DNA of 64,000 nucleotides from an uncultured bacterium (GTDB taxonomy: Bacteria > Armatimonadota > UBA5829). How positions within the stretch are numbered: the first letter of the stretch is position 1; each line of letters starts with the position of its first letter. The notes beneath the pieces are model-generated. The model had not been told where the DNA came from. It did not search any database and saw only the letters and a program-made list of their open reading frames with translations. The position numbers and the translations under genes were made by a program. The stretch covers positions 10,672 through 74,671 of the forward strand of contig CAZFYZ010000001.1 of the NCBI GenBank assembly GCA_964523735.1, written 5' to 3'. Of this stretch, positions 1-64,000 are shown one piece after another.

Positions 1-179
1 GTGTTGCTGAGTTTCGTTCGATGCTGCGCGAGCCGCAGCGCGCAGTGCTCGAATGCCTGCTTGCCGGCCTAACCTGGCGGGAGGCCGGGAGTGCTCTGGG
101 CTGCACGTCAGCAAATGTCGCCTACTACGTGCGGCAGATCAAACGCCGGTATGTGGAGTGGTCGGGACAGGCGCCTTAG
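1..179 (+). CDS. Partial CDS (5' end outside window): C-terminal helix-turn-helix fragment, sigma-70 region 4 / LuxR-type
   Basis: Frame 3 from position 3 translates as ...REPQRAVLECLLAGLTWREAGSALGCTSANVAYYVRQIKRRYVEWSGQAP and ends at TAG 177-179. The LxxLxxGxSxxEIAxxLGxSxxTVKxxxxR-like pattern is typical of sigma-70 region 4.2 / LuxR HTH. It is not in the ORF track because it begins outside the window. Confidence 0.4.
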   Translation, partial: VAEFRSMLREPQRAVLECLLAGLTWREAGSALGCTSANVAYYVRQIKRRYVEWSGQAP

Positions 180-192
180 CACGACTTCCGTT

Positions 193-217
193 GTTTCGGG
201 ACACCCTGTCCCGAAAC
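193..217. repeat. Perfect 11-bp-arm palindrome GTTTCGGGACA-ccc-TGTCCCGAAAC, 14 nt after the partial gene's stop; a related copy lies at 62814-62839
   Basis: Read directly from the sequence. The arms are exact reverse complements with a 3-nt loop. It is a possible bidirectional terminator or REP-like element. Confidence 0.55.
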
Positions 218-515
218 GTCAGGCTTAGCACCGCGCGTGGCCCAGTCTATATAGCGCATGGAGGCGACGCACAATCCGGCCTCCAGAAGGAGGTGGGTGA
301 CTATGACCAGCAGTCTAACACCCGCCCCTGGAGCAGGGCGCCGGTAGTGACGACCCGGGCAAATGCTCCGCCTGGCCGCCGGTTTCGCTCGGCGGCCAGG
401 CATAGGTACACTGCAGGGGCGAAGCATTTGCTGCCAGGGGTTTGTCCGCAGAGAAGAGCCCCTGACGCCTGCCAGGGGCGTCAGAGACGCCCGCTACAAC
501 TCTATCGCAACAGCC

Positions 516-1613
516 TCACTTCTGCGGCCAGTCTATGATCAGCGTATCGCCTTGCACATAGCAGGTCAGGCCGTTCTGCCTCAGGAGAGACTCCAGCGCC
601 TGCGAGAGTGGCACGTTGTTGTAGTTCAGGGTGTAGGTCACCTCAGGCAGCGCGGGCAGGATCCGGTAGTTCACCCCCGCGTCGGAGAGAAGCTTGCCGA
701 TGGCCCCAGCCAGCGGCAGGCTGCTGATGGAGGTCGTGACTGTCTTCGTGCCGATCAGCGGATTGGTCTTGTCCACGGTCTGCCCCATTGGCTCGATCAC
801 GATGACGTTACCCTCAACATGGAACGCGAAGCCCTGGTTGCGCAGGGCTGATTCCAGCGCCCCAGCGAGCGGCACATTGTTGTAGCTGAGGCTGATCGTC
901 GGGCTTTGGGGGAGGGGCGAGGTGAACCGGTAGTTCACCCCTGCATCTCTGAGCAGCTTTTCAATGGCCTCGTTGAATGGCAGGTTCTGGATGTTGTTGT
1001 TGACGCGTATGTCGGCCAGCCACTGCGGAACATCGATGTTGCTGCCCGTGCCCATGAATCCTGGCATGACTCCGCTGCCGGTCATTGAACCGCTGGATGT
1101 GCTGGTCGTTGTCGAAGTGCTGGTCTGGCAGTCTCCAGAGCCGCCGCTCACACCTGCTGAGGCTCCTCCCCAGCCGCCCCCGCCTGCGCCGCCTCCAGCC
1201 ATGCCACCGGCGGATCCGGACGTCATTACTCCGGACGACATCCCGGTCCCACCCATCTGCAGCCCGATTGCCCCTCCGGGGGTGGCCGCGTCGATGACCA
1301 CAACGTCACGATCCACGAAGTACTTGAGCCCCTGCGATGGCAGGAACATGTCCAATACCATGCCGAGTGGCACATTGCTGAAGCTCGTGCTGATCGCGCA
1401 GTTCGTCGGCAGTTGGGGCAGCACCTTGTACTTGACTCTGGCGGACTTGAAGATCTGGTCGATTGCGACGGGGAGTGTCTGGTTCTGTACGCTGGTGTTG
1501 ACCATAACGTTATTAAGCCAAGCGGGGGGGGCCTGGTTCTGCGAGGCGCACGGCGCGGTGCAAATGCCGATCAAGACTGTGCAGTAGGCGATGCCCAATG
1601 CTATGGTTCTCAT
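516..1613 (-). CDS. Secreted protein with three tandem ~75-aa STN / secretin-N0-like repeats separated by a Gly/Ser/Thr/Met-rich linker
   Basis: The N-terminal signal peptide is MRTIALGIAYCTVLIGICTAPCASQ. The repeated units are ...IQNLPFNEAIEKLLRDAGVNYRF...ISLSYNNVPLAGALESALRNQGFAFHVEGNVIVIEP, ...LPLAGAIGKLLSDAGVNYRI...YTLNYNNVPLSQALESLLRQNGLTCYVQGDTLIID and ...ISTSFSNVPLGMVLDMFLPSQGLKYFVDRDVVVID. The pattern (V/I)PLxxALxxLLxxxGLxYxVxGxxIxI matches the STN (secretin and TonB N-terminus) signalling-domain consensus. Its start codon is 1 nt after the anti-sigma stop (TGAgATG). Confidence 0.6.
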   Translation of the reverse strand: MRTIALGIAYCTVLIGICTAPCASQNQAPPAWLNNVMVNTSVQNQTLPVAIDQIFKSARVKYKVLPQLPTNCAISTSFSNVPLGMVLDMFLPSQGLKYFVDRDVVVIDAATPGGAIGLQMGGTGMSSGVMTSGSAGGMAGGGAGGGGWGGASAGVSGGSGDCQTSTSTTTSTSSGSMTGSGVMPGFMGTGSNIDVPQWLADIRVNNNIQNLPFNEAIEKLLRDAGVNYRFTSPLPQSPTISLSYNNVPLAGALESALRNQGFAFHVEGNVIVIEPMGQTVDKTNPLIGTKTVTTSISSLPLAGAIGKLLSDAGVNYRILPALPEVTYTLNYNNVPLSQALESLLRQNGLTCYVQGDTLIIDWPQK

Positions 1614-1614
1614 C

Positions 1615-2406
1615 TCAGAGCTCCTTTTGATTCCTGCTGATCTCGGGTTCGTATTGTATCAGCTGCGCGTCATCTGCTACTCCGGAAATCCGCCGTTTCT
1701 CGCGGTAGATCGTGACGGCGCCGGTGGACGGGTCTACGCGGGTGATCTCCATCGAAGACTCCCCAACAACGAACTGCCCTGGGCCGACTCGCGGCGGTGC
1801 CGGCGTCCTCACCACCTGCGTGTCATCGGGCAGAGCCACTTGAGCGTCCTGCTCCGGCTTGGGCTTGAGCGGCTCTGTGACCGAGGCCTGGTTACCCGGC
1901 TGCAGGTTTCTCCTCACTGACGGGACAGGTGCTCGCCTGGAGTGCTTAGCTACGGCTCGTGGTCGAGGTGTTCCCGGCACGTTGACTCTACGTGTTTGGA
2001 GAGCAGTCTGCTGGTTATCCGGCACGTCAGTGACTTTGACTTTGGGAGTAGACTGCTTAATGGCGGTCTGATTGATACCGCCCCGATGCTTGTCCTGCGC
2101 AGGACCCATAAGCAGCGTCGCGCAACAGACAACCACCAGCAGGATCACTGCTGACGCAAGCACCGGCACGAGCCATCTTCGCGGCTGCCTCGCGTAATCG
2201 GGGAGTTGCAAGAGGGCCAGTTCGTCGGGAACCGGCAAATGCTCCCATGGCCCCGAGAGTGCTTCCGCATCCGTCCTGTGCTTCTTGTATTCGGTGGAGC
2301 AAGCCTCGCACTCGGCCAAGTGCTTCATTGCATCATCAGCAAGCCACGAATCCAGTTCACCAGCGGCCAGTTCCGGCATTATCTTAGCGAGCTTCCGGCA
2401 GTTCAT
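1615..2406 (-). CDS. Membrane-anchored anti-sigma factor (zf-HC2-like N-terminus, one TM helix, Pro-rich periplasmic region)
   Basis: The ORF track gives 1615..2484, but the likely start is the internal Met (MNCRKLAKIMPELAAGELDSWLADDAMKHLAECEACSTEY...) at 2406, whose ATG overlaps the TGA stop of the upstream ECF sigma gene (ATGA). The HxxxCxxC-type motif (HLAECEAC) is typical of zf-HC2 anti-sigma factors. One hydrophobic TM segment (WLVPVLASAVILLVVVCCATLLMG) is followed by a Pro/basic-rich region. Confidence 0.65.
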   Translation of the reverse strand: MNCRKLAKIMPELAAGELDSWLADDAMKHLAECEACSTEYKKHRTDAEALSGPWEHLPVPDELALLQLPDYARQPRRWLVPVLASAVILLVVVCCATLLMGPAQDKHRGGINQTAIKQSTPKVKVTDVPDNQQTALQTRRVNVPGTPRPRAVAKHSRRAPVPSVRRNLQPGNQASVTEPLKPKPEQDAQVALPDDTQVVRTPAPPRVGPGQFVVGESSMEITRVDPSTGAVTIYREKRRISGVADDAQLIQYEPEISRNQKEL

Positions 2407-2960
2407 CTCCCCAACTCCTCGTGCTTTCGTCTGAACGCTTCTCGCGCCCTGTGTAAGCGGCCTCTTGCAGCTTGCGGCGAGCATCCCAGGGCGTCGGCCA
2501 GCTCCTGGCTCGACAGGCCCTCGATATAGAACAGCACCAAAGCTGTTCTGGCGTCCGCCGGCAAGCAGTTCATCAAGTCCATGACACTGCTCTCATCGCG
2601 GCCGGTCTGCTCCGGCTCTGGAATCTGTTCCTGAATGTCTCTGCGTCGCGACTCTTTGCGCGCGTGGTCGCAGCAGATGTTGATCGCGATCCGGCAGACC
2701 CACGATCTGAAGCTCGACCTGCCCTGAAACGACCGTATTGACTTGTATGCCCGTATGAATGCCGTCTGAGTAGCATCCACGGCATCTTCGGTGGAGCCCA
2801 GGACCCGCCGGCACACGTTGTAGATGAACTCCTTGTGCCGCTGGAACAGCTGGTCGAAAGCCTCGCGTCTGCCGTCCTGCGCGAGTCTGACGAGAAGCAG
2901 ATCCGTATCCTGCTCAGCCAAGCTCAATCCGAGAGTAGTCTCCATAGGCCCCGCACTCAT
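2403..2960 (-). CDS. ECF-family RNA polymerase sigma factor (sigma-70 regions 2 and 4)
   Basis: The translation ...LLLVRLAQDGRREAFDQLFQRHKEFIYNVCRRVLGSTEDAVDATQTAFIRAYKSIRSFQGRSSFRSWVCRIAIN... shows region 2 with FxxW. The C-terminal ...ALVLFYIEGLSSQELADALGCSPQAARGRLHRAREAFRR is a region 4 HTH. The length is 185 aa, and the gene is translationally coupled to the anti-sigma gene. Confidence 0.85.
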   Translation of the reverse strand: MSAGPMETTLGLSLAEQDTDLLLVRLAQDGRREAFDQLFQRHKEFIYNVCRRVLGSTEDAVDATQTAFIRAYKSIRSFQGRSSFRSWVCRIAINICCDHARKESRRRDIQEQIPEPEQTGRDESSVMDLMNCLPADARTALVLFYIEGLSSQELADALGCSPQAARGRLHRAREAFRRKHEELGR

Positions 2961-3204
2961 GAGTGTTCAGAGTTAAGACGATGCGATGGCAGGCAAATGT
3001 TACGTGGTTCGGACGCCAACCAGTGTAATTTCGCATCTATTCTACAACGGGTGGGGACCACGCGCGCAGACAATGTTGGCGTGATGGATGGCTGCTGCGG
3101 GAGCTGCGTAGGAGAAGTGGCCGGCGGGTGCTTGGCGGCAACGTTACGGCCGGCAAGCGGGGGCTGGGATCTCTCACTTTCCGAAAGCGGCTGCACATAG
3201 ACGA

Positions 3205-3243
3205 CATCGGCTATATTGCAGTCGCATGGCAATATAGCCGATG
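3205..3243. repeat. Perfect 15-bp inverted repeat CATCGGCTATATTGC-(9 nt)-GCAATATAGCCGATG, 32 nt downstream of the giant gene's stop and upstream of the ECF sigma promoter region
   Basis: Read directly from the sequence. The stem is AT-rich for this genome. It could be an intrinsic terminator for the giant gene or a dimeric regulator operator in front of the sigma/anti-sigma operon. Confidence 0.5.
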
Positions 3244-3274
3244 GTTGATGTCGTGGCACCGACCTCAGCGGAGG

Positions 3275-6200
3275 CTACTGGTTGTACACTTCCAGGCTTA
3301 TGCCTGGCAGGCCAGTGTTACCCAGGCTGCCTCCGCCTCCGGCGAATGGCGCGAAGATGAACTCGTTGGCTCCGACAGTGATCGGCGAGTTGAACGCAAA
3401 TATGCATATCGAGGGGCCGCCAGGGCCTCCTGAGCCGTGGCCGCCGTTACCGCCCTTGCCCCCGACTCCGCCGTTGCCACCCGCGCCGATCTCGTCCGTA
3501 TCAAGCGCCGCTCCGTAGCCGCGTGACCCGCCATTGCCGCCAGCGCCGCCGGCGCCTCCGGCCCCGCCTATTCCGCCACTTCCGGAAGTGAGTTGGTTGC
3601 TGTCTACTGTGGCGACCGCATTAGCGATGAAGACAGCGAACGATCCGCCGCCGCCCTGACCGCCGCTGCCTCCCGCGCCCGCAGCGCCTCCGCCACCGCC
3701 ACCGCCTCCGCCGTTGCCGGAGCCGTCGATGACAAAGAAGCCGGACTGTGCGCCACCGCCGCCTCCGCCTCCGCCGCCGCCGCCGTTGCCGCCGGTGGAG
3801 CCATTACCGCTGGTCGGAGGGAGATACATCCCGTCGGCGACGGTGCCGATTGCCGAGGCTTGCGCGCCGTTCACTCCGTCAGCTCCGTCAGCGCCGTTTT
3901 GCCCGTCGCCGCCGCGCTTGCCGGGGTTGCCCCACGCGCCGCCGGATCCGCCATAAGCGCCACCCGCTCCATATCCGCCCGCCTGGCCGTTATGCTCGCC
4001 CGCAACGCCGCCCTGGCCGCCATATCCGCCAAACATGCCGCACGCAGAGTTCCCGTATGCGCCTCCGTAACCGGGCGGTGTGCCATCGCAGTTGCCGTTT
4101 CCCCCGGGACCACCCTGGCCTCCGGCTTGGCCGGCCGGCCCAGCAACGCCATCCGCGCCGACAGCCCCGCTCCCGGCAGCAATAGCATTACAGCTCAAGA
4201 CCACGTTGCCGGTTCCGTTGCTGATGAGCACGCCATAGCTGCTGCCGCCGGCAGTTGTTGCGTTGGCTGAGAATATGCTGAAGCCCTCGATGTGCGTTTC
4301 CTGGGTGATCGCGTTGGCTGAGATAGCCACAGTCCCGCCAATGATGCTGGTTATGTTGCTCAGCGACCGGCCCCAACGTGCTGTCCCGTCGTAGAGGCCG
4401 TAGATGCTCACGCCAGATTGCATTGCCAGTGTGCCGCCGGTTGGCGAGTAGGCTCCGGCCGCGACGTAAACGTCTTTTCTTGGGGAGGCGGCAGCAGCGA
4501 GCTCGATGCCTCTTTCAATTGTGGCCACCGGCCTGTCGAGGGTGCCTGAGTTCGAGTCGCTGCCCCACGGGCTCGGCGCGACGAAGACTGCGCGCGATAT
4601 GTCACCATCGATGCCGTCGCCGTTGGTGTCCTCGAAGAGGCAATCAGGCCTGTCGGGCGTGCCGTCCCCTGTCATTACCGATATGTCCGACGTAGAATTT
4701 GCGAGCACAACGGGTAGTGACTCTGACTCGTGCAGATACATCGAGGATATCCCGGTTGCAGTTACCTGAGTTCCGGCCTTGGGCACCGGCATGGTCGGCA
4801 GCATCACCCTTATGCCTGCTCCTCCCAGCGGATCAGCTGGGAGTCCTTCGGGCTGGGTGACCGGACCATCCCAAATGTCGATGAACTCTCCCTCTGGATC
4901 GACGTAGGAGACATGCCCCACGACCTTCACGAGCAGGCCGATGTTGTTCAATCCCACTCCGCCCTTGATGCCCTTCTGTCCCCTGCCCGAATCGGTATCA
5001 TAGTTGAGGTCAGCTCCGCCAATTGAACGCGGAGCCATCAACAGCGGCCTGACGATCCCCGACCCCATTGGGATGACGGAGGTCGGCTCGATGTATCTCT
5101 CGCCGGCGTCATTGGTGCGCATGGCCCCTCTGATTCTGACGGCGCTGCCCTCAGTGATGGTCTGGAAGGTGCCCTGGACCCTGATCCCGGAAGAGCGATC
5201 GGGCGATCCGATGTAGAAGAAGCCGGGCCAGATCCTGCTGACGATACCGTCGGGTATGTCCACGTCCGATCCGTCGCCCAGCAGCTTTCCGCCGCTGACG
5301 GTTGGGGCGATGACGGTAAGCGCCGCTGTGCTGGACGCGAAGGGTGCTCCGCCTGCCGGAGTCATCAGGACGTCATATCGGCCCGCGTCGTCTATCTGGA
5401 CCTGGCTGATTACCAGCGTGTCGAGCTGTGTTCCCGAGACTCGTCCTGATTCCTGAAGAGGGATTCCGTTCTTGCGCCACTGGATCGCGCAGTCGCCGCT
5501 CAAGCCTATTCGGAAGACGGCTGTCCCGCCTACCGGCGCAGTGAATGGCTGGGGTTGCGCTGTGATCACGACAGCCGGACCCACCTGAATGTACGCAGTC
5601 GCGATGTTGCTGAAGACGGGGTTCTGGGTCTCCCCCTCGTAGTTGCCACGCGCGACATACTGGAACGAGTCCGTGCCTGTGAAGCCTGCGGGAGGCTGGT
5701 AGGAGAAACCTCCCTCACCGTCGGCGCTGAAAATCACAGTTCCGCCTTGAGCCGTTGTCCGCTGCCCGCCCGGCTGGCTCGACTGGTCGAACACGGCCAC
5801 GACCTCGTAACCAACGTGTTCGGGGCTGATAGTGGGCTCCGGGGCATCGTTGGCCAGCACGCCGGCGGACGAGGCGACTGCCAAAGCACCGCCGGCAGCG
5901 ATGTAGTGATCGTCGTTTGCGAGCTGAAGCCGTCCCGGCTGAATGTCTGCCAGAGCAGCCAGAGCATACTTGATATAGGGGTGACTCTCCGTCGACTGCG
6001 TTGAATCGGGCGCAGCAGCCGTGTCGAGGGCAGTCTGCAGTGCACTCGCCCTCTCAGCCATCAGTCCGATCAGATCGGGCGCAGCGTCAGGGATAGCTGT
6101 TGCCGCGTCCTGATAGACTCTGCTGACGCCGTCTTTGCCAAGCCCGATCCCGTCGCCCTTCAGCAGGCCCCGCAGGAGCTGGTTTCTGTCCATGCTCTGG

Positions 6201-8869
6201 GGGAAACCGAGGCTTACGTAGGCCTCGATCAGCGCCTCTGTGCCTGCAAGTTCGCGTCCCAGCGGATAGATCGCGCTCGTGCCTCCCGCGATCTCGCTCA
6301 CGACTCGCGTGTAGTACTCCTGCTGGAGGCTCTTGAACAGCGCCTGCATCTGCTGCTCAACCGCGGCTTTTCTTGCAGCGTCGGGTTCATGCATGCCGCC
6401 GGCCAGGATTGCGTCCAGCGCCCTCTGGCGAAGATTCTGGTTGCTGGTCCAGAAGGAGTAGACATAGTAGAGGTAACTGTCCCAGACATACGGGGCGGGA
6501 TTCGGGTATGCGTAGTCACCTTTGAGGACGATGTAGTCGCTGCCAATAGCGTGAACTCCGCCGTATATCTGGACCTTGCCGTTGGATGGATCTTCGTGCC
6601 ATAGCGTAACCTCTGCGGCGGGAATGGCCATCAGCATATAGGCACCAAAGTTCGGTATGACAAGCTTGTCGTACCAGTAAGGCCGCACTCGTGCGTGCAG
6701 TGTCCCGAGGTTCAGTAGGTGTTGGTTATTGAAGAGCTGGAACTGACTGAACTTGGCCAGATGTGAGGCGGTCAGATCAAACGAGGAGAGAGAGTTGACG
6801 CCGTCCTGCCTATAGGCAGTCATGCTTATGTTGGTCGGCCAGTCGGGAACCACTTGCGACGGACTGCCGTACATATCGAGCGACTCCTTCAGTACACCGT
6901 CCTTCGGAGTGAGCTGTGTCGTCTCCCGAAGCACCGTTGTCTGCAGGTCGTCGATCGCGGTCGCCATCTGCGCGGTCACGTCACCATGGTGCTGCATGAG
7001 CGCGGTCAGCAGAGGCCGGTTGCCGAAGTTCTGCAGCGCCGACTTCACGCGCTGCCCTTCCTGCGTGATCAGCGCTAGTCGGTTCGGGTCCTTGTAGGCG
7101 TAGAACCACGGGTTCTCCCTGGCAAGCTGTGCATACGCGTTTGCGGCGGTAGCCCAAGCAGTCGGGTTCGCGACACGAGTGGAGTACAACGGGTTTGTCG
7201 TCAAGCCCTGGTCGCGGGGGAACAGCCTCAGGTTGTTGACGCTGTAGCCGTAGTTGGCTTGGTTGAGCATGTTCGCGTCGGCTGCGTTAATGAATGTGAG
7301 TTCGCTCGTGCCGGTTGTAGGCCCGGCCAACAAGCTCGAGAGGACCTCGGTTGTGGCGCGAGTGTAGATAGTGGTCTCGGCAGTGACGAATGACACATCA
7401 CCCTCATAGGGCAGGTCCCAGCCGTTGTTGTTCTGCTTGTAGGCTAGCGAGCCGTCAATTGCCTGCACGAAGCTCTGTTGGTAGCCGTCCGCGAGAGCTC
7501 CGAAGAGGTTCTGGTTGAGCCGGTCGAGGTCGGACTGCAGTTCGAGCACCGAGCTTCTGATCGCGGCAAGGCTGACCTGGACATCGCCAAGCTGGTAGAG
7601 AATCTGGTCCAGACCCCTGTCGATCGTGTCGAACCGGCTGTTGAGCTGCTCGTGCATCGCGAGCATCTGCTGGCGCATTTGGACCACCTGATCCAGCAGG
7701 TCCTCGAGCTGCTGCGTGGTCTGATCTGCCCCAAACAGCCCGGCTGATACACCGAAGATGTCGGACAACCCGAGAATGCCATGGCTGATCGTCATGGGAC
7801 TTGGCTGGGCGAAGGCCAACGCTACTCTGCTTATCCCACTAGCGACCTTTGTGACATCAGCGGCATACTTGGAGATCGTCGCGGCCGTGCTCGCCTGCGA
7901 GTCGTCGCCGGCCACGATCATCACCGCAAGCTCCGCGTGGACGCGGCTGCGGATACCGTTCAGGGCCTCGACGTCCTCGGCTCTTTGAGCACGGGCGGCG
8001 TTGAGCAACTCGATGTTGGGGTTGACGAAGGAAGCCAGGTAGTTCGACTTCTGAATAGCGTCCACCTGAACCGCCGTTTGGACCAGCCCCGGCATGGAAT
8101 CAACCACTGCCCCAGCGTGCGTGATCGCGTCCTGGCAAGTGGGCTGAAAACCCTGCGCCCTCAGCGCCTCAAGCGCCGCATAGTCGGCAGGCAGCGCCGC
8201 CATGGCCGCCGCAACATCGGGATAATGCTCGGCCATAGTGGCTGGCAGCGGGAAAGGGTCGAACCCCTGCGAACTGAGGTAGTGTAGGAACGCGACCCGC
8301 ACGATCGCCTTCGATTCCCCATTGGCATCGAGTCCCAGGAAACCGTAAGTCAGCACCACGTTCAGTTCGGCGCTGTTCGCCAGGTCGAACCCCTGCTCGT
8401 TCACGAAACTCATCAACTTCGTGAGCTGAGTAGCGAGTTCATCCTTGTGCAGGCCGAGCATCTGGAGTATCTCGAGGCCGAAATCCGCCCGCATGCCCGG
8501 CTGCTTAGCCGAGCGAACGCCGAACCTCATCTCCGTCAGGAAGTCGATGGGGATCATCAGGTCGGGGTCATTCGGATTCATCGAACGAATGTGCGCGTCG
8601 AACGCGTTGGCGAAGGCGTCCAGCTGCTCGAGTGTGGCGTTGGGGTTCTCGGCCGCAGCCTGCAAAATGGAGGCGAGCACGCCGACAACCCGATGGTTCG
8701 GCGAGCGCGCCAGGTCTGTCATCACTACCTGACTCGCAGAAATCGCCTGCTTAAGCCTGAGGTAATCGGCCTGGCTTTGTACCTGGAGATCAGGCCGGGG
8801 CAGATCGGCCAGGGCCGAAGTGACCAGAATGAGGGCCGGAATGGCCAGAAGTGCAGAGTGCCTAAACAT
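3275..8869 (-). CDS. Giant secreted multidomain protein (~1865 aa): helical N-terminal region, cadherin/VCBS-like domain, Ig-like domain, parallel beta-helix, and a very long Gly-rich (GGxGGxG) low-complexity C-terminal region
   Basis: The ORF track gives 3275..9112. The likely start is the Met at 8869 (MFRHSALLAIPALILVTSALA, a signal peptide) preceded by GGAGG. The cadherin/VCBS-like motif is VLANDAPEP...GGTVIFSADGEGGFSYQPPAGFTGTDSFQYVARG. The Ig-like (I-set-like) segment is ...GRYDVLMTPAGGAPFASSTAALTVI. The beta-helix-like repeats read ...TVAISANAITQETHIEGFSIFSANATTAGGSSYGVLISNGTGNVVLSCNAIAAG. The C-terminal ~600 aa are dominated by G/A/N/Q/S with runs of GGGGGGGGGG. Confidence 0.75.
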   Translation of the reverse strand: MFRHSALLAIPALILVTSALADLPRPDLQVQSQADYLRLKQAISASQVVMTDLARSPNHRVVGVLASILQAAAENPNATLEQLDAFANAFDAHIRSMNPNDPDLMIPIDFLTEMRFGVRSAKQPGMRADFGLEILQMLGLHKDELATQLTKLMSFVNEQGFDLANSAELNVVLTYGFLGLDANGESKAIVRVAFLHYLSSQGFDPFPLPATMAEHYPDVAAAMAALPADYAALEALRAQGFQPTCQDAITHAGAVVDSMPGLVQTAVQVDAIQKSNYLASFVNPNIELLNAARAQRAEDVEALNGIRSRVHAELAVMIVAGDDSQASTAATISKYAADVTKVASGISRVALAFAQPSPMTISHGILGLSDIFGVSAGLFGADQTTQQLEDLLDQVVQMRQQMLAMHEQLNSRFDTIDRGLDQILYQLGDVQVSLAAIRSSVLELQSDLDRLNQNLFGALADGYQQSFVQAIDGSLAYKQNNNGWDLPYEGDVSFVTAETTIYTRATTEVLSSLLAGPTTGTSELTFINAADANMLNQANYGYSVNNLRLFPRDQGLTTNPLYSTRVANPTAWATAANAYAQLARENPWFYAYKDPNRLALITQEGQRVKSALQNFGNRPLLTALMQHHGDVTAQMATAIDDLQTTVLRETTQLTPKDGVLKESLDMYGSPSQVVPDWPTNISMTAYRQDGVNSLSSFDLTASHLAKFSQFQLFNNQHLLNLGTLHARVRPYWYDKLVIPNFGAYMLMAIPAAEVTLWHEDPSNGKVQIYGGVHAIGSDYIVLKGDYAYPNPAPYVWDSYLYYVYSFWTSNQNLRQRALDAILAGGMHEPDAARKAAVEQQMQALFKSLQQEYYTRVVSEIAGGTSAIYPLGRELAGTEALIEAYVSLGFPQSMDRNQLLRGLLKGDGIGLGKDGVSRVYQDAATAIPDAAPDLIGLMAERASALQTALDTAAAPDSTQSTESHPYIKYALAALADIQPGRLQLANDDHYIAAGGALAVASSAGVLANDAPEPTISPEHVGYEVVAVFDQSSQPGGQRTTAQGGTVIFSADGEGGFSYQPPAGFTGTDSFQYVARGNYEGETQNPVFSNIATAYIQVGPAVVITAQPQPFTAPVGGTAVFRIGLSGDCAIQWRKNGIPLQESGRVSGTQLDTLVISQVQIDDAGRYDVLMTPAGGAPFASSTAALTVIAPTVSGGKLLGDGSDVDIPDGIVSRIWPGFFYIGSPDRSSGIRVQGTFQTITEGSAVRIRGAMRTNDAGERYIEPTSVIPMGSGIVRPLLMAPRSIGGADLNYDTDSGRGQKGIKGGVGLNNIGLLVKVVGHVSYVDPEGEFIDIWDGPVTQPEGLPADPLGGAGIRVMLPTMPVPKAGTQVTATGISSMYLHESESLPVVLANSTSDISVMTGDGTPDRPDCLFEDTNGDGIDGDISRAVFVAPSPWGSDSNSGTLDRPVATIERGIELAAAASPRKDVYVAAGAYSPTGGTLAMQSGVSIYGLYDGTARWGRSLSNITSIIGGTVAISANAITQETHIEGFSIFSANATTAGGSSYGVLISNGTGNVVLSCNAIAAGSGAVGADGVAGPAGQAGGQGGPGGNGNCDGTPPGYGGAYGNSACGMFGGYGGQGGVAGEHNGQAGGYGAGGAYGGSGGAWGNPGKRGGDGQNGADGADGVNGAQASAIGTVADGMYLPPTSGNGSTGGNGGGGGGGGGGGAQSGFFVIDGSGNGGGGGGGGGAAGAGGSGGQGGGGSFAVFIANAVATVDSNQLTSGSGGIGGAGGAGGAGGNGGSRGYGAALDTDEIGAGGNGGVGGKGGNGGHGSGGPGGPSICIFAFNSPITVGANEFIFAPFAGGGGSLGNTGLPGISLEVYNQ

Positions 8870-9283
8870 CTCTCTCCTCCGTACGCACGTTTGCGACACG
8901 GAGAGGTGAGATACATCCCCGTGTCTCGCAATCGGAAGCTTTCGTCGCTTATCCTGGCACGTTCTGGAGGGTTCACGCTGAAGCGTGCTGGACTTCGTGC
9001 GGCGAGTATTACGGGGTCTCCAACTTCTGAGGCCAACTGGAGTGTAGCCCAGGAATGCCTGGCTGTCAAGGGGTGGGGAGGAGGCTGAGTACTTGGCGTC
9101 CCAGCATTCCACAAGCCAGAGGTCCCTTGCAGCCAGCGACCACGAATCCGGCAGGCCCCTGCGGGAACTCTGGCTTGTCCAGCACTGCTAGCTTGTTGTC
9201 AGCATCGTTCCCGCAGTATGGCTTGGGACTGCAGATCGCTCATCCGTGTGTTGGCCCTGGGGAACATGCAGGCGAAGAGGCTG

Positions 9284-11044
9284 CTACTGCGCGCTTTGGA
9301 TGCGGCGCAGCATTTCTTTGGAATCGATGTAGCCTGTCACGCGTGATGAGGTGACTTCCTTGCCTGAGGAGTTTATGAAGACGATTGTGGGCAGGCCCTT
9401 TACGTTGTACTTGCGCATGGCAGTGGTTTCGGCGCGGTCCTGCTTAGTGGCATCCACGCGCAGGCGAACGAATGACGAGGTCGCCTTGACTACCTTCTGA
9501 TCGGCGAATGGCCCGTGCTCAAGCTTCTTGCAGTAGGCGCACCAGTCGGCGGTGAAGTCGATCATAACCGGCTTGTGCTGCTTCACGGCCTGCTGGACGG
9601 CTTTCGGGGAATACGGCTGCCAGGTCATTACGGACTTCTTCGCCGTCGGCGACGCGAGTGCCACGGCAGCTACCAGGGCCAACACGCCGAATGCCTTGCC
9701 CACAGATGCCGTAGCGGGTGTCGTTTTGATCGACTTCTCGAAGAACCCGAGATAGATCCCGCCAACTATCACGATTGCCGGTATCATGTATCTCTGCCAG
9801 GCTTCCGGCGCGAGCGGCATCACGAAGTACGCCGCTGCTCCGATGAGCAGGAACCCCGCGACCTTCTTTACAGCTACCATCCACATGCCCGGAACGGGCA
9901 TTCTGGCGGAGAATGTGGCGAGCACAAAGAGCGGTGTTCCCAGCCCGATGGCTAAGGCAAAGAAGAGCACAAAGCCCATCGCCGGACTTCCCAGCTTCGC
10001 CACGTACAGGAGCAGCCCGAGCACGACCGGTCCCACGCAAGGGGCGGCCACGATCCCGAATATCAGGCCCATGAACAGCGCGCCAAGGATTCCGCTCCTG
10101 GCGGACGCCTTGCTCTCGATGAATGCCGGTGGTCTCAGCTCATACAAGCCGAACATAGACATTGCGAGCGCCAGCAGTACGAGCGCGATTCCCAGCAGCA
10201 CCACGGGGCTCTGCATCGCCGCGCCAAAGACGCCGCCTGTCGTGGCCGCGACTGCCCCGAGCGTTGAATAAGTAAGCGCGATTCCCAGCACGTATGCCGC
10301 GGCCAAAGGCATGACACGCCTGGTGCTTGACTCATGCTGCCCGCTGAAGTAGCCGACTGTCACGGGGATCATGGGATAGACACAGGGAGTAAACGCAAGC
10401 AGCAGGCCCAACCCAAAGAGCGTCAAGAGGCGCAGGGGCAGCCCCCGCTTCTCGAGGTCAGCAGCGAAGTTGTGGTCCTTGGAGGTCGCCGCCGTCTCAG
10501 CCTTTTGGTGGCCGAAGACGCTGCCGTTGATCTTCTTGACCGGCGTGCCCTTCGGAGCGATCTTCACCGTGAGCTTCGAGTTGACAGTCTCCGGCGGGAA
10601 GCACTGGTCCTCTTTGCAGCCCTGCGAATCGAACCTGGACTTGATCGTGATCGCGCCTGTCTTCGCGCCCTGGCGGACACGCCCCTTGACTTTGATCACG
10701 AACGTATCCTCGTAAACAGGCAGCTCCTGGCCTGGCGCAAGCGGCGAACTGATGCGCTTCGGCAGCGGGTAATGCACCGGATCGAGGATCAGGGCCTTCG
10801 GAGCATCTATCTTGAGCTTGGCAGGATAGAGCGAGTCCTTATGTGCGGCGCCAATGTGGTACCCGGCCGTCACTTTACCCTTGAACGCAAGCTCAAAGGA
10901 ATCCCCTGGCCGCAGCTTGTTGGCCGAGAGAAGCAGTTTACCTGTGACGATCCGCTCGGATTCTTGTGCCAAGCTCGAGCCAGCAACTGCGAAGAGCGCA
11001 AGTAACACCACTAACAAGCGAAGACTGTGTCTAATCATTTCCAT
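9284..11044 (-). CDS. dsbD: Thiol:disulfide interchange protein DsbD-like (N-terminal periplasmic domain, multi-TM core, C-terminal thioredoxin domain with WCxxC)
   Basis: A signal peptide is present. The central region has about 8 TM helices with conserved Cys residues (…AFTPCVYPMIPVT… and …VAAPCVGPVVLG…). The C-terminal thioredoxin fold carries DFTADWCAYCKKLE. Confidence 0.8.
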   Translation of the reverse strand: MEMIRHSLRLLVVLLALFAVAGSSLAQESERIVTGKLLLSANKLRPGDSFELAFKGKVTAGYHIGAAHKDSLYPAKLKIDAPKALILDPVHYPLPKRISSPLAPGQELPVYEDTFVIKVKGRVRQGAKTGAITIKSRFDSQGCKEDQCFPPETVNSKLTVKIAPKGTPVKKINGSVFGHQKAETAATSKDHNFAADLEKRGLPLRLLTLFGLGLLLAFTPCVYPMIPVTVGYFSGQHESSTRRVMPLAAAYVLGIALTYSTLGAVAATTGGVFGAAMQSPVVLLGIALVLLALAMSMFGLYELRPPAFIESKASARSGILGALFMGLIFGIVAAPCVGPVVLGLLLYVAKLGSPAMGFVLFFALAIGLGTPLFVLATFSARMPVPGMWMVAVKKVAGFLLIGAAAYFVMPLAPEAWQRYMIPAIVIVGGIYLGFFEKSIKTTPATASVGKAFGVLALVAAVALASPTAKKSVMTWQPYSPKAVQQAVKQHKPVMIDFTADWCAYCKKLEHGPFADQKVVKATSSFVRLRVDATKQDRAETTAMRKYNVKGLPTIVFINSSGKEVTSSRVTGYIDSKEMLRRIQSAQ

Positions 11045-11116
11045 TCCATGTTACCAGATCGTACGTCCATAGTCACGCGGCACCTGCTCAGTGTACGAGT
11101 TCAGTCATGTGATCAT

Positions 11117-11203
11117 GTCATTTCGAGCAGTGCGAGAAACCTGCTTCTTGCGGGGCTCTTGGCAGATGCCGAAAAGCAGATTTCTCACTGCGTTCGAAAT
11201 GAC
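11117..11203. repeat. Long imperfect hairpin (~35-bp arms: GTCATTTCGAGCAGTGCGAGAAACCTGCTTC ... GAAAAGCAGATTTCTCACTGCGTTCGAAATGAC) flanked by 17-bp direct repeats GCGGCACCTGCTCAGTG at 11077-11093 and 11226-11242
   Basis: Read directly from the sequence. It lies in the divergent intergenic region between the dsbD-like gene (minus) and the TPR protein gene (plus). Confidence 0.5.
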
Positions 11204-11487
11204 AACTCCGGAAGACTGAGCTGTTGCGGCACCTGCTCAGTGCAGGAGCTGAGTCTTGCCCGCTGTCGTCTCGAGCAGGGCGAGTTCCATAAGAGTGTGC
11301 GCGTCTTCGCGCTTGCCAGCAACGCTGCAGGCTCTGCTACTCTACATACGTCTTCTATCTCAGCCATGTTACCCAGTGGGGTCGCCTTTCCTCACCGGAC
11401 GGCTCCTTGGGCGGGCAACAGCACCTGGAATTCCGCGTCGATTACTTATATACTGATGTTCGGTAACAAACGCGATGGAGGCACTGT

Positions 11488-12954
11488 ATGGTTTGGCGGA
11501 CGCTGACCACCTTGATTCTTATTCTTGGGCTGGGCGTGAGCTGCGCGGCTCAGGAAGAGCAGAAGCAGTTGAGTGACAAGGGCATCACTATCACCTATCC
11601 TCAGGGAATGGACTCTCAGGCAAAGAAAGTGATGGATGCGATGCAGAAGTCTGTCGCGCCCGCCCTTGAGATACACAAACAGATCGTCGCGACATTGGGT
11701 GACCCGGCCGACACGGCAAAGACCATTACAGACCTCATGGGGGCGGAAGAGGCTCAGGACGCCGCGCGCGCTCGACTTGCTACGTACAAGGAGAAGTCGG
11801 AGGCGCTGATTGCCGCGTTCTCCAACATCCATCTGATGAAGAAGACCGAGGCTGCCGCCAAGGGTGGGGTGGATGCCGGGGTGATTCAGGTCCGCTACTC
11901 GATCGAGCAGGATGAGTTCAGCGTGGGCCTGGACCTAAACTCGGTGGACGCTGATCGTATCAAGCGCAGCTACTTCCCGGTGTTCGTGAACTCAGACGGG
12001 TCTATCAAGTCGCTCGACAAGCTTGGCGATCGGGCGATCGATTTTCTGGGATCGAGCAAGGCCATGTTGGCCGCGCCGATTCACGAGACCGCGGTCTACA
12101 TCATGCGGGACAAGCTCGGCCTCTACCATCCGTTCACGCGCTGGTTCCTTGAGGCGGTGAGCGGTTGGGTTACTATACGCGCGCTTTCCGGTGATCCACA
12201 GGCCGCCGCCGTCGCGAACGAGCTATTCATGCCAGGCGCTATGGCCAAGAAGCTGAGTGATAGGGTCAATCTCCTCGCATGGCCGCAGTCGGCTTACCAG
12301 AACCAGAAGGCTCCATTCACCGATCCCGCTCTGGAGGTGGCGCAGACGCAATACGCAGTCGAGGCCCTGTCGCAACTACTGGGCGGAAACCGCGGCAGAA
12401 CTCTGGCAAAGATAATCGGCGAGGTCAAACACACTTCCGATGCGGACACTGATGCGATCTGTGAGGCGATCAAGAAGATCACAGGGACTGACTTCAAGCC
12501 GGCGTTACTTGCTCGCGTGCCAGAGAAGGTCAAGGCCGGGATGGAGACGGGTGAGTCCAAGAAGCTGGTCGCGCAGGCTGAGAAGCTGGCCGCGGGCAAG
12601 AAGTGGGGAGACGCTATCTCCAAGCTCCGTCTTGCTCTCCAGATGGCTCCAACCGATGTAAACGCCAGGTTGAACCTGGCGTGGATGGACAGGGAGAAGG
12701 GCGATCGCCACGATGCCGAGATCCAGATATTCATAGTGGGGCGGCTTCTGAAGCAGCAGGACTACAAGTTCCACCTGTTTTCAACCAGCGTCGAGGGCAA
12801 CTACGTTCTCGGCAGGCTGGCGATATTCATTGGCAATCTCGAATACGCCAAGAAGTTTCTGGAGCCCGTTCTGGCGGCGAAGCCGGATCACCAGGATGCG
12901 AAACGCGCACTCGAGCAGATCAAGCATATCGAGGGAGCTGCGATGGGTCGCTGA
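11488..12954 (+). CDS. Secreted hypothetical protein with C-terminal TPR-like repeats
   Basis: The signal peptide is MVWRTLTTLILILGLGVSCAAQ. A GGAGG-like RBS lies upstream. The C-terminal region (...AISKLRLALQMAPTDVNARLNLAWMDREKGDRHDAEIQ...AKKFLEPVLAAKPDHQDAKRALEQIK) is TPR-like. No confident family assignment is possible. Confidence 0.55.
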   Translation: MVWRTLTTLILILGLGVSCAAQEEQKQLSDKGITITYPQGMDSQAKKVMDAMQKSVAPALEIHKQIVATLGDPADTAKTITDLMGAEEAQDAARARLATYKEKSEALIAAFSNIHLMKKTEAAAKGGVDAGVIQVRYSIEQDEFSVGLDLNSVDADRIKRSYFPVFVNSDGSIKSLDKLGDRAIDFLGSSKAMLAAPIHETAVYIMRDKLGLYHPFTRWFLEAVSGWVTIRALSGDPQAAAVANELFMPGAMAKKLSDRVNLLAWPQSAYQNQKAPFTDPALEVAQTQYAVEALSQLLGGNRGRTLAKIIGEVKHTSDADTDAICEAIKKITGTDFKPALLARVPEKVKAGMETGESKKLVAQAEKLAAGKKWGDAISKLRLALQMAPTDVNARLNLAWMDREKGDRHDAEIQIFIVGRLLKQQDYKFHLFSTSVEGNYVLGRLAIFIGNLEYAKKFLEPVLAAKPDHQDAKRALEQIKHIEGAAMGR

Positions 12955-13200
12955 TGGGTGAGCCGTACAAAGAACAGCCCGCCTGAGCAGGGCGGGCATC
13001 TCCAGGAGGGTTCCAACGCTTTCTCGAAGGAGAGATCAGCACTAGTAACTTCTGCAATTATCGTGCCGTAACTCTCGCAGCGGGCCGGCATCCATCAAAA
13101 CCGGCTTTTGTGCGGGCAATCGGTCGGGGTGGGAACACAGGTCCAGCTTGTCTGCGTAAGCTTACCTGGCGTACAGCCTGAAGTGGTATACTAATCTGTC

Positions 13201-15663
13201 ATGACCTCCCACAAAACCGTAGCCCGCGCGGCGGGGCTGATGATGGTGGCGATACTCGCCAGCAGGCTCCTCGGCCTTATCCGCGATATGCTCATCGCCA
13301 GCCAGTTCGGTTTGACCGGACTGGTAAGCGCCTACACCGTTTCGTTCAACCTGCCCGATTTGCTCTACTTCTTCCTCTCGAGCGGAGCGCTGTCGGGCGC
13401 CTTTATCCCGGTCTTCACCGAGCGATATCAGACCGACCGCAAGCGCGAGGCGTGGGAGATATTCTCGATCATCGCCTGCTTCATGGGCCTGGTGCTGATG
13501 ACTGTGATCGTGATCAGCGAGGTCTTCACAGAGCCGCTCGTGCGCTATCTGGCCGCACCGGGCTATGCCGACCCCAAGTATCAGGAGCTCTTCAGGCTGA
13601 TCGTTCACTTGACACGCATCATCCTGCCCTGCCAGTTGTTCTTCTTCCTGGGCGGGCTGATGATGGGCACACTCGAGTCGAGACAGGACTTCAGGGCTCG
13701 AGCGGCGGGGCCGGTAATCTACAACCTGGGGATTATCTTTGGTGTAGTGATCCTCTCCAGGTGGTTCAGCATTGCGGGGCTTGCGTGGGGAGCGATGATT
13801 GGGGCCTTCGCGGGGAACGTGGGCTACACGTTCTACTGCCTCAAGAAGTCGGGCTTCGAGTTCTACCCGAGCCTCAATCTGAGGCATCCTGGAGTCAAGA
13901 AGGTCGGGATGCTTGCGCTACCAGTTATACTCGGCCTGAGCTTGCCGCAGATCGACGTGATCATCAACCGCTGGTTTGCGACCTATGTCTCAGACATTGC
14001 CCCTGCCGCCCTGAATTATGCGAACCGGCTGATGCAGGTCCCGCTAGGGGTTTTTGCGCAAGCTGCCGGAACGGCCATTCTGCCGACGCTATCAGCCTAT
14101 GCGGCCCGAAACGCCATCGACGACCTCCGCAACAGCGTCAGCTTCGGCCTTCGCGCCATTCTTGCTATCAACATACCCGCATCGGTATTTATGGTGGTGA
14201 TGGCCGATCCGATCGTGCGCACCGTCTACATGAGCGGCGAGTTCAGCCCATCGAAAGTGCCCGCGACCTCCATCGCTCTGATCTGCTACTCGGTCGGCAT
14301 CTTCGCCTGGGCGGGGCAGGCTATAGTCGCGCGGGGCTTCTTTGCCATGCAGGACACGATAACCCCGGTCGTGCTTGGAACGGTCGCCACGATCATCTTC
14401 ATCCCGTTGAACTTCATCCTTGCCCGTGTGATGGGTCATGGGGGGCTGGCGCTGGCGACTTCCATCGCCGCGACCATTCATCTCCTTGCGCTGACAGTCT
14501 TCCTTCGGCGGCGTCTGCAAGGGCTTGAGGGAGGCAAGCTTCTTTCCAGCACCGCAAAGATCTTGATCGCTACAGCTGTGATGGGCGCGCTCTGCATTGG
14601 GGTCAGGGTAGGAATGTCCCGGACTCTCGGTACTTGGCAACTTCAGGAGGGTGATGTTCGCGACCCGACAGAGCTTGCGCTGCAGTTGGGCTGGGATCGC
14701 ACTCCACTGACGCACTACCTGGACTCGCAGATGTCCAAAGAGACAAAGGCGAAGCGTGCGAGTGCATTCAGAGCTGCATACCAGTCGTATCGGATCGAAG
14801 CCGAGGTGGAGGACTTCCTGCAGACGATCGTTTGGAGCCGCGACTTCTACGACGATGAGCGATTTGAGGATGTTTCGATCAGCGGTCGTACGCAGGATCT
14901 GGTTCATCAGCGCCCCACGAGAGGCTCTTCCTTGTGGCGCATGAACCGAGGCCTACTTGAGGCCGCCTACCCTCAAGCATTTGTCAGGATCGCCGACGTT
15001 TCCTCGGTTGCGAAGTGGTTGGAGCCTGCGGATCGGGACCATAGAGGATCAGGCGGTGATCGATGGCTGATTCAAGAAGGCGACATAGTGGATCTGGAGT
15101 CCCTCGCGCACGAGCTTGTGAACAAGGAGAATCCGGTCTCAGTGTATCTGCTTTCGGAGATGCCTCACGGCCTCCGAACTGGCCTGAGGAGCTATGTCGC
15201 CGATGCTGACGCCGCGAGGGGCCTGGACACGTCCCTTATGCATGACCTCAACAGGGTTATCCGCACAAGTCGCTTGTACTCGCCGGAGAGGTTTGGTCAG
15301 CCAACTGAAACAGGCACGACACCTGGCGATGTACGGTTGAGCGAGGAACTCCTGGTTCGAGCCAGAGTAACCCGCGGAGGCCAGGCACTACCGGAGATCA
15401 ACCGCCGTCTTCTCGAAGAAGCGTTCCCCGACCAGATCGCCAAGCGACCGATCGACCGTGTCGAAGGAAGAATGGGCTCTCTGATCACTGTCCTTGTGGC
15501 CATGGCGCTGTCCACGGTCGTCTACCTGCCTCTGCTGAAGCTGACGCGGGTGGAGGAAGTGGACGCGATCTGGGGTGGGCTCCGCCGGAAGCTTTCCAGA
15601 AGGCAGCCGATGCCACCGGACACCATTGATCAGCCCGAGACACGACCGGCCGATGAGTCTTGA
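13201..15663 (+). CDS. murJ: Lipid II flippase MurJ (MviN) with an unusual ~300-aa C-terminal extension
   Basis: The N-terminal ~520 aa form a typical MurJ/MOP fold (MTSHKTVARAAGLMMVAILASRLLGLIRDMLIASQFGLTGLVSAYTVSFNLPDLLYFFLSSGALSGAFIPVF...). The extension contains two related ~130-aa segments (LQEGDVRDPTELALQLGWDRTPLTHYL... and IQEGDIVDLESLAHELVNKENPVSVYL...) and a terminal hydrophobic helix (MGSLITVLVAMALSTVVYLPLL). Confidence 0.8.
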   Translation: MTSHKTVARAAGLMMVAILASRLLGLIRDMLIASQFGLTGLVSAYTVSFNLPDLLYFFLSSGALSGAFIPVFTERYQTDRKREAWEIFSIIACFMGLVLMTVIVISEVFTEPLVRYLAAPGYADPKYQELFRLIVHLTRIILPCQLFFFLGGLMMGTLESRQDFRARAAGPVIYNLGIIFGVVILSRWFSIAGLAWGAMIGAFAGNVGYTFYCLKKSGFEFYPSLNLRHPGVKKVGMLALPVILGLSLPQIDVIINRWFATYVSDIAPAALNYANRLMQVPLGVFAQAAGTAILPTLSAYAARNAIDDLRNSVSFGLRAILAINIPASVFMVVMADPIVRTVYMSGEFSPSKVPATSIALICYSVGIFAWAGQAIVARGFFAMQDTITPVVLGTVATIIFIPLNFILARVMGHGGLALATSIAATIHLLALTVFLRRRLQGLEGGKLLSSTAKILIATAVMGALCIGVRVGMSRTLGTWQLQEGDVRDPTELALQLGWDRTPLTHYLDSQMSKETKAKRASAFRAAYQSYRIEAEVEDFLQTIVWSRDFYDDERFEDVSISGRTQDLVHQRPTRGSSLWRMNRGLLEAAYPQAFVRIADVSSVAKWLEPADRDHRGSGGDRWLIQEGDIVDLESLAHELVNKENPVSVYLLSEMPHGLRTGLRSYVADADAARGLDTSLMHDLNRVIRTSRLYSPERFGQPTETGTTPGDVRLSEELLVRARVTRGGQALPEINRRLLEEAFPDQIAKRPIDRVEGRMGSLITVLVAMALSTVVYLPLLKLTRVEEVDAIWGGLRRKLSRRQPMPPDTIDQPETRPADES

Positions 15664-15727
15664 CGCACCGGCCTCTGCCCGCATATTATGGATGAGTAAG
15701 AGGGGAAAATCACGGAGGTCCCACCAA

Positions 15728-16981
15728 ATGACAAGAACGCAGTTCCGTCTCGCGATCCTGCTTGTGATCGCCCTGTCTGTCCTCGTCGCTCCCGCCTACT
15801 CGCAGACATTCGCTCAATGGATGCAGACGGCCGAGCAGGCCAAGGCTCGCGGGGATATGCCGGGCATGGAAAAGGCCATCCTCAAGGCTCACAGAGTGTC
15901 GCGAGGCAACGAAGGCTCGTGGCGCGGGCTTGCCTGGGCGCAGGCTCGGCAGGGAAAGCATGAGGAGTCACTCAAGAGCGCTCGGGAGAACGTGCGGCGC
16001 AACGGCGAGTGCGGCTGGTCGCTGCAGCAGCTTGCGGATTCGCTGATCTCGACCAATGACTACGCAGAGGCCCGCACCGTCCTGGCGAAAGCCGACGCTC
16101 TGCCTCAGAGCCAGATCGGTGGCGCTCAAGGAGCACTGGATTACACGAAGAACCGGCTCAAGGCATACTCCGGTGAGCGCGTCTATTCGCTGAGATGGAA
16201 GGTCCCCGCGAACGCGTTTGGCGGCAAGACATTCGAGCTGCTTATGCCCGCGATGAACACCCCGCGCCAGACGTGCACCTACACCGTGAGCGGCGCGCAG
16301 TCTTACGAACCCATCAAGGACGGCTACAGAGACCTGGTAAGGATCACTCAGCAGCCGGGTGAGCCCTGCTGGATCAACGCCACGCTCACACTCAAGGGGT
16401 TTGGAATCGGACGGAAGAAGCTTGCCGAGCTGACCTCGCAGGACTACCCCGCCGAGGCAAAGGGCTGCCTGGGCCCGTTCTATCACGGCCCATACTTCGA
16501 CCCCGCCATCCCCGAGTGCCAGGAAGCCGCGCAGAGACTGAAAGGCGCGACGCCTTATGAGACCGTGCAGAACATCCTCAACTGGATGGGCGACAACTTC
16601 ACCTATGATGGCAATGCGCAACCTGACGGCCTCAAGGGATTCCTGATCGGCAAGAAGGGCGTCTGCCACCACTGGTGCAGCGGATTCACAGCACTGTGCC
16701 GCGCGGCTGGCGTGCCTGCAGTCGTTGCGCACGGCGTTGCTCTGCCGGGTGAGAAGCGATTCAAGGAGGCCGAGGGAAGCCACGGTTGGGCCGAGGTCTA
16801 CTTCGTCGGAGCCGGCTGGGTTCCTGTTGATCCGCTTGGGCGTGAGACGCTGGCTATGTTCGGCGGCAAGAGCTACATGACCACCGACTGCGCCAACTTT
16901 ACTGAGAACGACGACCACTTCAAGTACAACTCGATCCAAGGCATACGCTACAGCGGTCGCATCGTAAGCGACACGCCGTAG
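15728..16981 (+). CDS. Secreted transglutaminase-like cysteine protease family protein with N-terminal TPR-like region
   Basis: The ORF track gives 15575..16981. The likely start is the Met at 15728 (MTRTQFRLAILLVIALSVLVAPAYSQ, a signal peptide) preceded by GGAGG. The transglutaminase-core motifs are GVCHHWCSGFTALCRAAGVPAVV and SHGWAEVYFVGAGWVPVDP (Cys-His-Asp triad context). Confidence 0.7.
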   Translation: MTRTQFRLAILLVIALSVLVAPAYSQTFAQWMQTAEQAKARGDMPGMEKAILKAHRVSRGNEGSWRGLAWAQARQGKHEESLKSARENVRRNGECGWSLQQLADSLISTNDYAEARTVLAKADALPQSQIGGAQGALDYTKNRLKAYSGERVYSLRWKVPANAFGGKTFELLMPAMNTPRQTCTYTVSGAQSYEPIKDGYRDLVRITQQPGEPCWINATLTLKGFGIGRKKLAELTSQDYPAEAKGCLGPFYHGPYFDPAIPECQEAAQRLKGATPYETVQNILNWMGDNFTYDGNAQPDGLKGFLIGKKGVCHHWCSGFTALCRAAGVPAVVAHGVALPGEKRFKEAEGSHGWAEVYFVGAGWVPVDPLGRETLAMFGGKSYMTTDCANFTENDDHFKYNSIQGIRYSGRIVSDTP

Positions 16982-17325
16982 TCTTGGAGTGCGATAAATC
17001 GCCACTTTCGTGGGCCGCGCCAGGTTTATGTGTGCGCGGCCCTTGCTCTGCCGGGCGCACGATGGCGGCATCGGTTGTCTGCGCGCTGATCGTGGTTCCC
17101 ACGAATTCTCTCTTTTCACTGCCGGAGAAGCTCTCGATGATTGACTCGGCACAACCGAAGAAGTGGGCATGCCATAGATAAGCCCCGGGTGTACAGCAAT
17201 GCGCCCATTCTGCCCAGTGGCCTGAATGCCGGATATGGGCATGTGCCATCCGTCAGGAACACCCCCCATGTACTGTGGCATGACCAGCCTCTTACGGCAT
17301 GCAAAGATGGGCATGCCATAATAAA

Positions 17326-17344
17326 CCCTATATATAATATAGGG
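17326..17344 (-). terminator. AT-rich perfect hairpin CCCTATAT-ata-ATATAGGG followed (minus strand) by TTTATTAT; candidate intrinsic terminator of the DGQHR-HEPN operon
   Basis: Read directly from the sequence. It lies about 85 nt downstream of the HEPN gene's stop on the minus strand. The local AT-rich island is conspicuous in a ~63% GC context. Confidence 0.5.
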
Positions 17345-17427
17345 TGCCCACTTGACACAGTGTACGTGAGAGTGGGCAGGTGGTTAGGGCGAGAGGGTTG
17401 CTGGAGGGAATCGCAGAGCGAGCGGAG

Positions 17428-17985
17428 TCAGAAGTCGAGGGTTGAATCAAGCTTTCGGCCAGCGGGGGGATAGCCGGCTCTGTACACAGCCCGGTATAGA
17501 GCTGAGATGGCGTCGACCACTGCACCGAGGCATCTCTCGACATCCGCGATTGAGACCGACTGATCTTCCCTCGCATGCGTAAGCGCGTTCCGCAGGTGCA
17601 GTCCTGCTTTGAGGTCAGACCACCAACCTGCGTCCTTGTCTACAGGCTTGCCAGAGTACTTGCGCACCAAGAACTCAAGCCTGTCCTCAAGCCTACGCAT
17701 CTGCAGCTTGTTTGTGAGTACGAACCTCCCCTGCTGCAGTGCGAGCTCCCTCTCAGTCAGCAACGATTGCTCGGTTTTGTCCAGGTGACCATCCGTCACG
17801 AAATCGTCGGCAACTGCGTTAACATGGGCCTCAAGTGCACAGCAGGCCTGCAGCAGGGCGGCGTGAAGGTAGGCAAGGCGACCGTCCGCCGTCGTCTCGG
17901 CCTTGGCCTTCTCAAGGAACCGTTTGGCCTCCTCAAGGAGCAGACGTGCGAAGTCGTCAAGCGTCTTCATCGTAACGGTCGACAT
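17428..17985 (-). CDS. HEPN-motif protein (predicted RNase-type effector), 185 aa
   Basis: The protein is all-alpha by composition. An Rx4-6H motif (LRNALTHARE; R-N-A-L-T-H) lies in the C-terminal third, as in HEPN domains. Its start overlaps the 3' end of the upstream DGQHR gene by 29 nt, so the two are translationally coupled. I assign the HEPN fold from the motif alone, with moderate confidence. Confidence 0.5.
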   Translation of the reverse strand: MSTVTMKTLDDFARLLLEEAKRFLEKAKAETTADGRLAYLHAALLQACCALEAHVNAVADDFVTDGHLDKTEQSLLTERELALQQGRFVLTNKLQMRRLEDRLEFLVRKYSGKPVDKDAGWWSDLKAGLHLRNALTHAREDQSVSIADVERCLGAVVDAISALYRAVYRAGYPPAGRKLDSTLDF

Positions 17986-19240
17986 TCTGGGACTTAAGCA
18001 CCTCCAGGTTCGCCTGCTTTGCGTGGTACTTCTTTATGGCCAGATCTATGAGTCCCTTAGTTATGCCTTCGCCACCTTCGGCCTGCAAGTAGAAGAGTTC
18101 AACGAGACGGCCGCGCTCCTTCGCATCCGTTCTGTACCCAAGCCCTCTGTAGTTGTCCTGATCCGTCTTGTGCCTGCCCTTTGCCAGAGCAGCCGCATTG
18201 AGCGGATCGCGAGGCCCCTTGTTGGCAAGGCCGAAATGCCGCTCCAGGCGTTTGGAATTGGAGTGGAGGACTCCGGCGACATAGGCCCACGCCGAAAGAA
18301 CCGCATAGTTGAGTGCTTTGTGAGCCGAGTCACTGTTGGGCCCCTCTTTCCCTTTTCCGAGGCTGAATGCCGCTCGCTGGACCTGCACAAGCCTAGCGAA
18401 CTCACCCCCGGCCCTCTGTAGACGCGGATCTGTCCACAAGCGAGGCTTGTTGCGCTTGAGTTCCTCCCACTCGACTGCCTCTGTGCCTGAGCTGCAGATT
18501 GATGGAGTGGTTTCTGTGCGATCGAAGTCTCTAGCCGCTATATTGACGCCGCTGTAGTAGTTGAGGATAAATGTACGTGCGGCACGCACGGTGACAGGGT
18601 CTCCGCGCTGGCGCTTATCAGCGAAGTCCTGACCGTGCTGGAGTAGCCCAACCTCCTGGCACCATTGCCGAAGTTCAGGGCCGAAAACTGTCTCCTGCAT
18701 CCTGTCGTAGAGGTCGGGGGAGACCGCTATATTCGTGTTTGATATAAGCTGCACGTCAAGCCTTTGCTCCGTGTCTAGGTCGAAGTACACTTTTATCCCG
18801 TGGAGCTCGTCAACGTGTTCTCTTACCGCAAGCTTGATCGCTTCAAACCTGTGCTGGCCACCGATTACCTTCAGCGGACGCTCGGAGTTGTAGTCAAGTA
18901 CGAATTCACACACGATATTGCTGAACGTTCTCCCCGCCGCTGCATCCTTCTTCATGGCCTTGAATGCAGAATGGTCGAGCAGTATTTCCCGGTTGGCTCT
19001 GTACTCCAGCTGTTCCTCGGGGTCGAGCGGCACGTCGGTCGTGGCGGAGGCGATCAGCTTACTGCCGAAGACGTGGCACTCGACATAAACGGCTTTGGTG
19101 CAGGAGTCAGTCAGTAGATGCAAACGCTCACGCTCTATCGGCTCAAACTGGGCCACGAACTGCTCGATAAGGGGACGCAGTTTGGCAACGCGTTCTTCGG
19201 ACAGAGGCGTAGCAGCAACGAAGTCAGAGAGAGCACCCAT
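17957..19240 (-). CDS. ParB/Srx-fold DGQHR-type domain protein (DndB / DUF262-like), 427 aa
   Basis: The ORF track gives 17957..19273 with a GTG start. The likely start is the ATG at 19240 (MGALSDFVAATPLSEERVAKL...) with AGGAGG 8 nt upstream. The motif KVIGGQHRFEAIKLAV matches the DGQHR (DndB) / DGQQR (DUF262, GmrSD N-domain) signature of the ParB/sulfiredoxin superfamily. The C-terminal ~250 aa are unassigned. Confidence 0.6.
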   Translation of the reverse strand: MGALSDFVAATPLSEERVAKLRPLIEQFVAQFEPIERERLHLLTDSCTKAVYVECHVFGSKLIASATTDVPLDPEEQLEYRANREILLDHSAFKAMKKDAAAGRTFSNIVCEFVLDYNSERPLKVIGGQHRFEAIKLAVREHVDELHGIKVYFDLDTEQRLDVQLISNTNIAVSPDLYDRMQETVFGPELRQWCQEVGLLQHGQDFADKRQRGDPVTVRAARTFILNYYSGVNIAARDFDRTETTPSICSSGTEAVEWEELKRNKPRLWTDPRLQRAGGEFARLVQVQRAAFSLGKGKEGPNSDSAHKALNYAVLSAWAYVAGVLHSNSKRLERHFGLANKGPRDPLNAAALAKGRHKTDQDNYRGLGYRTDAKERGRLVELFYLQAEGGEGITKGLIDLAIKKYHAKQANLEVLKSQNVDRYDEDA

Positions 19241-19457
19241 ACCGAAGACCTCCTGTGAACGACAGCCGGACACTCAGTCCAACAGCAGAGATTATACGCG
19301 ACGCACTTACCACCGGTCAAATCGCTCACCATCATGGCCAGACCGGGCACTCCCTCCGAACCCCCTCCCCTTCATTGTGGCATGGCGCACGGCCGGTCGA
19401 CCGCTGTAGTGACATTCAGAGAAGGGGCGAGGTCTCCGGCTACGATGCCGAAGCAAT

Positions 19458-20651
19458 CTATCCGCGCGTGGCGGCGTATCTCGCACGCGTGCGGCGGCTG
19501 ACCCAGCTTCGGGCTGTGAGCGGGGGTAGGGCGTGGCGGCGGTGGATGGGGTCTGTCTCAAGTTCAGGCTCCACTGGCTGGCCTCTGAATCGACGCGACG
19601 AGTCCTGGTTGGATGCCCGGGCAAACGGGCGCATTACAGTCACGATCAGCAGGTATCCTGCCAGGAGGATCGCAGCGAAGGCGAGGTTTGAGGAGAAGCC
19701 ATCATCAGCGTCAGGCAGCGGAGCCAGATAAGCAGCGACGTACGACGGGCAGAACTTCGTTACCCCAGGAGACAGGAGAGCGCACTGACTGTCATCGGAT
19801 GACACGGCCTGGGATATCGAGAGTATCGCGGCTTCGTAGGCACGGTCCTTCGACGTGTAGGGTACGTTGCAGGGAGTCTCCAGCAGGAATGCGGCGTGAC
19901 CAAGGGTCGTGTACCTGCGGTGGAACAGCCTCGGGTTTCCATCAGGCCTGCACTTGTGCGCCAGAAGCCCCGATCGGCTCTCGACCTTCTTCGCCAGCAG
20001 CATCATCGCATGAGCCCGACTGTCCGAGATGGTTGGCGCGACCTCGATCTCATTGCCCGCGGTGTTGGTGGGGCCGGTCCATTCGTGGGCATCGATCAGC
20101 ACGTGAGGCCTCCATGTCCGAATCGTCCGATCGACGAAGACGGCTTCCGGAGCCTTCAGAGTCGCCCAATCCCGGTTGATATCGATCCCCTGCGCGTTTA
20201 GCCGCTGCTTTTCGGCAAACCCGTCGGGGTTGGCCACCGGTACGACAATGAACACACACTTCTTCAGCAGCTCAGGCTCCGATCCCGACGCGAGCTTTCC
20301 GCACAGCGACAGCACCGACTCAACCGGATTGCCCTCATCTCCGTGCTGCCCGGCCACGATCATAACTCGGGTCTTTCCCTCGGATCCGATCGACAGGTCG
20401 GAGATCACAAACGCTGGTATCGCCCGACCCTCGCCCGATTTGCCAAAGGCGACCAGACGGGCATTTGCAGAGTCGGACAGCGCCCGCACGCGAAGCATGG
20501 CCGCATCGTAGGGGTTAGGGGTTGGGGGGTGGGAGTTGGGGGACGCGTGGCTAGCGGCGCGAGCCAATGCCAGGAGTTGCAGCGAGGATAGAATGAGCAC
20601 GAGGGCCTTCCCTAGCCCCCAAGACCCAGCTCCTAACCCCTTCTGCTTCAT
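19458..20651 (-). CDS. Secreted zinc carboxypeptidase, peptidase M14 family (succinylglutamate desuccinylase/aspartoacylase-like fold)
   Basis: The ORF track gives 19458..20786. The likely start is the ATG at 20651 (MKQKGLGAGSWGLGKALVLILSSLQLLALARAA, a signal peptide), which overlaps the TGA of the upstream flagellar ORF (ATGA). The M14 motifs are VMIVAGQHGDEGNPVE (HxxE zinc ligands) and HVLIDAHEW. Confidence 0.7.
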   Translation of the reverse strand: MKQKGLGAGSWGLGKALVLILSSLQLLALARAASHASPNSHPPTPNPYDAAMLRVRALSDSANARLVAFGKSGEGRAIPAFVISDLSIGSEGKTRVMIVAGQHGDEGNPVESVLSLCGKLASGSEPELLKKCVFIVVPVANPDGFAEKQRLNAQGIDINRDWATLKAPEAVFVDRTIRTWRPHVLIDAHEWTGPTNTAGNEIEVAPTISDSRAHAMMLLAKKVESRSGLLAHKCRPDGNPRLFHRRYTTLGHAAFLLETPCNVPYTSKDRAYEAAILSISQAVSSDDSQCALLSPGVTKFCPSYVAAYLAPLPDADDGFSSNLAFAAILLAGYLLIVTVMRPFARASNQDSSRRFRGQPVEPELETDPIHRRHALPPLTARSWVSRRTRARYAATRG

Positions 20652-21181
20652 CTCTGCCGGTCCAGGAACATAGGGGCGTCGTGGGAGCACGCGGGGCCGT
20701 AGGCAGCGTCGAGCCTGCGTCGCTGGCCTGACTCGCGGATCGCCTTTGAGATCGACTCCAGCCGGGTCTTCATGATACTTTCGCACTGCGCCTGACAGGC
20801 AAGAATCCTGTCACCCAGAGCCTGTGCATCGCCGTCAAGCGCGGCGGCAGACCGGGCGAGTACCCCGGCCTCATCACTCTGGCCGGCAAGGGCGTCGAGT
20901 GTCTCAGTCGGGACTGCGGCGCTGACGGAGGCTAGCTGCCTGCACTCGCTCTCTCTTTCCTCAATGAGGCGGCTCACGTCTGCCGTAGGATCAGCGGCAA
21001 GCGTCGAAAGCAATCGCTCGCTGACGCCTGATATCCTGCCCAGAGCGGCGTTGCGATCTTTCAGCAGCGAGGTGTAAGCCCTGAGGGAATCGACTACCTG
21101 TTGCTTTGGCTCGCCAAATGTGCTCAAGCCGCGGCCTCCATCTGTATCTCCTGCTGGATCATCTGATCTGCCTCCGCCCAC
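20648..21181 (-). CDS. Hypothetical protein in FliT position (putative flagellar export chaperone-like); start uncertain
   Basis: It lies immediately downstream of fliS in the fliD-fliS operon, the position FliT occupies in many bacteria. The predicted protein is helical, acidic and Leu/Ala-rich. The ORF as given overlaps fliS by 57 nt, so the true start is probably internal (possibly GTG or TTG). Confidence 0.4.
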   Translation of the reverse strand: MGGGRSDDPAGDTDGGRGLSTFGEPKQQVVDSLRAYTSLLKDRNAALGRISGVSERLLSTLAADPTADVSRLIEERESECRQLASVSAAVPTETLDALAGQSDEAGVLARSAAALDGDAQALGDRILACQAQCESIMKTRLESISKAIRESGQRRRLDAAYGPACSHDAPMFLDRQR

Positions 21182-21525
21182 GTTTCGCGGAGCTGAGAGA
21201 GAATCTTGACAGCTTCATCCAAGGCTTCCAGGTCCTGGTTCAGGTTGGCGTGCGCCAGTTTCTCGATGACGTAGTTGTAGAGGGACTTGAGCCGCCCGAC
21301 GAGCGCGGGGTCGATGTCCTCACGAAGTGTTGATAACAGCTCGCAGACAACAGCGAGCGCCTTGTTGATATTGGTACCCTGCTCCTCGAGCTTACCCTCT
21401 TTCATCTTCTCCGCCGCGATTCTGCAGAAGCGAATAGCGCCGTCGTAGGCTGCCAGGAGCAGCTTGGCGGGCGATGCCGTGAGAAGCTGGTTCTGCTGAT
21501 ACTGTGCGTAGCCGTCGAGAGACAT
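21124..21525 (-). CDS. fliS: Flagellar export chaperone FliS
   Basis: The 133-aa four-helix protein begins MSLDGYAQYQQNQLLTASPAKLLLAAYDGAIRFCRIAAEKMKEG...LYNYVIEKL, which is the classic FliS signature. It lies downstream of fliD. Confidence 0.85.
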   Translation of the reverse strand: MSLDGYAQYQQNQLLTASPAKLLLAAYDGAIRFCRIAAEKMKEGKLEEQGTNINKALAVVCELLSTLREDIDPALVGRLKSLYNYVIEKLAHANLNQDLEALDEAVKILSQLRETWAEADQMIQQEIQMEAAA

Positions 21526-21537
21526 TACAACCGTACC

Positions 21538-23532
21538 TTACTTAGAGTTGCCGTTTAGCGCGGATAGCTGCGCAGAGAGATAGTTGCCCTGATCCTGCAG
21601 CTTGGCCAACTGAGATTCCATCGTGTTGAACTGCGAGTAGAGGCGAGCCTCCTGAAGCGCCAGGCGCTCCTCCATATCCGCGATGCTTTCCTCGACATCA
21701 CCAATTGCGTCGGTGAGTGACTGCTCTGCCGTTGTGATTGAGCCATTGGTCGAGGTCATGTTATCGATCAAATCTCTCAGGGTGGCAGCGGCGCCCTTGG
21801 TGTAGGTCAGAGTGGCAGTCATGGGGGCGGGAGACGTGATCAGTAGCGAAATCCCCTTGGCGCTGTTCTTGACCTCATCGCCGCTCAGGGTGAGCATCTG
21901 CCCGTTTCCGGTTGCCTCCACGCCGTTGATCGTGCCGGCCACATCCAGCCCGAGCAGGCCTTGGCCAAGGCCGCTTTCACCCGCCCATGCTCCTTCAACG
22001 GTGCATGCCTTCACATTGCCTACTCCGGTCGTGCCGGCAGTCGTATATGACAGGTTGCTGGCTACCTCGACATTGCGTTTGCTGCCAAAGCCTGTCTGAC
22101 GCAGGGTCAGGTAGTTGCCGGCGCCTGTCCCGTCGGCGCCAGTGGCAAGCGCGGTGACGCCGGTCGTGTTCGAGTAGCTGTTGATCCTGTCCACCACTTC
22201 CTGCAGCGTCATGTTTTGGGTAAGCGTGATGGTAGTGCCGTTGACGGTGAGGGTCTCATCTTGTGCCAGGTTGGCGTCCATCGCCGCCCCGGCTGTCAAC
22301 TGCGCACGCTGTGCTGCCTGAGTGATCGCAACCTCCCAGGCGCTGCCCGTCGGCTTTGTGTCCGCTGTGGAGGACAGATATGTTATGTGCGCGCTGCCGG
22401 AGTCTATGCCCGCGCTGAAGACCCGCATCACCTGCTGAGGGTTTCTGCTCAGTGCTTTGTCCAGATCAGCCTCGTTGACAACCAGATGCCCGCCGAAGTC
22501 CTGGGTTATTCCGATTGCCCCGAGAGCATTGTAGCTGCCGCTGAGGCCTACTACCGGGTTGGTTAGCCCACTGATGATCTCAGACTGGACTCCCCTCAAA
22601 CGAGAATCGCCAAAGAGAGCGCCGGTGAACCCGCTGTCAGGATCGTAATCGAACTGGTCATCAATAGCGTCAGCCAGATCATTGTACTGGGCAACAAAGT
22701 CCTGTATGGCTTCCTTGATGGTTGCCGTGTCTCTTGCAACATCTATGCGAACTGCAGTGCCTGGGTCCGCGCCCAGCAGGTTCATCGTGACCCCCGGTAT
22801 CAGGTCGGAGATGCTGTTGGAGTCCTTGTAGACAGTTATCTTGCCGGCGCCTGTTCCAAGCTCGATCTGGGCCGGGGCGGCTGCCTGGACGGGATTCTCC
22901 AGATCGAAGAGCGGTGCAACGCCCCCAGAAAGGGTTGTGGTTACGGAGAGCATCTTATTGGTCTCACCGCCCTGCGTAGCAGTGAGAAGAAGACGGTAGT
23001 CGGGTTCGCTTTCGGTGCCGCTGTTTACGACCGTGGCCTGGACGCCGCTTCCGGCCTTGTTGATCGCGTCCTTGAGACCTGCGAGAGTATTATTGCTGGA
23101 ATCCAGGGTGACTTTGAGGTTGGTCCCATTGTTGAGAGTGATGTTGACATCGCCGGTCCCAACTACGTCGTTGAGGTTTGTGTAGACTCCCCCTTGCGAG
23201 GATACCTGGTGGTTCACCGCGCGGGAGACTACCGTGACGTAGTAGGTGCCCGTGGCTGCCGTATTGGATGCGGAGGCAGTAAGGATGTCCGAATGGCTCG
23301 ACGATGCGGTGGCAAGGCTGAAGTCCGAGGCGTCGGCAATGGCCGCCACTCTGGTCTTGACTGCGAGAATGCGCGTGTTAAGATCTTGCCAGGCAGTCAG
23401 GCGCTCTTGGTACTGGGCCTTCTGGTTCTCGAGCTGCTTCTGCGGCCTGCGCGCGTAGCCCATGATCTTTGAGATAATATCGTCCGTTTGGAGGCCCGAT
23501 ACAAGACCATTGACGGACATCATTCCAGCCAT
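21538..23532 (-). CDS. fliD: Flagellar filament cap protein FliD (hook-associated protein 2)
   Basis: The N-terminus is MAGMMSVNGLVSGLQTDDIISKIMGYARRPQKQLENQKAQYQERLTAWQDLNTRILAVKT. The C-terminus is ...EERLALQEARLYSQFNTMESQLAKLQDQGNYLSAQLSALNGNSK. Both are typical of FliD. Confidence 0.85.
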   Translation of the reverse strand: MAGMMSVNGLVSGLQTDDIISKIMGYARRPQKQLENQKAQYQERLTAWQDLNTRILAVKTRVAAIADASDFSLATASSSHSDILTASASNTAATGTYYVTVVSRAVNHQVSSQGGVYTNLNDVVGTGDVNITLNNGTNLKVTLDSSNNTLAGLKDAINKAGSGVQATVVNSGTESEPDYRLLLTATQGGETNKMLSVTTTLSGGVAPLFDLENPVQAAAPAQIELGTGAGKITVYKDSNSISDLIPGVTMNLLGADPGTAVRIDVARDTATIKEAIQDFVAQYNDLADAIDDQFDYDPDSGFTGALFGDSRLRGVQSEIISGLTNPVVGLSGSYNALGAIGITQDFGGHLVVNEADLDKALSRNPQQVMRVFSAGIDSGSAHITYLSSTADTKPTGSAWEVAITQAAQRAQLTAGAAMDANLAQDETLTVNGTTITLTQNMTLQEVVDRINSYSNTTGVTALATGADGTGAGNYLTLRQTGFGSKRNVEVASNLSYTTAGTTGVGNVKACTVEGAWAGESGLGQGLLGLDVAGTINGVEATGNGQMLTLSGDEVKNSAKGISLLITSPAPMTATLTYTKGAAATLRDLIDNMTSTNGSITTAEQSLTDAIGDVEESIADMEERLALQEARLYSQFNTMESQLAKLQDQGNYLSAQLSALNGNSK

Positions 23533-23693
23533 CTTGATCCCTCGTTTTTGGAGTGCCGGTTAGCGGCTAGAGGCTAGAACGTCGCCCTCTCGGGGATGCC
23601 TAACCTCCAGCACCAAGAACTCAGCCTGCGGGCCGCTCTCGAGCGACGAAGAATCCGGTTTTGCAGCCACGTCGGCTTTGCACTCTAATAAGA

Positions 23694-23720
23694 GGCTGGG
23701 CCGGAAATACCGGCCCAGCC
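23694..23720 (-). terminator. Intrinsic terminator candidate after flagellin 1: perfect 11-bp stem GGCTGGGCCGG-aaata-CCGGCCCAGCC
   Basis: Read directly from the sequence. It starts 11 nt downstream of the flagellin stop (TAA at 23731-23733) on the minus strand and is followed by UCUUAUUAG. Confidence 0.6.
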
Positions 23721-23730
23721 TGGCAATCGC

Positions 23731-25167
23731 TTAGCGAAGAAGCGAAAGCAGATTCTGAGGAGCCTGGTTGGCCTGAGCAAGCATCGCAACGCCTGCCTGA
23801 TTCAGAATCTGATACTTGGTGAAGTTCACCATCTCGGCGGCCATGTCCGTGTCGCGAATCGTGGACTCGGAAGCCGCGATGTTCTCCTTGGCTACGGTCA
23901 AGCTGTTGATCGAGGACTCGAAGACGTTCTTCTGAGTCGCACCCAGGTTCGCTCTGACCGTTGAGATATCGGAGATCGCCTGGTCGATGATCTTCAGCGC
24001 GTTCGTGGCTGAGCTGGTCACGTCAACGTTAGCCAGCGTCATCCCTGAGACCGCGCCCGCTCCGAGGCTCATGGTGTCGGTCGAAGCGATGTTGACCGTT
24101 CTCGTCTGATCGGCGTAAGCACCGACCTGGAACTTCAGCGAACCGCTCGCGGTTGTGAACTGAGCGCCGAGGTCAGCTACCGCCGAGGCGGCTGCCGCAG
24201 TCAGAGAGATCGAGTTGCCAAGGCTGTCCTTGAGCTGGGTTCCGGTGCCGGAGGTCCAGCTTGTGTCTGACACGTTTCCACCCAGTCCGCCGGAGTGTGT
24301 GACCGTGGCGGCCACATTCACGCCAGCATCGGAGGCGGCAAGCGCGCCACCCACGTTGAAGCCGGCGCCGTTGGTAACCGAGATTGTCGCCGCGCTGCCA
24401 TACTCGGCGCTAGTGAGCGTGATCGTACCGGTGCCGCCCAAGCCAGCGGTGACACCAGTCGTGTCGGTCTTGGCGTTGATTGCGGCAGCCAGCTGCGTGA
24501 CGGTCATCGTCGCGGTGTAATTGATCTGAACGGTGTTGCCCTTGCCTGTGAGCATGAACGAACCGTCAGTGCCGCCCAGCGCAACTGTGTCATTGGCGCC
24601 GAAGGATTTGCTGAGGATGGTCGCCTTCTCAGCGGCCGTCGTGACGTTGACGCTAACTGTGTCGGAAACGGCAAGCGTGCTGGAGTAGTTCATGTTGGCT
24701 GCCGTCACGGACGAGCCCGTGATGGTGGCCTTGATACCGGCAGAGCCGTCCAGCAGTTTCTTGTTTCCGAACTGGGTCTCGCTGGAGATCTTGTTGATCG
24801 ACGCGAGGGCGTTGGTGATCTGGGACTGGTCAGCGGCGATGGCTGCTGTGTCGTTGGCGCCGGTGTTCGCTGCGTGCACCGCCAGGTCTCTCATAGAACG
24901 CAGAAGGTTGTTGACCTCGTTGAGGGCGCCTTCTGTGGTCTTGACCATGTTGACCGCGTCACCCGCATTCTGAATGGCCTGCTGCAGGCCGCTCACCTGG
25001 GCTCGCAGTTTCTCGGAAATAACAAGTCCTGCCGGGTCATCACCGGCGGAGTTGATCTTGAAACCCGAGGACAAGCGCTCAATGCTCTTGGAAAGAGCGC
25101 TGTCAGTGCCCGCCAGATTGCGGCTTGCTGTCAAAGCAGCAGAGTTGAGGTTGATTCTGAGACTCAT
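23731..25167 (-). CDS. fliC: Flagellin (copy 1), 479 aa
   Basis: The ORF track gives 23731..25209. The real start is the Met at 25167 (MSLRINLNSAALTASRNLAGTDSALSKSIERLSSGFKINSAGDDPAGLVISEKLRAQVSGL...), preceded by GGAGG. The C-terminus ...QILNQAGVAMLAQANQAPQNLLSLLR is the conserved flagellin D0 region. Confidence 0.9.
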   Translation of the reverse strand: MSLRINLNSAALTASRNLAGTDSALSKSIERLSSGFKINSAGDDPAGLVISEKLRAQVSGLQQAIQNAGDAVNMVKTTEGALNEVNNLLRSMRDLAVHAANTGANDTAAIAADQSQITNALASINKISSETQFGNKKLLDGSAGIKATITGSSVTAANMNYSSTLAVSDTVSVNVTTAAEKATILSKSFGANDTVALGGTDGSFMLTGKGNTVQINYTATMTVTQLAAAINAKTDTTGVTAGLGGTGTITLTSAEYGSAATISVTNGAGFNVGGALAASDAGVNVAATVTHSGGLGGNVSDTSWTSGTGTQLKDSLGNSISLTAAAASAVADLGAQFTTASGSLKFQVGAYADQTRTVNIASTDTMSLGAGAVSGMTLANVDVTSSATNALKIIDQAISDISTVRANLGATQKNVFESSINSLTVAKENIAASESTIRDTDMAAEMVNFTKYQILNQAGVAMLAQANQAPQNLLSLLR

Positions 25168-25595
25168 AGCGATTCCTCCCTGAAATGCTATCGCCAATCC
25201 ATGGCGCATCGGCTCTTAGCCGACAAACGTTGGGCGGCTAGTTCTCTACCAGGCTTGCCATCGGCTGCCCCGTAATACTCCGGAAGCCTGGGCCCGCTCA
25301 GCTGACATGGAAACCATGTCCGCAGCGGGCGGACGACCATCCTTGAGCCCGATCCGCTGCCGCCATCCGACGCATTTCAGTAAGGGTACTCCACGTAGAA
25401 GTATCGACCTTGGTGCGGCGGCACTTGAGCTGCTCGCGGAGCCGGGCCAGTTCTGTCGGCCTGAATGGTTCTCAATCTACCATTTGCTTCTTCCATGAGA
25501 GACCGCTCGCAATAACACCAGATTTTCAAAAAAATCACTGCGTGCCATGGGCCATCCGAGTGGCGCCAGTTGGTCGCGCGTCGCCTGCCTCGCCG

Positions 25596-25640
25596 CCACC
25601 AAAAAGGCGGGCGCCGAACTCCAAAGGAGCCCGGCGCCCG
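25596..25640 (-). terminator. Intrinsic terminator after flagellin 2: stem GGGCGCCG...CGGCGCCC followed by CCUUUUUGG on the minus strand
   Basis: Read directly from the sequence. It lies 30-70 nt downstream of the flagellin 2 stop (TAA at 25669-25671). The loop itself contains a small CUCC-UUU-GGAG hairpin. Confidence 0.65.
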
Positions 25641-25668
25641 GTTGAGAATGAGGTCCTGGTTGTTCTGC

Positions 25669-27102
25669 TTATTGAAGGAGTTTGAGCAGAGTCTGGGGTG
25701 TCATATTGGCTTGCGCAAGCATAGAGGTGCCAGCTTGCTGCAGGATCTGGAATCTGGTGAGGTTGACGACCTCGGAAGCCATGTCCGTGTCTCGGATGGT
25801 GGACTCCGACGCCGCGATGTTCTCCTGCGCGATGGTCAAGCTTGTAATGCTCGACTCGAAGACGTTCTTCTGCGTCGCTCCCAGGTTGGCTCTGATGGTG
25901 GTGATGTCCTTGATCGCCTGGTCGAGGATGAGCAGGGCGCTTGTTGGATTGTCTCTAACATCGACATCGGCGAGCGTCTTGCCCGATACCGCACCCGCGC
26001 CCAACTGGTTCGCAGCTGTCGATTGCATGCTGATTTCCCTGGTCTGCCCTGCATAGGCGCCAACCTGGAATACCAGCGATCCTCTGGCGACAGTGAACTG
26101 CTGTCCGAGATCAGCAACAGTCGATCCGGCAGCCGTTGTGAGGGCAATCATGTTGCCGAGGCTATCCATAAGAGTCGTGCCGTAGCCCGACGTCCAGCTG
26201 GCATCGGACACGTTGCCGCCTGTTCCACCGGTATGGGTAACCGTAGCCGCGGCGTTCACGCCCTTCGCGCTTGCCGAGAGCGCGCCGCCAGCGAGGATGT
26301 CTCCACCGCCGGTGATGCTTATCTCGGCATTAGTGCCGTACTCCGCACTCTTGAGTGTAATGACACCCGATCCATTCACTGTGGCCGCTATGCCTGTCGT
26401 CCCCGATTGGCCGTTGATGATGCTAGCCAACTGAGAGACCGTCATGGTTGCGGAATAGGCGATCTGAACCGTGTTGTCGTTGCCTTTCAGGCTGAACGTT
26501 CCCGTGGCGCCAATGGCTGCCGCGTCGTTGGCTCCGAAAGCCTTGGTAAGAACGGTAGCCTGAGCGGCGGCGGTTGTGACATTGACGCTTACTGCGTCTG
26601 TGTCTGCAAGGGTAAGAGCGTAGTTCAGATTCGCCGCCGTGGTCTGGGTGCCGGTGATGGTGGCCATGACCCCGGCCGATCCATCCAGCAGTTTCTTGTT
26701 GCCGAACTGAGTCTCACTGGCGACCTTGTTGATCGAGGCAATCGCGTTGGTAATCTGTGCCTGGTCGGCTGCGATTGCCGCATCATCATTGGCGCCCGTG
26801 TTCGCTGCGTGTACGGCGAGGTCTCTCATGGAACGCAGCAAGCTGCTTACCTCGTTGAGGGCGCCTTCGGTGGTCTTCACCATGTTGACTGCATCGCCGG
26901 CATTCTTGATGGCTTGCTCGAGGCCGCTCACCTGGGCTCGCAGTTTCTCTGAGATTACAAGCCCCGCCGGGTCGTCGGCCGCGCAATTGATCTTGAATCC
27001 AGACGACAGCCGTTCGATCGTCTTGCCGAGGTTCCTATCGGTGCCGGCCAGGGTTCGGTGTGCGGCCAGTGCCGACGTATTCAGGTTGATTCTGAGGCTC
27101 AC
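25669..27102 (-). CDS. fliC: Flagellin (copy 2), 477 aa, GTG start
   Basis: The protein begins MSLRINLNTSALAAHRTLAGTDRNLGKTIERLSSGFKINCAADDPAGLVISEKLRAQVSGLEQAIKNAG. It is paralogous to copy 1 and differs in the central variable region. The start codon is GTG, with AAGGAGGAAAG 8 nt upstream. Confidence 0.9.
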   Translation of the reverse strand: MSLRINLNTSALAAHRTLAGTDRNLGKTIERLSSGFKINCAADDPAGLVISEKLRAQVSGLEQAIKNAGDAVNMVKTTEGALNEVSSLLRSMRDLAVHAANTGANDDAAIAADQAQITNAIASINKVASETQFGNKKLLDGSAGVMATITGTQTTAANLNYALTLADTDAVSVNVTTAAAQATVLTKAFGANDAAAIGATGTFSLKGNDNTVQIAYSATMTVSQLASIINGQSGTTGIAATVNGSGVITLKSAEYGTNAEISITGGGDILAGGALSASAKGVNAAATVTHTGGTGGNVSDASWTSGYGTTLMDSLGNMIALTTAAGSTVADLGQQFTVARGSLVFQVGAYAGQTREISMQSTAANQLGAGAVSGKTLADVDVRDNPTSALLILDQAIKDITTIRANLGATQKNVFESSITSLTIAQENIAASESTIRDTDMASEVVNLTRFQILQQAGTSMLAQANMTPQTLLKLLQ

Positions 27103-27529
27103 TTTGGTCTTTCCTCCTTGAACGATTGCTCGTTGTCCTGTCGCGACTGACTTCCTGTCAGCTCAAGGACGTTTACGGCGCCTGCCGGAGCAGGCTTCTC
27201 CTACCTACTACATCGACTACGTGCGGACGCGGCATTAGCATCTTTTTTGGGAATTTCAGGGGTGCCAGGAGGCCTAGCTGATCCACGCTCTACACCTTGC
27301 TTGAGTCCGTCTGCGCTGAGTAGCGGCAGCATATCGAAGCGCCGCGCCTGGGCATTCGGTAGGGCACGGCTGCCAATGCTGTGCGGGGTGGTGGGAGTTG
27401 GCCAGCGTGGATGGTTCTAGATGAGACGTGATGAGCTGGTCCGGACGTGACAGAGGGTGGTACCGTACTTAGGTATCAGACGGCACAGAAGGCAGGAAGA
27501 TGGCCAGGCTAGCCTCTTGCGGATGGATT

Positions 27530-27754
27530 CTAGGCTTCTCCAAGGGCTTTGGAGACCGCATCCACTGAGGCCTCGCCGGCCGCTCTTACGTTTTCTGCCC
27601 TAATCTGGTCCAAGAGTTCCTTGCGGTGCACCGGTATCGACTTAGGCGCGTTGATGCCCAGCCGCACCTGGTCACCCCTTACTTCGATGACCAGAAGCTC
27701 GATGTTGTCGTTGATGATGATCGACTGCCCGACCTTCCTGGCTAGAACTAACAT
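27530..27754 (-). CDS. csrA: Carbon storage regulator CsrA
   Basis: The sequence MLVLARKVGQSIIINDNIELLVIEVRGDQVRLGINAPKSIPVHRKEL is unmistakable for CsrA. It sits between fliW and the flagellin gene, as in the Bacillus-type FliW-CsrA-Hag module. Confidence 0.9.
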   Translation of the reverse strand: MLVLARKVGQSIIINDNIELLVIEVRGDQVRLGINAPKSIPVHRKELLDQIRAENVRAAGEASVDAVSKALGEA

Positions 27755-27784
27755 CTTGAGTGCTTCCTTTCACTCGTGCGGCCC

Positions 27785-28264
27785 CTAGGCCGCCTTGACG
27801 ACTGCCTTCTCCCCGGCATTCTCGCTGTTCTCGCTTTCCATATTTACCACAAGTGGGTGCTTTACCGAATAGCGATTGTCCTGAAGCACCACCTGCAGGC
27901 CGATCAGCTCCTCCGAGTTGATCACGACAGGCGCTGCAAGATTGATCGATAGTTCGCGCCCGCCCTCGCCGACAGTAACGATAGTCAGCACAATGGCATC
28001 GTCCGCGTTCTCCAGGTGCAGCATCTCTGCTTCGGCATCCGGCACCTCGATCTCGTAGTCAGCGAAGAATCTCGATGGATCGACGACCACGAACGCCAGG
28101 CCCGGCTCATCGATCGACTGAAGCCATCTCAGGCTTGTGTCCGGACGGTGCTGCATCAGGCAGTAGTCCTTGTAGTCCTCGAAGCCGATCGGACCTTTCA
28201 GCATCTTGATGATCGAGGAGTCGTCGATTTCGAGTACACCGAATCTTGTCGTTTCTACTTTCAT
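27785..28264 (-). CDS. fliW: Flagellar assembly factor FliW
   Basis: The ORF track gives 27785..28285. The likely start is the Met at 28264 (MKVETTRFGVLEIDDSSIIKMLKGPIGFEDYKDYCLMQHRPDTSLRWLQSID...), with GGAGG 6-10 nt upstream. The protein is FliW-family, about 160 aa. Confidence 0.85.
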   Translation of the reverse strand: MKVETTRFGVLEIDDSSIIKMLKGPIGFEDYKDYCLMQHRPDTSLRWLQSIDEPGLAFVVVDPSRFFADYEIEVPDAEAEMLHLENADDAIVLTIVTVGEGGRELSINLAAPVVINSEELIGLQVVLQDNRYSVKHPLVVNMESENSENAGEKAVVKAA

Positions 28265-28284
28265 CTTAACCTCCATTGCCCTCA

Positions 28285-29202
28285 TTAACCGAGTGTCTGA
28301 GCGCTGGTTAGCGCGAGACTAAGGACTTGTTGAGTGACCGCCAGGGCTGCTTTATACACGTTCTGCTGGGCTGCCAGATCTATGGTGGCCTGCACCAGGT
28401 CGATGTCCTCTGTTTCAGAAAGCAGCGTTCTTAGGCGATCAGTTGTCTCCGATATCATTGTGGAAGCGTTATCCATTCGCGCGGAAACAGAACCAAGGTT
28501 CGCTTCCGCCGCGAGCAAGTTATCATAGTTTGCGTCAATGTTGTCCAACTGAGCGCTGATCAGATCCTCGTCGCCTGACTGGATGGCGTCTCGCAGCTGC
28601 GTCACCATAGTGAACAGATCAGTGGTGCCCGCACCTGCCGATCCATCGAAGTTGAACAGCTTGTTACCCGGAACGTTGACCGTAAGGCTTACCCAGCCCA
28701 GCACTTGGGTCTGCTTATAGCTAGAGTTCCCCTGGTAAGCATAGGGCGGACTGCCGGCCTGTTCGGCCAGCGGAGCCGTATTGGTCTTTGTTCCGCTGAA
28801 CACATACTGGTCCATGTATTTCGTGTTGGCCAAATCAGCCATCTGGTCCAGTATGTTATTCAGTTGCGTCACGTTCGTCTCAGCAGCGGTGCCGGTGTAA
28901 TCCGGCTTCGTAGCGCTCACTGCGATGTCTCTGGCGGAACGCACCAGGGTAACCAGATCCCCGATTGCATTGGCACTTGCGTCCACCATTGGCTGCGTGA
29001 CGGTAATATTATCGGCTAGCTGCCTTGTGTTACTTATAGCAGCGCGCAAACTCAATGCCCTACTTGTTCCAGAAACGTCGTCGGATGCTTTCTGGATCCG
29101 CTTCCCGCTGGCCGCCTGGCTCTGTAATGCAGTCAGTCTGCTGCTCGAGAGGCTCAGGTAGGACTGAGTGTTTCTGATCTGCTGATTGAGTGATGTTCTC
29201 AT
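28285..29202 (-). CDS. flgL: Flagellar hook-associated protein 3 FlgL
   Basis: The N-terminus is flagellin-like (MRTSLNQQIRNTQSYLSLSSSRLTALQSQAASGKRIQKASDDVSGTSRALSLRAAISNTRQ). The gene follows flgK. Confidence 0.85.
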   Translation of the reverse strand: MRTSLNQQIRNTQSYLSLSSSRLTALQSQAASGKRIQKASDDVSGTSRALSLRAAISNTRQLADNITVTQPMVDASANAIGDLVTLVRSARDIAVSATKPDYTGTAAETNVTQLNNILDQMADLANTKYMDQYVFSGTKTNTAPLAEQAGSPPYAYQGNSSYKQTQVLGWVSLTVNVPGNKLFNFDGSAGAGTTDLFTMVTQLRDAIQSGDEDLISAQLDNIDANYDNLLAAEANLGSVSARMDNASTMISETTDRLRTLLSETEDIDLVQATIDLAAQQNVYKAALAVTQQVLSLALTSAQTLG

Positions 29203-29326
29203 ATGGCTTACCTACTGGGGCTGTTGCGGAGCTGTAGCGGGCGTCTCTGACGCCCCTGGGAGGCGTCGGAGACGCCTGCTACAACTGCGGATCACAGAAG
29301 AGCGATCTATCGCAACTGCCTCCTAC

Positions 29327-30679
29327 CTACAGTCCTGTCTGCATGAGTGTACCCAGCATCTCGTCGTAGGCTGTGAGTACTCTTGCCGCTGCAGTATAGG
29401 CCTGCTGGTACTTGATCATATTGGTCATTTCCTCGTCCGTACTTACCCCCGAAATCGACTGCTGCTGGGCGGTGTACTGGTCAACCGCCAGTTGGCAAGC
29501 TCTTGCGCGGGCGGTGGAGAAGGTGGCGAAGCTCCCGACATCAGTTACAAACTGACTGTAGAGCTGGTTCAGCGTCAGCCCGTCGCGGACCACGGCGTTC
29601 TGGAGGTTGGCTATGGCTGTCGCGTTGCTGTTATCGCCTTCGCTGCCATCGAGCGAGGCCGCAATAAGCTCGGGGTTGTCCACTATCAACGAATCGAGCT
29701 TGATCGTGGCCGCGGTGGATCCGGCCTGGAAGAAGTCGCCTCCGCGTACTCCGGTCAGGGTTGTACCTAAACGGTGCACGGTGTTGACCTGGGAGACGAG
29801 CAGGGAGGCGACATCATCGAGGCGTTGCATGTAGGAGTTGATGGTCTCATCTCGCAGCTCGACAATGGCTTTGAGTTCGCCTCCGTTGTTCAGCACAGTG
29901 CTGCCGTCGCTGGCCCACGTGACTATCTGGTTGCCGGAGACAACCTCGCAATCAAGGGCGTTGTACCAGTTGTCCTGCACCAACACCCGGCCCCCGATGG
30001 ATATGATGTAGCCGCCTTTGCCGTCGCCGTGCTGGCTTACATCTGCGAGTTCGGAAAGACGCCCCAGCAGAGCATCCCTTGCGTTGAGGAGGTCGTTCGA
30101 GTTCATCTGCCCCTCCTCAACCGAGTTGATCTGCTGGTTCAGGTCGGTTATCTGGGAGGCTATCTGGTTGATGCTGTTGACGCGGTCCACGACAGTCGCA
30201 TTCAGGTCATAAACCGCGTCCCTGAGCTGCCCGTAAGTGTACTGCATGTGCTCGGCCAGAGTCGATGCTTTGGAGAGCAGTGAGCTTCTCACCGATTCGG
30301 ACTCCGGACTGGTTGCTGCTGCCTGCCAGGCGTTCCAGAATGCGCTCAAGTCGGATTGCAGACCCGAGTCGCTGGGCTCGCCGATGGCAGACTCGACCTG
30401 CATCAGGAAGTTGGCCTTGTACTGCCATTCGGCGCTCTCATTGCTGGCGGCTCGCAAGCGGTTTTCAACCAATGTGTCGCGAATGCGCCGGATGTCACCT
30501 GTGACGACGCCGGCTCCGCCCGTGCTTCCGGCAAGGGAGCGCTCGGATGTGGACACCTGCTGGCGCTTGTATGACATGTCGCTGGCATGCGCGACATTAT
30601 AGGCCAGGACATCCAAGGCACTCTTCTGTGCATTCAGCCCCGAGTACGCTATGTTGATACCGAAAAATGTGCTTCCCAT
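29327..30679 (-). CDS. flgK: Flagellar hook-associated protein 1 FlgK
   Basis: The sequence MGSTFFGINIAYSGLNAQKSALDVLAYNVAHASDMSYKRQQV (FlgK N-terminal rod/hook motif) is followed by ...NMIKYQQAYTAAARVLTAYDEMLGTLMQ at the C-terminus. Confidence 0.85.
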   Translation of the reverse strand: MGSTFFGINIAYSGLNAQKSALDVLAYNVAHASDMSYKRQQVSTSERSLAGSTGGAGVVTGDIRRIRDTLVENRLRAASNESAEWQYKANFLMQVESAIGEPSDSGLQSDLSAFWNAWQAAATSPESESVRSSLLSKASTLAEHMQYTYGQLRDAVYDLNATVVDRVNSINQIASQITDLNQQINSVEEGQMNSNDLLNARDALLGRLSELADVSQHGDGKGGYIISIGGRVLVQDNWYNALDCEVVSGNQIVTWASDGSTVLNNGGELKAIVELRDETINSYMQRLDDVASLLVSQVNTVHRLGTTLTGVRGGDFFQAGSTAATIKLDSLIVDNPELIAASLDGSEGDNSNATAIANLQNAVVRDGLTLNQLYSQFVTDVGSFATFSTARARACQLAVDQYTAQQQSISGVSTDEEMTNMIKYQQAYTAAARVLTAYDEMLGTLMQTGL

Positions 30680-30684
30680 TGAGG

Positions 30685-31191
30685 CTATGCTCTAATGTCC
30701 AAGCTCAGGACCATCGGCTGGCCCCCGCTGAGCGCGGCGTCATTGGAATAGGAGTTCGGGCCCTGATCGCAGGCAAGTGTGCGAAGGCAGCAGGCAACAA
30801 TGTCCAACCCGTTCTGAAGCAGCAGACGGTTGGTTTCGTGCTCCTCACGCAGTATCGCCGCTGCTTTGCTTATGTGGGCGATCTCGCGCTTGATCTGATC
30901 GGCATACATCGTTCCTGATGCTCCGGCGACTGATGCTGCGTCGGCTGTCGCGGGATCCAGCCCCGCTGATTCAGCCAACCGCCCGGCCGCTTCGGCGGCT
31001 CGCTGGTCGGCCTCGCCAATCCGCCGGAGGATATCCTCCTGAGCCTTACAGGCCCTGACCAGCAGTTCTGCATCGTTGGCCACCAGTGCCTCTTGCTCGT
31101 CGAGTGCGATCAATCGGCCTTTCTCGAGCAGCGCGGAGATCTCACTCAGCGCACTCAGCAGATCCTCGCCCAGTTGGCTTTGGGTTCTCAT
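30685..31191 (-). CDS. flgN: FlgN-like flagellar chaperone (for FlgK/FlgL)
   Basis: The 168-aa helical protein lies between flgM and flgK. The N-terminal region (...LLSALSEISALLEKGRLIALDEQEALVANDAELLVRACKAQEDILRRI) fits the FlgN family. The call rests on position and composition. Confidence 0.55.
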   Translation of the reverse strand: MRTQSQLGEDLLSALSEISALLEKGRLIALDEQEALVANDAELLVRACKAQEDILRRIGEADQRAAEAAGRLAESAGLDPATADAASVAGASGTMYADQIKREIAHISKAAAILREEHETNRLLLQNGLDIVACCLRTLACDQGPNSYSNDAALSGGQPMVLSLDIRA

Positions 31192-31195
31192 GCTG

Positions 31196-31483
31196 CTATA
31201 CCTGCCCTTCGACGGCGGCGCCGATCATCGCCGAGGCGATGTCTTTGCCTGACGGTGACTCACCGGCCGCGAGCGATGCCTTCGCTCGAGCGACCTCGTC
31301 CTCTCTGGTCTCCGGCATCGCTAGCGCGCGCGATCTTCCGTGCTCAACTAGTGCAGAGAACTTAGATATTGTCACAACGTCACTCCGTATCATCTTCGCA
31401 ACTGCATCCGTTGCGTTGGTCTTGTAGATCTTCTGAAGATGAAGCGCCGTCGCCTCACCCGCTTTTCCCACCGGTATGATCAT
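31196..31483 (-). CDS. flgM: Anti-sigma-28 factor FlgM
   Basis: The protein is 95 aa. The C-terminal part (...TREDEVARAKASLAAGESPSGKDIASAMI) resembles the FlgM sigma-28-binding helices. It sits in the conserved position upstream of flgN-flgK. Confidence 0.6.
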   Translation of the reverse strand: MIIPVGKAGEATALHLQKIYKTNATDAVAKMIRSDVVTISKFSALVEHGRSRALAMPETREDEVARAKASLAAGESPSGKDIASAMIGAAVEGQV

Positions 31484-31489
31484 GGCTTC

Positions 31490-31864
31490 CTACCTCCGGA
31501 CACCAATCGCATCCAAGCCAACCATCTCATCCTTAGCTTTGTGAATATCGGCTCTAGCCTGCTCAACGGCTGTCGTGCCCTCTGCGGGACCTTTCGCCTC
31601 GAGCCTCGGCGCAAGCTCTCTGTAAAGCATGTCCGCAATCCCAACTGACTGGGTCCGGGCTGCGGTCGAGCACACCTCGGAGTCCATCATGTCCTGGAAC
31701 ATCTCTTCTTCCCGGGCGGAGCCGAACAGATCGGCCTTGGTTACGGTCTTGCGCATCGACTTGAGGAGCATGTTCATGAACATCCCCTCCATATCAGCGC
31801 AAGCCTTCTTCAGCGCCTTCCGCTGCTCCACTGTGCCAGTTTCCGTTGTGCTCTCGATTCTCAT
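31490..31864 (-). CDS. flgJ: Flagellar rod-binding protein (FlgJ N-terminal domain only; no muramidase domain)
   Basis: The sequence ...ALKKACADMEGMFMNMLLKSMRKT... matches the Rod_binding domain (FlgJ N-domain) consensus. The protein is only 124 aa. Confidence 0.7.
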   Translation of the reverse strand: MRIESTTETGTVEQRKALKKACADMEGMFMNMLLKSMRKTVTKADLFGSAREEEMFQDMMDSEVCSTAARTQSVGIADMLYRELAPRLEAKGPAEGTTAVEQARADIHKAKDEMVGLDAIGVRR

Positions 31865-31888
31865 CGGGCTGAACCTGTCACCTGTCCC

Positions 31889-32998
31889 CTAGATGATCTC
31901 CAACTGCGCCTGCAGTGCTCCCGCCTGCTTCACCGCCTGAAGGATCGCTATCAGGTCTCTGGGTGTAACGTGCAGAGCATTCAGCGCCCTCACCAGCTCA
32001 CCGACGGTCGAGCCGCCGGGTATCTCCGTCAACGGCGCTTTCTCCTCGGTCGCGTTCACGGTCTTCTGGTTCGTGGCGACGGTCGTTCCGCCGCTCATCG
32101 GCTGAGGCTGGCTCAGCAGCCATTCGTCGGTGACTTCGACCGTGAGCGCTCCATGCGAGACGGCCACCGGCGTGATCCGCGCCTGCCCGCCGATGATCAC
32201 AGTGCCCGTCCGCTCGTTGACTATGACCTTGGCGACCTGATCGGTTGTGACCTGAGCGCTCTCGATCAGCGAGATGAGTGACACGAGGTCGTTCTTGTAG
32301 TCGGACGGCACGTTGACTGCGAGCACGTTTCCATCCACGGCCGAGGCGTAGTGCCCGCCGAGGACTTCGTTGATCGATTTCGCAGCGCGCGACGCGGTGG
32401 TGAAGTCGCTCTCGTTCAGGGTCACGTTGACGGAGTCGTTAACCGTCAGCTCAGTCTTCGTGTCACGCTCGACGAGTGCGCCACCGGGTATACGCCCGGC
32501 CGTCGGATGGTTCTTCGTCGTGGAGGAACCGCCGCCCGAGGCACTGAAGCCTCCGATCGAGACGGGTCCCTGGGCTACTGCATACACCGATCCGTTTGCC
32601 GCTCGAAGCTGTGTTTGCAGCAGCGTGCCTCCCTGCAAGCTTCGCGCATCGCCTAGAGAAGATACGACCACGTCTATGGTTGTGCCCTGTCGGGCAAAGG
32701 CAGGGAGCGTCGCAGTGACCATTACGGCCGCCACGTTCTTTACCTTCATCTTGTCTGCGGCGATGGTGAGCCCATACGTGTTCAGCATGTTGGCTAACGA
32801 TTGGGTGGTGAACTTGGTCTGCTGGCTATCGCCGCTTCCATCAAGCCCGATTACCAATCCATAGCCAATGAGCTGATTCGCACGCACCCCCTCGATCGAT
32901 GCGATGTCCTTGACGCGCACGCTCTGTGCCAGAGCGGCGGTTCCTCCAACGCTGATCGTCAGGATCACTATCAATGCTGTTGTGATTGCAGCTTTCAT
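31889..32998 (-). CDS. flgI: Flagellar P-ring protein FlgI
   Basis: A signal peptide is followed by ...VRVKDIASIEGVRANQLIGYGLVIGLDGSGD..., the FlgI signature. The C-terminus is ...LNALHVTPRDLIAILQAVKQAGALQAQLEII. Confidence 0.9.
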   Translation of the reverse strand: MKAAITTALIVILTISVGGTAALAQSVRVKDIASIEGVRANQLIGYGLVIGLDGSGDSQQTKFTTQSLANMLNTYGLTIAADKMKVKNVAAVMVTATLPAFARQGTTIDVVVSSLGDARSLQGGTLLQTQLRAANGSVYAVAQGPVSIGGFSASGGGSSTTKNHPTAGRIPGGALVERDTKTELTVNDSVNVTLNESDFTTASRAAKSINEVLGGHYASAVDGNVLAVNVPSDYKNDLVSLISLIESAQVTTDQVAKVIVNERTGTVIIGGQARITPVAVSHGALTVEVTDEWLLSQPQPMSGGTTVATNQKTVNATEEKAPLTEIPGGSTVGELVRALNALHVTPRDLIAILQAVKQAGALQAQLEII

Positions 32999-33067
32999 CT
33001 ACGCCTCTGAAACTCGCGGATTGCGGATAGCCGGCACGGCTATGGGCGATCTGCCATTAGCCATCCG

Positions 33068-33673
33068 CTAGAAAAGTATCCTCAATATCCTCGTAACCAG
33101 CCCTTCCTTCTGCCTGCTGCCGACCGGACCGCTGCCGGTGTGGGTGATCCTGGCATCAGCTATCGCTGTCGAAAGGACTGTGTTATCCGGGCTGACGTCC
33201 TGAGGACGCACGGTCCCGGTGAGCTTGATCTCTTCCTTCTCGCTGTTGGTCTGGACGAAGCGAGTGCCCTCGATCTCGAAGTTGCCGTTGTCGGTGACCT
33301 TCTTTACCGTGACCGTCATCCTTGCAGTGAACGTGCTGGCTCTGGTTGTGGAGCCCTGGGCCTTCAGCGAGTCCCCAGCTGAGTACTCGAAACCCGGTAT
33401 GTTCTTGATCAGCGGCCCGACTCCGGGGCTGACCTCGGTCTGAGTGTCCTTCTTAGCGTTCGTGGAGGCGGTGCTCGTGGATGAGGCCGACTCGACTATC
33501 ACAACCGTAAGAACGTCTCCGGCCTTGACCGCCTTCTTGTCGGCGTACATTGGGGTCGGTTCGTCCTTCGGGAACAGCGACTCAGCGCCCACCGCCGAGG
33601 CGATCACAGTTATCAGAATGCAAGCTATCGTCCAGCGTGTATACATGTTGATCTCCATCACCTGGTCAGGCAT
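33068..33673 (-). CDS. flgH: Flagellar L-ring protein FlgH
   Basis: The FlgH family is indicated by ...KAVKAGDVLTVVIVESASSTSTASTNAKKDTQ...FEIEGTRFVQTNSEKEEIKLTGTVRPQDVSPDNTVLSTAIADARI. The likely true start is the internal Met at 33658 (MEINMYTRW...), whose ATG overlaps the flgA stop (TGATG). Confidence 0.8.
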   Translation of the reverse strand: MPDQVMEINMYTRWTIACILITVIASAVGAESLFPKDEPTPMYADKKAVKAGDVLTVVIVESASSTSTASTNAKKDTQTEVSPGVGPLIKNIPGFEYSAGDSLKAQGSTTRASTFTARMTVTVKKVTDNGNFEIEGTRFVQTNSEKEEIKLTGTVRPQDVSPDNTVLSTAIADARITHTGSGPVGSRQKEGLVTRILRILF

Positions 33674-34623
33674 ACAAGCCCGGGGCCAAGCACTTTCGCC
33701 TGCACGTCCTCCGTGGCATCCGCCGGCCGGACCTTCACCAGCTCACCAGTTCGGGCGTCAGCTTTGATTTCGCCCGTCGTGTGGAGGGTGACTCCACCGC
33801 ATCTGACGGTCAATGAGGCTGTCTCACCTCGCAGAACTGCATAGGGTGGGGCAACGTCGTTACCGGTGATCATCGTGCCTGTCGAGAGAGCCCTGCGCGC
33901 TACCCAGCCCGTGGTGTCTTCCCGGGACTGCACCAGCGCGTCTGGTTTTCTAGTCACATCCCGCCGATCCCATTCGGTGTTGTCGGGCGTCAGCTCCTCA
34001 CCCTGCCGGATTGCCTTGGTGGCCACAAGCACGCTGGCCATTGCCTTGACGGTCAACGATACCGTCGAGCTTGCTGCCACACGCTCATCCACGATTGCGT
34101 CTACTGTCACCGCAACCGTTCCTGGTCTCAACGTGGGGTTCAGCATCCGGGCTCTGAGCGCACTGGAATCTCCCCCCGCAACGACGATCTCTCTCGGAGC
34201 GCGATCGACAGCCACGTCGTAATCGCACCCATCATCAGGCAGCTGGCTTGCGATCAGGGCCCTGGCTTCTTCTGCGAGAATGTCCGGGCCGAACCTCGCG
34301 CACTTACCAATCAGTTCGACGCTGTCGACGCCGGCGATCTTAACATCGACTTTGGTGTCCGCGGAAACCCGCCGCCGCACAAGATCACTGCTGACTCTGC
34401 TGACTTTGCCCGGCACGGGAGCCGTGGTGACCACGATCTCACCGACCTTAGCGGCCGCTGGGCCCAGGATTCGGGCAATGTCCTTCACTGCCACAGGTCG
34501 GGCGGGCCGTACTTCAGCCTGAGCCCGCAGCGTGACCGTGGTCACTGCCGGCGCCGAGTAGGCCACGGCCCATAGAATCATCAAGACCATCGTTGCAGCA
34601 AAGGTCAGGCTTGCCCGTCTCAT
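33658..34623 (-). CDS. flgA: Flagellar basal-body P-ring formation protein FlgA (SAF domain)
   Basis: The ORF track gives 33658..34701. The likely start is the Met at 34623 (MRRASLTFAATMVLMILWAVAYSA, a signal peptide), 8 nt after the flgG stop. The SAF-domain region ...GELVKVRPADATEDVQAKVLGPGLVCL is at the C-terminus. Confidence 0.75.
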   Translation of the reverse strand: MRRASLTFAATMVLMILWAVAYSAPAVTTVTLRAQAEVRPARPVAVKDIARILGPAAAKVGEIVVTTAPVPGKVSRVSSDLVRRRVSADTKVDVKIAGVDSVELIGKCARFGPDILAEEARALIASQLPDDGCDYDVAVDRAPREIVVAGGDSSALRARMLNPTLRPGTVAVTVDAIVDERVAASSTVSLTVKAMASVLVATKAIRQGEELTPDNTEWDRRDVTRKPDALVQSREDTTGWVARRALSTGTMITGNDVAPPYAVLRGETASLTVRCGGVTLHTTGEIKADARTGELVKVRPADATEDVQAKVLGPGLVCLTR

Positions 34624-34630
34624 ATCATAT

Positions 34631-35419
34631 CTACCTGCGAATATTGTTCGCGATGTTGAGCATCTCATCCGCGCTCTGGATGGTCTTCGAGTTGACCTCA
34701 TATGCCCTCTGCGCGAGGATCATGTTGACCATCTCCTCGACCACCTTGACGTTGGACATCTCGACGAATCCCTGAGAGACCTTCCCAAGCCCGTCCTGCC
34801 CAGGCGTTCCGGGTATCGCTTCGCCGGATGCTTCCGTCTTGGCGAAGAGGTTCCTGCCGAGGCTCTCAAGTCCGCCCGGGTTCACAAAGCCCGCAAGCTG
34901 AATCTGGCCGAGTTCCTGTGGAGCGCTCTGCCCATCAAGCTTCACCGAGATCGTGCCGTCCTCGCCAATACTGATCTCTTTGGCCCCGGTTGGGATCGTG
35001 ATTTCCGGCTGGACCGCGTAACCGTCGGAGGTGACGATCCTGCCAGTCCCGTCGATCTTGAAGGAGCCGTCTCGGGTGTAAGCTACTTCGCCCGAGGGTT
35101 GGTTGACTTGGAAGAAGCCGCTGCCCTCGATGACAACGTCAAGGGGGTTGTCGGTCTTCTGGAAGTCGCCCTGGTCAAAGAGCTTCTGAACGCCCGCGGC
35201 TCGGGTGCCGAGACCCACCTGAATGCCGGTCGGAATCTGCACGCCCTGCGCCTGGTTCGCGCCGGCCACCCGAACAGTCTGATAGAGCAGGTCCTGGAAA
35301 TCGGCCCGAGACCGCTTGAACCCCGTCGTGTTCACGTTAGCGAGGTTGTTTGCTATGACGTCCATGTTGAGTTGCTGGGCTTCCATCCCTGTAGCCGCTG
35401 TATGCAGACTGCGAATCAT
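34631..35419 (-). CDS. flgG: Flagellar distal rod protein FlgG
   Basis: The N-terminus is [48 protein letters not shown]. The C-terminus is ...[44 protein letters not shown]. Confidence 0.9.
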
Positions 35420-35432
35420 TCACTGACCTCCG

Positions 35433-36128
35433 CTAGACTCTTCCTGCTTCATTGATGAGCTTATCAAGCGTGCGATCGAGGTTGCCGATCATCCTCTGGT
35501 TAGCCTCGAACGAGCGCATGTTGGTGATCATATCTGTCAGTTCGCGGACCACGCTGATGTTGGCTTCTTCGAGCGAGCCCTGCACTACCCTGGTCTCGCC
35601 TGGTTTGACGCCCACGAGCTTGATCTTATCTACTTGGTTGCCGTCCACGGAGACAGTGCCGTCTTCGGCGACTCCAATTTTGCCTTCAGCCAGCTTGATG
35701 CTGCCCGACCGGCCCTGGACCTTCGCTCCGTCGGCTGTGACGAGTTCCCTATCTGAATTCAGTCGGAAGTCGCCGCCGCGCGTCTGCCTCGTGCCGTTGC
35801 TGTCAACGACCTCAAATGAGCCGGGCCCCTCGATAGCAAAGTCGAAGGCATTGCCCGTGACTCGGATCGAGCCCTCGGACAGGTCGAGCTGTGAGCCGAC
35901 GTTCACGAGCACCGGAGACACCGGCGAGTCGGGATACGATGTTCGATTGGTGACGCTCAAGGCATTGATCCGCTGATCGAGTGCCTGCGCGAACGTGTCG
36001 GACTCAGCCACGAACCTCTGGCGCTTGAACCCCGCAGTCCCGGCATTCGCGATATTGTTAGCGATGGTGTCCTGCTTGAGCGACTGAGCAACCATCCCGC
36101 TTGCAGCTGTATAGAAACCTCTGATCAT
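35433..36128 (-). CDS. flgF: Flagellar proximal rod protein FlgF
   Basis: The ORF track gives 35433..36233. The likely start is the Met at 36128 (MIRGFYTAASGMVAQSLKQDTIANNIANAGTAGFKRQRFV), preceded by GGAGG. The C-terminus ...VRELTDMITNMRSFEANQRMI is rod-protein-like. Confidence 0.85.
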   Translation of the reverse strand: MIRGFYTAASGMVAQSLKQDTIANNIANAGTAGFKRQRFVAESDTFAQALDQRINALSVTNRTSYPDSPVSPVLVNVGSQLDLSEGSIRVTGNAFDFAIEGPGSFEVVDSNGTRQTRGGDFRLNSDRELVTADGAKVQGRSGSIKLAEGKIGVAEDGTVSVDGNQVDKIKLVGVKPGETRVVQGSLEEANISVVRELTDMITNMRSFEANQRMIGNLDRTLDKLINEAGRV

Positions 36129-36286
36129 GCAATGCCTCCAACTCACGTATCGACACGTCCGGTTCCGGCCTTTAGCGACAACGAGCGACCGTCTTGGTGA
36201 CGATGCCTTCGGTACTGCATCCAACCATTGCATAATCCGCGCTTAGCCCCTAAAATAGGAGCAACCCTAACCTGGAGGGATCGCAC

Positions 36287-37333
36287 ATGCAGTTGAATGG
36301 CACTTGGACAGCAATCGTAACCCCGTTGACTCCGGATCAGAAAGTCGATTGGGACGGGCTCAAGCGCAACGTCGAGTTCCAGATATCGCAGGGGATCGAT
36401 GGGCTTGTTCCCGTCGGCACGACGGGCGAGTCTCCCACGCTCGACTGGGATGAGCACAATGGAGTCGTCGAGAAGGTGATCGGTTGGTGCAAGGGCAAGT
36501 GCGGTGTGCTTGCCGGCACGGGCAGCAACTCAACTCACGAGGCCATCGTCAGCACCCGCGAGGCGGTGAATGCCGGAGCCGAGGCGGCATTGCTTGTCGA
36601 CTGCTACTACAACGGCCCCTCCTCGCAGGAGTTGCGTGACGAGTACTACGCCGCCGTTGCAGCCGAGTTTCCTCGGACGACTTTCGTGCCTTACGTGATC
36701 CCGGGCCGCTCCGGCACGGCGCTCACGGTCGAGGACCTGGCGATCCTGTACTCGAAGTACCCGAACATCAATACAGTCAAAGAGGCTACCGGCGATCTGG
36801 CTCGCATGGCCCGGACGCGCTCGCTGCTGGGGGATTCGTTCTCGATAATGAGCGGCGACGACGATATCACATTCAAGATGATGACCGATTCCGGCATCCG
36901 CGCGAACGGCGTTATATCCGTGGCGACCAACGTCGTCCCTGCCGGGATCAAGAAGATGGTGGATCTGGCTGCGGCGGGTGATACGGCAGGCGCCGAGAAG
37001 GCGATGCAGGCCGTCGCCCCGCTGCTTGGCGTAGTCACGGTCAAGGTCGATAACCCTCGAACACTTCCGTCAGGCGAGGTCGTGATGGTCAACGACCGTT
37101 ATCGTAACCCGCTGGCGATCAAGACGCTGATGACCGGTCTCGGGATGCCTGCGGGCCCCGGGCGGAGGCCTCTGGGCAAGATGACAAAGGCCGGCGTCGA
37201 TGTGGTGCGATCCGCAGCGGCCAAGGTGTGGCAGGCCAATCCTGAGGTCCTCGCCCCGATCGGCGAGTTCTACGGCGTGGATATCGCCAAGCGCCTCGCA
37301 GACGACAGTATCTGGTCCAAGCTGGCAATCTGA
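36287..37333 (+). CDS. Dihydrodipicolinate synthase (DapA/NAL) family protein with C-terminal extension
   Basis: The sequence MQLNGTWTAIVTPLTPDQKVDWDGLKRNVEFQISQGIDGLVPVGTTGESPTLDWDEH...VLAGTGSNSTHEAIVSTREAVNAGAEAALLV shows the DHDPS-family TIM barrel with the GTTGE motif. The protein is 348 aa, against about 292 aa typical. Confidence 0.7.
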   Translation: MQLNGTWTAIVTPLTPDQKVDWDGLKRNVEFQISQGIDGLVPVGTTGESPTLDWDEHNGVVEKVIGWCKGKCGVLAGTGSNSTHEAIVSTREAVNAGAEAALLVDCYYNGPSSQELRDEYYAAVAAEFPRTTFVPYVIPGRSGTALTVEDLAILYSKYPNINTVKEATGDLARMARTRSLLGDSFSIMSGDDDITFKMMTDSGIRANGVISVATNVVPAGIKKMVDLAAAGDTAGAEKAMQAVAPLLGVVTVKVDNPRTLPSGEVVMVNDRYRNPLAIKTLMTGLGMPAGPGRRPLGKMTKAGVDVVRSAAAKVWQANPEVLAPIGEFYGVDIAKRLADDSIWSKLAI

Positions 37334-37442
37334 GTAGCTCAAGCTGACCCGCAAGCTCGCAATGTCGTACACGAGTATGACCCGAACCAAGAGGCCAGGA
37401 GCCACGCGGCTCCTGGCCTCTTAACTAGTGGCCCTGGTACGC

Positions 37443-37628
37443 CTAAGGCGGAGGCATCACTCCACGTCCCCTGCCGCTGTATCCTGCGATCAGCGAGATG
37501 ATGAAGAGGACTACGAAGATCCAGAACAGTACTTTGGCTATAGTCATCCCGGCAGCAGCGACTGTCCCGAAACCAAGCACCGCTGCTATGATCGCCAGGA
37601 CGAAGAATATAGCTGCCCAGTAAAGCAT
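37443..37628 (-). CDS. DUF1328 family small membrane protein
   Basis: The ORF track gives 37443..37673. The likely start is the Met at 37628 ([46 protein letters not shown]), preceded by AGGAG. Confidence 0.6.
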
Positions 37629-37778
37629 TGTTTTCTCCTTGCGTTCCAAGCCGGATTGCACTCGGAGCGCCATCCCGGCTCTGACGTTGCAAGGTACTAT
37701 TACCCAGTCGATGCCCGATGAGCCTCGAAAGAAGTGAGAACCTGCCGGCGCGATGCCGGCAGGTAGTGGAGGCTGATA

Positions 37779-38276
37779 CTAGCTCTGTGGCGCTTCCACG
37801 TTTGGCCCCTTAGAGGCCACGCCTGTGAGGAGCTTGTCTGTCTCCTTCTCTTCCTTAAGTGTCTCAGCGAGCTTTTCAGCGACTTCCGTGTCACCCAGCT
37901 GCTCGGCGATGGCCCGAAGGGTACCGTAGGTGGCTATCTCGTAGTGCTCAGCTTTTTGAGCGCCCGCGATGAGAGCGGCGTCGCGCACGTGTCCTTCGCC
38001 TTTGGACTTAACGATCTTCTCGGCGTCCTTGATGATGCCGGCCATGCCCTCGCATTTCTCATCCTCGGGCTCCAGGTCCAGCATCTCGAAGACTTCCTCC
38101 AGGCGTGCAGCCTGCGTCTCGGTCTCGTGGATGTGCTCCTCGAAGTCCTTCTTCAGCTCTTCTGAGGAAGCCGCTTCCACCATCTTCGGCAAGGCCTCGG
38201 TTAGCTGCTTTTCTGCGCTGTAGGCATCGTTGAGTTCTGACTCGAACAGATCGCGCAGTGTCTCAAGCTGTTTCAT
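37779..38276 (-). CDS. DUF892 / YciE-YciF-like ferritin-like protein
   Basis: The sequence MKQLETLRDLFESELNDAYSAEKQLTEALPKMVEAASSEELKKDFEEHIHETETQAARLEEVFEMLD is a characteristic DUF892 helical bundle. Confidence 0.7.
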   Translation of the reverse strand: MKQLETLRDLFESELNDAYSAEKQLTEALPKMVEAASSEELKKDFEEHIHETETQAARLEEVFEMLDLEPEDEKCEGMAGIIKDAEKIVKSKGEGHVRDAALIAGAQKAEHYEIATYGTLRAIAEQLGDTEVAEKLAETLKEEKETDKLLTGVASKGPNVEAPQS

Positions 38277-38352
38277 GTGCTGCTACCTCCATTAACGATC
38301 ACCATGGTGAGAGTACTCCACCGAGCAACAGCCCAAAACGTGAGCCGCGAAA

Positions 38353-39213
38353 CTACGCGTTGATGATCTCCCCTCCATTCGGATGCAAGACCTGGCCCGA
38401 CATATATGAAGAGTCATCGGAGGCCAGGAACACGAAGCTGGGCGCGACTTCTTCGGGCTGCCCCGGCCTGCCCATCGGCACGTCAGCCCCGAACTTCGCC
38501 ACCTGCTCCTCCGTAAATGTCGAGGGAATCAGCGGCGTCCATATCGGCCCCGGGGCCACCGCATTGACCCTGATCTTCTTTGGCGCAAGGTTCAGGGAAA
38601 GCGAACGGGTGAAAGAGACTATCGCCCCCTTGGTGGATGAGTAATCGAGAAGATGGGAACTGCCCCTGTAGGCGGTGACGGAGGCCGTGTTGATGATCAC
38701 GCCGCCCTCCCCCAGGTGCCGCAGAGCGTGCTTGGTCAGGAAGAACATCGCATAGATGTTGCTGCGGAAAGTGGCCTCGAGTTGCTCCGCCGAGATTTCC
38801 TCGATAGAATCGCGTGGATGCTGCTCGGCTGCGTTGTTCACCAGGATGTCCAGCCGGCCGAACACGCTTATCGCCTGCTCGACCACCTGCTCGCAATGTT
38901 GCTCCCGGCCAATGTCACCGGCGATGTAGATGCACCTCCTTCCCTTGTCCTCAACGAGACGTCCTGTTTCGTGGGCGTCGTCATGTTCCTCGAGATACGC
39001 AATGGCCACATCCGCACCCTCTTTGGCAAATGCCACACAGACGGCTCGGCCTATGCCGCTGTCGCCTCCCGTGACCAGGGCGACCTTCCCCTCTAGTTTG
39101 CCGCTGCCCCTGTGCGCGTCATCTTCTGTCCTGGGACGCGGGGTCATCTCTGATTCCATCCCAGGTTGGCGGTCCTGTTTCTGGGGCGGAAGAGTCTGCT
39201 CGCTGTCAGGCAT
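38353..39213 (-). CDS. Short-chain dehydrogenase/reductase (SDR) family oxidoreductase (YghA-like)
   Basis: The ORF track gives 38353..39411. The likely start is the Met at 39213 (MPDSEQTLPP...), preceded by AGGAGG. The cofactor-binding motif is TGGDSGIGRA. The catalytic region ...INTASVTAYRGSSHLLDYSSTKGAIVSFTRSL carries the YxxxK context. Confidence 0.8.
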   Translation of the reverse strand: MPDSEQTLPPQKQDRQPGMESEMTPRPRTEDDAHRGSGKLEGKVALVTGGDSGIGRAVCVAFAKEGADVAIAYLEEHDDAHETGRLVEDKGRRCIYIAGDIGREQHCEQVVEQAISVFGRLDILVNNAAEQHPRDSIEEISAEQLEATFRSNIYAMFFLTKHALRHLGEGGVIINTASVTAYRGSSHLLDYSSTKGAIVSFTRSLSLNLAPKKIRVNAVAPGPIWTPLIPSTFTEEQVAKFGADVPMGRPGQPEEVAPSFVFLASDDSSYMSGQVLHPNGGEIINA

Positions 39214-39232
39214 CGTTACTAACCTCCTGGTG

Positions 39233-40480
39233 CTATTTGGCAATGGGTAGGATGTAGTGCTGAGCCGCCCACAGACCGATGTCAAACCCCATATACAGAC
39301 CCTGGAGGTTGCTGAATTCGTAGTGTATGCCGCCGTATATCCTGCTGCGGCCGGCTTCGTAGGCTGCTTGGGAGAAACCGTCGTATGACCTGTAGACTCC
39401 AGGCAGATCATCCGAGCCGACAGTGAAGGGATTGTAGTCGCCGTAGAAGAGGGCGAGGATCTGTGCGGCGGCGCCGCTGAAAGTGCTGTGGCCGGAGACG
39501 CACTCGGGGAATGGCGGCGTGACGATCAGCGGCTCCCACGTCGGGTCGGGCGTGGTGTCCGGATTGCCATCAGTGTCTGCTTCGCGGGTAGCTGTGATGG
39601 GCCTCCAGAAGTCGTATGTATACTTGCAGTCCCAGGCAGCTATCGCGGCGTCGGCCGAAGCGATGTTGAGCAGGGCAAAGAGCCGCGCGTTCTCCTCGAG
39701 GCTGTTCTGCCGCTGCGAGGCAATGACTTGCGCGATCTGGTTCCAGTGGCCGGGTGGGGTGGATGTCCCGCGGCCGTCGGCCCAGAACAGGGCGATCTCA
39801 GTCTGATCGGGCGTGCGGACCAGACTGTCTTTCTCGCCCAGTATCTTGACCACATCGAATGAGCCCGTGTAATCCGGGCTGGTGAGGGCGGGCGGTCCGT
39901 CTCGCCTGAACTGGGACCCGGTTGTCATCGCGAACGGCGTCACGAGCGGCCAGTTGGGCAGGAGGGCCGGCTGGAATCCGGGGGGCGTCGGCCGCCATTT
40001 GCCCGGGTCCGCGCTGGGAGTATATGGCACGATGTCAGACGAGTGGTCGTTCAGCCGCCAGGCAACAGTTGCGCCCCCGACATAGAGTCCGAGAGAAACG
40101 CCATCCTTCTTCGGCTGGCCGTCGGGGATGCTGATCAGGGATTGAGCAAAGGCCTCGTCCAATGCTGCAAACTGCGCAGGATAGAGATGCATCAGCACTC
40201 GATGAGCCGCGGCGGCGGCCGCAGCCTCGGGTGACGCTCCTGGAGGTGCTTCTGCGTCTACGTGGTACGGCGTGTAGTCCTTGTAGAGCGCATTGACCGA
40301 GTCGTAGATCGCGGCATGGACCATTGCCAGCGCACGAGAGCTTTTGGGAGGCGATGTATTGTCAGTGCGGATTGCTTCGAGCGCGACGTTGTTCCAGTCA
40401 ATCACGACGTCGGACATGAGATCGGCTGGCAGGAGAAGTAGGGCAAAACAAGGCAGAAGCAGCTTGAATGCACGAAACAT
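39233..40480 (-). CDS. Secreted PAP2-superfamily protein, vanadium-dependent haloperoxidase / acid phosphatase-like
   Basis: The signal peptide is MFRAFKLLLPCFALLLLPA. The conserved PAP2/haloperoxidase motifs are ...DFWRPITATREADTDGNPDT... and ...PFPECVSGHSTFSGAAAQIL...GRSRIYGGIHYEFS (KxxxxxxRP ... PSGH ... SRxxxxxHxxxD-like). Confidence 0.6.
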   Translation of the reverse strand: MFRAFKLLLPCFALLLLPADLMSDVVIDWNNVALEAIRTDNTSPPKSSRALAMVHAAIYDSVNALYKDYTPYHVDAEAPPGASPEAAAAAAAHRVLMHLYPAQFAALDEAFAQSLISIPDGQPKKDGVSLGLYVGGATVAWRLNDHSSDIVPYTPSADPGKWRPTPPGFQPALLPNWPLVTPFAMTTGSQFRRDGPPALTSPDYTGSFDVVKILGEKDSLVRTPDQTEIALFWADGRGTSTPPGHWNQIAQVIASQRQNSLEENARLFALLNIASADAAIAAWDCKYTYDFWRPITATREADTDGNPDTTPDPTWEPLIVTPPFPECVSGHSTFSGAAAQILALFYGDYNPFTVGSDDLPGVYRSYDGFSQAAYEAGRSRIYGGIHYEFSNLQGLYMGFDIGLWAAQHYILPIAK

Positions 40481-40611
40481 AGCTCTGTCCCCCTCGGCGT
40501 AGTAGGGGACGGAGCCCTATTCCGCATGCCCTCGTCCCCGCGCGCAGATGTACCCGCCCGCAAGCTGTGAACAAACCATGTCACTGTGTGCGTGGCTGGT
40601 GGGGCGACGGA

Positions 40612-43600
40612 TCAGTTCTGTATTCGCTGAGCTATGCTGTCTCTTACTGATTCGAGCTTGGTTACGTCCTTAGAGTATACCTTCCAGTCTGTCGCCATCT
40701 GCTGGACGTAGGCGAGTGTAGCCGTGCGGCCTATCTTCTGCTCGAGCAGCCAGAAGTACTTGTAGTCATCGAGGCTGTCTCGGAAGACCTCAAGCCTTAC
40801 TGAGCTTACTGGCCCCGCGGTGCCCGTATGGATCTTGCCTGGGTAGAGCAGCGAGCCCTCGCCATACAGCCGGCCGTCGATGCCTTTGCCGGTGCAGGCA
40901 TCGGTCCAAGGGTCTGACACGTCTCTCCAGAAGTTCGAGTGCCAGTAGAGCCAGCCAGTTGCCTGGTGCAGATAGCACTGCCAGGCGATGATTCGGTGCG
41001 ACATCGCCGGGTCCTGCAGGAAGAAGTTCGGAGAGATGCCGTCTGGGTTGGTGCAGATATAGGTCCATATCCTGTCCCCCGCGGCACGACGGACCGCCAG
41101 TCGATCGGCCTCGAACGCATCACCCAGGATGGGGCACCAGATACGCGCGTAGCCTGCAAGGATATCGGTGATGTGCTGGGGCGCGGCCCAGGGCGGGTTG
41201 GCGACGTAGTATGTGCACATTGTCCGTACGGTCGGATCTATGCTGTGGTAGTAGTTGGCCTTGCTCTTGTAGAGGTCGTAGTTGTCTTTGGTGTAGATCT
41301 CGTCCGCGCAGTCAACGTAAGCCTTGTCCCAGACACCGCAGGCCTTGACCTGATCAAAGTACGACTTCTGAACGGACGCGGTCGGGTGGTATGGGATGCA
41401 GATGGTGGTCCGGCGAGGGTCCTTTAGATAGGCTGCTGTCTCGGCGGAGTTGAAGTCCCCACCGGGCACACTCGACGTCGAGATGCCTCTCGCCAGCAGG
41501 AACTCATAGTACTGCTTTCCGAGTTCAGTGCAGGCTGCAGTGCCGTAGGTGACGCCCTCCTTGGGGGCCATATAGTAGTTGTCGTAGTCGAACAGCGTCT
41601 GCAGCTTAGACTCATCCGGCAGCGTGAAGTTGTAGACACGCAGAGTGTACTTGACGTCTGTGGTGACGCCGTTCGACGAGGTGATCGTGACCGTGCCGTT
41701 GTAGAGGCCGGCCGGCGTTGTCCTGGGCACGTAGACATCCACCCACACCGGCTGCGTCTGGCCCGGCTGCAGGTCGAATGGAGCCTTGTATGCCGGAAGC
41801 GGGTCCGTCACATCGCGTGAGTAGCTCGGCAGCCAGATGTAGTAGGGCAGATAGAGGCTGACATTGGAGGCGGAGATCGTTCCCGCCGTGCCGGTCAGGT
41901 TGCTCTTGGTAAGGGTGACTCCCTTGACGGCCTGTTTGTCTCCCCTGAGGACGATCTGGAAAGCCTCGTGCTCATTCCTCGCCGCATTGACGGCGCGGGT
42001 CTGCATCGGCTGGACTGGGTCTGTCTTCGCCACTTTGGCTGCTGATGATTGCGTCCACGCGAAGTATGAGACTCGACCCTTCTGATCGAGCGCTTGCATT
42101 CCCTTGGCTGCTGATTCCAGCCGAAGGACAGGCGCTTTCGAGCCGCCGGATCCCAGTTCTGCTCCGACACAACCGGTGACGGTGCAGGGTCCACTGGTCT
42201 GCGTGAAGTCGTGGCAGTAGACCTTCAGGGTCTGCTTTGAGCCGTCGTTGAGGTAGAACGTGCCCGTGCTGGGGCTGGCGTTGACGATCGTGCCCGCGAG
42301 CCGAACGAGTAGGCCAGTCATCGCCAGGCCACTCCAAAGCGACTTGATCGTGGTGCTTAGAGGCCTCGGCGTTGTGACTGACTGGGATAAAGCCTCTTCG
42401 CTGGGTGTGATTGTCCTTTCGCCATTCAAGGTGTTGAGTGTCCCCTTGACCGTCAGCGATTGCCCCTCGGCGGCGGCAGTCTGTCCGGTCACCCAGATTC
42501 CCGAGCTGCGATCCGATTCTTGCAGATAATACCCCTTTACGAGCGGCTTGCCTGACGAGTCGCGCTCAATAACCAACTGCGTGCGGGTCTTGCCAGTCAT
42601 CTGCACCGCCGCGCCGTTGGGAAGAGACGCGAGGCTGCTGATCCTGGTTACCCCGATCGGACCAGAGCTATCCACGTCGAGCACTGCGACCCCGTGCAAG
42701 GCCCAACCGGGCCAGATGCTAGGATCGGTCGAGAGACCTGCGGGATCGTAGGGACCTCCGGCTGAGGGCGGCTTGTAGCACTGCAGCGGGTCCGAGGAGC
42801 TTCTGACAAAGAGAATCTCGGCAGCCCCGTCACCGTCGATGTCGCCGTAGACGCTACTGCCCAGGTTCGTAAGCCAACTCCAGGCTGTGCCATCGACTGG
42901 CGTGTAGCTCCAGTTCTGATCGGCGGCGCAGATCGTGCCGGTGGTGCTCGAGAGGAAGATGGCTCGCCTTTGAGGGCTCCCGGAAATGATGTTTCCCGAG
43001 CCCAACAGGACAGCCCCGCCGAAAGGCGACTGGTGATCAGTCCCTGTCACGTAGTCGCGCCAGAAGATCGCGGAGGAGTCCCGCGCCCACAGGAGATTGC
43101 CTTTGAAACCCTGTCCGGTGAGGTCGACGGCGTAAGCTCTTTCCATCCAGCCGATGTCCGTAAGTCCGGCTCCACTGGGTAGGAGAGCGCCGGATGTGCC
43201 GGCTGCTTGACTCTTGAAGATGATAATCCCTGGCGAGCCCGAGGCGCTGGTACGCAGGACGGTTAATGGGATCGAATCCCCAGGGACACCGGGGATCGCG
43301 TGGTCGTTCTGCGCAAGATATGTCCCATCCGCGGGTATACGGTAGTAGCCCAAGCCGCCCGTGAGGCTGTTGTGGTAGACAATGTCGTCTTGCAGTCCGT
43401 CGCCATCGACGTCGCCGACGACTGCGTCCGCCATCTTTTCGGTTCCCGTCAACGTCATGCTCGCACCGGACGCCGGGACATAGAGTTGATAAGGCCCTCC
43501 AGGCGCCGGTCTGAAGACGACGGCAGTCTGCACGGCGCCAAGGCAATTGCAGGCGGACACAAAGATGAGAGAAACAATGAGTGCAATGGAGAGAGAGAAT

Positions 43601-43659
43601 CCGCGGAGCTCAGTCCGGGTTGCGCCGCCGCGGAAAGCACAGGTTGCCGAGGACGTCAT
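40612..43659 (-). CDS. Large secreted protein (1015 aa) with N-terminal FG-GAP/VCBS-like repeats and a C-terminal glycoside-hydrolase-like domain (DUF4091/GH123-like)
   Basis: A signal peptide is present. Repeated DxDGDG motifs occur (VGDVDGDGLQDDIVYHN and YGDIDGDGAAEILFV). The C-terminal region ...WTYICTNPDGISPNFFLQDPAMSHRIIAWQCYLHQATGWLYWHSNFW... resembles the DUF4091 GH-like family. The domain family call is tentative. Confidence 0.55.
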   Translation of the reverse strand: MTSSATCAFRGGATRTELRGFSLSIALIVSLIFVSACNCLGAVQTAVVFRPAPGGPYQLYVPASGASMTLTGTEKMADAVVGDVDGDGLQDDIVYHNSLTGGLGYYRIPADGTYLAQNDHAIPGVPGDSIPLTVLRTSASGSPGIIIFKSQAAGTSGALLPSGAGLTDIGWMERAYAVDLTGQGFKGNLLWARDSSAIFWRDYVTGTDHQSPFGGAVLLGSGNIISGSPQRRAIFLSSTTGTICAADQNWSYTPVDGTAWSWLTNLGSSVYGDIDGDGAAEILFVRSSSDPLQCYKPPSAGGPYDPAGLSTDPSIWPGWALHGVAVLDVDSSGPIGVTRISSLASLPNGAAVQMTGKTRTQLVIERDSSGKPLVKGYYLQESDRSSGIWVTGQTAAAEGQSLTVKGTLNTLNGERTITPSEEALSQSVTTPRPLSTTIKSLWSGLAMTGLLVRLAGTIVNASPSTGTFYLNDGSKQTLKVYCHDFTQTSGPCTVTGCVGAELGSGGSKAPVLRLESAAKGMQALDQKGRVSYFAWTQSSAAKVAKTDPVQPMQTRAVNAARNEHEAFQIVLRGDKQAVKGVTLTKSNLTGTAGTISASNVSLYLPYYIWLPSYSRDVTDPLPAYKAPFDLQPGQTQPVWVDVYVPRTTPAGLYNGTVTITSSNGVTTDVKYTLRVYNFTLPDESKLQTLFDYDNYYMAPKEGVTYGTAACTELGKQYYEFLLARGISTSSVPGGDFNSAETAAYLKDPRRTTICIPYHPTASVQKSYFDQVKACGVWDKAYVDCADEIYTKDNYDLYKSKANYYHSIDPTVRTMCTYYVANPPWAAPQHITDILAGYARIWCPILGDAFEADRLAVRRAAGDRIWTYICTNPDGISPNFFLQDPAMSHRIIAWQCYLHQATGWLYWHSNFWRDVSDPWTDACTGKGIDGRLYGEGSLLYPGKIHTGTAGPVSSVRLEVFRDSLDDYKYFWLLEQKIGRTATLAYVQQMATDWKVYSKDVTKLESVRDSIAQRIQN

Positions 43660-43704
43660 TGTTCCGACGTCTCCTTTCGGTTGCGGTGGTACTACTAGCC
43701 CGCA

Positions 43705-43765
43705 CTATTCACGAGCAGCGTGAATAGTGCTCAGCTAGCCGTAGCTTATTCGCGTGGCGAATAAT
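43705..43765. promoter_or_regulatory. Two operator-like palindromes in the divergent promoter region: CTATTCAC-(7)-GTGAATAG (43705-43727) and TTATTCGC-gtg-GCGAATAA (43747-43765)
   Basis: Read directly from the sequence. They lie in the AT-richer 248-bp gap between the large secreted protein gene (minus) and wzx (plus). The half-sites share TATTC(A/G)C. Confidence 0.45.
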
Positions 43766-43907
43766 GCAGGCTAGAGGAACTAACTCTGCACCTAGACTAG
43801 CACAGCGGTTAGGATTGCGCAATAGATGTGTAAGACAGGACGATAGCTCGACAGTACATCACAGACAAGCATGCATTGTGTTATATGGAAGTGGCTAGTC
43901 GACAAAT

Positions 43908-45320
43908 GTGGGTATGATAGCCTCAGTCGGGACCCCGGCGCCGGATGACTTAACCCAGCAGGAAGAAAGGGCGAGCTCACGCACGTTGGACACCCACAGC
44001 ACAGCGACAGACAGCCACACGAGCAACCCTGAGCCCGCCGGGCTCCAGAGCCTCAGCTTGCGCAGCAACTTTGCCTGGACGCTAATGGGCAATGTCATCT
44101 ACTCTGCGTGCCAGTGGGGGATGCTTGTCGCGTTGGCGAGGTTCGGCACTCCAGCAACGCTTGGGCGCTTTGCCCTTGTGTTTGCGATATCAGCCCCCAT
44201 ATTCATGTTCACGAATCTTCAGCTCAGGGCCGTTCAGGCGACGGACTCAAGACGAGTGAATGCCTTTGGCGACTATCTGGCTCTGCGCCTGCTCACGACA
44301 GGCGTCGCCTTCGCTGCTACCGCAGTGATAGCATTCGCGTCAGGCCTCTCAGCGGCTGTCTTGGCGGTGCTGGCGGCGGTGACTGTGGCAAAGGCTCTTG
44401 ATTCCATCAGCGACACCTTCTATGGCCTACTCCAGCAGCACGAGAGGATGGACAGGATCGCGATCTCGATGGCGGCTAAGGGCCTGCTTTCGCTAGCGGC
44501 CTTTGCACTTGCGCTGTGGTTGGCCAAAAGCCTGCTCTCCGCCACGATCGCGATGGCGGGCGCATGGGCAGTCGTGATGCTGAGCTATGATATACCCACC
44601 GGCCGGCTGATTCTCCACGCTCACTCGGCTCGCGTTGCCCCCCGCTGGTGTTGGAACGACATCTACAGGCTGGCAGTCCTGGCGCTCCCGTTAGGCTTTG
44701 TGATGATGCTCGTTTCGCTCAACACGAACATCCCGCGCTACGCGATCCAACGCTATCTCGGGGAGCACGATCTGGGTGTCTATGCAGCCGTCGCCGCTCT
44801 TCTAGTAGCCGGTTCCACGATAGTCAGCGCGCTAGGTCAGTCAGCGAGTCCTAGACTGGCGTCATACTATGCCAATGCAAGAAAGGCTGCGTTCCTGCGG
44901 CTTACCGCCAGGCTGATCGGGATCGGAGCGGCGCTGGGAATAGGCGGAGTCATTCTGGTGGGGTGCTTCGGCGGGCCGATCCTCGGGCTGATCTATGGTC
45001 CGGCCTATGCAATGCACATCTCGCTGTTCGTGTGGATCGCGATCGCGGCCGGGGTGTCTTACCTGCAGTCGTTTACGGGGTACGCCGTAACCTCGGCGCG
45101 CTGCTTCCGTGCTCAAGCTCCGCTGTTGGCAGTGGTGAGCTTTGTCACACTCGTTGCCTCATTTTGTCTGGTGCCGGTCTATGGGTTGGTCGGAGCTGCC
45201 GTGTCGCTTGCCATGGCCTCGATCGTCCACTTGGCCGGCAACAGTCTGCTTCTCTGGCAAGCCGTCCGTCGACTACCCGAGCCTAGTTTCCAGCCTGTGT
45301 CGGAGGTGGCCAATGGTTAG
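43908..45320 (+). CDS. wzx: Polysaccharide flippase, Wzx/MOP superfamily (oligosaccharide flippase family)
   Basis: The protein has about 12 predicted TM helices, including ...NFAWTLMGNVIYSACQWGMLVALARFGTPATLGRFALVFAISAPIFMFTNLQLRAVQATD. An alternative start is the Met at 44085. Confidence 0.7.
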   Translation: MGMIASVGTPAPDDLTQQEERASSRTLDTHSTATDSHTSNPEPAGLQSLSLRSNFAWTLMGNVIYSACQWGMLVALARFGTPATLGRFALVFAISAPIFMFTNLQLRAVQATDSRRVNAFGDYLALRLLTTGVAFAATAVIAFASGLSAAVLAVLAAVTVAKALDSISDTFYGLLQQHERMDRIAISMAAKGLLSLAAFALALWLAKSLLSATIAMAGAWAVVMLSYDIPTGRLILHAHSARVAPRWCWNDIYRLAVLALPLGFVMMLVSLNTNIPRYAIQRYLGEHDLGVYAAVAALLVAGSTIVSALGQSASPRLASYYANARKAAFLRLTARLIGIGAALGIGGVILVGCFGGPILGLIYGPAYAMHISLFVWIAIAAGVSYLQSFTGYAVTSARCFRAQAPLLAVVSFVTLVASFCLVPVYGLVGAAVSLAMASIVHLAGNSLLLWQAVRRLPEPSFQPVSEVANG

Positions 45321-46497
45321 TGGAACCCACGAGGTTGAGGCACCAGTCCTCGCCCCGTCTGCTGCTCGACCAATCCGCGTCCTTCACGTAGTCGGGCGGA
45401 TGCAGCGCGGCGGTGTCGAGACCTTGCTCATGCACACCATACGCCACATCGACCGCGAGCGCTGCCTGAATGACCTAGTCGTTCACTCGCCCGAACCCGG
45501 GGACTATGACGAGGAGTTCCGTGCGCTTGGCGGCAGGATCACTGTGTGCGCGGGTCCCGATCAGCCACTGCAGTACAGCCACAAGCTGGCGCGCATTCTT
45601 CGAGATCAGGGGCCGTATGACGTGGTCCACAGTCATGTGCACTACTTCAGCGGGTTCGTCCTCCGGATCGCGCGCAGGGCGGGTGTTCCGGTCAGGATCG
45701 CGCACAGCCATACTGTGGCGGGGCAGGATGAGTCTGCCAGTCTGACCAGGCGCACCTACGTCGCGGCAGCCAAGTGGCTGATCGCGGGCCATGCCACCGC
45801 CGGATTGGCAGCCAGCGAGGAGGCCGCCGAGGATCTCTTTGGCCCCTACTGGGAGAGCGATCCGCGGTTCGAGGTCTTCCGGTTCGGGATCGACCTGACG
45901 CCATTCCTGTGCGAGCCCGACAAATCGGCGATCAGGCGTGAACTGGGGATTTCGGGTGATGCGTTCGTCGTAGGCCACGTCGGGCGTTTCTGCCACGAGA
46001 AGAATCACACGTTCCTCCTGCAGATCGCCCACGAACTGCTGAGCCGCGACGCTTCCACCAGACTGCTCCTTGTAGGAGATGGTGACCTTAGAGCCGCCGT
46101 CGATTATGAGGTGAGGGCACAGGGGATCGCCGGCTCAGTGATCTTCACCGGCAGCAGAAGTGATGTGCCCAGGTTGCTCTCCGCGATGGACGTGTTCGTT
46201 CTGCCCTCGCGCATCGAGGGGCTGCCAGTCGCTGTTGTGGAAGCCGTGGCTGCCGGGTTGCCCTGCGTAGTCTCAGAAGCTGTACCGGAGAGCTGTCTGG
46301 AGGACGGTGTTGCAAGACTCTCACTCGCGCGTTCTGCGTCTGACTGGGCGGATGCGATTTGTCGGGCGAGGTCGAAGAGCGATGACTTCACCGGAGGGGC
46401 CCAGGCTTTGGTTGGAGGGCCTTTCGACATCAGGACGACTGTAGAACGATTGGAGGCTTTGTATGACAAGAGCCGCAGTTCCAACACTTCCGCGTAG
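45313..46497 (+). CDS. Glycosyltransferase family 1 (GT4-like)
   Basis: The ORF track gives 45142..46497. The likely start is the ATG at 45313, which overlaps the wzx stop (ATGGTTAG) and has GGAGG upstream. The GT-B C-terminal region ...FVLPSRIEGLPVAVVEAVAAGLPCVVSE carries the EX7E-like motif. Confidence 0.75.
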   Translation: MVSGTHEVEAPVLAPSAARPIRVLHVVGRMQRGGVETLLMHTIRHIDRERCLNDLVVHSPEPGDYDEEFRALGGRITVCAGPDQPLQYSHKLARILRDQGPYDVVHSHVHYFSGFVLRIARRAGVPVRIAHSHTVAGQDESASLTRRTYVAAAKWLIAGHATAGLAASEEAAEDLFGPYWESDPRFEVFRFGIDLTPFLCEPDKSAIRRELGISGDAFVVGHVGRFCHEKNHTFLLQIAHELLSRDASTRLLLVGDGDLRAAVDYEVRAQGIAGSVIFTGSRSDVPRLLSAMDVFVLPSRIEGLPVAVVEAVAAGLPCVVSEAVPESCLEDGVARLSLARSASDWADAICRARSKSDDFTGGAQALVGGPFDIRTTVERLEALYDKSRSSNTSA

Positions 46498-47833
46498 CAT
46501 TCCTGTAGAGCCTCAGCGATTGGTTGCGAGAGAGGCTGATACTGCCGGCACTGGCCTGGCGTTCTTCTCGCTGTGCCTGTATCTGCTCTCGCAGTGCTTC
46601 CAGATTCCTCTTGTCGCGGTTGGGCCTTCATGGGCGGTCTGGCCGGTGTTGTCGGACCTGGCCGCGGGGCTCATGCTGCTAAGCTTGCTCATATCGGGGC
46701 CGCGCCTCTGGATCAGGCACAGGGCCAACGACGGCATCTACAAGGCATTTGGGCTGGCCGTTGTGGCGCTGTGTGTCGCCTTCCTGCTGTCGAGTCTTCG
46801 CTCGGTTACCGGAGTGGGGGACTACGAACGCGGGACGAGCTTCGGCATCTTTCAGATCTACCGCCTGCTGGAGTTTCTGGTCGTGTTCCGGGTGGCGGCC
46901 GGCGTGCCACTGACCGCTCGGCGACTGGCGACTCTCTCGTGGATGGTGGGCCTGGCGCTCCTGTTGGCTTTCCTTGGGATGGTAGGAACATTCACCGGAG
47001 CCCTGCCGACGCCGCTGTTGGTGAGCCACCTGCCGTCTGACATCGGCTCAGCGGGTCCCTGGGTTTCGATGTCCAACGGCCAATGGTATGAGGCGGGCAC
47101 CATAGGTTACAACCACAGCTACGGCTCTGTGCAGCTGCTGATGCTGGGTGCCCTGGCACTGGCACTGCTGATCAAGAAGCGGACGCCTATCCTCGAGGCT
47201 GGTCTGCTGCTCATGACTATCGGGGGAGTCTTTATTACGGGAAGCAGGGCGGGGATGGCGGCGGCCATAGTCTTTGTCCTGGCGATGTTCGTGAGACGGC
47301 CTGCAAGCGCTGCGGCCAGCCTCGTCATCTTTCTTCTTCTGTTTTCCGTCAATGCGGGAATTCTGGATCTGGACCTTGGGGTGGGCGCCACTACCGAACG
47401 GCAGCTCACGCTCGGTCGCGCGCACGATCCGGAGAATCTCTCCGGCAGAGCCGAGATCTGGCAGGACTCGATCCAATTGCTCCAGGAGGACCCGCTGCGC
47501 TGGCTGGTCGGAGTTGGTCCCGGTTATATCGCGCAGTCCGGCAACAACGCCCATATGCTCTACCTGCATATCATCATCGAGGGCGGGATCATCGGCCTGC
47601 TGATATTCGCCTTCGCGATGCGTCGCATCCTCAAGTCCCTGTACGCTGCCGAGGTTGGCGAGAGACCGCTATTCTGGGCGAGCATCGCTCTGCTGGTGTC
47701 GTCGCTGACTCAGGAGACGCTCTATCCCGTCCCGGCCATGGGCCACTTCCTGGGGCTGTTTCTTTGCTCGGTCGCGATAGTCGTGTCGGCGGAGGCATCG
47801 CACAGATCACCATTCGAAAGGAAGACTGCCTGA
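46463..47833 (+). CDS. O-antigen ligase / Wzy-like polymerase family membrane protein
   Basis: The protein has about 10-12 TM helices. The Wzy_C-like region is ...LLMTIGGVFITGSRAGMAAAIVFVLAMF... with a large periplasmic loop. TGGAGG lies upstream of the ATG. Confidence 0.65.
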   Translation: MTRAAVPTLPRSIPVEPQRLVAREADTAGTGLAFFSLCLYLLSQCFQIPLVAVGPSWAVWPVLSDLAAGLMLLSLLISGPRLWIRHRANDGIYKAFGLAVVALCVAFLLSSLRSVTGVGDYERGTSFGIFQIYRLLEFLVVFRVAAGVPLTARRLATLSWMVGLALLLAFLGMVGTFTGALPTPLLVSHLPSDIGSAGPWVSMSNGQWYEAGTIGYNHSYGSVQLLMLGALALALLIKKRTPILEAGLLLMTIGGVFITGSRAGMAAAIVFVLAMFVRRPASAAASLVIFLLLFSVNAGILDLDLGVGATTERQLTLGRAHDPENLSGRAEIWQDSIQLLQEDPLRWLVGVGPGYIAQSGNNAHMLYLHIIIEGGIIGLLIFAFAMRRILKSLYAAEVGERPLFWASIALLVSSLTQETLYPVPAMGHFLGLFLCSVAIVVSAEASHRSPFERKTA

Positions 47834-48741
47834 TGCTGGTCTCGGTGGCCATATCTTTCCTGAATGCAGAGCATACGCTACTCGGCGCAATCCGCTCCGT
47901 GTTTGCGCAGACCTGCACGGATTGGGAGCTGATACTGCTTGACGACGGTTCGACCGACGGATCGCTCGGCATTGCCCGGTCGATCGAGGATGAGAGAGTG
48001 CGTGTTGTCTCAGATGGGCGCAACCTGGGGATCCCCGTCAGGCTGAACCAGACGGCGGCGCTTGCTCGCGGCAAGTATCTGGCGCGTATGGACTCCGACG
48101 ATATGATGCACCCAGAGCGCCTCGAGCGGCAGTTGGGCTATCTCGGGGCCAATCCGAAGCTGGACTTAATCGGCTCAGCCATCTACACGATCGACGGCGA
48201 CAGCAACCTGACCGGCATCCGGCACGATAGCCCGGTTGATACACGGCCTGCCAGTGTTCTGCGATCCGGCTTTATCAACCAGCCAACAGGCATTGCGCTT
48301 ACGGATTGGTGGCGGCGCAACCAGTACGACGAGACATTCCCCAAGGCCGAAGACCACGAGTTCTTCTGTCGCGCGGCCTGTACCTCCCGCCTGGCCAGAA
48401 TGCCGGAGCCCCTGCTCTACTATCGCGAGAAGCACAAGAGCCCGTGGGGCTATGTGAAGGAGTACAGGCGGCACGTTCGGTACTTCAGCAAGTGCCACCT
48501 GAGATACGGCCCCTCGGTCCTTGGTTGGCCGTCAACGGCCAAGGTTCTGCTTGAGTCCTGGAGCAAGCTTGCGATATACCACGTCGCGACAGCTTGTGGA
48601 GGACAGAAGCTGATCATATCACGGCGGCATGGCAGACAGCTGACGGCAGAGGAGAGATCACGGGCCGAGGCGGGTCTCAGCGTCGTGAGCAGCACACCTG
48701 TTCCTGGAGTATCTGCATCGGTGGAGGTGTCGTCCGTATGA
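47833..48741 (+). CDS. Glycosyltransferase family 2
   Basis: The ORF track gives 47764..48741. The likely start is the ATG at 47833, which overlaps the upstream stop (TGATG). The sequence MLVSVAISFLNAEHTLLGAIRSVFAQTCTDWELILLDDGSTDGS...YLARMDSDDMMHPERL shows the GT2 DxD/DD motifs. Confidence 0.8.
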   Translation: MLVSVAISFLNAEHTLLGAIRSVFAQTCTDWELILLDDGSTDGSLGIARSIEDERVRVVSDGRNLGIPVRLNQTAALARGKYLARMDSDDMMHPERLERQLGYLGANPKLDLIGSAIYTIDGDSNLTGIRHDSPVDTRPASVLRSGFINQPTGIALTDWWRRNQYDETFPKAEDHEFFCRAACTSRLARMPEPLLYYREKHKSPWGYVKEYRRHVRYFSKCHLRYGPSVLGWPSTAKVLLESWSKLAIYHVATACGGQKLIISRRHGRQLTAEERSRAEAGLSVVSSTPVPGVSASVEVSSV

Positions 48742-49940
48742 GGCTGGTGATCGATCTCGGCGGACGCTATGATCGCACGCCCGACGGCGCCGTCTGGGCG
48801 AAGAGCGGCTGCCTTTACGAATACTGGACACGCTACCTGCCGATCTACGATGAGGTACGCCTGGTTGCGAGAGCACGAGACGTTGATAACGTCGGCAGTG
48901 AGATGCATCGGGTGGATGGCGACAGGGTCACGTTCGAAGCTGTGCCCCACTTCCACGGCCCCTTCTCATACGTCACTCAAGTCACGCGAATTAGGGCGGC
49001 GGCCGAGCAGTCTGTCAGATGGGGCGACGCCGTCATATTGGCGGGCAGCCAACTGGCGCCTTTCATGGTCAAGAAACTATGGGCCGCCGGCTATCCCTAC
49101 GCCATGCGGGTAATCGGCGATCCCCATAATCTCTTTGCTCCTGGGGCCGTAACGCATCCGCTGCGGCCGGTGTTCCGCTGGTGGTTCACGCGACAGCTTC
49201 GGGAGTTGTGCCAGGGAGCGTGTTCGGCTATCTACGTGACCGAGCGTGCGCTTCAGCAGCGCTATCCGTGCCCAGGTCCTTGCGCGGGAGTGTCAGACGT
49301 TGATCTTCCGCTGTCTGCCTTTGCCGAGGCCCCGCGACCTGCACGCTCACCGTCGGGTCCGTTCGGGATAATCATGGTCGGCTCGTTGGCGGAGCGCTAC
49401 AAGGCGCCCCACATCCTGCTGGATGCAGTTGCATCGTGCATTCGCAGTGGCTCTGACTTCACGTTGACATTCGCCGGGGATGGCAGATGGCGACCTTATC
49501 TGGAGCGACAGGCAGACAGGCTCGGCATCGCTGATCGGGTCATATTCCTTGGGCAACTCGGAAACCACGAGGTTCGTGGCCACTTGGACCAGGCGGACTT
49601 ATTCGTTCTGGCGTCATTCCAGGAGGGGCTTCCACGGGCTGTTGTTGAGGCAATGGCGAGGGGACTGCCTTGCGTCGGCTCGAGTGTAGGCGGGACCCCC
49701 GAGCTGCTGCCTCCGGAGGATCTTGTGCCGCCCGGAGACAGGGCCGCACTCGCAAACAAGATCGCGCAGATCTCGCGGGATCCGCAGAGAATGGCACGGA
49801 TGTCGGCGCGCAATCTTGAACGTGCCTGGGACTTCAGAGAAAACGCACTTCAGGGTCAATGGATGGAGTTTTACGCTGATCTGAAGGAGAGAACGCAGTG
49901 GTGGCTGCAAAAGAACAAGCAACAAGACTGCTTCATGTGA
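48738..49940 (+). CDS. Glycosyltransferase family 1
   Basis: The ORF track gives 48594..49940. The likely start is the ATG at 48738, which overlaps the GT2 stop (ATGA). The region ...FVLASFQEGLPRAVVEAMARGLPCVGSSVGGTPELL carries the GT1 EX7E motif. Confidence 0.75.
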   Translation: MRLVIDLGGRYDRTPDGAVWAKSGCLYEYWTRYLPIYDEVRLVARARDVDNVGSEMHRVDGDRVTFEAVPHFHGPFSYVTQVTRIRAAAEQSVRWGDAVILAGSQLAPFMVKKLWAAGYPYAMRVIGDPHNLFAPGAVTHPLRPVFRWWFTRQLRELCQGACSAIYVTERALQQRYPCPGPCAGVSDVDLPLSAFAEAPRPARSPSGPFGIIMVGSLAERYKAPHILLDAVASCIRSGSDFTLTFAGDGRWRPYLERQADRLGIADRVIFLGQLGNHEVRGHLDQADLFVLASFQEGLPRAVVEAMARGLPCVGSSVGGTPELLPPEDLVPPGDRAALANKIAQISRDPQRMARMSARNLERAWDFRENALQGQWMEFYADLKERTQWWLQKNKQQDCFM

Positions 49941-51091
49941 TGACGGTGGCTGAGTCAACCGGGTTTCTGACGGGGCAGGTGGGCTACCTGAGGTCGAAGG
50001 GATTCGACATATCGGTGCTCTCCTCGCCGGGTCAGGCTCTCGATCAGTTTGGGGCAGACGAACAAGTGCGGACGCTCACAGTAGATATGCCGCGGCGGAT
50101 ATCGCCCATCAGTGACCTCGGGGCTTTGTGGAAGATACGCCAGCACATCCGCGAACTCGAACCGCAGATCGCGCACGCGCACACCCCCAAGGGCGGCCTC
50201 CTTGGTATGGCCGCGGCATGGTCGGCTGGGGTGCCGGTTCGGATATACCACATCCACGGCCTGCCGTTCTTGACGGCCGAGGGACGCAAGCGGAAGATCC
50301 TCAGGTGGAGCGAGCGCACCTCCTGCCGGCTCGCCACGCGTGTGCTCTGTGTGAGCCGCTCAATACGTCAGGTTGTCATCGATGAGGGATTCTGTCCCGC
50401 TCCCAAGATCACTGTGCTCCACGAAGGCAGTGTGAATGGTGTGGACGCGCAGGTCCGCTTTGCGCCGCAGGCTGTGACTACCGGGGTGAGAGAGGATATG
50501 CGGGCGAGCCTGGGGATCAGGCCGGACGCCGCCGTCATCGGCTTCATCGGGCGCATCGTCCGCGACAAAGGCCTCATCGAACTGACCGAGGCATGGTCGA
50601 AGCTGCGGCTGGAGTATCCCAACCTGCATCTGCTGATCGTCGGGCCTTTTGAGCCGCAAGACCCTGTACCACTGGACGTCAAAGAGACGCTGTGCGGGGA
50701 CCTGAGAGTCCACCTTGTTGGTCTTGACTGGAACACACCGCCCTACTACTCCGCCATGGACATCGTCACACTGCCAAGCTACCGAGAGGGTTTCCCGTCG
50801 GTCCCGCTGGAGGCAGCGGCAATGGAGCTTCCCGTGGTGGCGACCAGAATCCCGGGCTGTATCGACGCGGTCGTCGATGGCGTGACGGGCACGTTGGTGC
50901 CTCCGCGCAACGGCCAGGCTCTTGGTAACGCGCTTCGAGCATATCTGGAGTCAGCAGAACTGCGCCGTAAGCACGGCGCCGAGGGCCGCAAGCGAGTGCT
51001 GCGTGATTACCGCCAGGAGGCCATCTGGGAAGCCGTTCACACGGAATACAGCCGGCTGCTGCGGGTCTCCGGCGCATCGGGAGGGTCCTGA
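49940..51091 (+). CDS. Glycosyltransferase family 1
   Basis: The ORF track gives 49898..51091 with a GTG start. The in-frame ATG at 49940 overlaps the upstream stop (TGATG). The region ...VTLPSYREGFPSVPLEAAAMELPVVATRIPGCIDAVVDGVTGTLV shows the EX7E motif. Confidence 0.75.
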   Translation: MTVAESTGFLTGQVGYLRSKGFDISVLSSPGQALDQFGADEQVRTLTVDMPRRISPISDLGALWKIRQHIRELEPQIAHAHTPKGGLLGMAAAWSAGVPVRIYHIHGLPFLTAEGRKRKILRWSERTSCRLATRVLCVSRSIRQVVIDEGFCPAPKITVLHEGSVNGVDAQVRFAPQAVTTGVREDMRASLGIRPDAAVIGFIGRIVRDKGLIELTEAWSKLRLEYPNLHLLIVGPFEPQDPVPLDVKETLCGDLRVHLVGLDWNTPPYYSAMDIVTLPSYREGFPSVPLEAAAMELPVVATRIPGCIDAVVDGVTGTLVPPRNGQALGNALRAYLESAELRRKHGAEGRKRVLRDYRQEAIWEAVHTEYSRLLRVSGASGGS

Positions 51092-51093
51092 CT

Positions 51094-51723
51094 GTGGCAA
51101 AGCGGTTGATTGATGTAGTCGCCTCGGGGCTTCTCCTCCTGCTGATTGCGCCGCTGCTTCTGGCGATCGCAGTCGCGGTGGCAGTCACCATGGGCTGGCC
51201 GGTCATATTCACGCAGGTTCGCCCTGGCAAGAACGAGCGGCCCTTCCGCATCTACAAGTTCAGAACCATGGGCAGCGCTGCTCTGCCGGACGGAACGCCT
51301 CTTCCTGACAGCCAGAGGCTCAACCCGCTGGGCAGGTTCCTCCGCGCAACCAGCTTGGACGAACTGCCGGAACTCTTCAATGTCCTGATGGGCCATATGA
51401 GCTTGGTGGGGCCCAGGCCGCTTCTTATGGCCTATCTGCCCTACTACACTGCGCGCGAGCGTCTGCGTCACAGTGTCAGGCCTGGCATAACGGGCTGGGC
51501 CCAGGTGACAGGCCGCAACGAGATCGGCTGGGCGGATCGGCTGGCCAAGGATGTGTGGTACGTGGAGAACTGGAGTCTCGGTCTCGACCTCCGGGTTCTG
51601 ATCGAAACCGTGCGGGTTGTTCTCCGGAGAAGCGGTGTTGTGGTGGACCCGGAATCGCGAATGCTCAGCCTGGACCAGGAGCGGGCGCTTGCCGGGGACG
51701 AGGCCGGAGGGAGGCCACGATGA
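51094..51723 (+). CDS. Initiating sugar-phosphate transferase, PglC/WbaP C-terminal-domain type (bacterial sugar transferase family)
   Basis: It starts at a GTG 3 nt after the preceding stop. The sequence MAKRLIDVVASGLLLLLIAPLLLAIAVAVAVTMGWPVIFTQVRPGKNERPFRIYKFRTM...LDELPELFNVLMGHMSLVGPRPLL shows the hallmark motifs of small PglC-like phosphoglycosyl transferases. Confidence 0.8.
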   Translation: MAKRLIDVVASGLLLLLIAPLLLAIAVAVAVTMGWPVIFTQVRPGKNERPFRIYKFRTMGSAALPDGTPLPDSQRLNPLGRFLRATSLDELPELFNVLMGHMSLVGPRPLLMAYLPYYTARERLRHSVRPGITGWAQVTGRNEIGWADRLAKDVWYVENWSLGLDLRVLIETVRVVLRRSGVVVDPESRMLSLDQERALAGDEAGGRPR

Positions 51724-52499
51724 GCGATATCGACATTCGGCCGGCAAGACCGGATGACGCCCCAGGTATTGTTGAGGCCATCCGCAGCGGTATCGAGCCG
51801 AATATGCTGGACAAGCTTATCTATGGCTGTGCGGGAATCGTTGATTACGTCCGCGATCAGATCAATAGCGCTGATCTGGGTTCCGACACTGTCTACACTG
51901 TTGCCAGCCTGGACGATCGGGTCATAGGCGCTGTGGAGCTGCGCCTTTGGCCCGGGGCGATCTTCATCAACTATATCAGCATGCTCCCCCAGTTCCGCTC
52001 GATGGGGCTGGGAAAAGACCTGCTTGGCACTGCTACCCGGTTCGCCGCCGACGACGGTGCGAGCGAGCTTCTTCTGGATGTCATGGACACCAACAAAGAG
52101 GCGAGACGTTGGTACGATCGACTGGGCTTTGTCGAGGTGGAGGCCTCGGCCTGGAGCGCGGTCGAGATAATCGATGCGGCAGCCGAGTCGCAGGCGCTGG
52201 TCTCAGGCTATCCCCAGGCTCGGGCTTGCTGGCGGAGATACGGCTTTGGACAGTTCACCGTCGTGACTGCGAAGACAAAGGTGGGCGTCGGTTTGCTCGG
52301 CCGCAAGTGGTTCAGAGTGACCGAGGCTGCGGGGCTGGGTGATCCGTCACTTCATTCGGCTCTACGGCGGATGGATGCCTCCAGGAAGATACTCACGATC
52401 CTGCCCCTTCATGAGCAGGACGGGGTTTGCAGCTCTAGCGATAATTATCGGAGACTAGCGACCAGCCATAGACTAAAAGCGCAAAATCGAGTCAGTTAG
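51720..52499 (+). CDS. GNAT-family N-acetyltransferase with C-terminal extension
   Basis: The ORF track gives 51555..52499. The likely start is the ATG at 51720, which overlaps the upstream stop (ATGA). The region ...VIGAVELRLWPGAIFINYISMLPQFRSMGLGKDLLGTATRFAADDGASELLLDV is a GNAT acetyl-CoA-binding core (R/Q-x-x-G-x-G/A). Confidence 0.65.
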   Translation: MSDIDIRPARPDDAPGIVEAIRSGIEPNMLDKLIYGCAGIVDYVRDQINSADLGSDTVYTVASLDDRVIGAVELRLWPGAIFINYISMLPQFRSMGLGKDLLGTATRFAADDGASELLLDVMDTNKEARRWYDRLGFVEVEASAWSAVEIIDAAAESQALVSGYPQARACWRRYGFGQFTVVTAKTKVGVGLLGRKWFRVTEAAGLGDPSLHSALRRMDASRKILTILPLHEQDGVCSSSDNYRRLATSHRLKAQNRVS

Positions 52500-52596
52500 C
52501 GCGTATTCGGCACTGGCATCCGGGTATAAGGCCCTTAGCTGGCAAGGCACCCCGCCTGTATGCCCGTCTGCCAGCGCAAGTGGAGGCTGAAGAACA

Positions 52597-53688
52597 TTGC
52601 TGACGAGTGACCGTGTAGACGTTCTGACTACCAGCAAAGACTCACTATGGCAAGAGATTCTGGAGCGAATCGGCCGCTACGATTGCTACCACCTGCCTGC
52701 CTATCACCGTCTTGCGGAGCTGCAGGGCGAGGGTGAAGCGGTTCTGTTCGTCTATGACGACGGACAATGCACGGTCGCGCTGCCGTTGCTCTTGAGAAGC
52801 GTCGAGGTTGACGGGTTCGTCAGTACTGACGATGGCCGCAGAGATGCAACATCCGTTTACGGCTATCCCGGCCCCGTAGCATCAGTCCCGCTGCCCCCCG
52901 AGATTCGGGAAAGGTTCAGCGACCACCTGCATGATTTTCTGAAGCAAAGTCGGATCGTCTGCGCGTTCAGCCGGCTGAATCCAGTGCTGGACAACGGGAG
53001 CGTGATGCAGCTCCTGGGTGAGGTCAGCGATATGGGTCCGACCCTCTCCGTCGATCTGACGGCTCCATCCGAAGTCCAGTACGAGCACTACCGCAGGAGC
53101 TACAAGAAGAACATAAACACGCTGATCGAAATGGGGGCCACCTGCCAGGAGTGTGGAGTAGAGTCAGTAAGTGAGTTCGTGCATATGTACCACGAGACAA
53201 TGGACCGGATCCACGCGGATGACTATTACTACTTCGGAACCGACTACTTCACCAACTTGCTGACGATGTTGCCCGGCGCAGCACATCTCTTCCTCTGCCG
53301 GCTCGGTGATACGGCAATCAGTGGCATGGTCGCTCTATCGTGCAACGGTATCATCCAGGGGCATCTTGGCGGTTGCCCCAATGAGTACCTCCATCTGGCG
53401 CCAATGAAGCTGGTCTACGAAAGCGTTCGCCGGTGGGGGAACAGCATCGGAGCCCACACATTCCACATCGGAGGTGGAATAGGCGGCAGACGGGACTCAC
53501 TGTTCAACCACAAACAGGGCTTTACCAAACGTGAGCACACGTTCCAGGTCTGGCAATGCGTCGTTGACCACGACCTGTACGACGACCTCTACGAGCAGCA
53601 GTGCCGGAACTGCCAGGCCAAGCCCGAAGAGCCGTATTTCCCTCTCTATAGAAATCCGGCATTCAGAGCCGTGAAATCCAAACTCTAG
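52597..53688 (+). CDS. FemAB-family / BioF2-like GNAT-fold acyl- or aminoacyl-transferase
   Basis: The protein is 363 aa from an apparent TTG start, with GGAGG 9 nt upstream. Its size and its occurrence in a polysaccharide locus fit FemAB-like (Acetyltransf_6) proteins that add amino acids or acyl groups to glycans. This is a fold-level guess without a diagnostic motif. Confidence 0.4.
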   Translation: MLTSDRVDVLTTSKDSLWQEILERIGRYDCYHLPAYHRLAELQGEGEAVLFVYDDGQCTVALPLLLRSVEVDGFVSTDDGRRDATSVYGYPGPVASVPLPPEIRERFSDHLHDFLKQSRIVCAFSRLNPVLDNGSVMQLLGEVSDMGPTLSVDLTAPSEVQYEHYRRSYKKNINTLIEMGATCQECGVESVSEFVHMYHETMDRIHADDYYYFGTDYFTNLLTMLPGAAHLFLCRLGDTAISGMVALSCNGIIQGHLGGCPNEYLHLAPMKLVYESVRRWGNSIGAHTFHIGGGIGGRRDSLFNHKQGFTKREHTFQVWQCVVDHDLYDDLYEQQCRNCQAKPEEPYFPLYRNPAFRAVKSKL

Positions 53689-53704
53689 CAGGAGGAACGA
53701 GCAC

Positions 53705-54913
53705 GTGTACAGAGGTGCAACCGCGAGTGGCAAACAACTGACACAACCCGCGACCCCTGGCCAATCAACCCAGGCAGGCGTCAAGTGTCCGATCATCTGC
53801 CCGACTCTGCCAGACGTCGATGAGATCGCGCCCGATATCCGGCGCGCCTTCGCTTCGGGTAGGATAACCTGCGGGGAGCAGGTCGCGGCGTTTGAGGACG
53901 ATGTCTGCCGAAAGCTCGGTGTTCGCAACACGATCGCCGTCTCCTGCGCGACAAGTGGGCTCATGCTTCTTCTGCGCGCGCTAGACCTCCCTCGAGGAAG
54001 CGAAGTCATAGTGCCGGCTTTCACGTTTGCGGCTACAGCGCACGCCCTCCTCTGGAATGGGCTGAAGCCGGTCTTCTGCGACTGTGAGCCCGAGAGCTTC
54101 ACGCTCGATACTGAGGCCGCGCGAAGGCTCATCAACGAGCGCACATCCGCCATCTACCCGGTCTGCATCTTTGGGGTGCCCGGCGATCTCGACGCCTACG
54201 AAGCTTTGGCGAGGGAGCATGGCCTCGCCCTGCTCTTTGACAGTGCACAGGGGCTCTGCGCCTCCTATTGCGGCGAAATGCTCGGCAACTTTGGCGCCGG
54301 CGAAGTCTTCAGCCTCAGTCCCACGAAGACAATAACCGCTCTCGAGGGTGGGTTGGTCACCACCAATGACGATGATTTGGCGGCAGTCATCAGGCAGATG
54401 CGTGACTATGGCAAGGACCCAGGGGGGGACCTTGGCATGAACTGGCTCGGCCTGTCTGCGCGCATGACTGAAGTCAACGCGATAGTCGGTCGCTGGTCGT
54501 TTGCTCGGGCGGATCAGTGGATAGCAAACCGAAAGGGCATTATGGATCGCTATGGCCAGCGCCTGGGGAGCATTCCGGGTCTCAGTTTTCAGGTCATATC
54601 TGATCACTGCACATCCTCGCGAAACTACATAGTCGTCCTGCTCGACGACCGCGATGCGCCGATCACCCGCGATGACCTCTACTACTGGCTGCGAGACAGA
54701 GGAATCCAGACCAAGCGCTATTTCTATCCCGCCGTTCATAACCAGCTTCTTTACCGTGACGTGGAGCCGTCTTGCGCGGACCGTTTGCCCGTCTCCGAGA
54801 CCGTATCGGCGTCCAGCCTGGCGCTGCCGATGTACTCGCACATGCCGATGGAGCTTGTTGATGAGATCTGTGATTGCGTGTTGGAGTCCGTTCGTTATGC
54901 AACAAGCATCTGA
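53705..54913 (+). CDS. PLP-dependent sugar aminotransferase, DegT/DnrJ/EryC1/StrS family
   Basis: The PLP-lysine region is ...GAGEVFSLSPTKTITALEGGLVTTNDDDLAAVIRQMRDYGKD... Also present are ...GSEVIVPAFTFAATAHALLWNGLKPVFCD... and the C-terminal ...ETVSASSLALPMYSHMPMELVDEI. The start is an apparent GTG. Confidence 0.85.
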   Translation: MYRGATASGKQLTQPATPGQSTQAGVKCPIICPTLPDVDEIAPDIRRAFASGRITCGEQVAAFEDDVCRKLGVRNTIAVSCATSGLMLLLRALDLPRGSEVIVPAFTFAATAHALLWNGLKPVFCDCEPESFTLDTEAARRLINERTSAIYPVCIFGVPGDLDAYEALAREHGLALLFDSAQGLCASYCGEMLGNFGAGEVFSLSPTKTITALEGGLVTTNDDDLAAVIRQMRDYGKDPGGDLGMNWLGLSARMTEVNAIVGRWSFARADQWIANRKGIMDRYGQRLGSIPGLSFQVISDHCTSSRNYIVVLLDDRDAPITRDDLYYWLRDRGIQTKRYFYPAVHNQLLYRDVEPSCADRLPVSETVSASSLALPMYSHMPMELVDEICDCVLESVRYATSI

Positions 54914-54940
54914 GCATATCCTGAACAGGTGGTAACCACT

Positions 54941-56116
54941 ATGCGGAACACAATCTCGCTCGGCTCCGGCCGAGAACTGATCGTTTGGTTTGCACTGAGT
55001 CTTGTGCTTGGCTCTTCCCTTGCAGCGCAGCAGCCGGAGGAGGCTTACAGAGTAGGACCTGAAGACCAGATTACGATCACCGTCGCCCGCCATCCTGAGT
55101 TCTCGATGACCTTCTTTGTCCCTACCGACGGCGCGATCGAGCTTCCTGCGGCCGGCCGGATTCAGGTGTCGGGCAAGACCCTCAAGGAAATATCTGACAC
55201 CGTCGCGGCTCAGCTCAAGGATCGCCTGCGCCAGCCGGAAGTCGTCACCAGCCTGCAGACGCCGCGAATGCAGCGTGTCTACGTCCTTGGCTCTGTTGAA
55301 AAGCCCAACCTCTACGACATGAAGCCGGGTTGGCGGATCACAGAGGCCGTTGCCGCCGCTGGCGGCCTGCCGCAAGGCATCGAGGCAAGCGACTGCCGAG
55401 CCATATTGCTGCGCTCACGAACCGGTCAGCGGGAGACGATCGAGCTGACTCAAGCGCTCAGCGGCGCGCCTGAGAAGAACGTCCACATCGAGAGCGGCGA
55501 TGTGCTCACAATAGAGGCCCAGGAGACGATTCCGGTCTACGTGAACGGCAAGGTCAAGAACCCCAATCTCTACAGGTTGCGAAAGGACACTGCCGGGCTG
55601 ATGCAGGCGATCACACTGGCCGGTGGGCCGATGGAAGACGCGGCGATGGCCAACGTGAGCGTGACGCATCTGGATGGCAAGACCGAGATCGTCAACCTGG
55701 CTCCGGCCATTCTCGGCAGCGCACCGCCGCCCGAGATCACCCTGAGGCCCGGTGACAGCATCACGGTGCCGGAGGAGACGGCTCGGGTGCTGATCTACGG
55801 CTACGTCAGGGAGCCGGGGTCATATTCCCTGAAGAGCGGCCAGACTCTGAGCATTCTCGACGCCATAGGCCTTGCGAAGGGGACCGAGAAACGCGCGGAG
55901 TTGAGCGCTGTCGCTCTGATCCGGGTCGAGAATGGCAAGCAGCAGCGCCAGGTCCACAACCTGCACAAGTTCATGAAGGATGGCGACATGGCAAGCAACC
56001 CCAATGTGAAAGCAGGGGACATTATCTATGTGTCCCAGACCAAGAGACCCGACTGGGACTTCATAACCCGGTCTCTGACCGCTGTTGGCATAATCATCAA
56101 TCCGTTTGTTCCCTAG
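54941..56116 (+). CDS. wza: Outer-membrane polysaccharide export protein Wza-like (Poly_export + SLBB domains)
   Basis: The ORF track gives 54929..56116. The likely start is the ATG at 54941 (MRNTISLGSGRELIVWFALSLVLGSSLAAQQ, a signal peptide). The Poly_export motif is YRVGPEDQITITV...TFFVPTDGAIELPAAGRIQVSGKTLKEISDTVAAQL. Two SLBB-like repeats follow. Confidence 0.8.
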   Translation: MRNTISLGSGRELIVWFALSLVLGSSLAAQQPEEAYRVGPEDQITITVARHPEFSMTFFVPTDGAIELPAAGRIQVSGKTLKEISDTVAAQLKDRLRQPEVVTSLQTPRMQRVYVLGSVEKPNLYDMKPGWRITEAVAAAGGLPQGIEASDCRAILLRSRTGQRETIELTQALSGAPEKNVHIESGDVLTIEAQETIPVYVNGKVKNPNLYRLRKDTAGLMQAITLAGGPMEDAAMANVSVTHLDGKTEIVNLAPAILGSAPPPEITLRPGDSITVPEETARVLIYGYVREPGSYSLKSGQTLSILDAIGLAKGTEKRAELSAVALIRVENGKQQRQVHNLHKFMKDGDMASNPNVKAGDIIYVSQTKRPDWDFITRSLTAVGIIINPFVP

Positions 56117-56170
56117 TGCTCGCGGGCGAAGGGAAAGGGAATGCGCTGCATTCCCCAGGGAGGGAAAGCG

Positions 56171-58393
56171 ATGGCTAGAGACTCATACGACGAATTGCAG
56201 CCCTGGCAGGCCCACGCGCTGGATGCCTACATACCGGGGATGGCAGCTCCATCGGCGCCTGCGCCCACGGCTCCTCAGGAGAGGTTCCAGGCGCTGTTGC
56301 GTCGCCGCAAGCTGATGCTTATCACTCTCGCGATAGTCTTTGCGGCGGGCATGGTCTACACGCTTACCAGGCGGCCAATATATGAGTCAACCGCAAAGAT
56401 CGTTGTTGCCTCAAACGCTGGCGGCCCGGCAGTTGCGGATGACATAACCCTGCTGAGCGACCTGAGGGCCCTTACTCGCAGCCGGTCCGTCGAGACTCAG
56501 GTGGAGATGGTCTCAAGTCCCGACCTGCTGAAGGAGGCGTTCGACTCGCTCAGTCCGGACATGCGCGCGAGAGGGTTCAGGAGCTTGGACAGGATTCCCG
56601 ATTGGTCGACGAAGATTGCCGCCAGGAAGAACACAGACGTGATCCTGGTCACGGCCCGGGCCTACACTCCGGCCGCCGCGGCAACACTCGCCAATGTCAT
56701 CAGCCGCGAGTATCTGAAGCGTGACGTTGCCCGCAACAACCAGGCAACCCGTCAGGCCCGCCAATATGCCGGCCAACAGATGGTCCAGGCGGAGCGAGAT
56801 CTCGCCTACGCTCAGAACGACCTTGCGGTTTTCAAGCGCAAGTCTGGCCTGTTTGCACCTGAGGCACAGCTCAACAGGACAGCCGAAGAGATGGCGCAGC
56901 TCTCCATGGACCTGGCCGCGGCCAAGGCACAGTACGCCGCCGAACGCAAGCAGGCCGGGGCAATGGCCGGGGCCCTGTCCAAAGAACGATCCGACGTTGT
57001 GGCCAGCACTACAGTTGCCCGCAATCCTGAGTTCGAGGCTGCCCGCCAACGGATAAGTGATCTCAATGGCCAGCGCATCGCTCTTCTGCAAGAGTTCACG
57101 CCAACCTCCATCGAGGTCAAGACGCTCGACCAACGAATACGGCAGGAGGAATCAAGACTCAAGCAGATCGCACAGAACGTAGTCGGGGCTACGGTTAGTG
57201 CGCGTAATCCCGTTCGGGATGCACTCCTCACCAACTACGCGAACACCGTCGCTTCCGCATCCGCCTCAGGCGGACGTGTTGGGGCGCTGAGTTCAGCCCT
57301 TGCTTCACGGCGCAGCGCGGCAAACAGCCTGCCGGAACGGGAACGCGGCTATACCGAGCGCGCGCAGAAAGTGGCCCAACTGCAGCGGACGTATGAGACC
57401 CTCGCGACCAAGTACAATGCCTTACTGCTCACCGAGCAGTCCACACTGCCGTCGGGCCTGTTGGCGTCAAGGGCCCGCATAGCCGAGAAGCCTGCATACC
57501 CAAAGCGGGCAAGCAATGCGGTTCTTTTCTTCCTGCTTGGCTGTCTGGCCGCTGCAGCAGCTGCAATGGTGGCAGAAAGGCTGGATCGGCGAGTAACCGA
57601 CGAGTCGGACGTAATCGAGATTACCCGACTGCCCAGCCTCTCGGTCGTGCCGGAGTCACCGGATGATTCGCCACTTCTTCTTGCAGACCCGGGAGCCAAA
57701 CCGGCCATGCTCGAGAGCTTCCGCATACTCAGAAGCAGCATCCAGTTCTGCGGTGATCATACGCTGCCGCGGATCATCGCCCTAACGAGCCCAGGCAGAG
57801 GCGAGGGCAAGTCGACAACTACCGTCAACCTTGCTGTGGCAATGGCGATGGAAGGCAAGAGGGTCCTGCTCGTGGACGGCGACTTGCGCAGGCCGTCGCT
57901 TCACCGTCTGCTCAACCTCCCCACCAAAGTCGGGTTGAGCACCACCCTGATCGGCACTTCTACGGCCGATGATTGCATTGCCAAGACTCAGGTGGAGAAC
58001 GTCTGGTGCATGCCATCAGGGCCCACTCCACCCAATGGCGCTGAGCTGCTGAACTCTGTGGCCAGCCGCGTTCTCTTCAAACAATTGGCGGAGCAGTATG
58101 ACGTCGTGCTTGTGGACAGCCCGCCATCCACCGGGCTCTGTGATATCCAGGTCATCTCAGGGCTGACGGACGGTGTGCTCCTGGTAGTCTCCATGAACCA
58201 GACGCTGAAGCCCCAACTCAATCTAACCCTCCGCACGCTGGCTTACGCGGGCGCCAAAGTGATAGGAGTTGTTGTCAACCGGGCAGAGACGCGTCACTGG
58301 GGCTATGGGTATTATGACTACTGCGAAGAGCCACAGGATGCCGCCGCTTCAGGAAGGAGAAACTCCAGAAAGGAATCGGCGGCAGCAAGGTAG
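56171..58393 (+). CDS. wzc: Polysaccharide co-polymerase with C-terminal BY-kinase ATPase domain (Wzc/GumC-like tyrosine autokinase)
   Basis: The ORF track gives 56141..58393. The likely start is the ATG at 56171, preceded by GGAGGGAAAG. Two TM helices flank a large coiled-coil periplasmic domain. The C-terminal Walker A is SPGRGEGKSTTTVNLAVAMAMEG. A Walker B-like VVLVDSPP follows, and the C-terminal tail is Tyr-rich (WGYGYYDYCEE). Confidence 0.85.
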   Translation: MARDSYDELQPWQAHALDAYIPGMAAPSAPAPTAPQERFQALLRRRKLMLITLAIVFAAGMVYTLTRRPIYESTAKIVVASNAGGPAVADDITLLSDLRALTRSRSVETQVEMVSSPDLLKEAFDSLSPDMRARGFRSLDRIPDWSTKIAARKNTDVILVTARAYTPAAAATLANVISREYLKRDVARNNQATRQARQYAGQQMVQAERDLAYAQNDLAVFKRKSGLFAPEAQLNRTAEEMAQLSMDLAAAKAQYAAERKQAGAMAGALSKERSDVVASTTVARNPEFEAARQRISDLNGQRIALLQEFTPTSIEVKTLDQRIRQEESRLKQIAQNVVGATVSARNPVRDALLTNYANTVASASASGGRVGALSSALASRRSAANSLPERERGYTERAQKVAQLQRTYETLATKYNALLLTEQSTLPSGLLASRARIAEKPAYPKRASNAVLFFLLGCLAAAAAAMVAERLDRRVTDESDVIEITRLPSLSVVPESPDDSPLLLADPGAKPAMLESFRILRSSIQFCGDHTLPRIIALTSPGRGEGKSTTTVNLAVAMAMEGKRVLLVDGDLRRPSLHRLLNLPTKVGLSTTLIGTSTADDCIAKTQVENVWCMPSGPTPPNGAELLNSVASRVLFKQLAEQYDVVLVDSPPSTGLCDIQVISGLTDGVLLVVSMNQTLKPQLNLTLRTLAYAGAKVIGVVVNRAETRHWGYGYYDYCEEPQDAAASGRRNSRKESAAAR

Positions 58394-58519
58394 GCGAATA
58401 GCACGAATCGTCGTTCTGGGCGCAGCGGACGATATGCTACTGCGACCGAGATTCTTCGGCTGTGCTCAGAATGACATGAACAATGCCGAGTGACCATCCC
58501 GTGGGAAGGGGCAAACAGG

Positions 58520-60490
58520 ATGACTTGGAGCATAGGGCGTGTCTTAGGGAAGGCGAAGTCGCGGCTGGCGATGTGGGTCATCGTGGTTGCGGACGCGGCG
58601 GCGATTTCTCTGGCAACCGTTTCTGCATTGATACTGCGCTTCGACGGCGATCGCTGGTCGCTTATCTACACCGAGCACGTGCGAGAGCGGGCTTGGAGCC
58701 TGCTCGCTGCCCTGGGCATATACCTCGCGGCATTCGCGGTGCTCAGGCTCTACAGGTGTGCCTGGCGCTTTGCCAGCCTGGAGATCGTTTGGGCCATCAT
58801 GGCCGCTAACACGATCGGAATGGTCGGCATGATCGTAAGCCAGCGCCTGATAGACGGCCACACGTTCCCCTGGTCCGTCTTTGTCTCGCTGTGGACGCTC
58901 ACCACGCTCTTTACAACTGGGGAGCGTGTGCTTCTCAGGGTCATCAGTATTGCTCAAGAACGCACGTCCGACTCTGACGCTAAGAAGAGGGTCATCATTC
59001 TTGGAGGTGGAGCCCAGGGCGCCCGCGTGCTTCGCGCTATCCGCGAGGAGCCCTCGCTTCATCTGGAGGCAGCCGGCTTTCTTGATGATGATCCGGCCAA
59101 GCAGGGGACCTACATCGGCAACGTGAAGGTGTTGGGCCCTCTCGATATGCTTGAGAAGCTGGCTGAGGAGAATCGAGTTGATACGGTCATCGGCGCCCTG
59201 CCCGAGTACGCGGCTGATCGGCTGCGGGAGATCATGCTCAAGTGCCGCCGCTGTGAGCTGCCGATCAAGATGGTTCCGCGCTGGACCGACTTGCTGAATG
59301 GGAACGGGCGACTGCAGCTAGCCAATCTCCGTGCCGAGGATCTGCTGAGGCGGCCACTGGCTGTGGTTGACGTGGAGAAGATCGGCAGCTACCTGGCCGG
59401 ACGACGTGTCCTGATCACTGGGGCAGGGGGATCGATCGGCTCGGAGCTGAGCAGACAGGTAGCATCGATGAAGCCGGCGTCGCTTGTGCTGCTTGGCCAC
59501 GGCGAGAACTCCATCCACCAGATCTACCGCGAGCTGTGCTGCTCGCATCCTGAGCTTGCCGGGCGGCTCCACCAGGCGGTTGGTTCAGTATCCGACCCTC
59601 CTCGTATCAGCCAGGTGTTCTCCACATATCGCCCTCAAGTCGTCTTTCATGCCGCGGCCCACAAGCACGTGCCCATCATGGAGACAAACGAGCAAGAGGC
59701 CGTGCACAATAACGTTGCCGGCACCCGCTGTATCGCCGAAGCCTGCGGCATTGCTCACGTCGAGCGCGTTGTGCTGATCTCTACCGACAAGGCCGCGGAT
59801 CCCTGCTGTGTCATGGGCGCGACTAAGTGGCTCTGCGAGGAGACATTCAGGGCTGCTGCCGAGCTGTGGCGCAGCACCACCTACGTGACCGTGCGCTTCG
59901 GCAACGTCCTCGGCAGCAGGGGCAGCGTGCTGCACGTGTTCTGCGACCAGATCCGACGCGGCGGGCCCGTGACTATCACGCATCCGGAGATGACCCGCTA
60001 CTTCATGACTATTCCAGAGGCCGTTCGACTCGTTCTTGAAGCTGGCGCGGTGGGGACGTCCGGGCAGCTCTATCTCCTGGACATGGGTCGGCCCGTGAAG
60101 ATCACAGACATGGCCAAGGACGTCATCCGGCTGTGCGGCCTTGAGCCGGACCATGATATATGCCTCGAGTTCACCGGCATCCGGCCAGGCGAGAAGCTTC
60201 ACGAGAAACTTGCCTCGCAGACCGAGGACATCGAGCAAACTGAGTGGGACAGGCTTTCGATCGTCCACCGCCCCTGGCGTTTTGCTCCGGCGGAGCTGTT
60301 CAAAATCCTTGACTACTTTGACCGGCTCGTCGAGACAGGCACTACTGACGAGATAAGGCAGATGCTGGAGCTTGTTCCGACTTGCGACCGTGCGGGCATA
60401 GGAAAGGCCATGTCTTCAGGCAAGGAGGCTGACGGTCGGCCCATTCCAGCCCAGCTAGCCGGTGATGTAGTCATCCACCAGGCGATGTAG
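58520..60490 (+). CDS. Membrane-anchored UDP-sugar 4,6-dehydratase, PglF/CapD/WbpM family
   Basis: The ORF track gives 58490..60490 with a GTG start. The ATG at 58520 (MTWSIGRVLGKAKSRLAMWVIVVADAAAISLATV...) is preferred. Four N-terminal TM helices are followed by a Rossmann GxxGxxG (VLITGAGGSIGSEL) and the extended SDR dehydratase core (...VFHAAAHKHVPIME...). Confidence 0.85.
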   Translation: MTWSIGRVLGKAKSRLAMWVIVVADAAAISLATVSALILRFDGDRWSLIYTEHVRERAWSLLAALGIYLAAFAVLRLYRCAWRFASLEIVWAIMAANTIGMVGMIVSQRLIDGHTFPWSVFVSLWTLTTLFTTGERVLLRVISIAQERTSDSDAKKRVIILGGGAQGARVLRAIREEPSLHLEAAGFLDDDPAKQGTYIGNVKVLGPLDMLEKLAEENRVDTVIGALPEYAADRLREIMLKCRRCELPIKMVPRWTDLLNGNGRLQLANLRAEDLLRRPLAVVDVEKIGSYLAGRRVLITGAGGSIGSELSRQVASMKPASLVLLGHGENSIHQIYRELCCSHPELAGRLHQAVGSVSDPPRISQVFSTYRPQVVFHAAAHKHVPIMETNEQEAVHNNVAGTRCIAEACGIAHVERVVLISTDKAADPCCVMGATKWLCEETFRAAAELWRSTTYVTVRFGNVLGSRGSVLHVFCDQIRRGGPVTITHPEMTRYFMTIPEAVRLVLEAGAVGTSGQLYLLDMGRPVKITDMAKDVIRLCGLEPDHDICLEFTGIRPGEKLHEKLASQTEDIEQTEWDRLSIVHRPWRFAPAELFKILDYFDRLVETGTTDEIRQMLELVPTCDRAGIGKAMSSGKEADGRPIPAQLAGDVVIHQAM

Positions 60491-60538
60491 CCGTCTTTGT
60501 CGTTCACCGCAGAACATACTCAACGAAGGAGGGCATTG

Positions 60539-61711
60539 ATGTCGCAATTTAAGCCATTCGAGATGAAGGGGCGTCCCCTCGAGGACCAGGTGATGAGCTG
60601 GAACGAGATGATCCAGCCGCCGTTCGACAAGAACACAGTGGATGCTTACACGCGCACACGTGTGATTCTGATGAACGGGATCGAGAACAACAGTGTGATC
60701 ATGTCTCACTGCATCGACCGGACACACCCGAGCGATGAACTCAAGCGCCAACTGGGGATGATCAGGAGGCTGGATTCCCAACAACAGCAGACAGTCAACT
60801 GGCTTACTCCGGCCAATGCGACGGTTCTTGAGACTACCATAGGTTACGAGCAGGTCGCGGTGGATCTCACCGCAAACCTCGCCAGGAACGAGCCGGATGG
60901 CTATTTCAAGAGCGTGCTGGACTTTGCGTTGCTGGAGGATTTCGATCACTTGTTCAGGTACGGCTGCATGCTCCAGGCACTGGAGAGCAAAGAGCCCAAC
61001 ATGATCACCCAGGGCAGGACGGAGATCAAAGCAGGTCGCCCGACAGAGGTCGAGCACCGCCATCCTGATGATGAGATGCGGATGCACTACCACAAAGACG
61101 GCGCATCCATCAAGACCAAGATGAACTACTTCACCATCGTCTCCGGTGAGCAGCAGACGATGCTCTTTTACAAGGCGCACGGCTTCCAGTACGCTGACGA
61201 GATGGCCAGGAAGCTCTACGCCGAAATCGCCGAGATCGAGCAGCAGCACGTCACACAGTATGAGCTTGTAGGCGACCCAGAGGAGTCGCCGCTGGAGAAG
61301 ATCACTCTGATGCAGCTCTGCGAGGCCTACAACTACTTCTCCTGCGCCGAGACCGAGACCGACCCGCGTCTCAAGTCGCTCTGGGAGCGCTTTGCCGAGC
61401 ATGAGATCGAGCACTTTAAGGTCTGCAGCAGCCTGTTGCAGGAGTTCGAGGGCAAGGACATACGCGATATCATGAAAGGCGACACGATCGAGCCCCTCAT
61501 TGTCTTCGAGGAGAACAAGGACTACGTCAACCACATCCTCGAGACACAGGTCCAGCTCCAGCCGCTCGACATGGAGTTCGTGGATTCAGACGAACTGCCG
61601 GACGACTGGGCCAGCTTCGGCTACAGGGACAAAGTCAACGCCGGAGGAGTCCCGTCCGAACAAGTAGTCGACCGCGCCCAGCGTGAAGCAAAGATACCGC
61701 AGTCTGTATAG
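60539..61711 (+). CDS. Hypothetical protein with two ExxH motifs (possible ferritin-like di-iron carboxylate protein)
   Basis: The ORF track gives 60497..61711. The likely start is the ATG at 60539 (MSQFKPFEMKGRP...), with AAGGAGG upstream. The motifs TEVEHRHPDDE and AEHEIEHFK are spaced about 110 aa apart in a helical protein. This is only suggestive of a di-iron oxygenase-like site. Confidence 0.45.
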   Translation: MSQFKPFEMKGRPLEDQVMSWNEMIQPPFDKNTVDAYTRTRVILMNGIENNSVIMSHCIDRTHPSDELKRQLGMIRRLDSQQQQTVNWLTPANATVLETTIGYEQVAVDLTANLARNEPDGYFKSVLDFALLEDFDHLFRYGCMLQALESKEPNMITQGRTEIKAGRPTEVEHRHPDDEMRMHYHKDGASIKTKMNYFTIVSGEQQTMLFYKAHGFQYADEMARKLYAEIAEIEQQHVTQYELVGDPEESPLEKITLMQLCEAYNYFSCAETETDPRLKSLWERFAEHEIEHFKVCSSLLQEFEGKDIRDIMKGDTIEPLIVFEENKDYVNHILETQVQLQPLDMEFVDSDELPDDWASFGYRDKVNAGGVPSEQVVDRAQREAKIPQSV

Positions 61712-61923
61712 CAGCATTCTGGCAGACCTCTAGTGGCGAGAGGATTCTGGGTAACAGGGGTTTCATGGTTGCACTCTGTCATGCCGCCCAGAATCCTTCG
61801 CCCGCTCTCCGAAGGCAGGATGCATCTTTGCCTCCACCCCCGCTCGGATGGTATACTCTTGCGTCAGCGGCGCGTGACTCTGCTGACAGCAAAAGCATCA
61901 TAACCGAAGGCAGGAGGATTCGC

Positions 61924-62790
61924 ATGACCCCATTCGTTCAAGCGATAGCAGCCAAGCAGACACTCACATCAGACGGCGCAATGGGCACTCAACTCGCGGC
62001 GCGGGGTGGGGTGCAGGGGCCGACGGCGAACCTCCAGTTCCCGGAGATCGTCACCGCCATCCACGCCGACTACAAGGCCGCCGGTGCCAGAATCCTGCTG
62101 ACCAACACTTTGACGGCCAACCGTATCTCCCTGGAACACGCGGGACTTGCGGATAAGCTGGAGGAGATCAACCGGATCGGTGTCGAGCTCTGTCGCAAGG
62201 CCGCGGGCGATGATTGCTACGTCTGCGGGGATATGACCTCGACGGGCAAGTTTCTGGAGCCGCTTGGGGAGTATACCGAGGAGCAATTCGCGGCCAATGC
62301 CGCAGAACAAGCGCGAATCTTGGCCGATGCAGGGGCCGATTGCATCATCGTCGAGACAATGACCGACGTACGTGAGACCGCCATCGACGTCCGCGCGGCC
62401 AAAGAGGCAACGGGCCTGCCAGTCATCGCCAGCATATCGTTCGATCCGGCAGGCGAGGATTTCCGCACGATGATGGGCGACACGGTGGAGAAAGCCGTCA
62501 CCGATCTGGCGGCTACGGGCGCCGATGTGATCGGCGTCAACTGCGGCACCCTCGACCCCTGGGAGGCGGCGAAAGTCATCGCCCGGATGCGCTCACAAAC
62601 CGATCTGCCCTTGATCGCCCAGCCGAACGCAGGCAAACCCGAGCTATCAGGTGGCGAGGTCATCTTCCGCCTCACTCCGGATGAGTTCGCGCAAGGAGTG
62701 GTCGAATGCCTCAAGGCCGGGGCCACGATCCTCGGCGGCTGCTGCGGCACTACGCCGGAGCACATAGCCGCACTCAAGACTGTGCTATAA
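61924..62790 (+). CDS. Homocysteine S-methyltransferase domain protein (stand-alone MetH N-terminal-like / MmuM-like)
   Basis: The ORF track gives 61765..62790. The likely start is the ATG at 61924 (MTPFVQAIAAKQTLTSDGAMGTQL...), with AGGAGG upstream. The conserved ...ILLTNTLTAN..., ...GADCIIVETMTD..., ...GADVIGVNCGT... and C-terminal ...GATILGGCCGTTPEHIAAL (zinc-binding Cys pair) are diagnostic of the family. Confidence 0.75.
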   Translation: MTPFVQAIAAKQTLTSDGAMGTQLAARGGVQGPTANLQFPEIVTAIHADYKAAGARILLTNTLTANRISLEHAGLADKLEEINRIGVELCRKAAGDDCYVCGDMTSTGKFLEPLGEYTEEQFAANAAEQARILADAGADCIIVETMTDVRETAIDVRAAKEATGLPVIASISFDPAGEDFRTMMGDTVEKAVTDLAATGADVIGVNCGTLDPWEAAKVIARMRSQTDLPLIAQPNAGKPELSGGEVIFRLTPDEFAQGVVECLKAGATILGGCCGTTPEHIAALKTVL

Positions 62791-62890
62791 TAGCTGGGGC
62801 ATGCCATGCAGTTGTTTCGGGGTCACCCTGACCCGAAACGGAAGTCCCAACACCCAACACCTATCACCCAACACCTGACAGGAGTCTGCC

Positions 62891-63544
62891 TTGGGCGCAA
62901 TCATACATGCCGTCACCAACTGGATCGTCGTCAACATCACCGCAATGGGCTACTGGGGCATCGTGCTCATGATGGGCATCGAGAGTGCCTGCATCCCCCT
63001 GCCAAGTGAGATCATAATGCCGTTCGGCGGCTATCTCGTCTATCAGGACCCCTCCAGGTTCAACATCTGGATGATGGGAGTCGCGGGCGCAGCGGGCTGC
63101 GTTTGGGGCTCGGTTGTGGCCTACTGGGCTGGAATGTTCGGCGGCAGGCCCTTCGTCGAGAAGTATGGCCGCTATTTCCTGGTTCGGCATCAGGATCTGG
63201 ACAAAGCCGATGCCTTCTTCAAAAGGCACGGCGACGCTGCTATCTTCATCAGTCGTCTGCTGCCGGTCGTGCGGACGTTCATCTCGTTCCCCGCGGGCAT
63301 ATCCAGGATGCACTTCTGGCGATTCGTGATCTACACTTTCCTGGGCTCATTCCCCTGGTGCCTCGGGCTCGCGTACGCGGGCAAGCTTCTCGGCAAGCAA
63401 TGGGACACCCGCCTGAAGGCCTACTTCCACGGCGCGGATGCGATCATCGGCATAGTGATCCTAGTCCTCGTGGCCCTCTACGTCTATCACCATATCCACA
63501 GCGACCAGAAATACCGCAAGGCAAAGAACACCGAATCACAGTGA
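62891..63544 (+). CDS. DedA-family (SNARE-associated/TVP38) inner-membrane protein
   Basis: The translation ...YWGIVLMMGIESACIPLPSEIIMPFGGYLVYQ...FFKRHGDAAIFISRLLPVVRTFISFPAGISRMHFWRFVIYTFLGSFPWCLGLAYAG shows the classic DedA motifs. The start is an apparent TTG, with AGGAG 7 nt upstream. Confidence 0.75.
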   Translation: MGAIIHAVTNWIVVNITAMGYWGIVLMMGIESACIPLPSEIIMPFGGYLVYQDPSRFNIWMMGVAGAAGCVWGSVVAYWAGMFGGRPFVEKYGRYFLVRHQDLDKADAFFKRHGDAAIFISRLLPVVRTFISFPAGISRMHFWRFVIYTFLGSFPWCLGLAYAGKLLGKQWDTRLKAYFHGADAIIGIVILVLVALYVYHHIHSDQKYRKAKNTESQ

Positions 63545-63605
63545 AGCACCTGGCCGTCTGAGGGGTCAGATAGAGCATAGCAGCTTCCGTCGCGAGGTCA
63601 ACACT

Positions 63606-63974
63606 ATGCCCAAGTTCCTGATCTTTCTGATCGTCCTCACCGCTCTCCCGAGCCTTGGCCAGCAGACCGCCGAGAGCCACTCTCTGATTCCGTCCGGTAT
63701 CCGTGCGATGGCCACTCCTGATGGCACCGCCATCATCCTGATCTCAGTGCCAGATGACCCGGGCGGCACGATTTTGGAGTGGCTTGGCATCGGCGCGATT
63801 GCCTGCGATGCGGACAACAGCCTGATCGTCTGGTCCGAATCTCCCGGCGCTCCTCGTCTAGCGCCGCAGCCATCCGTGCCTAACGGTCCGGCTGGAGCAT
63901 TCGTGTGGCCGCAAGGCATAGAGAACGCCCCGCCGTTCGACATAAACAAAAGCATCACCTCTGAGAGGCGATGA
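63606..63974 (+). CDS. Small hypothetical secreted protein (signal peptide), low confidence; competes with an antisense ORF at 63566..64000
   Basis: The protein begins MPKFLIFLIVLTALPSLGQQTAESHS, a signal peptide. No family could be assigned. Confidence 0.3.
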   Translation: MPKFLIFLIVLTALPSLGQQTAESHSLIPSGIRAMATPDGTAIILISVPDDPGGTILEWLGIGAIACDADNSLIVWSESPGAPRLAPQPSVPNGPAGAFVWPQGIENAPPFDINKSITSERR

Positions 63975-64000
63975 GCCGCTGATTGGGCGTGATAAGTCAT

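Follow-up and report, generated by a model that had tools for sequence, protein, structure and literature searches.

A two-gene operon in the 64,000-nucleotide stretch of DNA analyzed here (hereafter the window) pairs a ParB/sulfiredoxin (Srx)-fold protein (gene 1) with a HEPN protein (gene 2), and we put at about 60% the probability that it is a horizontally mobile, self-contained conflict cassette acting in a toxin–antitoxin (TA)-like manner or in abortive infection or defense. The operon had been singled out from sequence alone as a candidate undescribed anti-phage or abortive-infection module (the original prediction). Below, we examine its expression signals, the folds and families of its two proteins, their co-inheritance across genomes, their likeness to known systems, and the alternative functions that the pair might have.

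Organization of the cassette

As originally proposed, two intact, overlapping ORFs lie on the minus strand, and the window sequence contains a full set of expression signals for them (Table 1). The promoter lies ~50 nt 5' of the gene 1 ATG, and no second promoter-like site was found within 16900–19600. A GTG start at 19273 is unlikely for gene 1 because the promoter (19320–19291) and the AGGAGG (19254–19249) serve the ATG at 19240; the corresponding NCBI protein (P0001) is likewise 427 aa long. The upstream gap, given earlier as 184 bp, a length that applies only to the GTG start, therefore spans 217 bp (19241–19457). For gene 2, an alternative start at 17985 yields the 185-aa form of the NCBI gene call, but the ATG at 17970 is the likely start because homologues are ~180 aa long and begin M-x-x-x-D-x-F. 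With this start, the overlap between the genes is 14 nt rather than the 29 nt first reported. The terminator hairpin, predicted at 17326–17344, was found at 17345–17325.

The cassette is flanked on one side by a plus-strand gene for a transglutaminase-like/TPR protein (15575–16981), the neighbor that the original prediction had named. On the other side, an M14 zinc carboxypeptidase gene (19458–20786) precedes fliS and fliD, so that the cassette does not directly adjoin the flagellar genes as had been thought. Its GC content, previously judged by eye to be low, is 0.568 compared to 0.599 for the window, a value matched or undercut by just 3% of segments of the same size. A search of the whole window against Rfam produced no family at the gathering threshold, and comparison of the non-coding flanks with other loci revealed no conservation, the two coding sequences alone being held in common.

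Table 1. Coordinates of the features of the cassette, as positions in the window.
Feature	Position	Strand	Details
Sigma-70-type operon promoter	19291..19320	-	TTGACC, 18-nt spacer, TATAAT; 11/12 consensus positions
Shine-Dalgarno AGGAGG	19249..19254	-	8 nt 5' of gene 1 ATG; read from sequence
Gene 1	17957..19240	-	427-aa ParB/Srx-fold protein, GGQHR loop, large helical C-terminal half; predicted NTP-binding sensor/regulator
Gene 2	17428..17970	-	180-aa RiboL-PSP-type HEPN protein, R127-N128-x3-H132; predicted RNase effector/toxin
Gene 1 stop/gene 2 start overlap	17957..17970	-	14 nt, translational coupling; from sequence
Terminator-like hairpin	17325..17345	-	ACCCTATATTATATATAGGGT then TTATTAT; 9-bp stem, 3-nt loop
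34-nt imperfect direct repeat, copy 1	17249..17282	.	terminator side of cassette
34-nt imperfect direct repeat, copy 2	19351..19384	.	promoter side of cassette

Gene 2 encodes a HEPN protein

Gene 2 carries LRNALTH, an Rx4H motif whose R127-N128-x3-H132 residues were invariant in 31 aligned sequences of its family, and RNxxxH or RDxxxH was present in essentially all full-length partners (147 loci). The structure model of gene 2 shows the helical up-and-down bundle of HEPN domains; the earlier description of the protein as all-helical held for most of the chain but not for residues 74–89, which were modeled as a beta-hairpin insert. Against PF18735, the RiboL-PSP HEPN profile, gene 2 of the window scored 16 bits (E 0.011), below the cut-off of 28.4 bits, in an alignment covering profile positions 14–188 of 191. 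The same profile was matched along its whole length by 20 of the 31 family members (best E 5.9e-8), and several homologues have a precomputed PF18735 match. The membership of window gene 2 in PF18735 thus follows by family transitivity, not from its own score. These results support the original prediction in assigning gene 2 to the HEPN domains and in finding its Rx4H motif intact, and we predict that it is an RNase. HEPN families include the RNase toxins of TA, Abi and CRISPR systems (PMC3710099). A comparison of gene 2 with PADLOC-DB v2 yielded only weak matches, to Cas13-ApeA (E 1e-3) and DRT HEPN (E 0.023). The family profile, searched against all PDB chains, found only designed helical repeat proteins, which we rejected as compositional noise.

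Gene 1 belongs to a separate ParB/Srx family

Our searches found more than 1,430 relatives of gene 1 and 419 of gene 2, so both genes stand far beyond chance ORFs. In the structure model of gene 1, the N-terminal half takes on a ParB/Srx fold, in support of the original prediction. KVIGGQHRFEAIK occupies residues 124–136 and contains GGQHR (residues 127–131), which sits between a strand (123–127) and a helix (129–140). Proteins of this fold share a phosphate-binding G-x-x-R loop where a strand passes into a helix, with the sequence GERRxRA in ParB, GGCHR in Srx and DGQ[HQ]R in DndB and DUF262; GGQHR is a glycine-rich loop of this form at the same kind of junction. The loop is invariant in the family alignments, along with dozens of other residues, and GGQHR was found in 163 of 165 copies, with L017 carrying GGQRR. 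The pentapeptide of the family is therefore GGQHR and not the DGQHR/DGQQR signature that had been reported. We predict that gene 1 binds NTPs, and because the ParB/Srx fold also takes in kinases and DNases, its role could be enzymatic rather than sensory.

Gene 1 is a separate, uncatalogued ParB/Srx family. Nothing reached threshold when it was compared with the Pfam, NCBIfam, PADLOC and PHROGs profiles, and PADLOC-DB v2 contained no model matching it, so the family is missed by the PADLOC-DB v2, Pfam and NCBIfam models. A sequence search with the family profile against all PDB chains found nothing, and Foldseek found no significant match to gene 1 in the PDB. We rejected the identification of gene 1 as a partition ParB, as it matched neither the ParB_N nor the ParBc profile and no ParA-like gene was conserved beside the cassette at 74 genome loci. 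We also considered whether its C-terminal half might be a HEPN domain of the kind described in DndB, and rejected this candidate, since hhalign detected no HEPN-like similarity between this half and gene 2. A sub-branch of longer relatives (470–490 aa) has an N-terminal strand-helix-helix extension that the window protein does not have; the extension produced only weak matches, to RHH_6 (1.4e-3), RelB-like (0.032) and Mnt (0.085), and nothing in the PDB.

The two genes are co-inherited across phyla

A HEPN gene lay directly downstream of gene 1 in all 74 intact copies from species-representative genomes with downstream sequence present, and in all five IMG/VR copies. Reciprocal look-ups from the HEPN side found the pairing in 4/4 cases, and a HEPN partner was present at most of 80 divergent metagenome loci. 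The order of the genes was fixed in every pair found. The stop codon of gene 1 usually overlapped the start of the HEPN gene: at the 74 other loci, the commonest stop-to-start distances were –4 (18 loci) and –1 (15 loci), and the pairwise distances of the two proteins were correlated (r 0.69, Mantel p ≤ 0.001), indicating co-inheritance. We found no third conserved gene among the two nearest ORFs on each side of the 74 genome loci (the other large cluster in this search was an antisense shadow of gene 1) and no fusion of gene 1 to gene 2 among the homologues listed. The pairing is strictly conserved, and the two genes form an operon that is self-contained and lacks any dnd/ssp, methyltransferase or DUF1524 partner, as the original prediction had stated for the window copy. 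The original prediction had named three computational outcomes that would count against it, namely a gene 2 that was not HEPN-like, a housekeeping gene 1 and a lack of co-occurrence, and we observed none of these.

The cassette spans at least 13 phyla (51–64% identity) and has archaeal members too, but its distribution is sporadic: with the peptide patterns used, we confirmed 89 matches among 185,579 species genomes. Neighborhoods were unrelated between copies. At some loci the neighbors were integrases, transposases, DNA methylases, a PstI-type restriction enzyme, AbiH, Schlafen/AlbA_2, PIN, MNT-HepT, NACHT or P2-like prophage genes; the association with defense islands was modest, and many neighbors were housekeeping genes. 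Three copies (L071, L073 and L080) were decayed. In the window, the low GC content and a flanking direct repeat also speak for mobility. The cassette has therefore been horizontally mobile across phyla.

A sister branch of gene 1 consists of the same ParB-like body fused to an N-terminal HNH domain, and the HEPN gene was absent from all four HNH-fused loci whose sequence continues for 777 bp or more past the gene. In this branch HNH has taken the place of HEPN, which suggests that the nuclease effector can be swapped; GmrSD, a combination of ParB and HNH, offers a parallel.

Relationship to known systems

Modules of this ParB/HEPN kind were foreseen computationally in 2013, and the claim that the pairing is undescribed was overstated. 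Table 1 of Anantharaman et al. (2013) lists RiboL-PSP HEPN as 'fused to endoRNase L-PSP; operon with ParB', and the supplement of that paper adds nothing more about this operon (PMC3710099). Makarova et al. (2013) described a ParB-like COG1479/DGQHR core often fused to HNH, PD-(D/E)xK or HEPN, and DndB itself as ParB plus HEPN (PMC3632139). The published description of RiboL-PSP and ParB is a single table line, in which the ParB partner is undefined and neither anatomy nor experiment is given (PMC3710099). Our family bears out the reported genomic association of PF18735 in an operon with a ParB-like gene: two PF18735-matching members, P0185 and the more weakly matching P0128, have a gene 1 relative directly upstream. 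Gene 2 resembles RiboL-PSP HEPN proteins in its conserved Rx4H motif and in having a ParB-like gene in the same operon; unlike them, it falls below the Pfam cut-off and has no L-PSP fusion.

GmrSD, BrxU and SspE are type IV restriction systems in which a DUF262 ParB-like NTPase accompanies a DUF1524 His-Me/HNH nuclease. Like them, the cassette would couple a nuclease to a sensor module that binds nucleotides, and the sister branch of gene 1 is HNH-fused. The likeness to DUF262 is at the level of the fold only, however, as neither window gene 1 nor 17 divergent relatives matched DUF262 at E ≤ 1, and the loop is GGQHR instead of DGQQR. In addition, the nuclease here is an RNase-type HEPN protein encoded by a separate downstream gene, DUF1524 was found neither in the window nor in any HEPN-paired copy, and the HNH domain of the sister branch is N-terminal, not C-terminal.

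With DndB, the cassette has in common the GQHR loop and the combination of ParB-like and HEPN proteins. The original prediction had assigned gene 1 to the DndB/DGQHR or DUF262 families, and profile searches spoke against both: the window protein scored 12.1 bits (E 0.12) against DndB TIGR03187, whose cut-off is 58.85, and it did not match DndB PF14072, for which the best value in the family was E 0.036 (P0255). DGQHR domains are defined by a near-invariant DGQHR pentapeptide with a QR pair before it and FxxxN after it (PMC4619093). In the gene 1 family, by comparison, G replaces D in the pentapeptide, the upstream pair is N83-R84 rather than QR, and the downstream block is Q159-R160...L-I-S-N168 rather than FxxxN, making the resemblance only partial. 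Moreover, the HEPN domain here is a separate protein, and dndCDE/phosphorothioation genes neither recurred among the two nearest ORFs on each side of the 74 loci nor lay beside the window pair.

Two further systems resemble the cassette in architecture or proposed logic. HEPN-MNT (HepT-MntA) is likewise bicistronic, with a small Rx4H HEPN toxin, the partner gene first and the genes overlapping; here, the partner has a ParB/Srx fold instead of being an MNT nucleotidyltransferase and exceeds MntA in size three- to fourfold, and gene 2 belongs to the RiboL-PSP family rather than to HepT-like PF01934. In Menshen (NsnABC), a ParB-like (DUF262) DNA sensor controls an RNase effector (PMC12065111), the same logic that we propose. 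Menshen needs the ABC ATPase NsnB as a transducer and has an effector of inPIN plus BECR-type domains, in contrast to the two genes, HEPN effector and lack of an ATPase in the cassette.

Proposed function and alternative explanations

We hypothesize that gene 2 is a RiboL-PSP-type HEPN endoribonuclease serving as effector or toxin, and that the GGQHR loop of gene 1 forms a nucleotide-binding pocket, while its helical C-terminal half probably binds nucleic acid, the HEPN protein or both. Made from one transcript by coupled translation, the two proteins would probably assemble into a complex that keeps the RNase inactive. The RNase would be released or activated once the ParB-like subunit senses a trigger, for which foreign DNA or a shift in nucleotide state as infection proceeds is the most plausible candidate, and would then cut cellular and/or phage RNA and so stop growth. 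Any anti-phage or abortive-infection function of the pair is a prediction. Speaking against this reading are the modest association with defense islands, the position of the window copy between a peptidase gene and a transglutaminase gene, the missing (gene 1) or weak (gene 2) PADLOC-DB v2 matches and the lack of a fusion of the two genes among the homologues listed.

A bicistronic, translationally coupled pair with the presumed neutralizing partner first also has the layout of a type II-like TA system, and the cassette could be a plain addiction module in which the ParB-like protein is antitoxin and autorepressor of the HEPN toxin and stabilizes mobile DNA without sensing phage. The gene order (antitoxin-like gene first, toxin second), the overlapping stop and start codons and the RHH-like extension of the gene 1 sub-branch, whose weak matches are all to RHH-class families, are consistent with this idea, which we nevertheless consider rather unlikely. 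The RHH assignment is not significant, and tblastn found no copy in 72,556 plasmids (PLSDB) or 50,697 phage genomes (INPHARED), which argues against plasmid addiction. Gene 1 is also much bigger, and under much tighter constraint, than antitoxins usually are: it has 427 aa, dozens of residues that do not vary and a conserved loop predicted to bind nucleotides. Finally, the HNH-fused branch stands without any toxin gene, so a sensor coupled to a nuclease fits better than an antitoxin does. From that same branch it follows that the ParB-like body common to both architectures may have DNA as its target, as would be expected if the ParB-like protein itself recognized and nicked foreign or modified DNA, like GmrSD, SspE and Osa-type ParB nucleases, with HEPN as an accessory or second-line RNase. 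Nicking and NTPase activities reported in ParB/Srx proteins (PMC12839542; PMC4619093) would also suit such a restriction-like system. We regard it as improbable: window gene 1 has no DUF262, DUF1524 or HNH match, methyltransferase or modification genes are not conserved nearby, and every intact copy outside the HNH branch retains HEPN with an unbroken catalytic motif, which marks HEPN as the principal effector and not an accessory.

Some copies lie inside metabolic operons and the window copy sits among ordinary chromosomal genes, as might be seen if the pair had a housekeeping role as a partition ParB, in sulfiredoxin-like redox repair, or in RNA processing outside conflict. The distribution data argue strongly against such a role, which we judge highly improbable. 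With only 89 matches in 185,579 species genomes across at least 13 phyla, variable neighborhoods, decayed copies (L071, L073 and L080) and some copies carried as prophage cargo, the cassette behaves in a way typical of accessory mobile genes, and gene 1 has neither a ParA partner nor a ParB Pfam domain.

If the conflict cassette proves active in defense or abortive infection, it would be a compact two-gene addition to the anti-phage repertoire, from a family that counts more than 1,400 gene 1 relatives and reaches across 13 or more bacterial phyla into some archaea. It would also offer a simple model of how ParB/Srx nucleotide switches (GmrSD, BrxU, SspE, DndB and Menshen NsnA) control nucleases, given that controller and nuclease are separate small proteins and that nature has provided an effector swap, HEPN in trans versus HNH in cis. 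A bolder possibility, which we think unlikely, is that the ParB/Srx protein, far from acting as a passive antitoxin, directly gates the HEPN RNase as a switch or enzyme dependent on nucleotides and that, together with the HNH-fused branch, it represents a new, widespread anti-phage family in which one ParB-like controller is combined with interchangeable RNA- or DNA-targeting nucleases. Even if the cassette were only a TA pair, it would be the first characterized HEPN toxin with a ParB-fold partner.

A direct repeat brackets the window copy

The two copies of the 34-nt repeat bracket the cassette from promoter through terminator and are 71% identical (24/34 matches), a level that the two flanks did not attain in any of 300 dinucleotide shuffles. 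We rejected a window-wide repeat family as its origin because an exact 9-mer of the repeat, TGTGGCATG, occurs in the whole 64 kb only at the two flanking sites. The repeat is possibly an insertion scar.

Gene 1 and gene 2 form a conserved two-gene operon

Both ORFs proposed from the sequence, gene 1 (encoding the ParB/Srx-fold protein) and gene 2 (encoding the HEPN protein downstream of it), are genuine, and each contains the motif quoted for it (KVIGGQHRFEAIK for gene 1, LRNALTH for gene 2). The cassette formed by these genes is served by the only promoter-like site in the surrounding region, and AGGAGG lies 8 nt upstream of an ATG at 19240. Given the promoter, this AGGAGG and the terminal hairpin, we favored ATG 19240 over GTG 19273 as the start of gene 1, which gives an upstream gap of 217 bp rather than the 184 bp first reported. 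Homologues of gene 2 are ~180 aa long and share the N-terminus M-x-x-x-D-x-F; gene 2 itself likely starts at the ATG at 17970, so that the two genes would overlap by 14 nt. The GC content of the cassette (0.568) is ~2 SD below that of the window (0.599), and only 3% of same-size windows are equally low.

Features of the cassette and its surroundings in the window
Feature	Position	Strand	Details
Gene 1 ORF	17957-19240	-	427 aa
Gene 2 ORF, long form	17428-17985	-	185 aa
Promoter TTGACC-18-TATAAT	19320-19291	-	11/12 consensus positions
Hairpin, 9-bp stem and T-rich tail	17345-17325	-	terminator-like
Imperfect 34-nt direct repeat	17249-17282 and 19351-19384		24/34 matches; brackets exactly the promoter-to-terminator stretch
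Structured intergenic region	16982-17427 (core 17150-17365)		446 bp, from transglutaminase-like gene to gene 2
Perfect 9-nt inverted repeat	17161-17169 and 17345-17353		AAGTGGGCA and TGCCCACTT
TGGGCATGCCATA, two exact copies	17164 and 17308		
Flanking gene, one side			transglutaminase-like/TPR protein
Flanking genes, other side			M14 carboxypeptidase, then FliS, FliD

The two genes also co-occur in other genomes. Scanning a single genome for each species yielded 80 gene 1 loci, spread over at least 13 phyla at 51–64% identity; in 74 of these, the next gene downstream, on the same strand, is a gene 2 homologue. The six unpaired loci comprise three contig ends (L045, L060, L079) and three truncated or decayed copies of gene 1 (L071, L073, L080), so that every one of the 74 intact copies whose downstream sequence is available is paired. 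The commonest distances from gene 1 stop to gene 2 start are -4 and -1, implying translational coupling. Pairing was also kept in 5/5 contigs from IMG/VR and, at 35–45% identity, in the majority of 80 divergent loci from metagenomes, and a reciprocal look-up found a gene 1 relative abutting upstream in all four HEPN homologues on long contigs. Pairwise distances for the two proteins are correlated (r 0.69, Mantel p <= 0.001), as would be the case if the partners are inherited together. When all flanking ORFs were clustered, no third gene proved conserved; the next genuine cluster reached only eight loci.

Gene 1 defines a distinct ParB/Srx family and gene 2 encodes a RiboL-PSP-group HEPN protein

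Gene 1 had no significant match among Pfam, NCBIfam and PADLOC models and none in PHROGs, and a sequence search of solved structures with the family profile found none. The family is large but isolated: a word-indexed search returned more than 1,430 relatives, but at 50% clustering only 318 representatives were found, many of them fragments. Its motif, GGQHR, sits at a strand-to-helix junction, is invariant in the family and occurs in 163 of 165 copies, with GGQRR in the sole intact copy that departs from it. For one divergent relative (P0272), a ParB-like match over the GGQHR region was detectable at the sequence level (phrog_1033, E 2.9e-4).

The original prediction had read this motif as the DGQHR/DGQQR signature. 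A GQHR-type motif is indeed present, but its first residue is G and it falls short of the signature as Machnicka et al. (PMC4619093) strictly define it. The QR and FxxxN motifs that accompany the signature in DGQHR/DGQQR proteins are matched only loosely in gene 1; the GGCHR of sulfiredoxin begins with G, as GGQHR does. TIGR03187 (DGQHR) scored only 12 bits, where its cut-off is 58.85, and we do not place gene 1 in DndB or DUF262. Gene 1 is therefore a distinct, uncatalogued family within the ParB/Srx superfamily, and the fold assignment was essentially right.

The same holds for the assignment of gene 2 as HEPN. The window copy scores below threshold against Pfam HEPN_RiboL-PSP (16 bits), yet aligns over the full length of the profile (positions 14–188 of 191), and 20 of 31 family members match the model (best E 5.9e-8). 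R127, N128 and H132 are invariant in the family alignment, and R[N/D]xxxH occurs in essentially all full-length partners (147 loci). Together, these family-level matches and conserved residues place gene 2 in the RiboL-PSP group of HEPN domain proteins, with its catalytic motif intact.

The ParB-like protein occurs with alternative predicted effectors

We found three forms of the ParB-like protein. The core form (~420 aa) is paired with HEPN, as is an extended form of 470–490 aa (L109, L116, L118, L121, L124, L125, L139, L141, L146, L165 and protein P0250) that carries an N-terminal strand-helix-helix extension. This extension, conserved as KLKLQF-x-TSDELWDKVLRYK...NNN-x-AVEELIKKAL, matches only RHH-class families (RHH_6, RelB-like, Mnt repressor), all weakly, and may be an autoregulatory DNA-binding domain. 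One 470-aa relative with this extension (L122, 3914-5326) has no downstream HEPN gene, though its contig extends further; it is followed at 5500-6480 by a gene for an unrelated protein of 326 aa, a possible case of partner replacement or loss.

The third form (510–545 aa) has a complete CxxC...HH...N...CxxCH HNH domain at its N-terminus, of the zinc-finger HNH endonuclease type, with Pfam HNH scores at or just above gathering in three proteins and a PHROGs E-value of 5.5e-8. It constitutes a small sister branch (L154, L166, L167, L168 and L170; proteins P0245, P0262, P0263, P0272 and P0398) whose members often lie within housekeeping operons, as in L166, between purine-biosynthesis genes. No HEPN gene was found near the HNH-fused copies in L154, L166, L167 and L168, even with HMMER filters off. 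Because the HNH copies stand alone, the same controller body has either a predicted DNase in cis or a predicted RNase in trans. This effector-exchange pattern, also seen in GmrSD-type systems, argues that the ParB-like protein would be the sensing or regulating part and HEPN the effector.

The cassette is mobile

Neighborhoods of the cassette are unrelated between loci and mix housekeeping genes with mobile and conflict genes, including integrases (5), resolvases, transposases, DNA methylases, a PstI-type restriction enzyme, AbiH, Schlafen/AlbA_2 and PIN. One locus (L175, 365-998) is a small conflict-gene island: within 4 kb of the cassette lie an MNT-HepT pair (NTP_transf_2 and HepT-like, a classical toxin-antitoxin), a NACHT NTPase and a transposase of the IS110 type. 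The IMG/VR copies neighbor P2-like prophage genes (terminase, tail sheath, GpU, GpD, Ogr/Delta). No copy was found among 72,556 plasmids or 50,697 phage genomes; the family has archaeal members.

In the window, no mobile genes adjoin the cassette. The direct repeat that brackets it reaches a match level attained in 0/300 shuffles, and its 9-nt core, TGTGGCATG, occurs in the 64 kb only at the two flanking sites, suggesting a possible insertion scar (a target-site or attachment-site remnant). The non-coding flanks of the cassette showed no conservation in other genomes.

A two-gene conflict module is the best-supported reading

Given the folds, motifs, coupling, co-inheritance, effector exchange and mobility observed here, we consider a mobile conflict module of two genes the best-supported reading. 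We infer NTP binding, RNase activity, complex formation, a trigger and a phenotype, as follows: the HEPN RNase would be the effector or toxin, kept inactive by the nucleotide-binding loop and helical domain of the ParB/Srx protein, which upon a trigger would release or activate the RNase, with growth arrest or abortive infection the likely outcome. A rival explanation, a plain addiction toxin-antitoxin pair, is weakened by the lack of copies among the plasmids searched, by how large and constrained gene 1 is, and by the HNH branch, which stands alone. That same branch might suggest a restriction-like enzyme directed at DNA, to which the RNase would be accessory; this is weakened in turn by the universal retention of a HEPN protein with an intact catalytic motif. 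A housekeeping role for the pair is contradicted by its sporadic distribution across phyla and by the existence of decayed copies.

It had been suggested that no described system has this pairing. The domain logic, however, is already known: Anantharaman et al. (2013; PMC3710099) noted an 'operon with ParB' for the RiboL-PSP HEPN family, Makarova et al. (2013; PMC3632139) described a ParB-like COG1479/DUF262/DGQHR core often fused to HNH, PD-(D/E)xK and HEPN domains, and DndB as ParB plus HEPN, and Menshen has been proposed to couple an RNase effector to a ParB-DUF262 sensor (PMC12065111). What appears undescribed so far is the gene 1 family, for which no database offers a model, the strictness of its two-gene arrangement, and the HNH/HEPN alternation within the family. 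A full-text literature search found no experimental paper on the ParB-like/HEPN pairing. The cassette would strike a specialist in defense as plausible rather than surprising, and it is a good, cheap experimental target, with small genes, obvious mutations and natural effector-swap controls.

A structured intergenic region and other genes in the window

The intergenic region beside gene 2 is unusually structured, as first noticed from the sequence: in addition to the repeats listed in the table, it contains five copies of GGCATG against 0.15 expected, and folding gives it z-scores of -2.7 for RNA of the operon strand and -3.3 for DNA. No Rfam family matches it, and other genomes with the pair do not conserve it; a MITE-like remnant, a structured 3' UTR and a protein-binding site are possible identities. 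Elsewhere in the window, a MurJ lipid II flippase gene (13201-15663) encodes an 820-aa product whose MurJ match is limited to residues 32–476, with a C-terminal extension of ~340 aa that has no Pfam match, and a very long ORF of 1,945 aa (3275-9112, minus strand) lies upstream of the studied region.

Follow-up and report, generated by a model that had tools for sequence, protein, structure and literature searches.

The locus analysed here, on the minus strand of DNA from an uncultured member of Armatimonadota, is probably a partner-switch module for flagellin homeostasis, built on FliW and CsrA as in Bacillus and Campylobacter. An earlier note on the same DNA had proposed this interpretation, and it is supported in every part that sequence analysis can test. 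The gene order, the FliW and CsrA proteins, and the leaders of two tandem flagellin genes all bear on it. Among the closest known systems is the Hag-FliW-CsrA partner switch of B. subtilis (Yakhnin 2007; Mukherjee 2011, 2016; review PMC7652899). FliW is reported to bind flagellin via the helices D1-N and D1-C (PMC6070490).

In the proposed mechanism, each flagellin gene would be transcribed separately from a sigma-28 promoter, giving an mRNA with a long leader. On this leader, one CsrA dimer would contact both the GGA in a hairpin loop and the GGA in the Shine-Dalgarno (SD) sequence CA-N-GGAGGA, and this bridging would block 30S binding. Export of flagellin would free FliW, which would then bind the C-terminal region of CsrA near N55 and release the mRNA, and flagellin in the cytoplasm would sequester FliW again. 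We infer the transcription starts, CsrA binding, translational repression, and both FliW-CsrA and FliW-flagellin binding.

Gene order, proteins, and host

The window, meaning the whole stretch of 64,000 nucleotides that was analysed, carries flgM-flgN-flgK-flgL-fliW-csrA, two flagellin genes, and fliD-fliS in this order on the minus strand. We take the B. subtilis order to be flgM-flgN-flgK-flgL-fliW-csrA-flagellin-fliD-fliS, and the window has the same arrangement from flgM to fliS. The gene identities and the fliW-csrA-flagellin order claimed in the earlier note are borne out by Pfam and NCBIfam matches, and this order is also found in relatives. The genes concerned are as follows.

27785-28264, minus strand: fliW, 159 aa from a conserved Met (mechanical ORF start at 28285)
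27530-27754, minus strand: csrA, 74 aa, with a C-terminal extension and N55
25669-27102, minus strand: upstream flagellin paralog (copy 2 of the earlier note), 477 aa, GTG start
23731-25167, minus strand: downstream flagellin paralog (copy 1 of the earlier note), 478 aa, ATG start

The start of fliW corresponds to M8 of the listed ORF (coordinate 28264), a residue that is invariant in a 41-sequence alignment, and the mechanical ORF of the downstream flagellin reaches 25209, with MSLRINLN starting at 25167. FliW matched PF02623 (E 2e-37; 128 bits against a cut-off of 25) and, barely above the cut-off of 130, NCBIfam NF009793 (130.5 bits), and its PDB matches were 2AJ7 and 5DMB_A. CsrA matched PF02599 (E 1.5e-23) and TIGR00202 (87 bits; cut-off 70.1), and its top PDB match was 5DMB_D of the FliW-CsrA complex, aligned to residue 67. 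The two tandem flagellins, recognised as such in the earlier note, are 73% identical. The upstream paralog matches Flagellin_N, Flagellin_C, and Flagellin_IN in Pfam, the downstream paralog has Pfam matches too, and Flagellin_N and Flagellin_C are complete in both; an exact-protein lookup of the upstream flagellin gave no record.

The window encodes FlgH (L-ring; 33068-33673) and FlgI (P-ring; 31889-32998), and the organism is therefore a diderm. Its nearest relatives, judged from FliW homologs and locus titles, are Armatimonadota MAGs, whose loci were recovered by an alignment-based scan, a single-protein FliW scan of contigs having given none. In contrast to B. subtilis, this diderm has flgA-flgH-flgI-flgJ fused upstream, two flagellin paralogs each with its own predicted promoter and leader, and no recognisable flaG or fliT at the locus. 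The gene flgM is present, and no fliA gene was found within the window. The spacer between csrA and the flagellin genes, 5' of the promoter, showed no DNA conservation against relatives and so gives no hint of an overlooked gene or sRNA.

The earlier note had singled out the occurrence of the system in a diderm. The host assignment stands, but it is neither unusual nor novel, as FliW-CsrA control of flagellin has been experimentally shown in Campylobacter and studied or reported in Helicobacter, Borrelia, Geobacter, and Leptospira. On sequence evidence only, the locus brings Armatimonadota, an uncultured diderm phylum, within the range of the FliW-CsrA flagellin checkpoint, and the literature search found no paper linking FliW to this phylum. 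Such an occurrence fits the view, expressed in a statement of PMC13443453 that cites Mukherjee 2011, that the system is ancestral to flagellated bacteria. The understanding of the FliW-CsrA system itself is unchanged by the finding.

Predicted promoters and leaders of the two flagellin genes

Both flagellin genes have predicted, conserved sigma-28-type promoters. The element sought was of the class TAAA-N15/16-GCCGATAA-like and conserved among orthologs, and the leader starts were placed from the position of the promoter consensus. The predicted elements of the two transcription units are listed below.

27210-27238, minus strand: predicted sigma-28-type promoter of the upstream flagellin, CTAAT-N16-GTCGATGT
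27103-27202, minus strand: predicted 5' leader of the upstream flagellin, about 100 nt with five GGA motifs
27147-27161, minus strand: distal hairpin CUGAC-AGGAA-GUCAG, in the MFE and centroid folds
27112-27117, minus strand: SD GGAGGA of the upstream flagellin, in the context UUCAAGGAGGAA, then GUG
25608-25640, minus strand: predicted intrinsic terminator 3' of the upstream flagellin, a 15-bp stem followed by a T-run
25401-25429, minus strand: predicted sigma-28-type promoter of the downstream flagellin, CTCAA-N16-GTCGATAC
25168-25393, minus strand: predicted 5' leader of the downstream flagellin, about 226 nt with nine GGA motifs
25210-25222, minus strand: hairpin HP1, CGGC-UAAGA-GCCG, in the MFE and centroid folds, holding one GCCGAT site
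25192-25206, minus strand: hairpin HP2, CGCCA-UGGAU-UGGCG, with the GGA at 25200-25198 in the pentaloop
25174-25180, minus strand: SD GGGAGGA of the downstream flagellin, in the context UUCAGGGAGGAA, then AUG
23694-23720, minus strand: terminator-like hairpin 3' of the downstream flagellin, GGCTGGGCCGG-tattt-CCGGCCCAGCC with a T-rich tail, read directly and not called by the terminator scan because its T-run is too short

Sigma-28 elements could not be identified confidently in the earlier note; conservation places them at 27238-27210 and 25429-25401. Orthologs of the upstream flagellin carry CTAA[AT]-N16-GTCGATA[ACG] at a comparable position (e.g., L005, L001, L006, L008, L088-L091, L095, L102, and L125), second-copy leaders carry CTAAAG-N15/16-GTCGATA[GCA] about 230-250 nt 5' of the start (e.g., L095, L087, L089, L098, L102, L110, L085, L083, L091, and L106), and the consensus CTAAx-N16-GTCGATAx is common to more than 20 orthologous leaders. 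The promoter assignment is corrected for both flagellin genes. The GCCGAT sites that the earlier note had flagged upstream of copy 1 have no TAAA-like -35 at a suitable distance and show no promoter-type conservation, and one of them forms the 3' arm of the conserved hairpin HP1. Copy 2 has TGGCAC and copy 1 has CTGGTA-N5-TAGC, which were compared by eye with sigma-54 elements; this reading was also rejected, with a mismatch at -12 and conservation of neither sequence.

Both hairpins and both GGAGGA sequences lie exactly where they had been placed, and each leader combines a GGA in a hairpin loop with a GGA in the SD, the two-site layout of B. subtilis hag and C. jejuni flaA. In the upstream leader, the GGA motifs are at 27201-27199, 27155-27153, and 27138-27136, plus two within the SD, a density of 5 per 100 nt compared with 1.7 per 100 nt on the same strand of the window. 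The distal hairpin consists of CUGAC (27161-27157), the loop AGGAA (27156-27152; its GGA is the motif at 27155-27153), and GUCAG (27151-27147), above a lower stem in which GUCCU (27170-27166) pairs with AGGAC (27139-27135); refolding this leader, a check suggested beforehand, returned the hairpin.

In the downstream leader, HP2 lies 12 nt to the 5' side of the SD, with a GGA-to-GGA distance of 21 nt. The same folding check gave a divided result here: HP2 is in the MFE and centroid structures of the full leader, taken from its predicted start, and of an 83-nt local fold, but is missing in one arbitrary 181-nt context. HP2 in isolation has a folding energy of -8.0 kcal/mol (z = -2.5), the full leader fold (z = -2.4) includes both HP1 and HP2, and the folding z-scores altogether are modest (-1.3 to -2.5). 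Hairpins equivalent to HP1 occur in orthologs with other stems, e.g., GGCC/GGCC and GGGCC/GGCCC. Further conserved blocks in this leader are CUUCCGGAGUA and GGGCG...CGCCC. Rfam gave no match in the window at the gathering threshold, and at E <= 1 (25100-27560) there were only chance-level matches, none within a leader.

Compared with B. subtilis, the leaders share the presence of two CsrA sites (candidate sites in the window), one of them overlapping the SD, but by prediction they are longer, and they hold more GGA motifs. The GGAGGA sequence is also simply a strong SD, which counts against reading it as a CsrA site. In the C. jejuni flaA 5' UTR, two ANGGA motifs lie in hairpin loops, the second over the RBS (Dugar 2016, PMC4894983), and the GGA spacing is 21 nt, with compensatory changes in relatives and a reported optimum of 18 nt (PMC4894983). 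C. jejuni is likewise a diderm with a sigma-28 flagellin gene, and the downstream leader of the window shares the 21-nt spacing and, in the local fold, has the pentaloops UGGAU and AGGGA side by side. However, the flaA leader is only 45 nt long, and fliW and csrA are presumably not adjacent to flaA. A further difference is that the SD-sequestering AGGGA-loop hairpin predicted in the window is not conserved in orthologs past 2-3 bp, beyond which pairing is at chance level.

Conservation of the GGA hairpins

The downstream paralog has a conserved, covarying GGA hairpin at a fixed distance from the SD. Among 89 distinct orthologous flagellin leaders, which are mutually related phylogenetically, a GGA-loop hairpin was found in 65, against 15.8 +/- 3.3 in shuffles, and one lying 9-14 nt from the SD in 49, against 2.1 +/- 1.3. 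Under the loose criterion, hairpins were found in 47 of the 168 control regions upstream of other flagellar genes (28%), and about 7% of shuffled leaders can form a stem of 5 bp or more enclosing a GGA, so that a single hairpin alone is weak evidence. The proximal hairpin stems comprise at least 12 different sequences, all complementary, and the GGA-to-GGA spacing peaks at 21-22 nt. Covariation on register-resolved alignments, whose rows were split by loop geometry and restricted beforehand to those with stems of 4 bp or more, was 0.251 vs 0.095 and 0.806 vs 0.208, values reached by none of 500 shuffles, with a sharp peak at slide 0. On unselected MAFFT or covariance-model alignments, the pair counts were only moderately positive and slide -1 equalled slide 0, because two loop registers 1 nt apart are mixed. 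The covariance model R1 found HP2 with 43.4 bits (E 4e-11) as the sole strong match in the window, and all 47 of its matches over 700 kb of related loci abut flagellin starts. With its coordinates and covariance model, the leader motif could seed an RNA family and serve to annotate flagellin 5' UTRs in MAGs.

The motif resembles the high-affinity CsrA/RsmE site, for which PMC4894983, citing Schubert 2007 and Duss 2014, gives CANGGANG presented in an apical loop. The SD site, U-CA-N-GGA-G-G-A in essentially all leaders, fits the CANGGANG type; all aligned leaders share its CA-N-GGAGGA without change, and the majority of proximal loops have CCA-N-GGA. The loops differ from the known site in ranging from penta- to heptaloops, and the upstream paralog has ACAGGAAG, which lacks the N spacer. 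It is highly improbable that the loop GGAs are instead SD-like standby or enhancer sites for the ribosome, serving to boost synthesis of a protein made in large amounts. High expression of flagellin and the likeness of AAGGA to part of an SD speak for this reading, but the flanks match CA-N-GGA rather than GGAGG. In all 47 cases the proximal loop GGA is followed by A, U, or C, never by G; the anti-SD match is thus never extended, and the loop is not a second SD.

The upstream paralog is less conserved. The AGGAA pentaloop hairpin recurs in many relatives, 28-40 nt from the SD, but in about 40% of the orthologs (some 10 of 25) the equivalent loop holds UGA, AGA, or CGA in place of GGA, among them the close relative L095, whose upstream-paralog leader has no GGA 5' of the SD. 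The earlier note had held that GGA motifs absent from orthologous leaders would count against its reading; only the downstream copy comes through cleanly, the upstream copy keeping the hairpin but losing its GGA in these orthologs. In C. jejuni, a GGA-to-UGA change lowered CsrA binding 4-10 fold (PMC4894983), and the natural GGA and UGA/AGA/CGA loop variants form a set usable for probing the requirements of CsrA. A regulatory role of the upstream hairpin may be proposed only tentatively.

The hairpins might alternatively be generic features of the mRNA (a stabiliser, folding scaffold, processing site, or site of another protein), with an incidental loop GGA, and with CsrA action confined to the SD or directed at other targets in the cell. 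This seems quite unlikely overall and applies above all to the upstream paralog, whose hairpin is kept even where its loop lacks GGA; the conserved CUUCCGGAGUA and GGGCG...CGCCC of the downstream leader, which have no obvious CsrA logic, also favour it, as does the fact that one such hairpin is not rare by chance. Against it, GGA is the sole invariant part of the proximal loop while the stems are free to vary, the distance to the SD is fixed within the CsrA-bridging range, and the motif is found only in flagellin leaders adjoining fliW-csrA.

The predicted FliW-CsrA interface and the two paralogs

The contact of CsrA N55 with FliW Q124 is reported as a critical, invariant pair, and FliW N108, A111, and F58 are further CsrA-contacting residues in B. 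subtilis (bioRxiv 10.1101/2020.07.02.184341). The window CsrA shares the C-terminal extension and N55 with B. subtilis, and Q131, N115, A118, and F65 of its FliW correspond to Q124, N108, A111, and F58. N55 is retained in 97 of 101 fliW-csrA loci and the Q124 equivalent in all 101, the window being among them in both cases. In contrast, the B. subtilis salt bridge between CsrA D41 and FliW K123 is absent, with P41 and L130 in the window.

Disruption of this bridge in B. subtilis abolished inhibition while binding was kept (bioRxiv 10.1101/2020.07.02.184341). FliW could accordingly be a flagellin chaperone only, or bind CsrA without inhibiting it, in which case the partner switch would not be Bacillus-like. 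Such an arrangement is decidedly unlikely. D/E-K at the bridge positions occurs in only 5 of about 100 fliW-csrA loci sampled across phyla, where S/K, P/M, and P/A are common, the N55/Q124 contact is near-universal, and FliW of C. jejuni antagonises CsrA (PMC4894983). Because the pair varies in most of the phyla sampled, the D41-K123 salt bridge counts as particular to some lineages, not as a trait of the whole family.

The two flagellin paralogs might also be wired differently to CsrA, with the wiring maintained across the lineage, although we consider this unlikely. The downstream gene would always have a high-affinity dual-site leader within a larger conserved structure (CUUCCGGAGUA, GGGCG...CGCCC, HP1, and HP2) and could be both target and titrator of CsrA, like the C. 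jejuni flaA mRNA, while regulation of the upstream gene, whose GTG is conserved and whose loop GGA can be lost, would be weak or indirect. Differential wiring, if true, would point to an ordered or ratio-controlled filament of two flagellins. The GTG start codon, correctly read for copy 2 in the earlier note, is shared with the orthologous first paralogs, in 11 of which it occurs, compared with 0 of 14 second paralogs.

Flagellar gene row and predicted flagellin transcription units

ORF listing and Pfam/NCBIfam scans of the window revealed one long flagellar gene row on the minus strand:

minus strand, flgF, flgG and flgA, head of the row
33068-33673, minus strand, flgH, L-ring (Pfam/NCBIfam)
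31889-32998, minus strand, flgI, P-ring (Pfam/NCBIfam)
minus strand, FlgJ-like rod-binding gene, then flgM, flgN, flgK and flgL, between flgI and fliW
27785-28264, minus strand, fliW (Pfam/NCBIfam)
27530-27754, minus strand, csrA (Pfam/NCBIfam)
25669-27102, minus strand, upstream flagellin, GTG start (Pfam/NCBIfam)
23731-25167, minus strand, downstream flagellin, ATG start (Pfam/NCBIfam)
minus strand, fliD and fliS, end of the row

The L-ring and P-ring genes indicate a diderm envelope. The fliW-csrA-flagellin module described in an earlier note was confirmed by gene calls, by the strings it quoted and by orthologous leaders. The position at which the note ends the module, 28264, coincides with the conserved start of FliW, which is M8 in the mechanical ORF and does not vary among 41 homologs. 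The organism is assigned to Armatimonadota from FliW homologs and locus titles; the top FliW match shows 95% identity and comes from a 1.9-kb contig, and the second-best shows 74%. The two flagellins share 73% identity. The csrA-flagellin linkage is common and not fixed, since in several close Armatimonadota relatives (loci L002, L003, L007, L010, L011 and L016) no flagellin follows csrA within the 2-6 kb available; in locus L001 the gap is ~4.5 kb.

Straight after fliS lies a 177-aa ORF (20648-21181, minus strand), which as listed overlaps the fliS end and gave no Pfam or NCBIfam match. In Bacillus, fliT follows fliS, and the ORF could encode a lineage-specific flagellar protein at that position.

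Sigma-28-type elements, which the earlier note could not identify with confidence, emerge from comparison: CTAA[AT]-N16-GTCGATA[ACG] is conserved ahead of almost every one of these flagellin genes. The control elements are as follows:

27238-27210, minus strand, sigma-28-type promoter of the upstream flagellin, CTAAT-N16-GTCGATGT (conservation in orthologs)
25429-25401, minus strand, sigma-28-type promoter of the downstream flagellin, CTCAA-N16-GTCGATAC (conservation in orthologs)
25640-25608, minus strand, strong terminator between the two flagellin genes
27161-27147, minus strand, upstream flagellin hairpin CUGAC-AGGAA-GUCAG (read in sequence)
minus strand, upstream flagellin Shine-Dalgarno (SD) context UUCAAGGAGGAA, then GUG (read in sequence)
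25206-25192, minus strand, downstream flagellin hairpin HP2, CGCCA-UGGAU-UGGCG (read in sequence)
minus strand, downstream flagellin SD context UUCAGGGAGGAA, then AUG (read in sequence)

The promoter positions predict leaders of ~100 nt (upstream) and ~226 nt (downstream), with inferred start sites near 27202 and 25393, and the terminator indicates two separate flagellin transcription units. The GCCGAT sites noted previously were rejected as promoters: they lack conservation, and one is the 3' arm of the conserved hairpin HP1 (25222-25210). Most leaders have a GGA no more than about 12 nt from the -10 element (27201-27199 and 25392-25390 in the window), and the predicted leaders are 2-3 times as rich in GGA as the strand background.

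Two classes of flagellin leader

All four RNA strings quoted in the earlier note, a hairpin and an SD for each flagellin, occur in the window as written. The upstream hairpin appears in both the MFE and the centroid structure. HP2 forms in both structures when either the whole predicted leader (z = -2.4) or an 83-nt local stretch is folded, but not in one arbitrary context. A hairpin on its own is weak evidence, since comparable ones turn up in several percent of leaders after shuffling. A total of 89 distinct Armatimonadota-type flagellin leaders were therefore pooled from 80 loci fetched from genome contigs with a FliW alignment as query and 80 further loci fetched from metagenome contigs with a flagellin N-terminal alignment.

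In essentially all 89 leaders the SD context is CA-N-GGAGGA, at invariant alignment positions. Anti-SD pairing does not account for the CA, since N varies; the context fits a CANGGANG-type CsrA/RsmE site, as cited in a passage of PMC4894983.

The downstream flagellin belongs to a proximal class, in which a GGA-in-loop hairpin ends 9-14 nt ahead of the SD. This hairpin was found in 49/89 leaders, versus 2.1 +/- 1.3 in dinucleotide shuffles and 10.5 +/- 2.8 in shuffles with GGA positions fixed. Under a loose criterion, hairpins precede 65/89 flagellin genes versus 47/168 upstream regions of other flagellar genes at the same loci. The stems are diverse yet complementary (for example CGCCA/UGGCG, CCGCCU/AGGCGG, CCCGAA/UUCGGG, GGCCA/UGGCC, GUCGAC/GUCGAC, GGGGUA/UACCCC, CAAACA/UGUUUG and AGCCCU/AGGGCU). 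Standard alignments gave only a moderate signal because two loop registers were mixed. With rows pre-chosen for stems of >= 4 bp and split by loop geometry, covariation was 0.251 versus 0.095 and 0.806 versus 0.208, scores equalled by 0/500 shuffles and peaking sharply at slide 0. The loop GGA might instead be a second SD; this is unlikely, because the next base is never G (0/47). GGA-to-GGA spacing peaks at 21-22 nt and is 21 nt in the window's downstream leader. A covariance model of the motif found a single strong match in the window, at 25171-25212 (43.4 bits), and a weak, SD-driven one at the other flagellin; across 700 kb of related loci it gave 47 matches, each of them adjoining a flagellin start.

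The upstream flagellin belongs to a distal class, in which a short AGGAA-loop hairpin lies 28-40 nt ahead of the SD with a second hairpin between the two. The distal hairpin recurs, with AUGAA, AAGAA or ACGAA as its loop in about 10/25 leaders; the close relative L095 carries a UGA loop and lacks any GGA ahead of its SD. The earlier note named absence of the GGA motifs from orthologous leaders as a refutation, and by that measure the upstream site finds just partial support. Among the predicted sites, support is strongest at the downstream flagellin and weaker at the upstream hairpin.

The GTG start (27100-27102) is kept in first, csrA-proximal paralogs (11 GTG, with relatives at loci L001, L005, L088, L090, L091, L095, L102, L106, L125 and L147) and in 0/14 second paralogs. 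Further conserved blocks precede HP1 in the downstream leader (25231-25295, minus strand) and likewise in loci L081-L110 and L014, in the order CUUCCGGAGUA, GGGCG, ~35 nt variable, CGCCC. RNAalifold pairs the GGGCG block with the CGCCC block, a pairing without covariation because both are invariant; a GGGC...GCCC pair occurs in 20/47 proximal-class leaders versus 5.7 +/- 2.2 in shuffles. Among the single-flagellin loci of a more remote clade (L112-L160), a conserved GAAAGGAGG(Y)AUG-like element lies near the predicted leader 5' end, about 150-200 nt ahead of the flagellin start. Its AUG lies too near the SD-like stretch to be that of an ordinary uORF, and the element may be another CsrA site.

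Predicted CsrA-FliW pairing and relation to known systems

The closest solved relative of the window's CsrA is the FliW-bound CsrA of 5DMB, with the alignment reaching the C-terminal extension; FliW matches 2AJ7 and 5DMB_A. CsrA N55 and FliW Q124 are reported to form an invariant contact pair required for binding (bioRxiv 10.1101/2020.07.02.184341). N55 was found in 97/101 and Q124 in 101/101 fliW-csrA loci, and the window has both. The D41-K123 salt bridge required for inhibition in B. subtilis (bioRxiv 10.1101/2020.07.02.184341) is absent, the window residues being P41 (codon 27632-27634) and L130 (27896-27898). Of the other phyla sampled, most have P/M, P/A or S/K at this pair, and D/E-K occurs in just 5 of about 100 loci, which makes the bridge a lineage detail and no family criterion.

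In B. subtilis, hag carries two CsrA sites, one at the SD (PMC7652899), and in C. jejuni, flaA carries two ANGGA loops with 21-nt spacing and compensatory changes (PMC4894983). The flaA spacing equals that of the window's downstream leader and is near the 18 nt optimal for a CsrA dimer (PMC4894983). The proposed control would be that of hag and flaA; sequence comparison supports the partner-switch interpretation, under which CsrA would bind the leaders and regulate the flagellins. Studies of FliW-CsrA also exist for Helicobacter, Borrelia, Geobacter and Leptospira, and a passage of PMC13443453, citing Mukherjee 2011, regards the system as ancestral to flagellated bacteria. Since the mechanism is already described in other bacteria, the module belongs to a known kind. 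The literature searched held no link between FliW and Armatimonadetes, and an Rfam search found no family for the flagellin leaders. Lineage-specific features are modest: two paralogs that separated anciently and differ in leader class, the first-paralog-only GTG and the extra blocks.

Other features of the window

Three sizeable minus-strand ORFs (15968-17314, 17428-17985 and 17957-19273) gave no Pfam or NCBIfam match, and a 1945-aa minus-strand ORF (3275-9112) matched Ig-like domains only. A polysaccharide biosynthesis cluster on the plus strand (43908-63544) encodes a flippase, several GT1/GT2/GT4 glycosyltransferases, a Wzy-like polymerase, a DegT aminotransferase, a Wzz/tyrosine-kinase-like protein and a Polysacc_synt_2 dehydratase.
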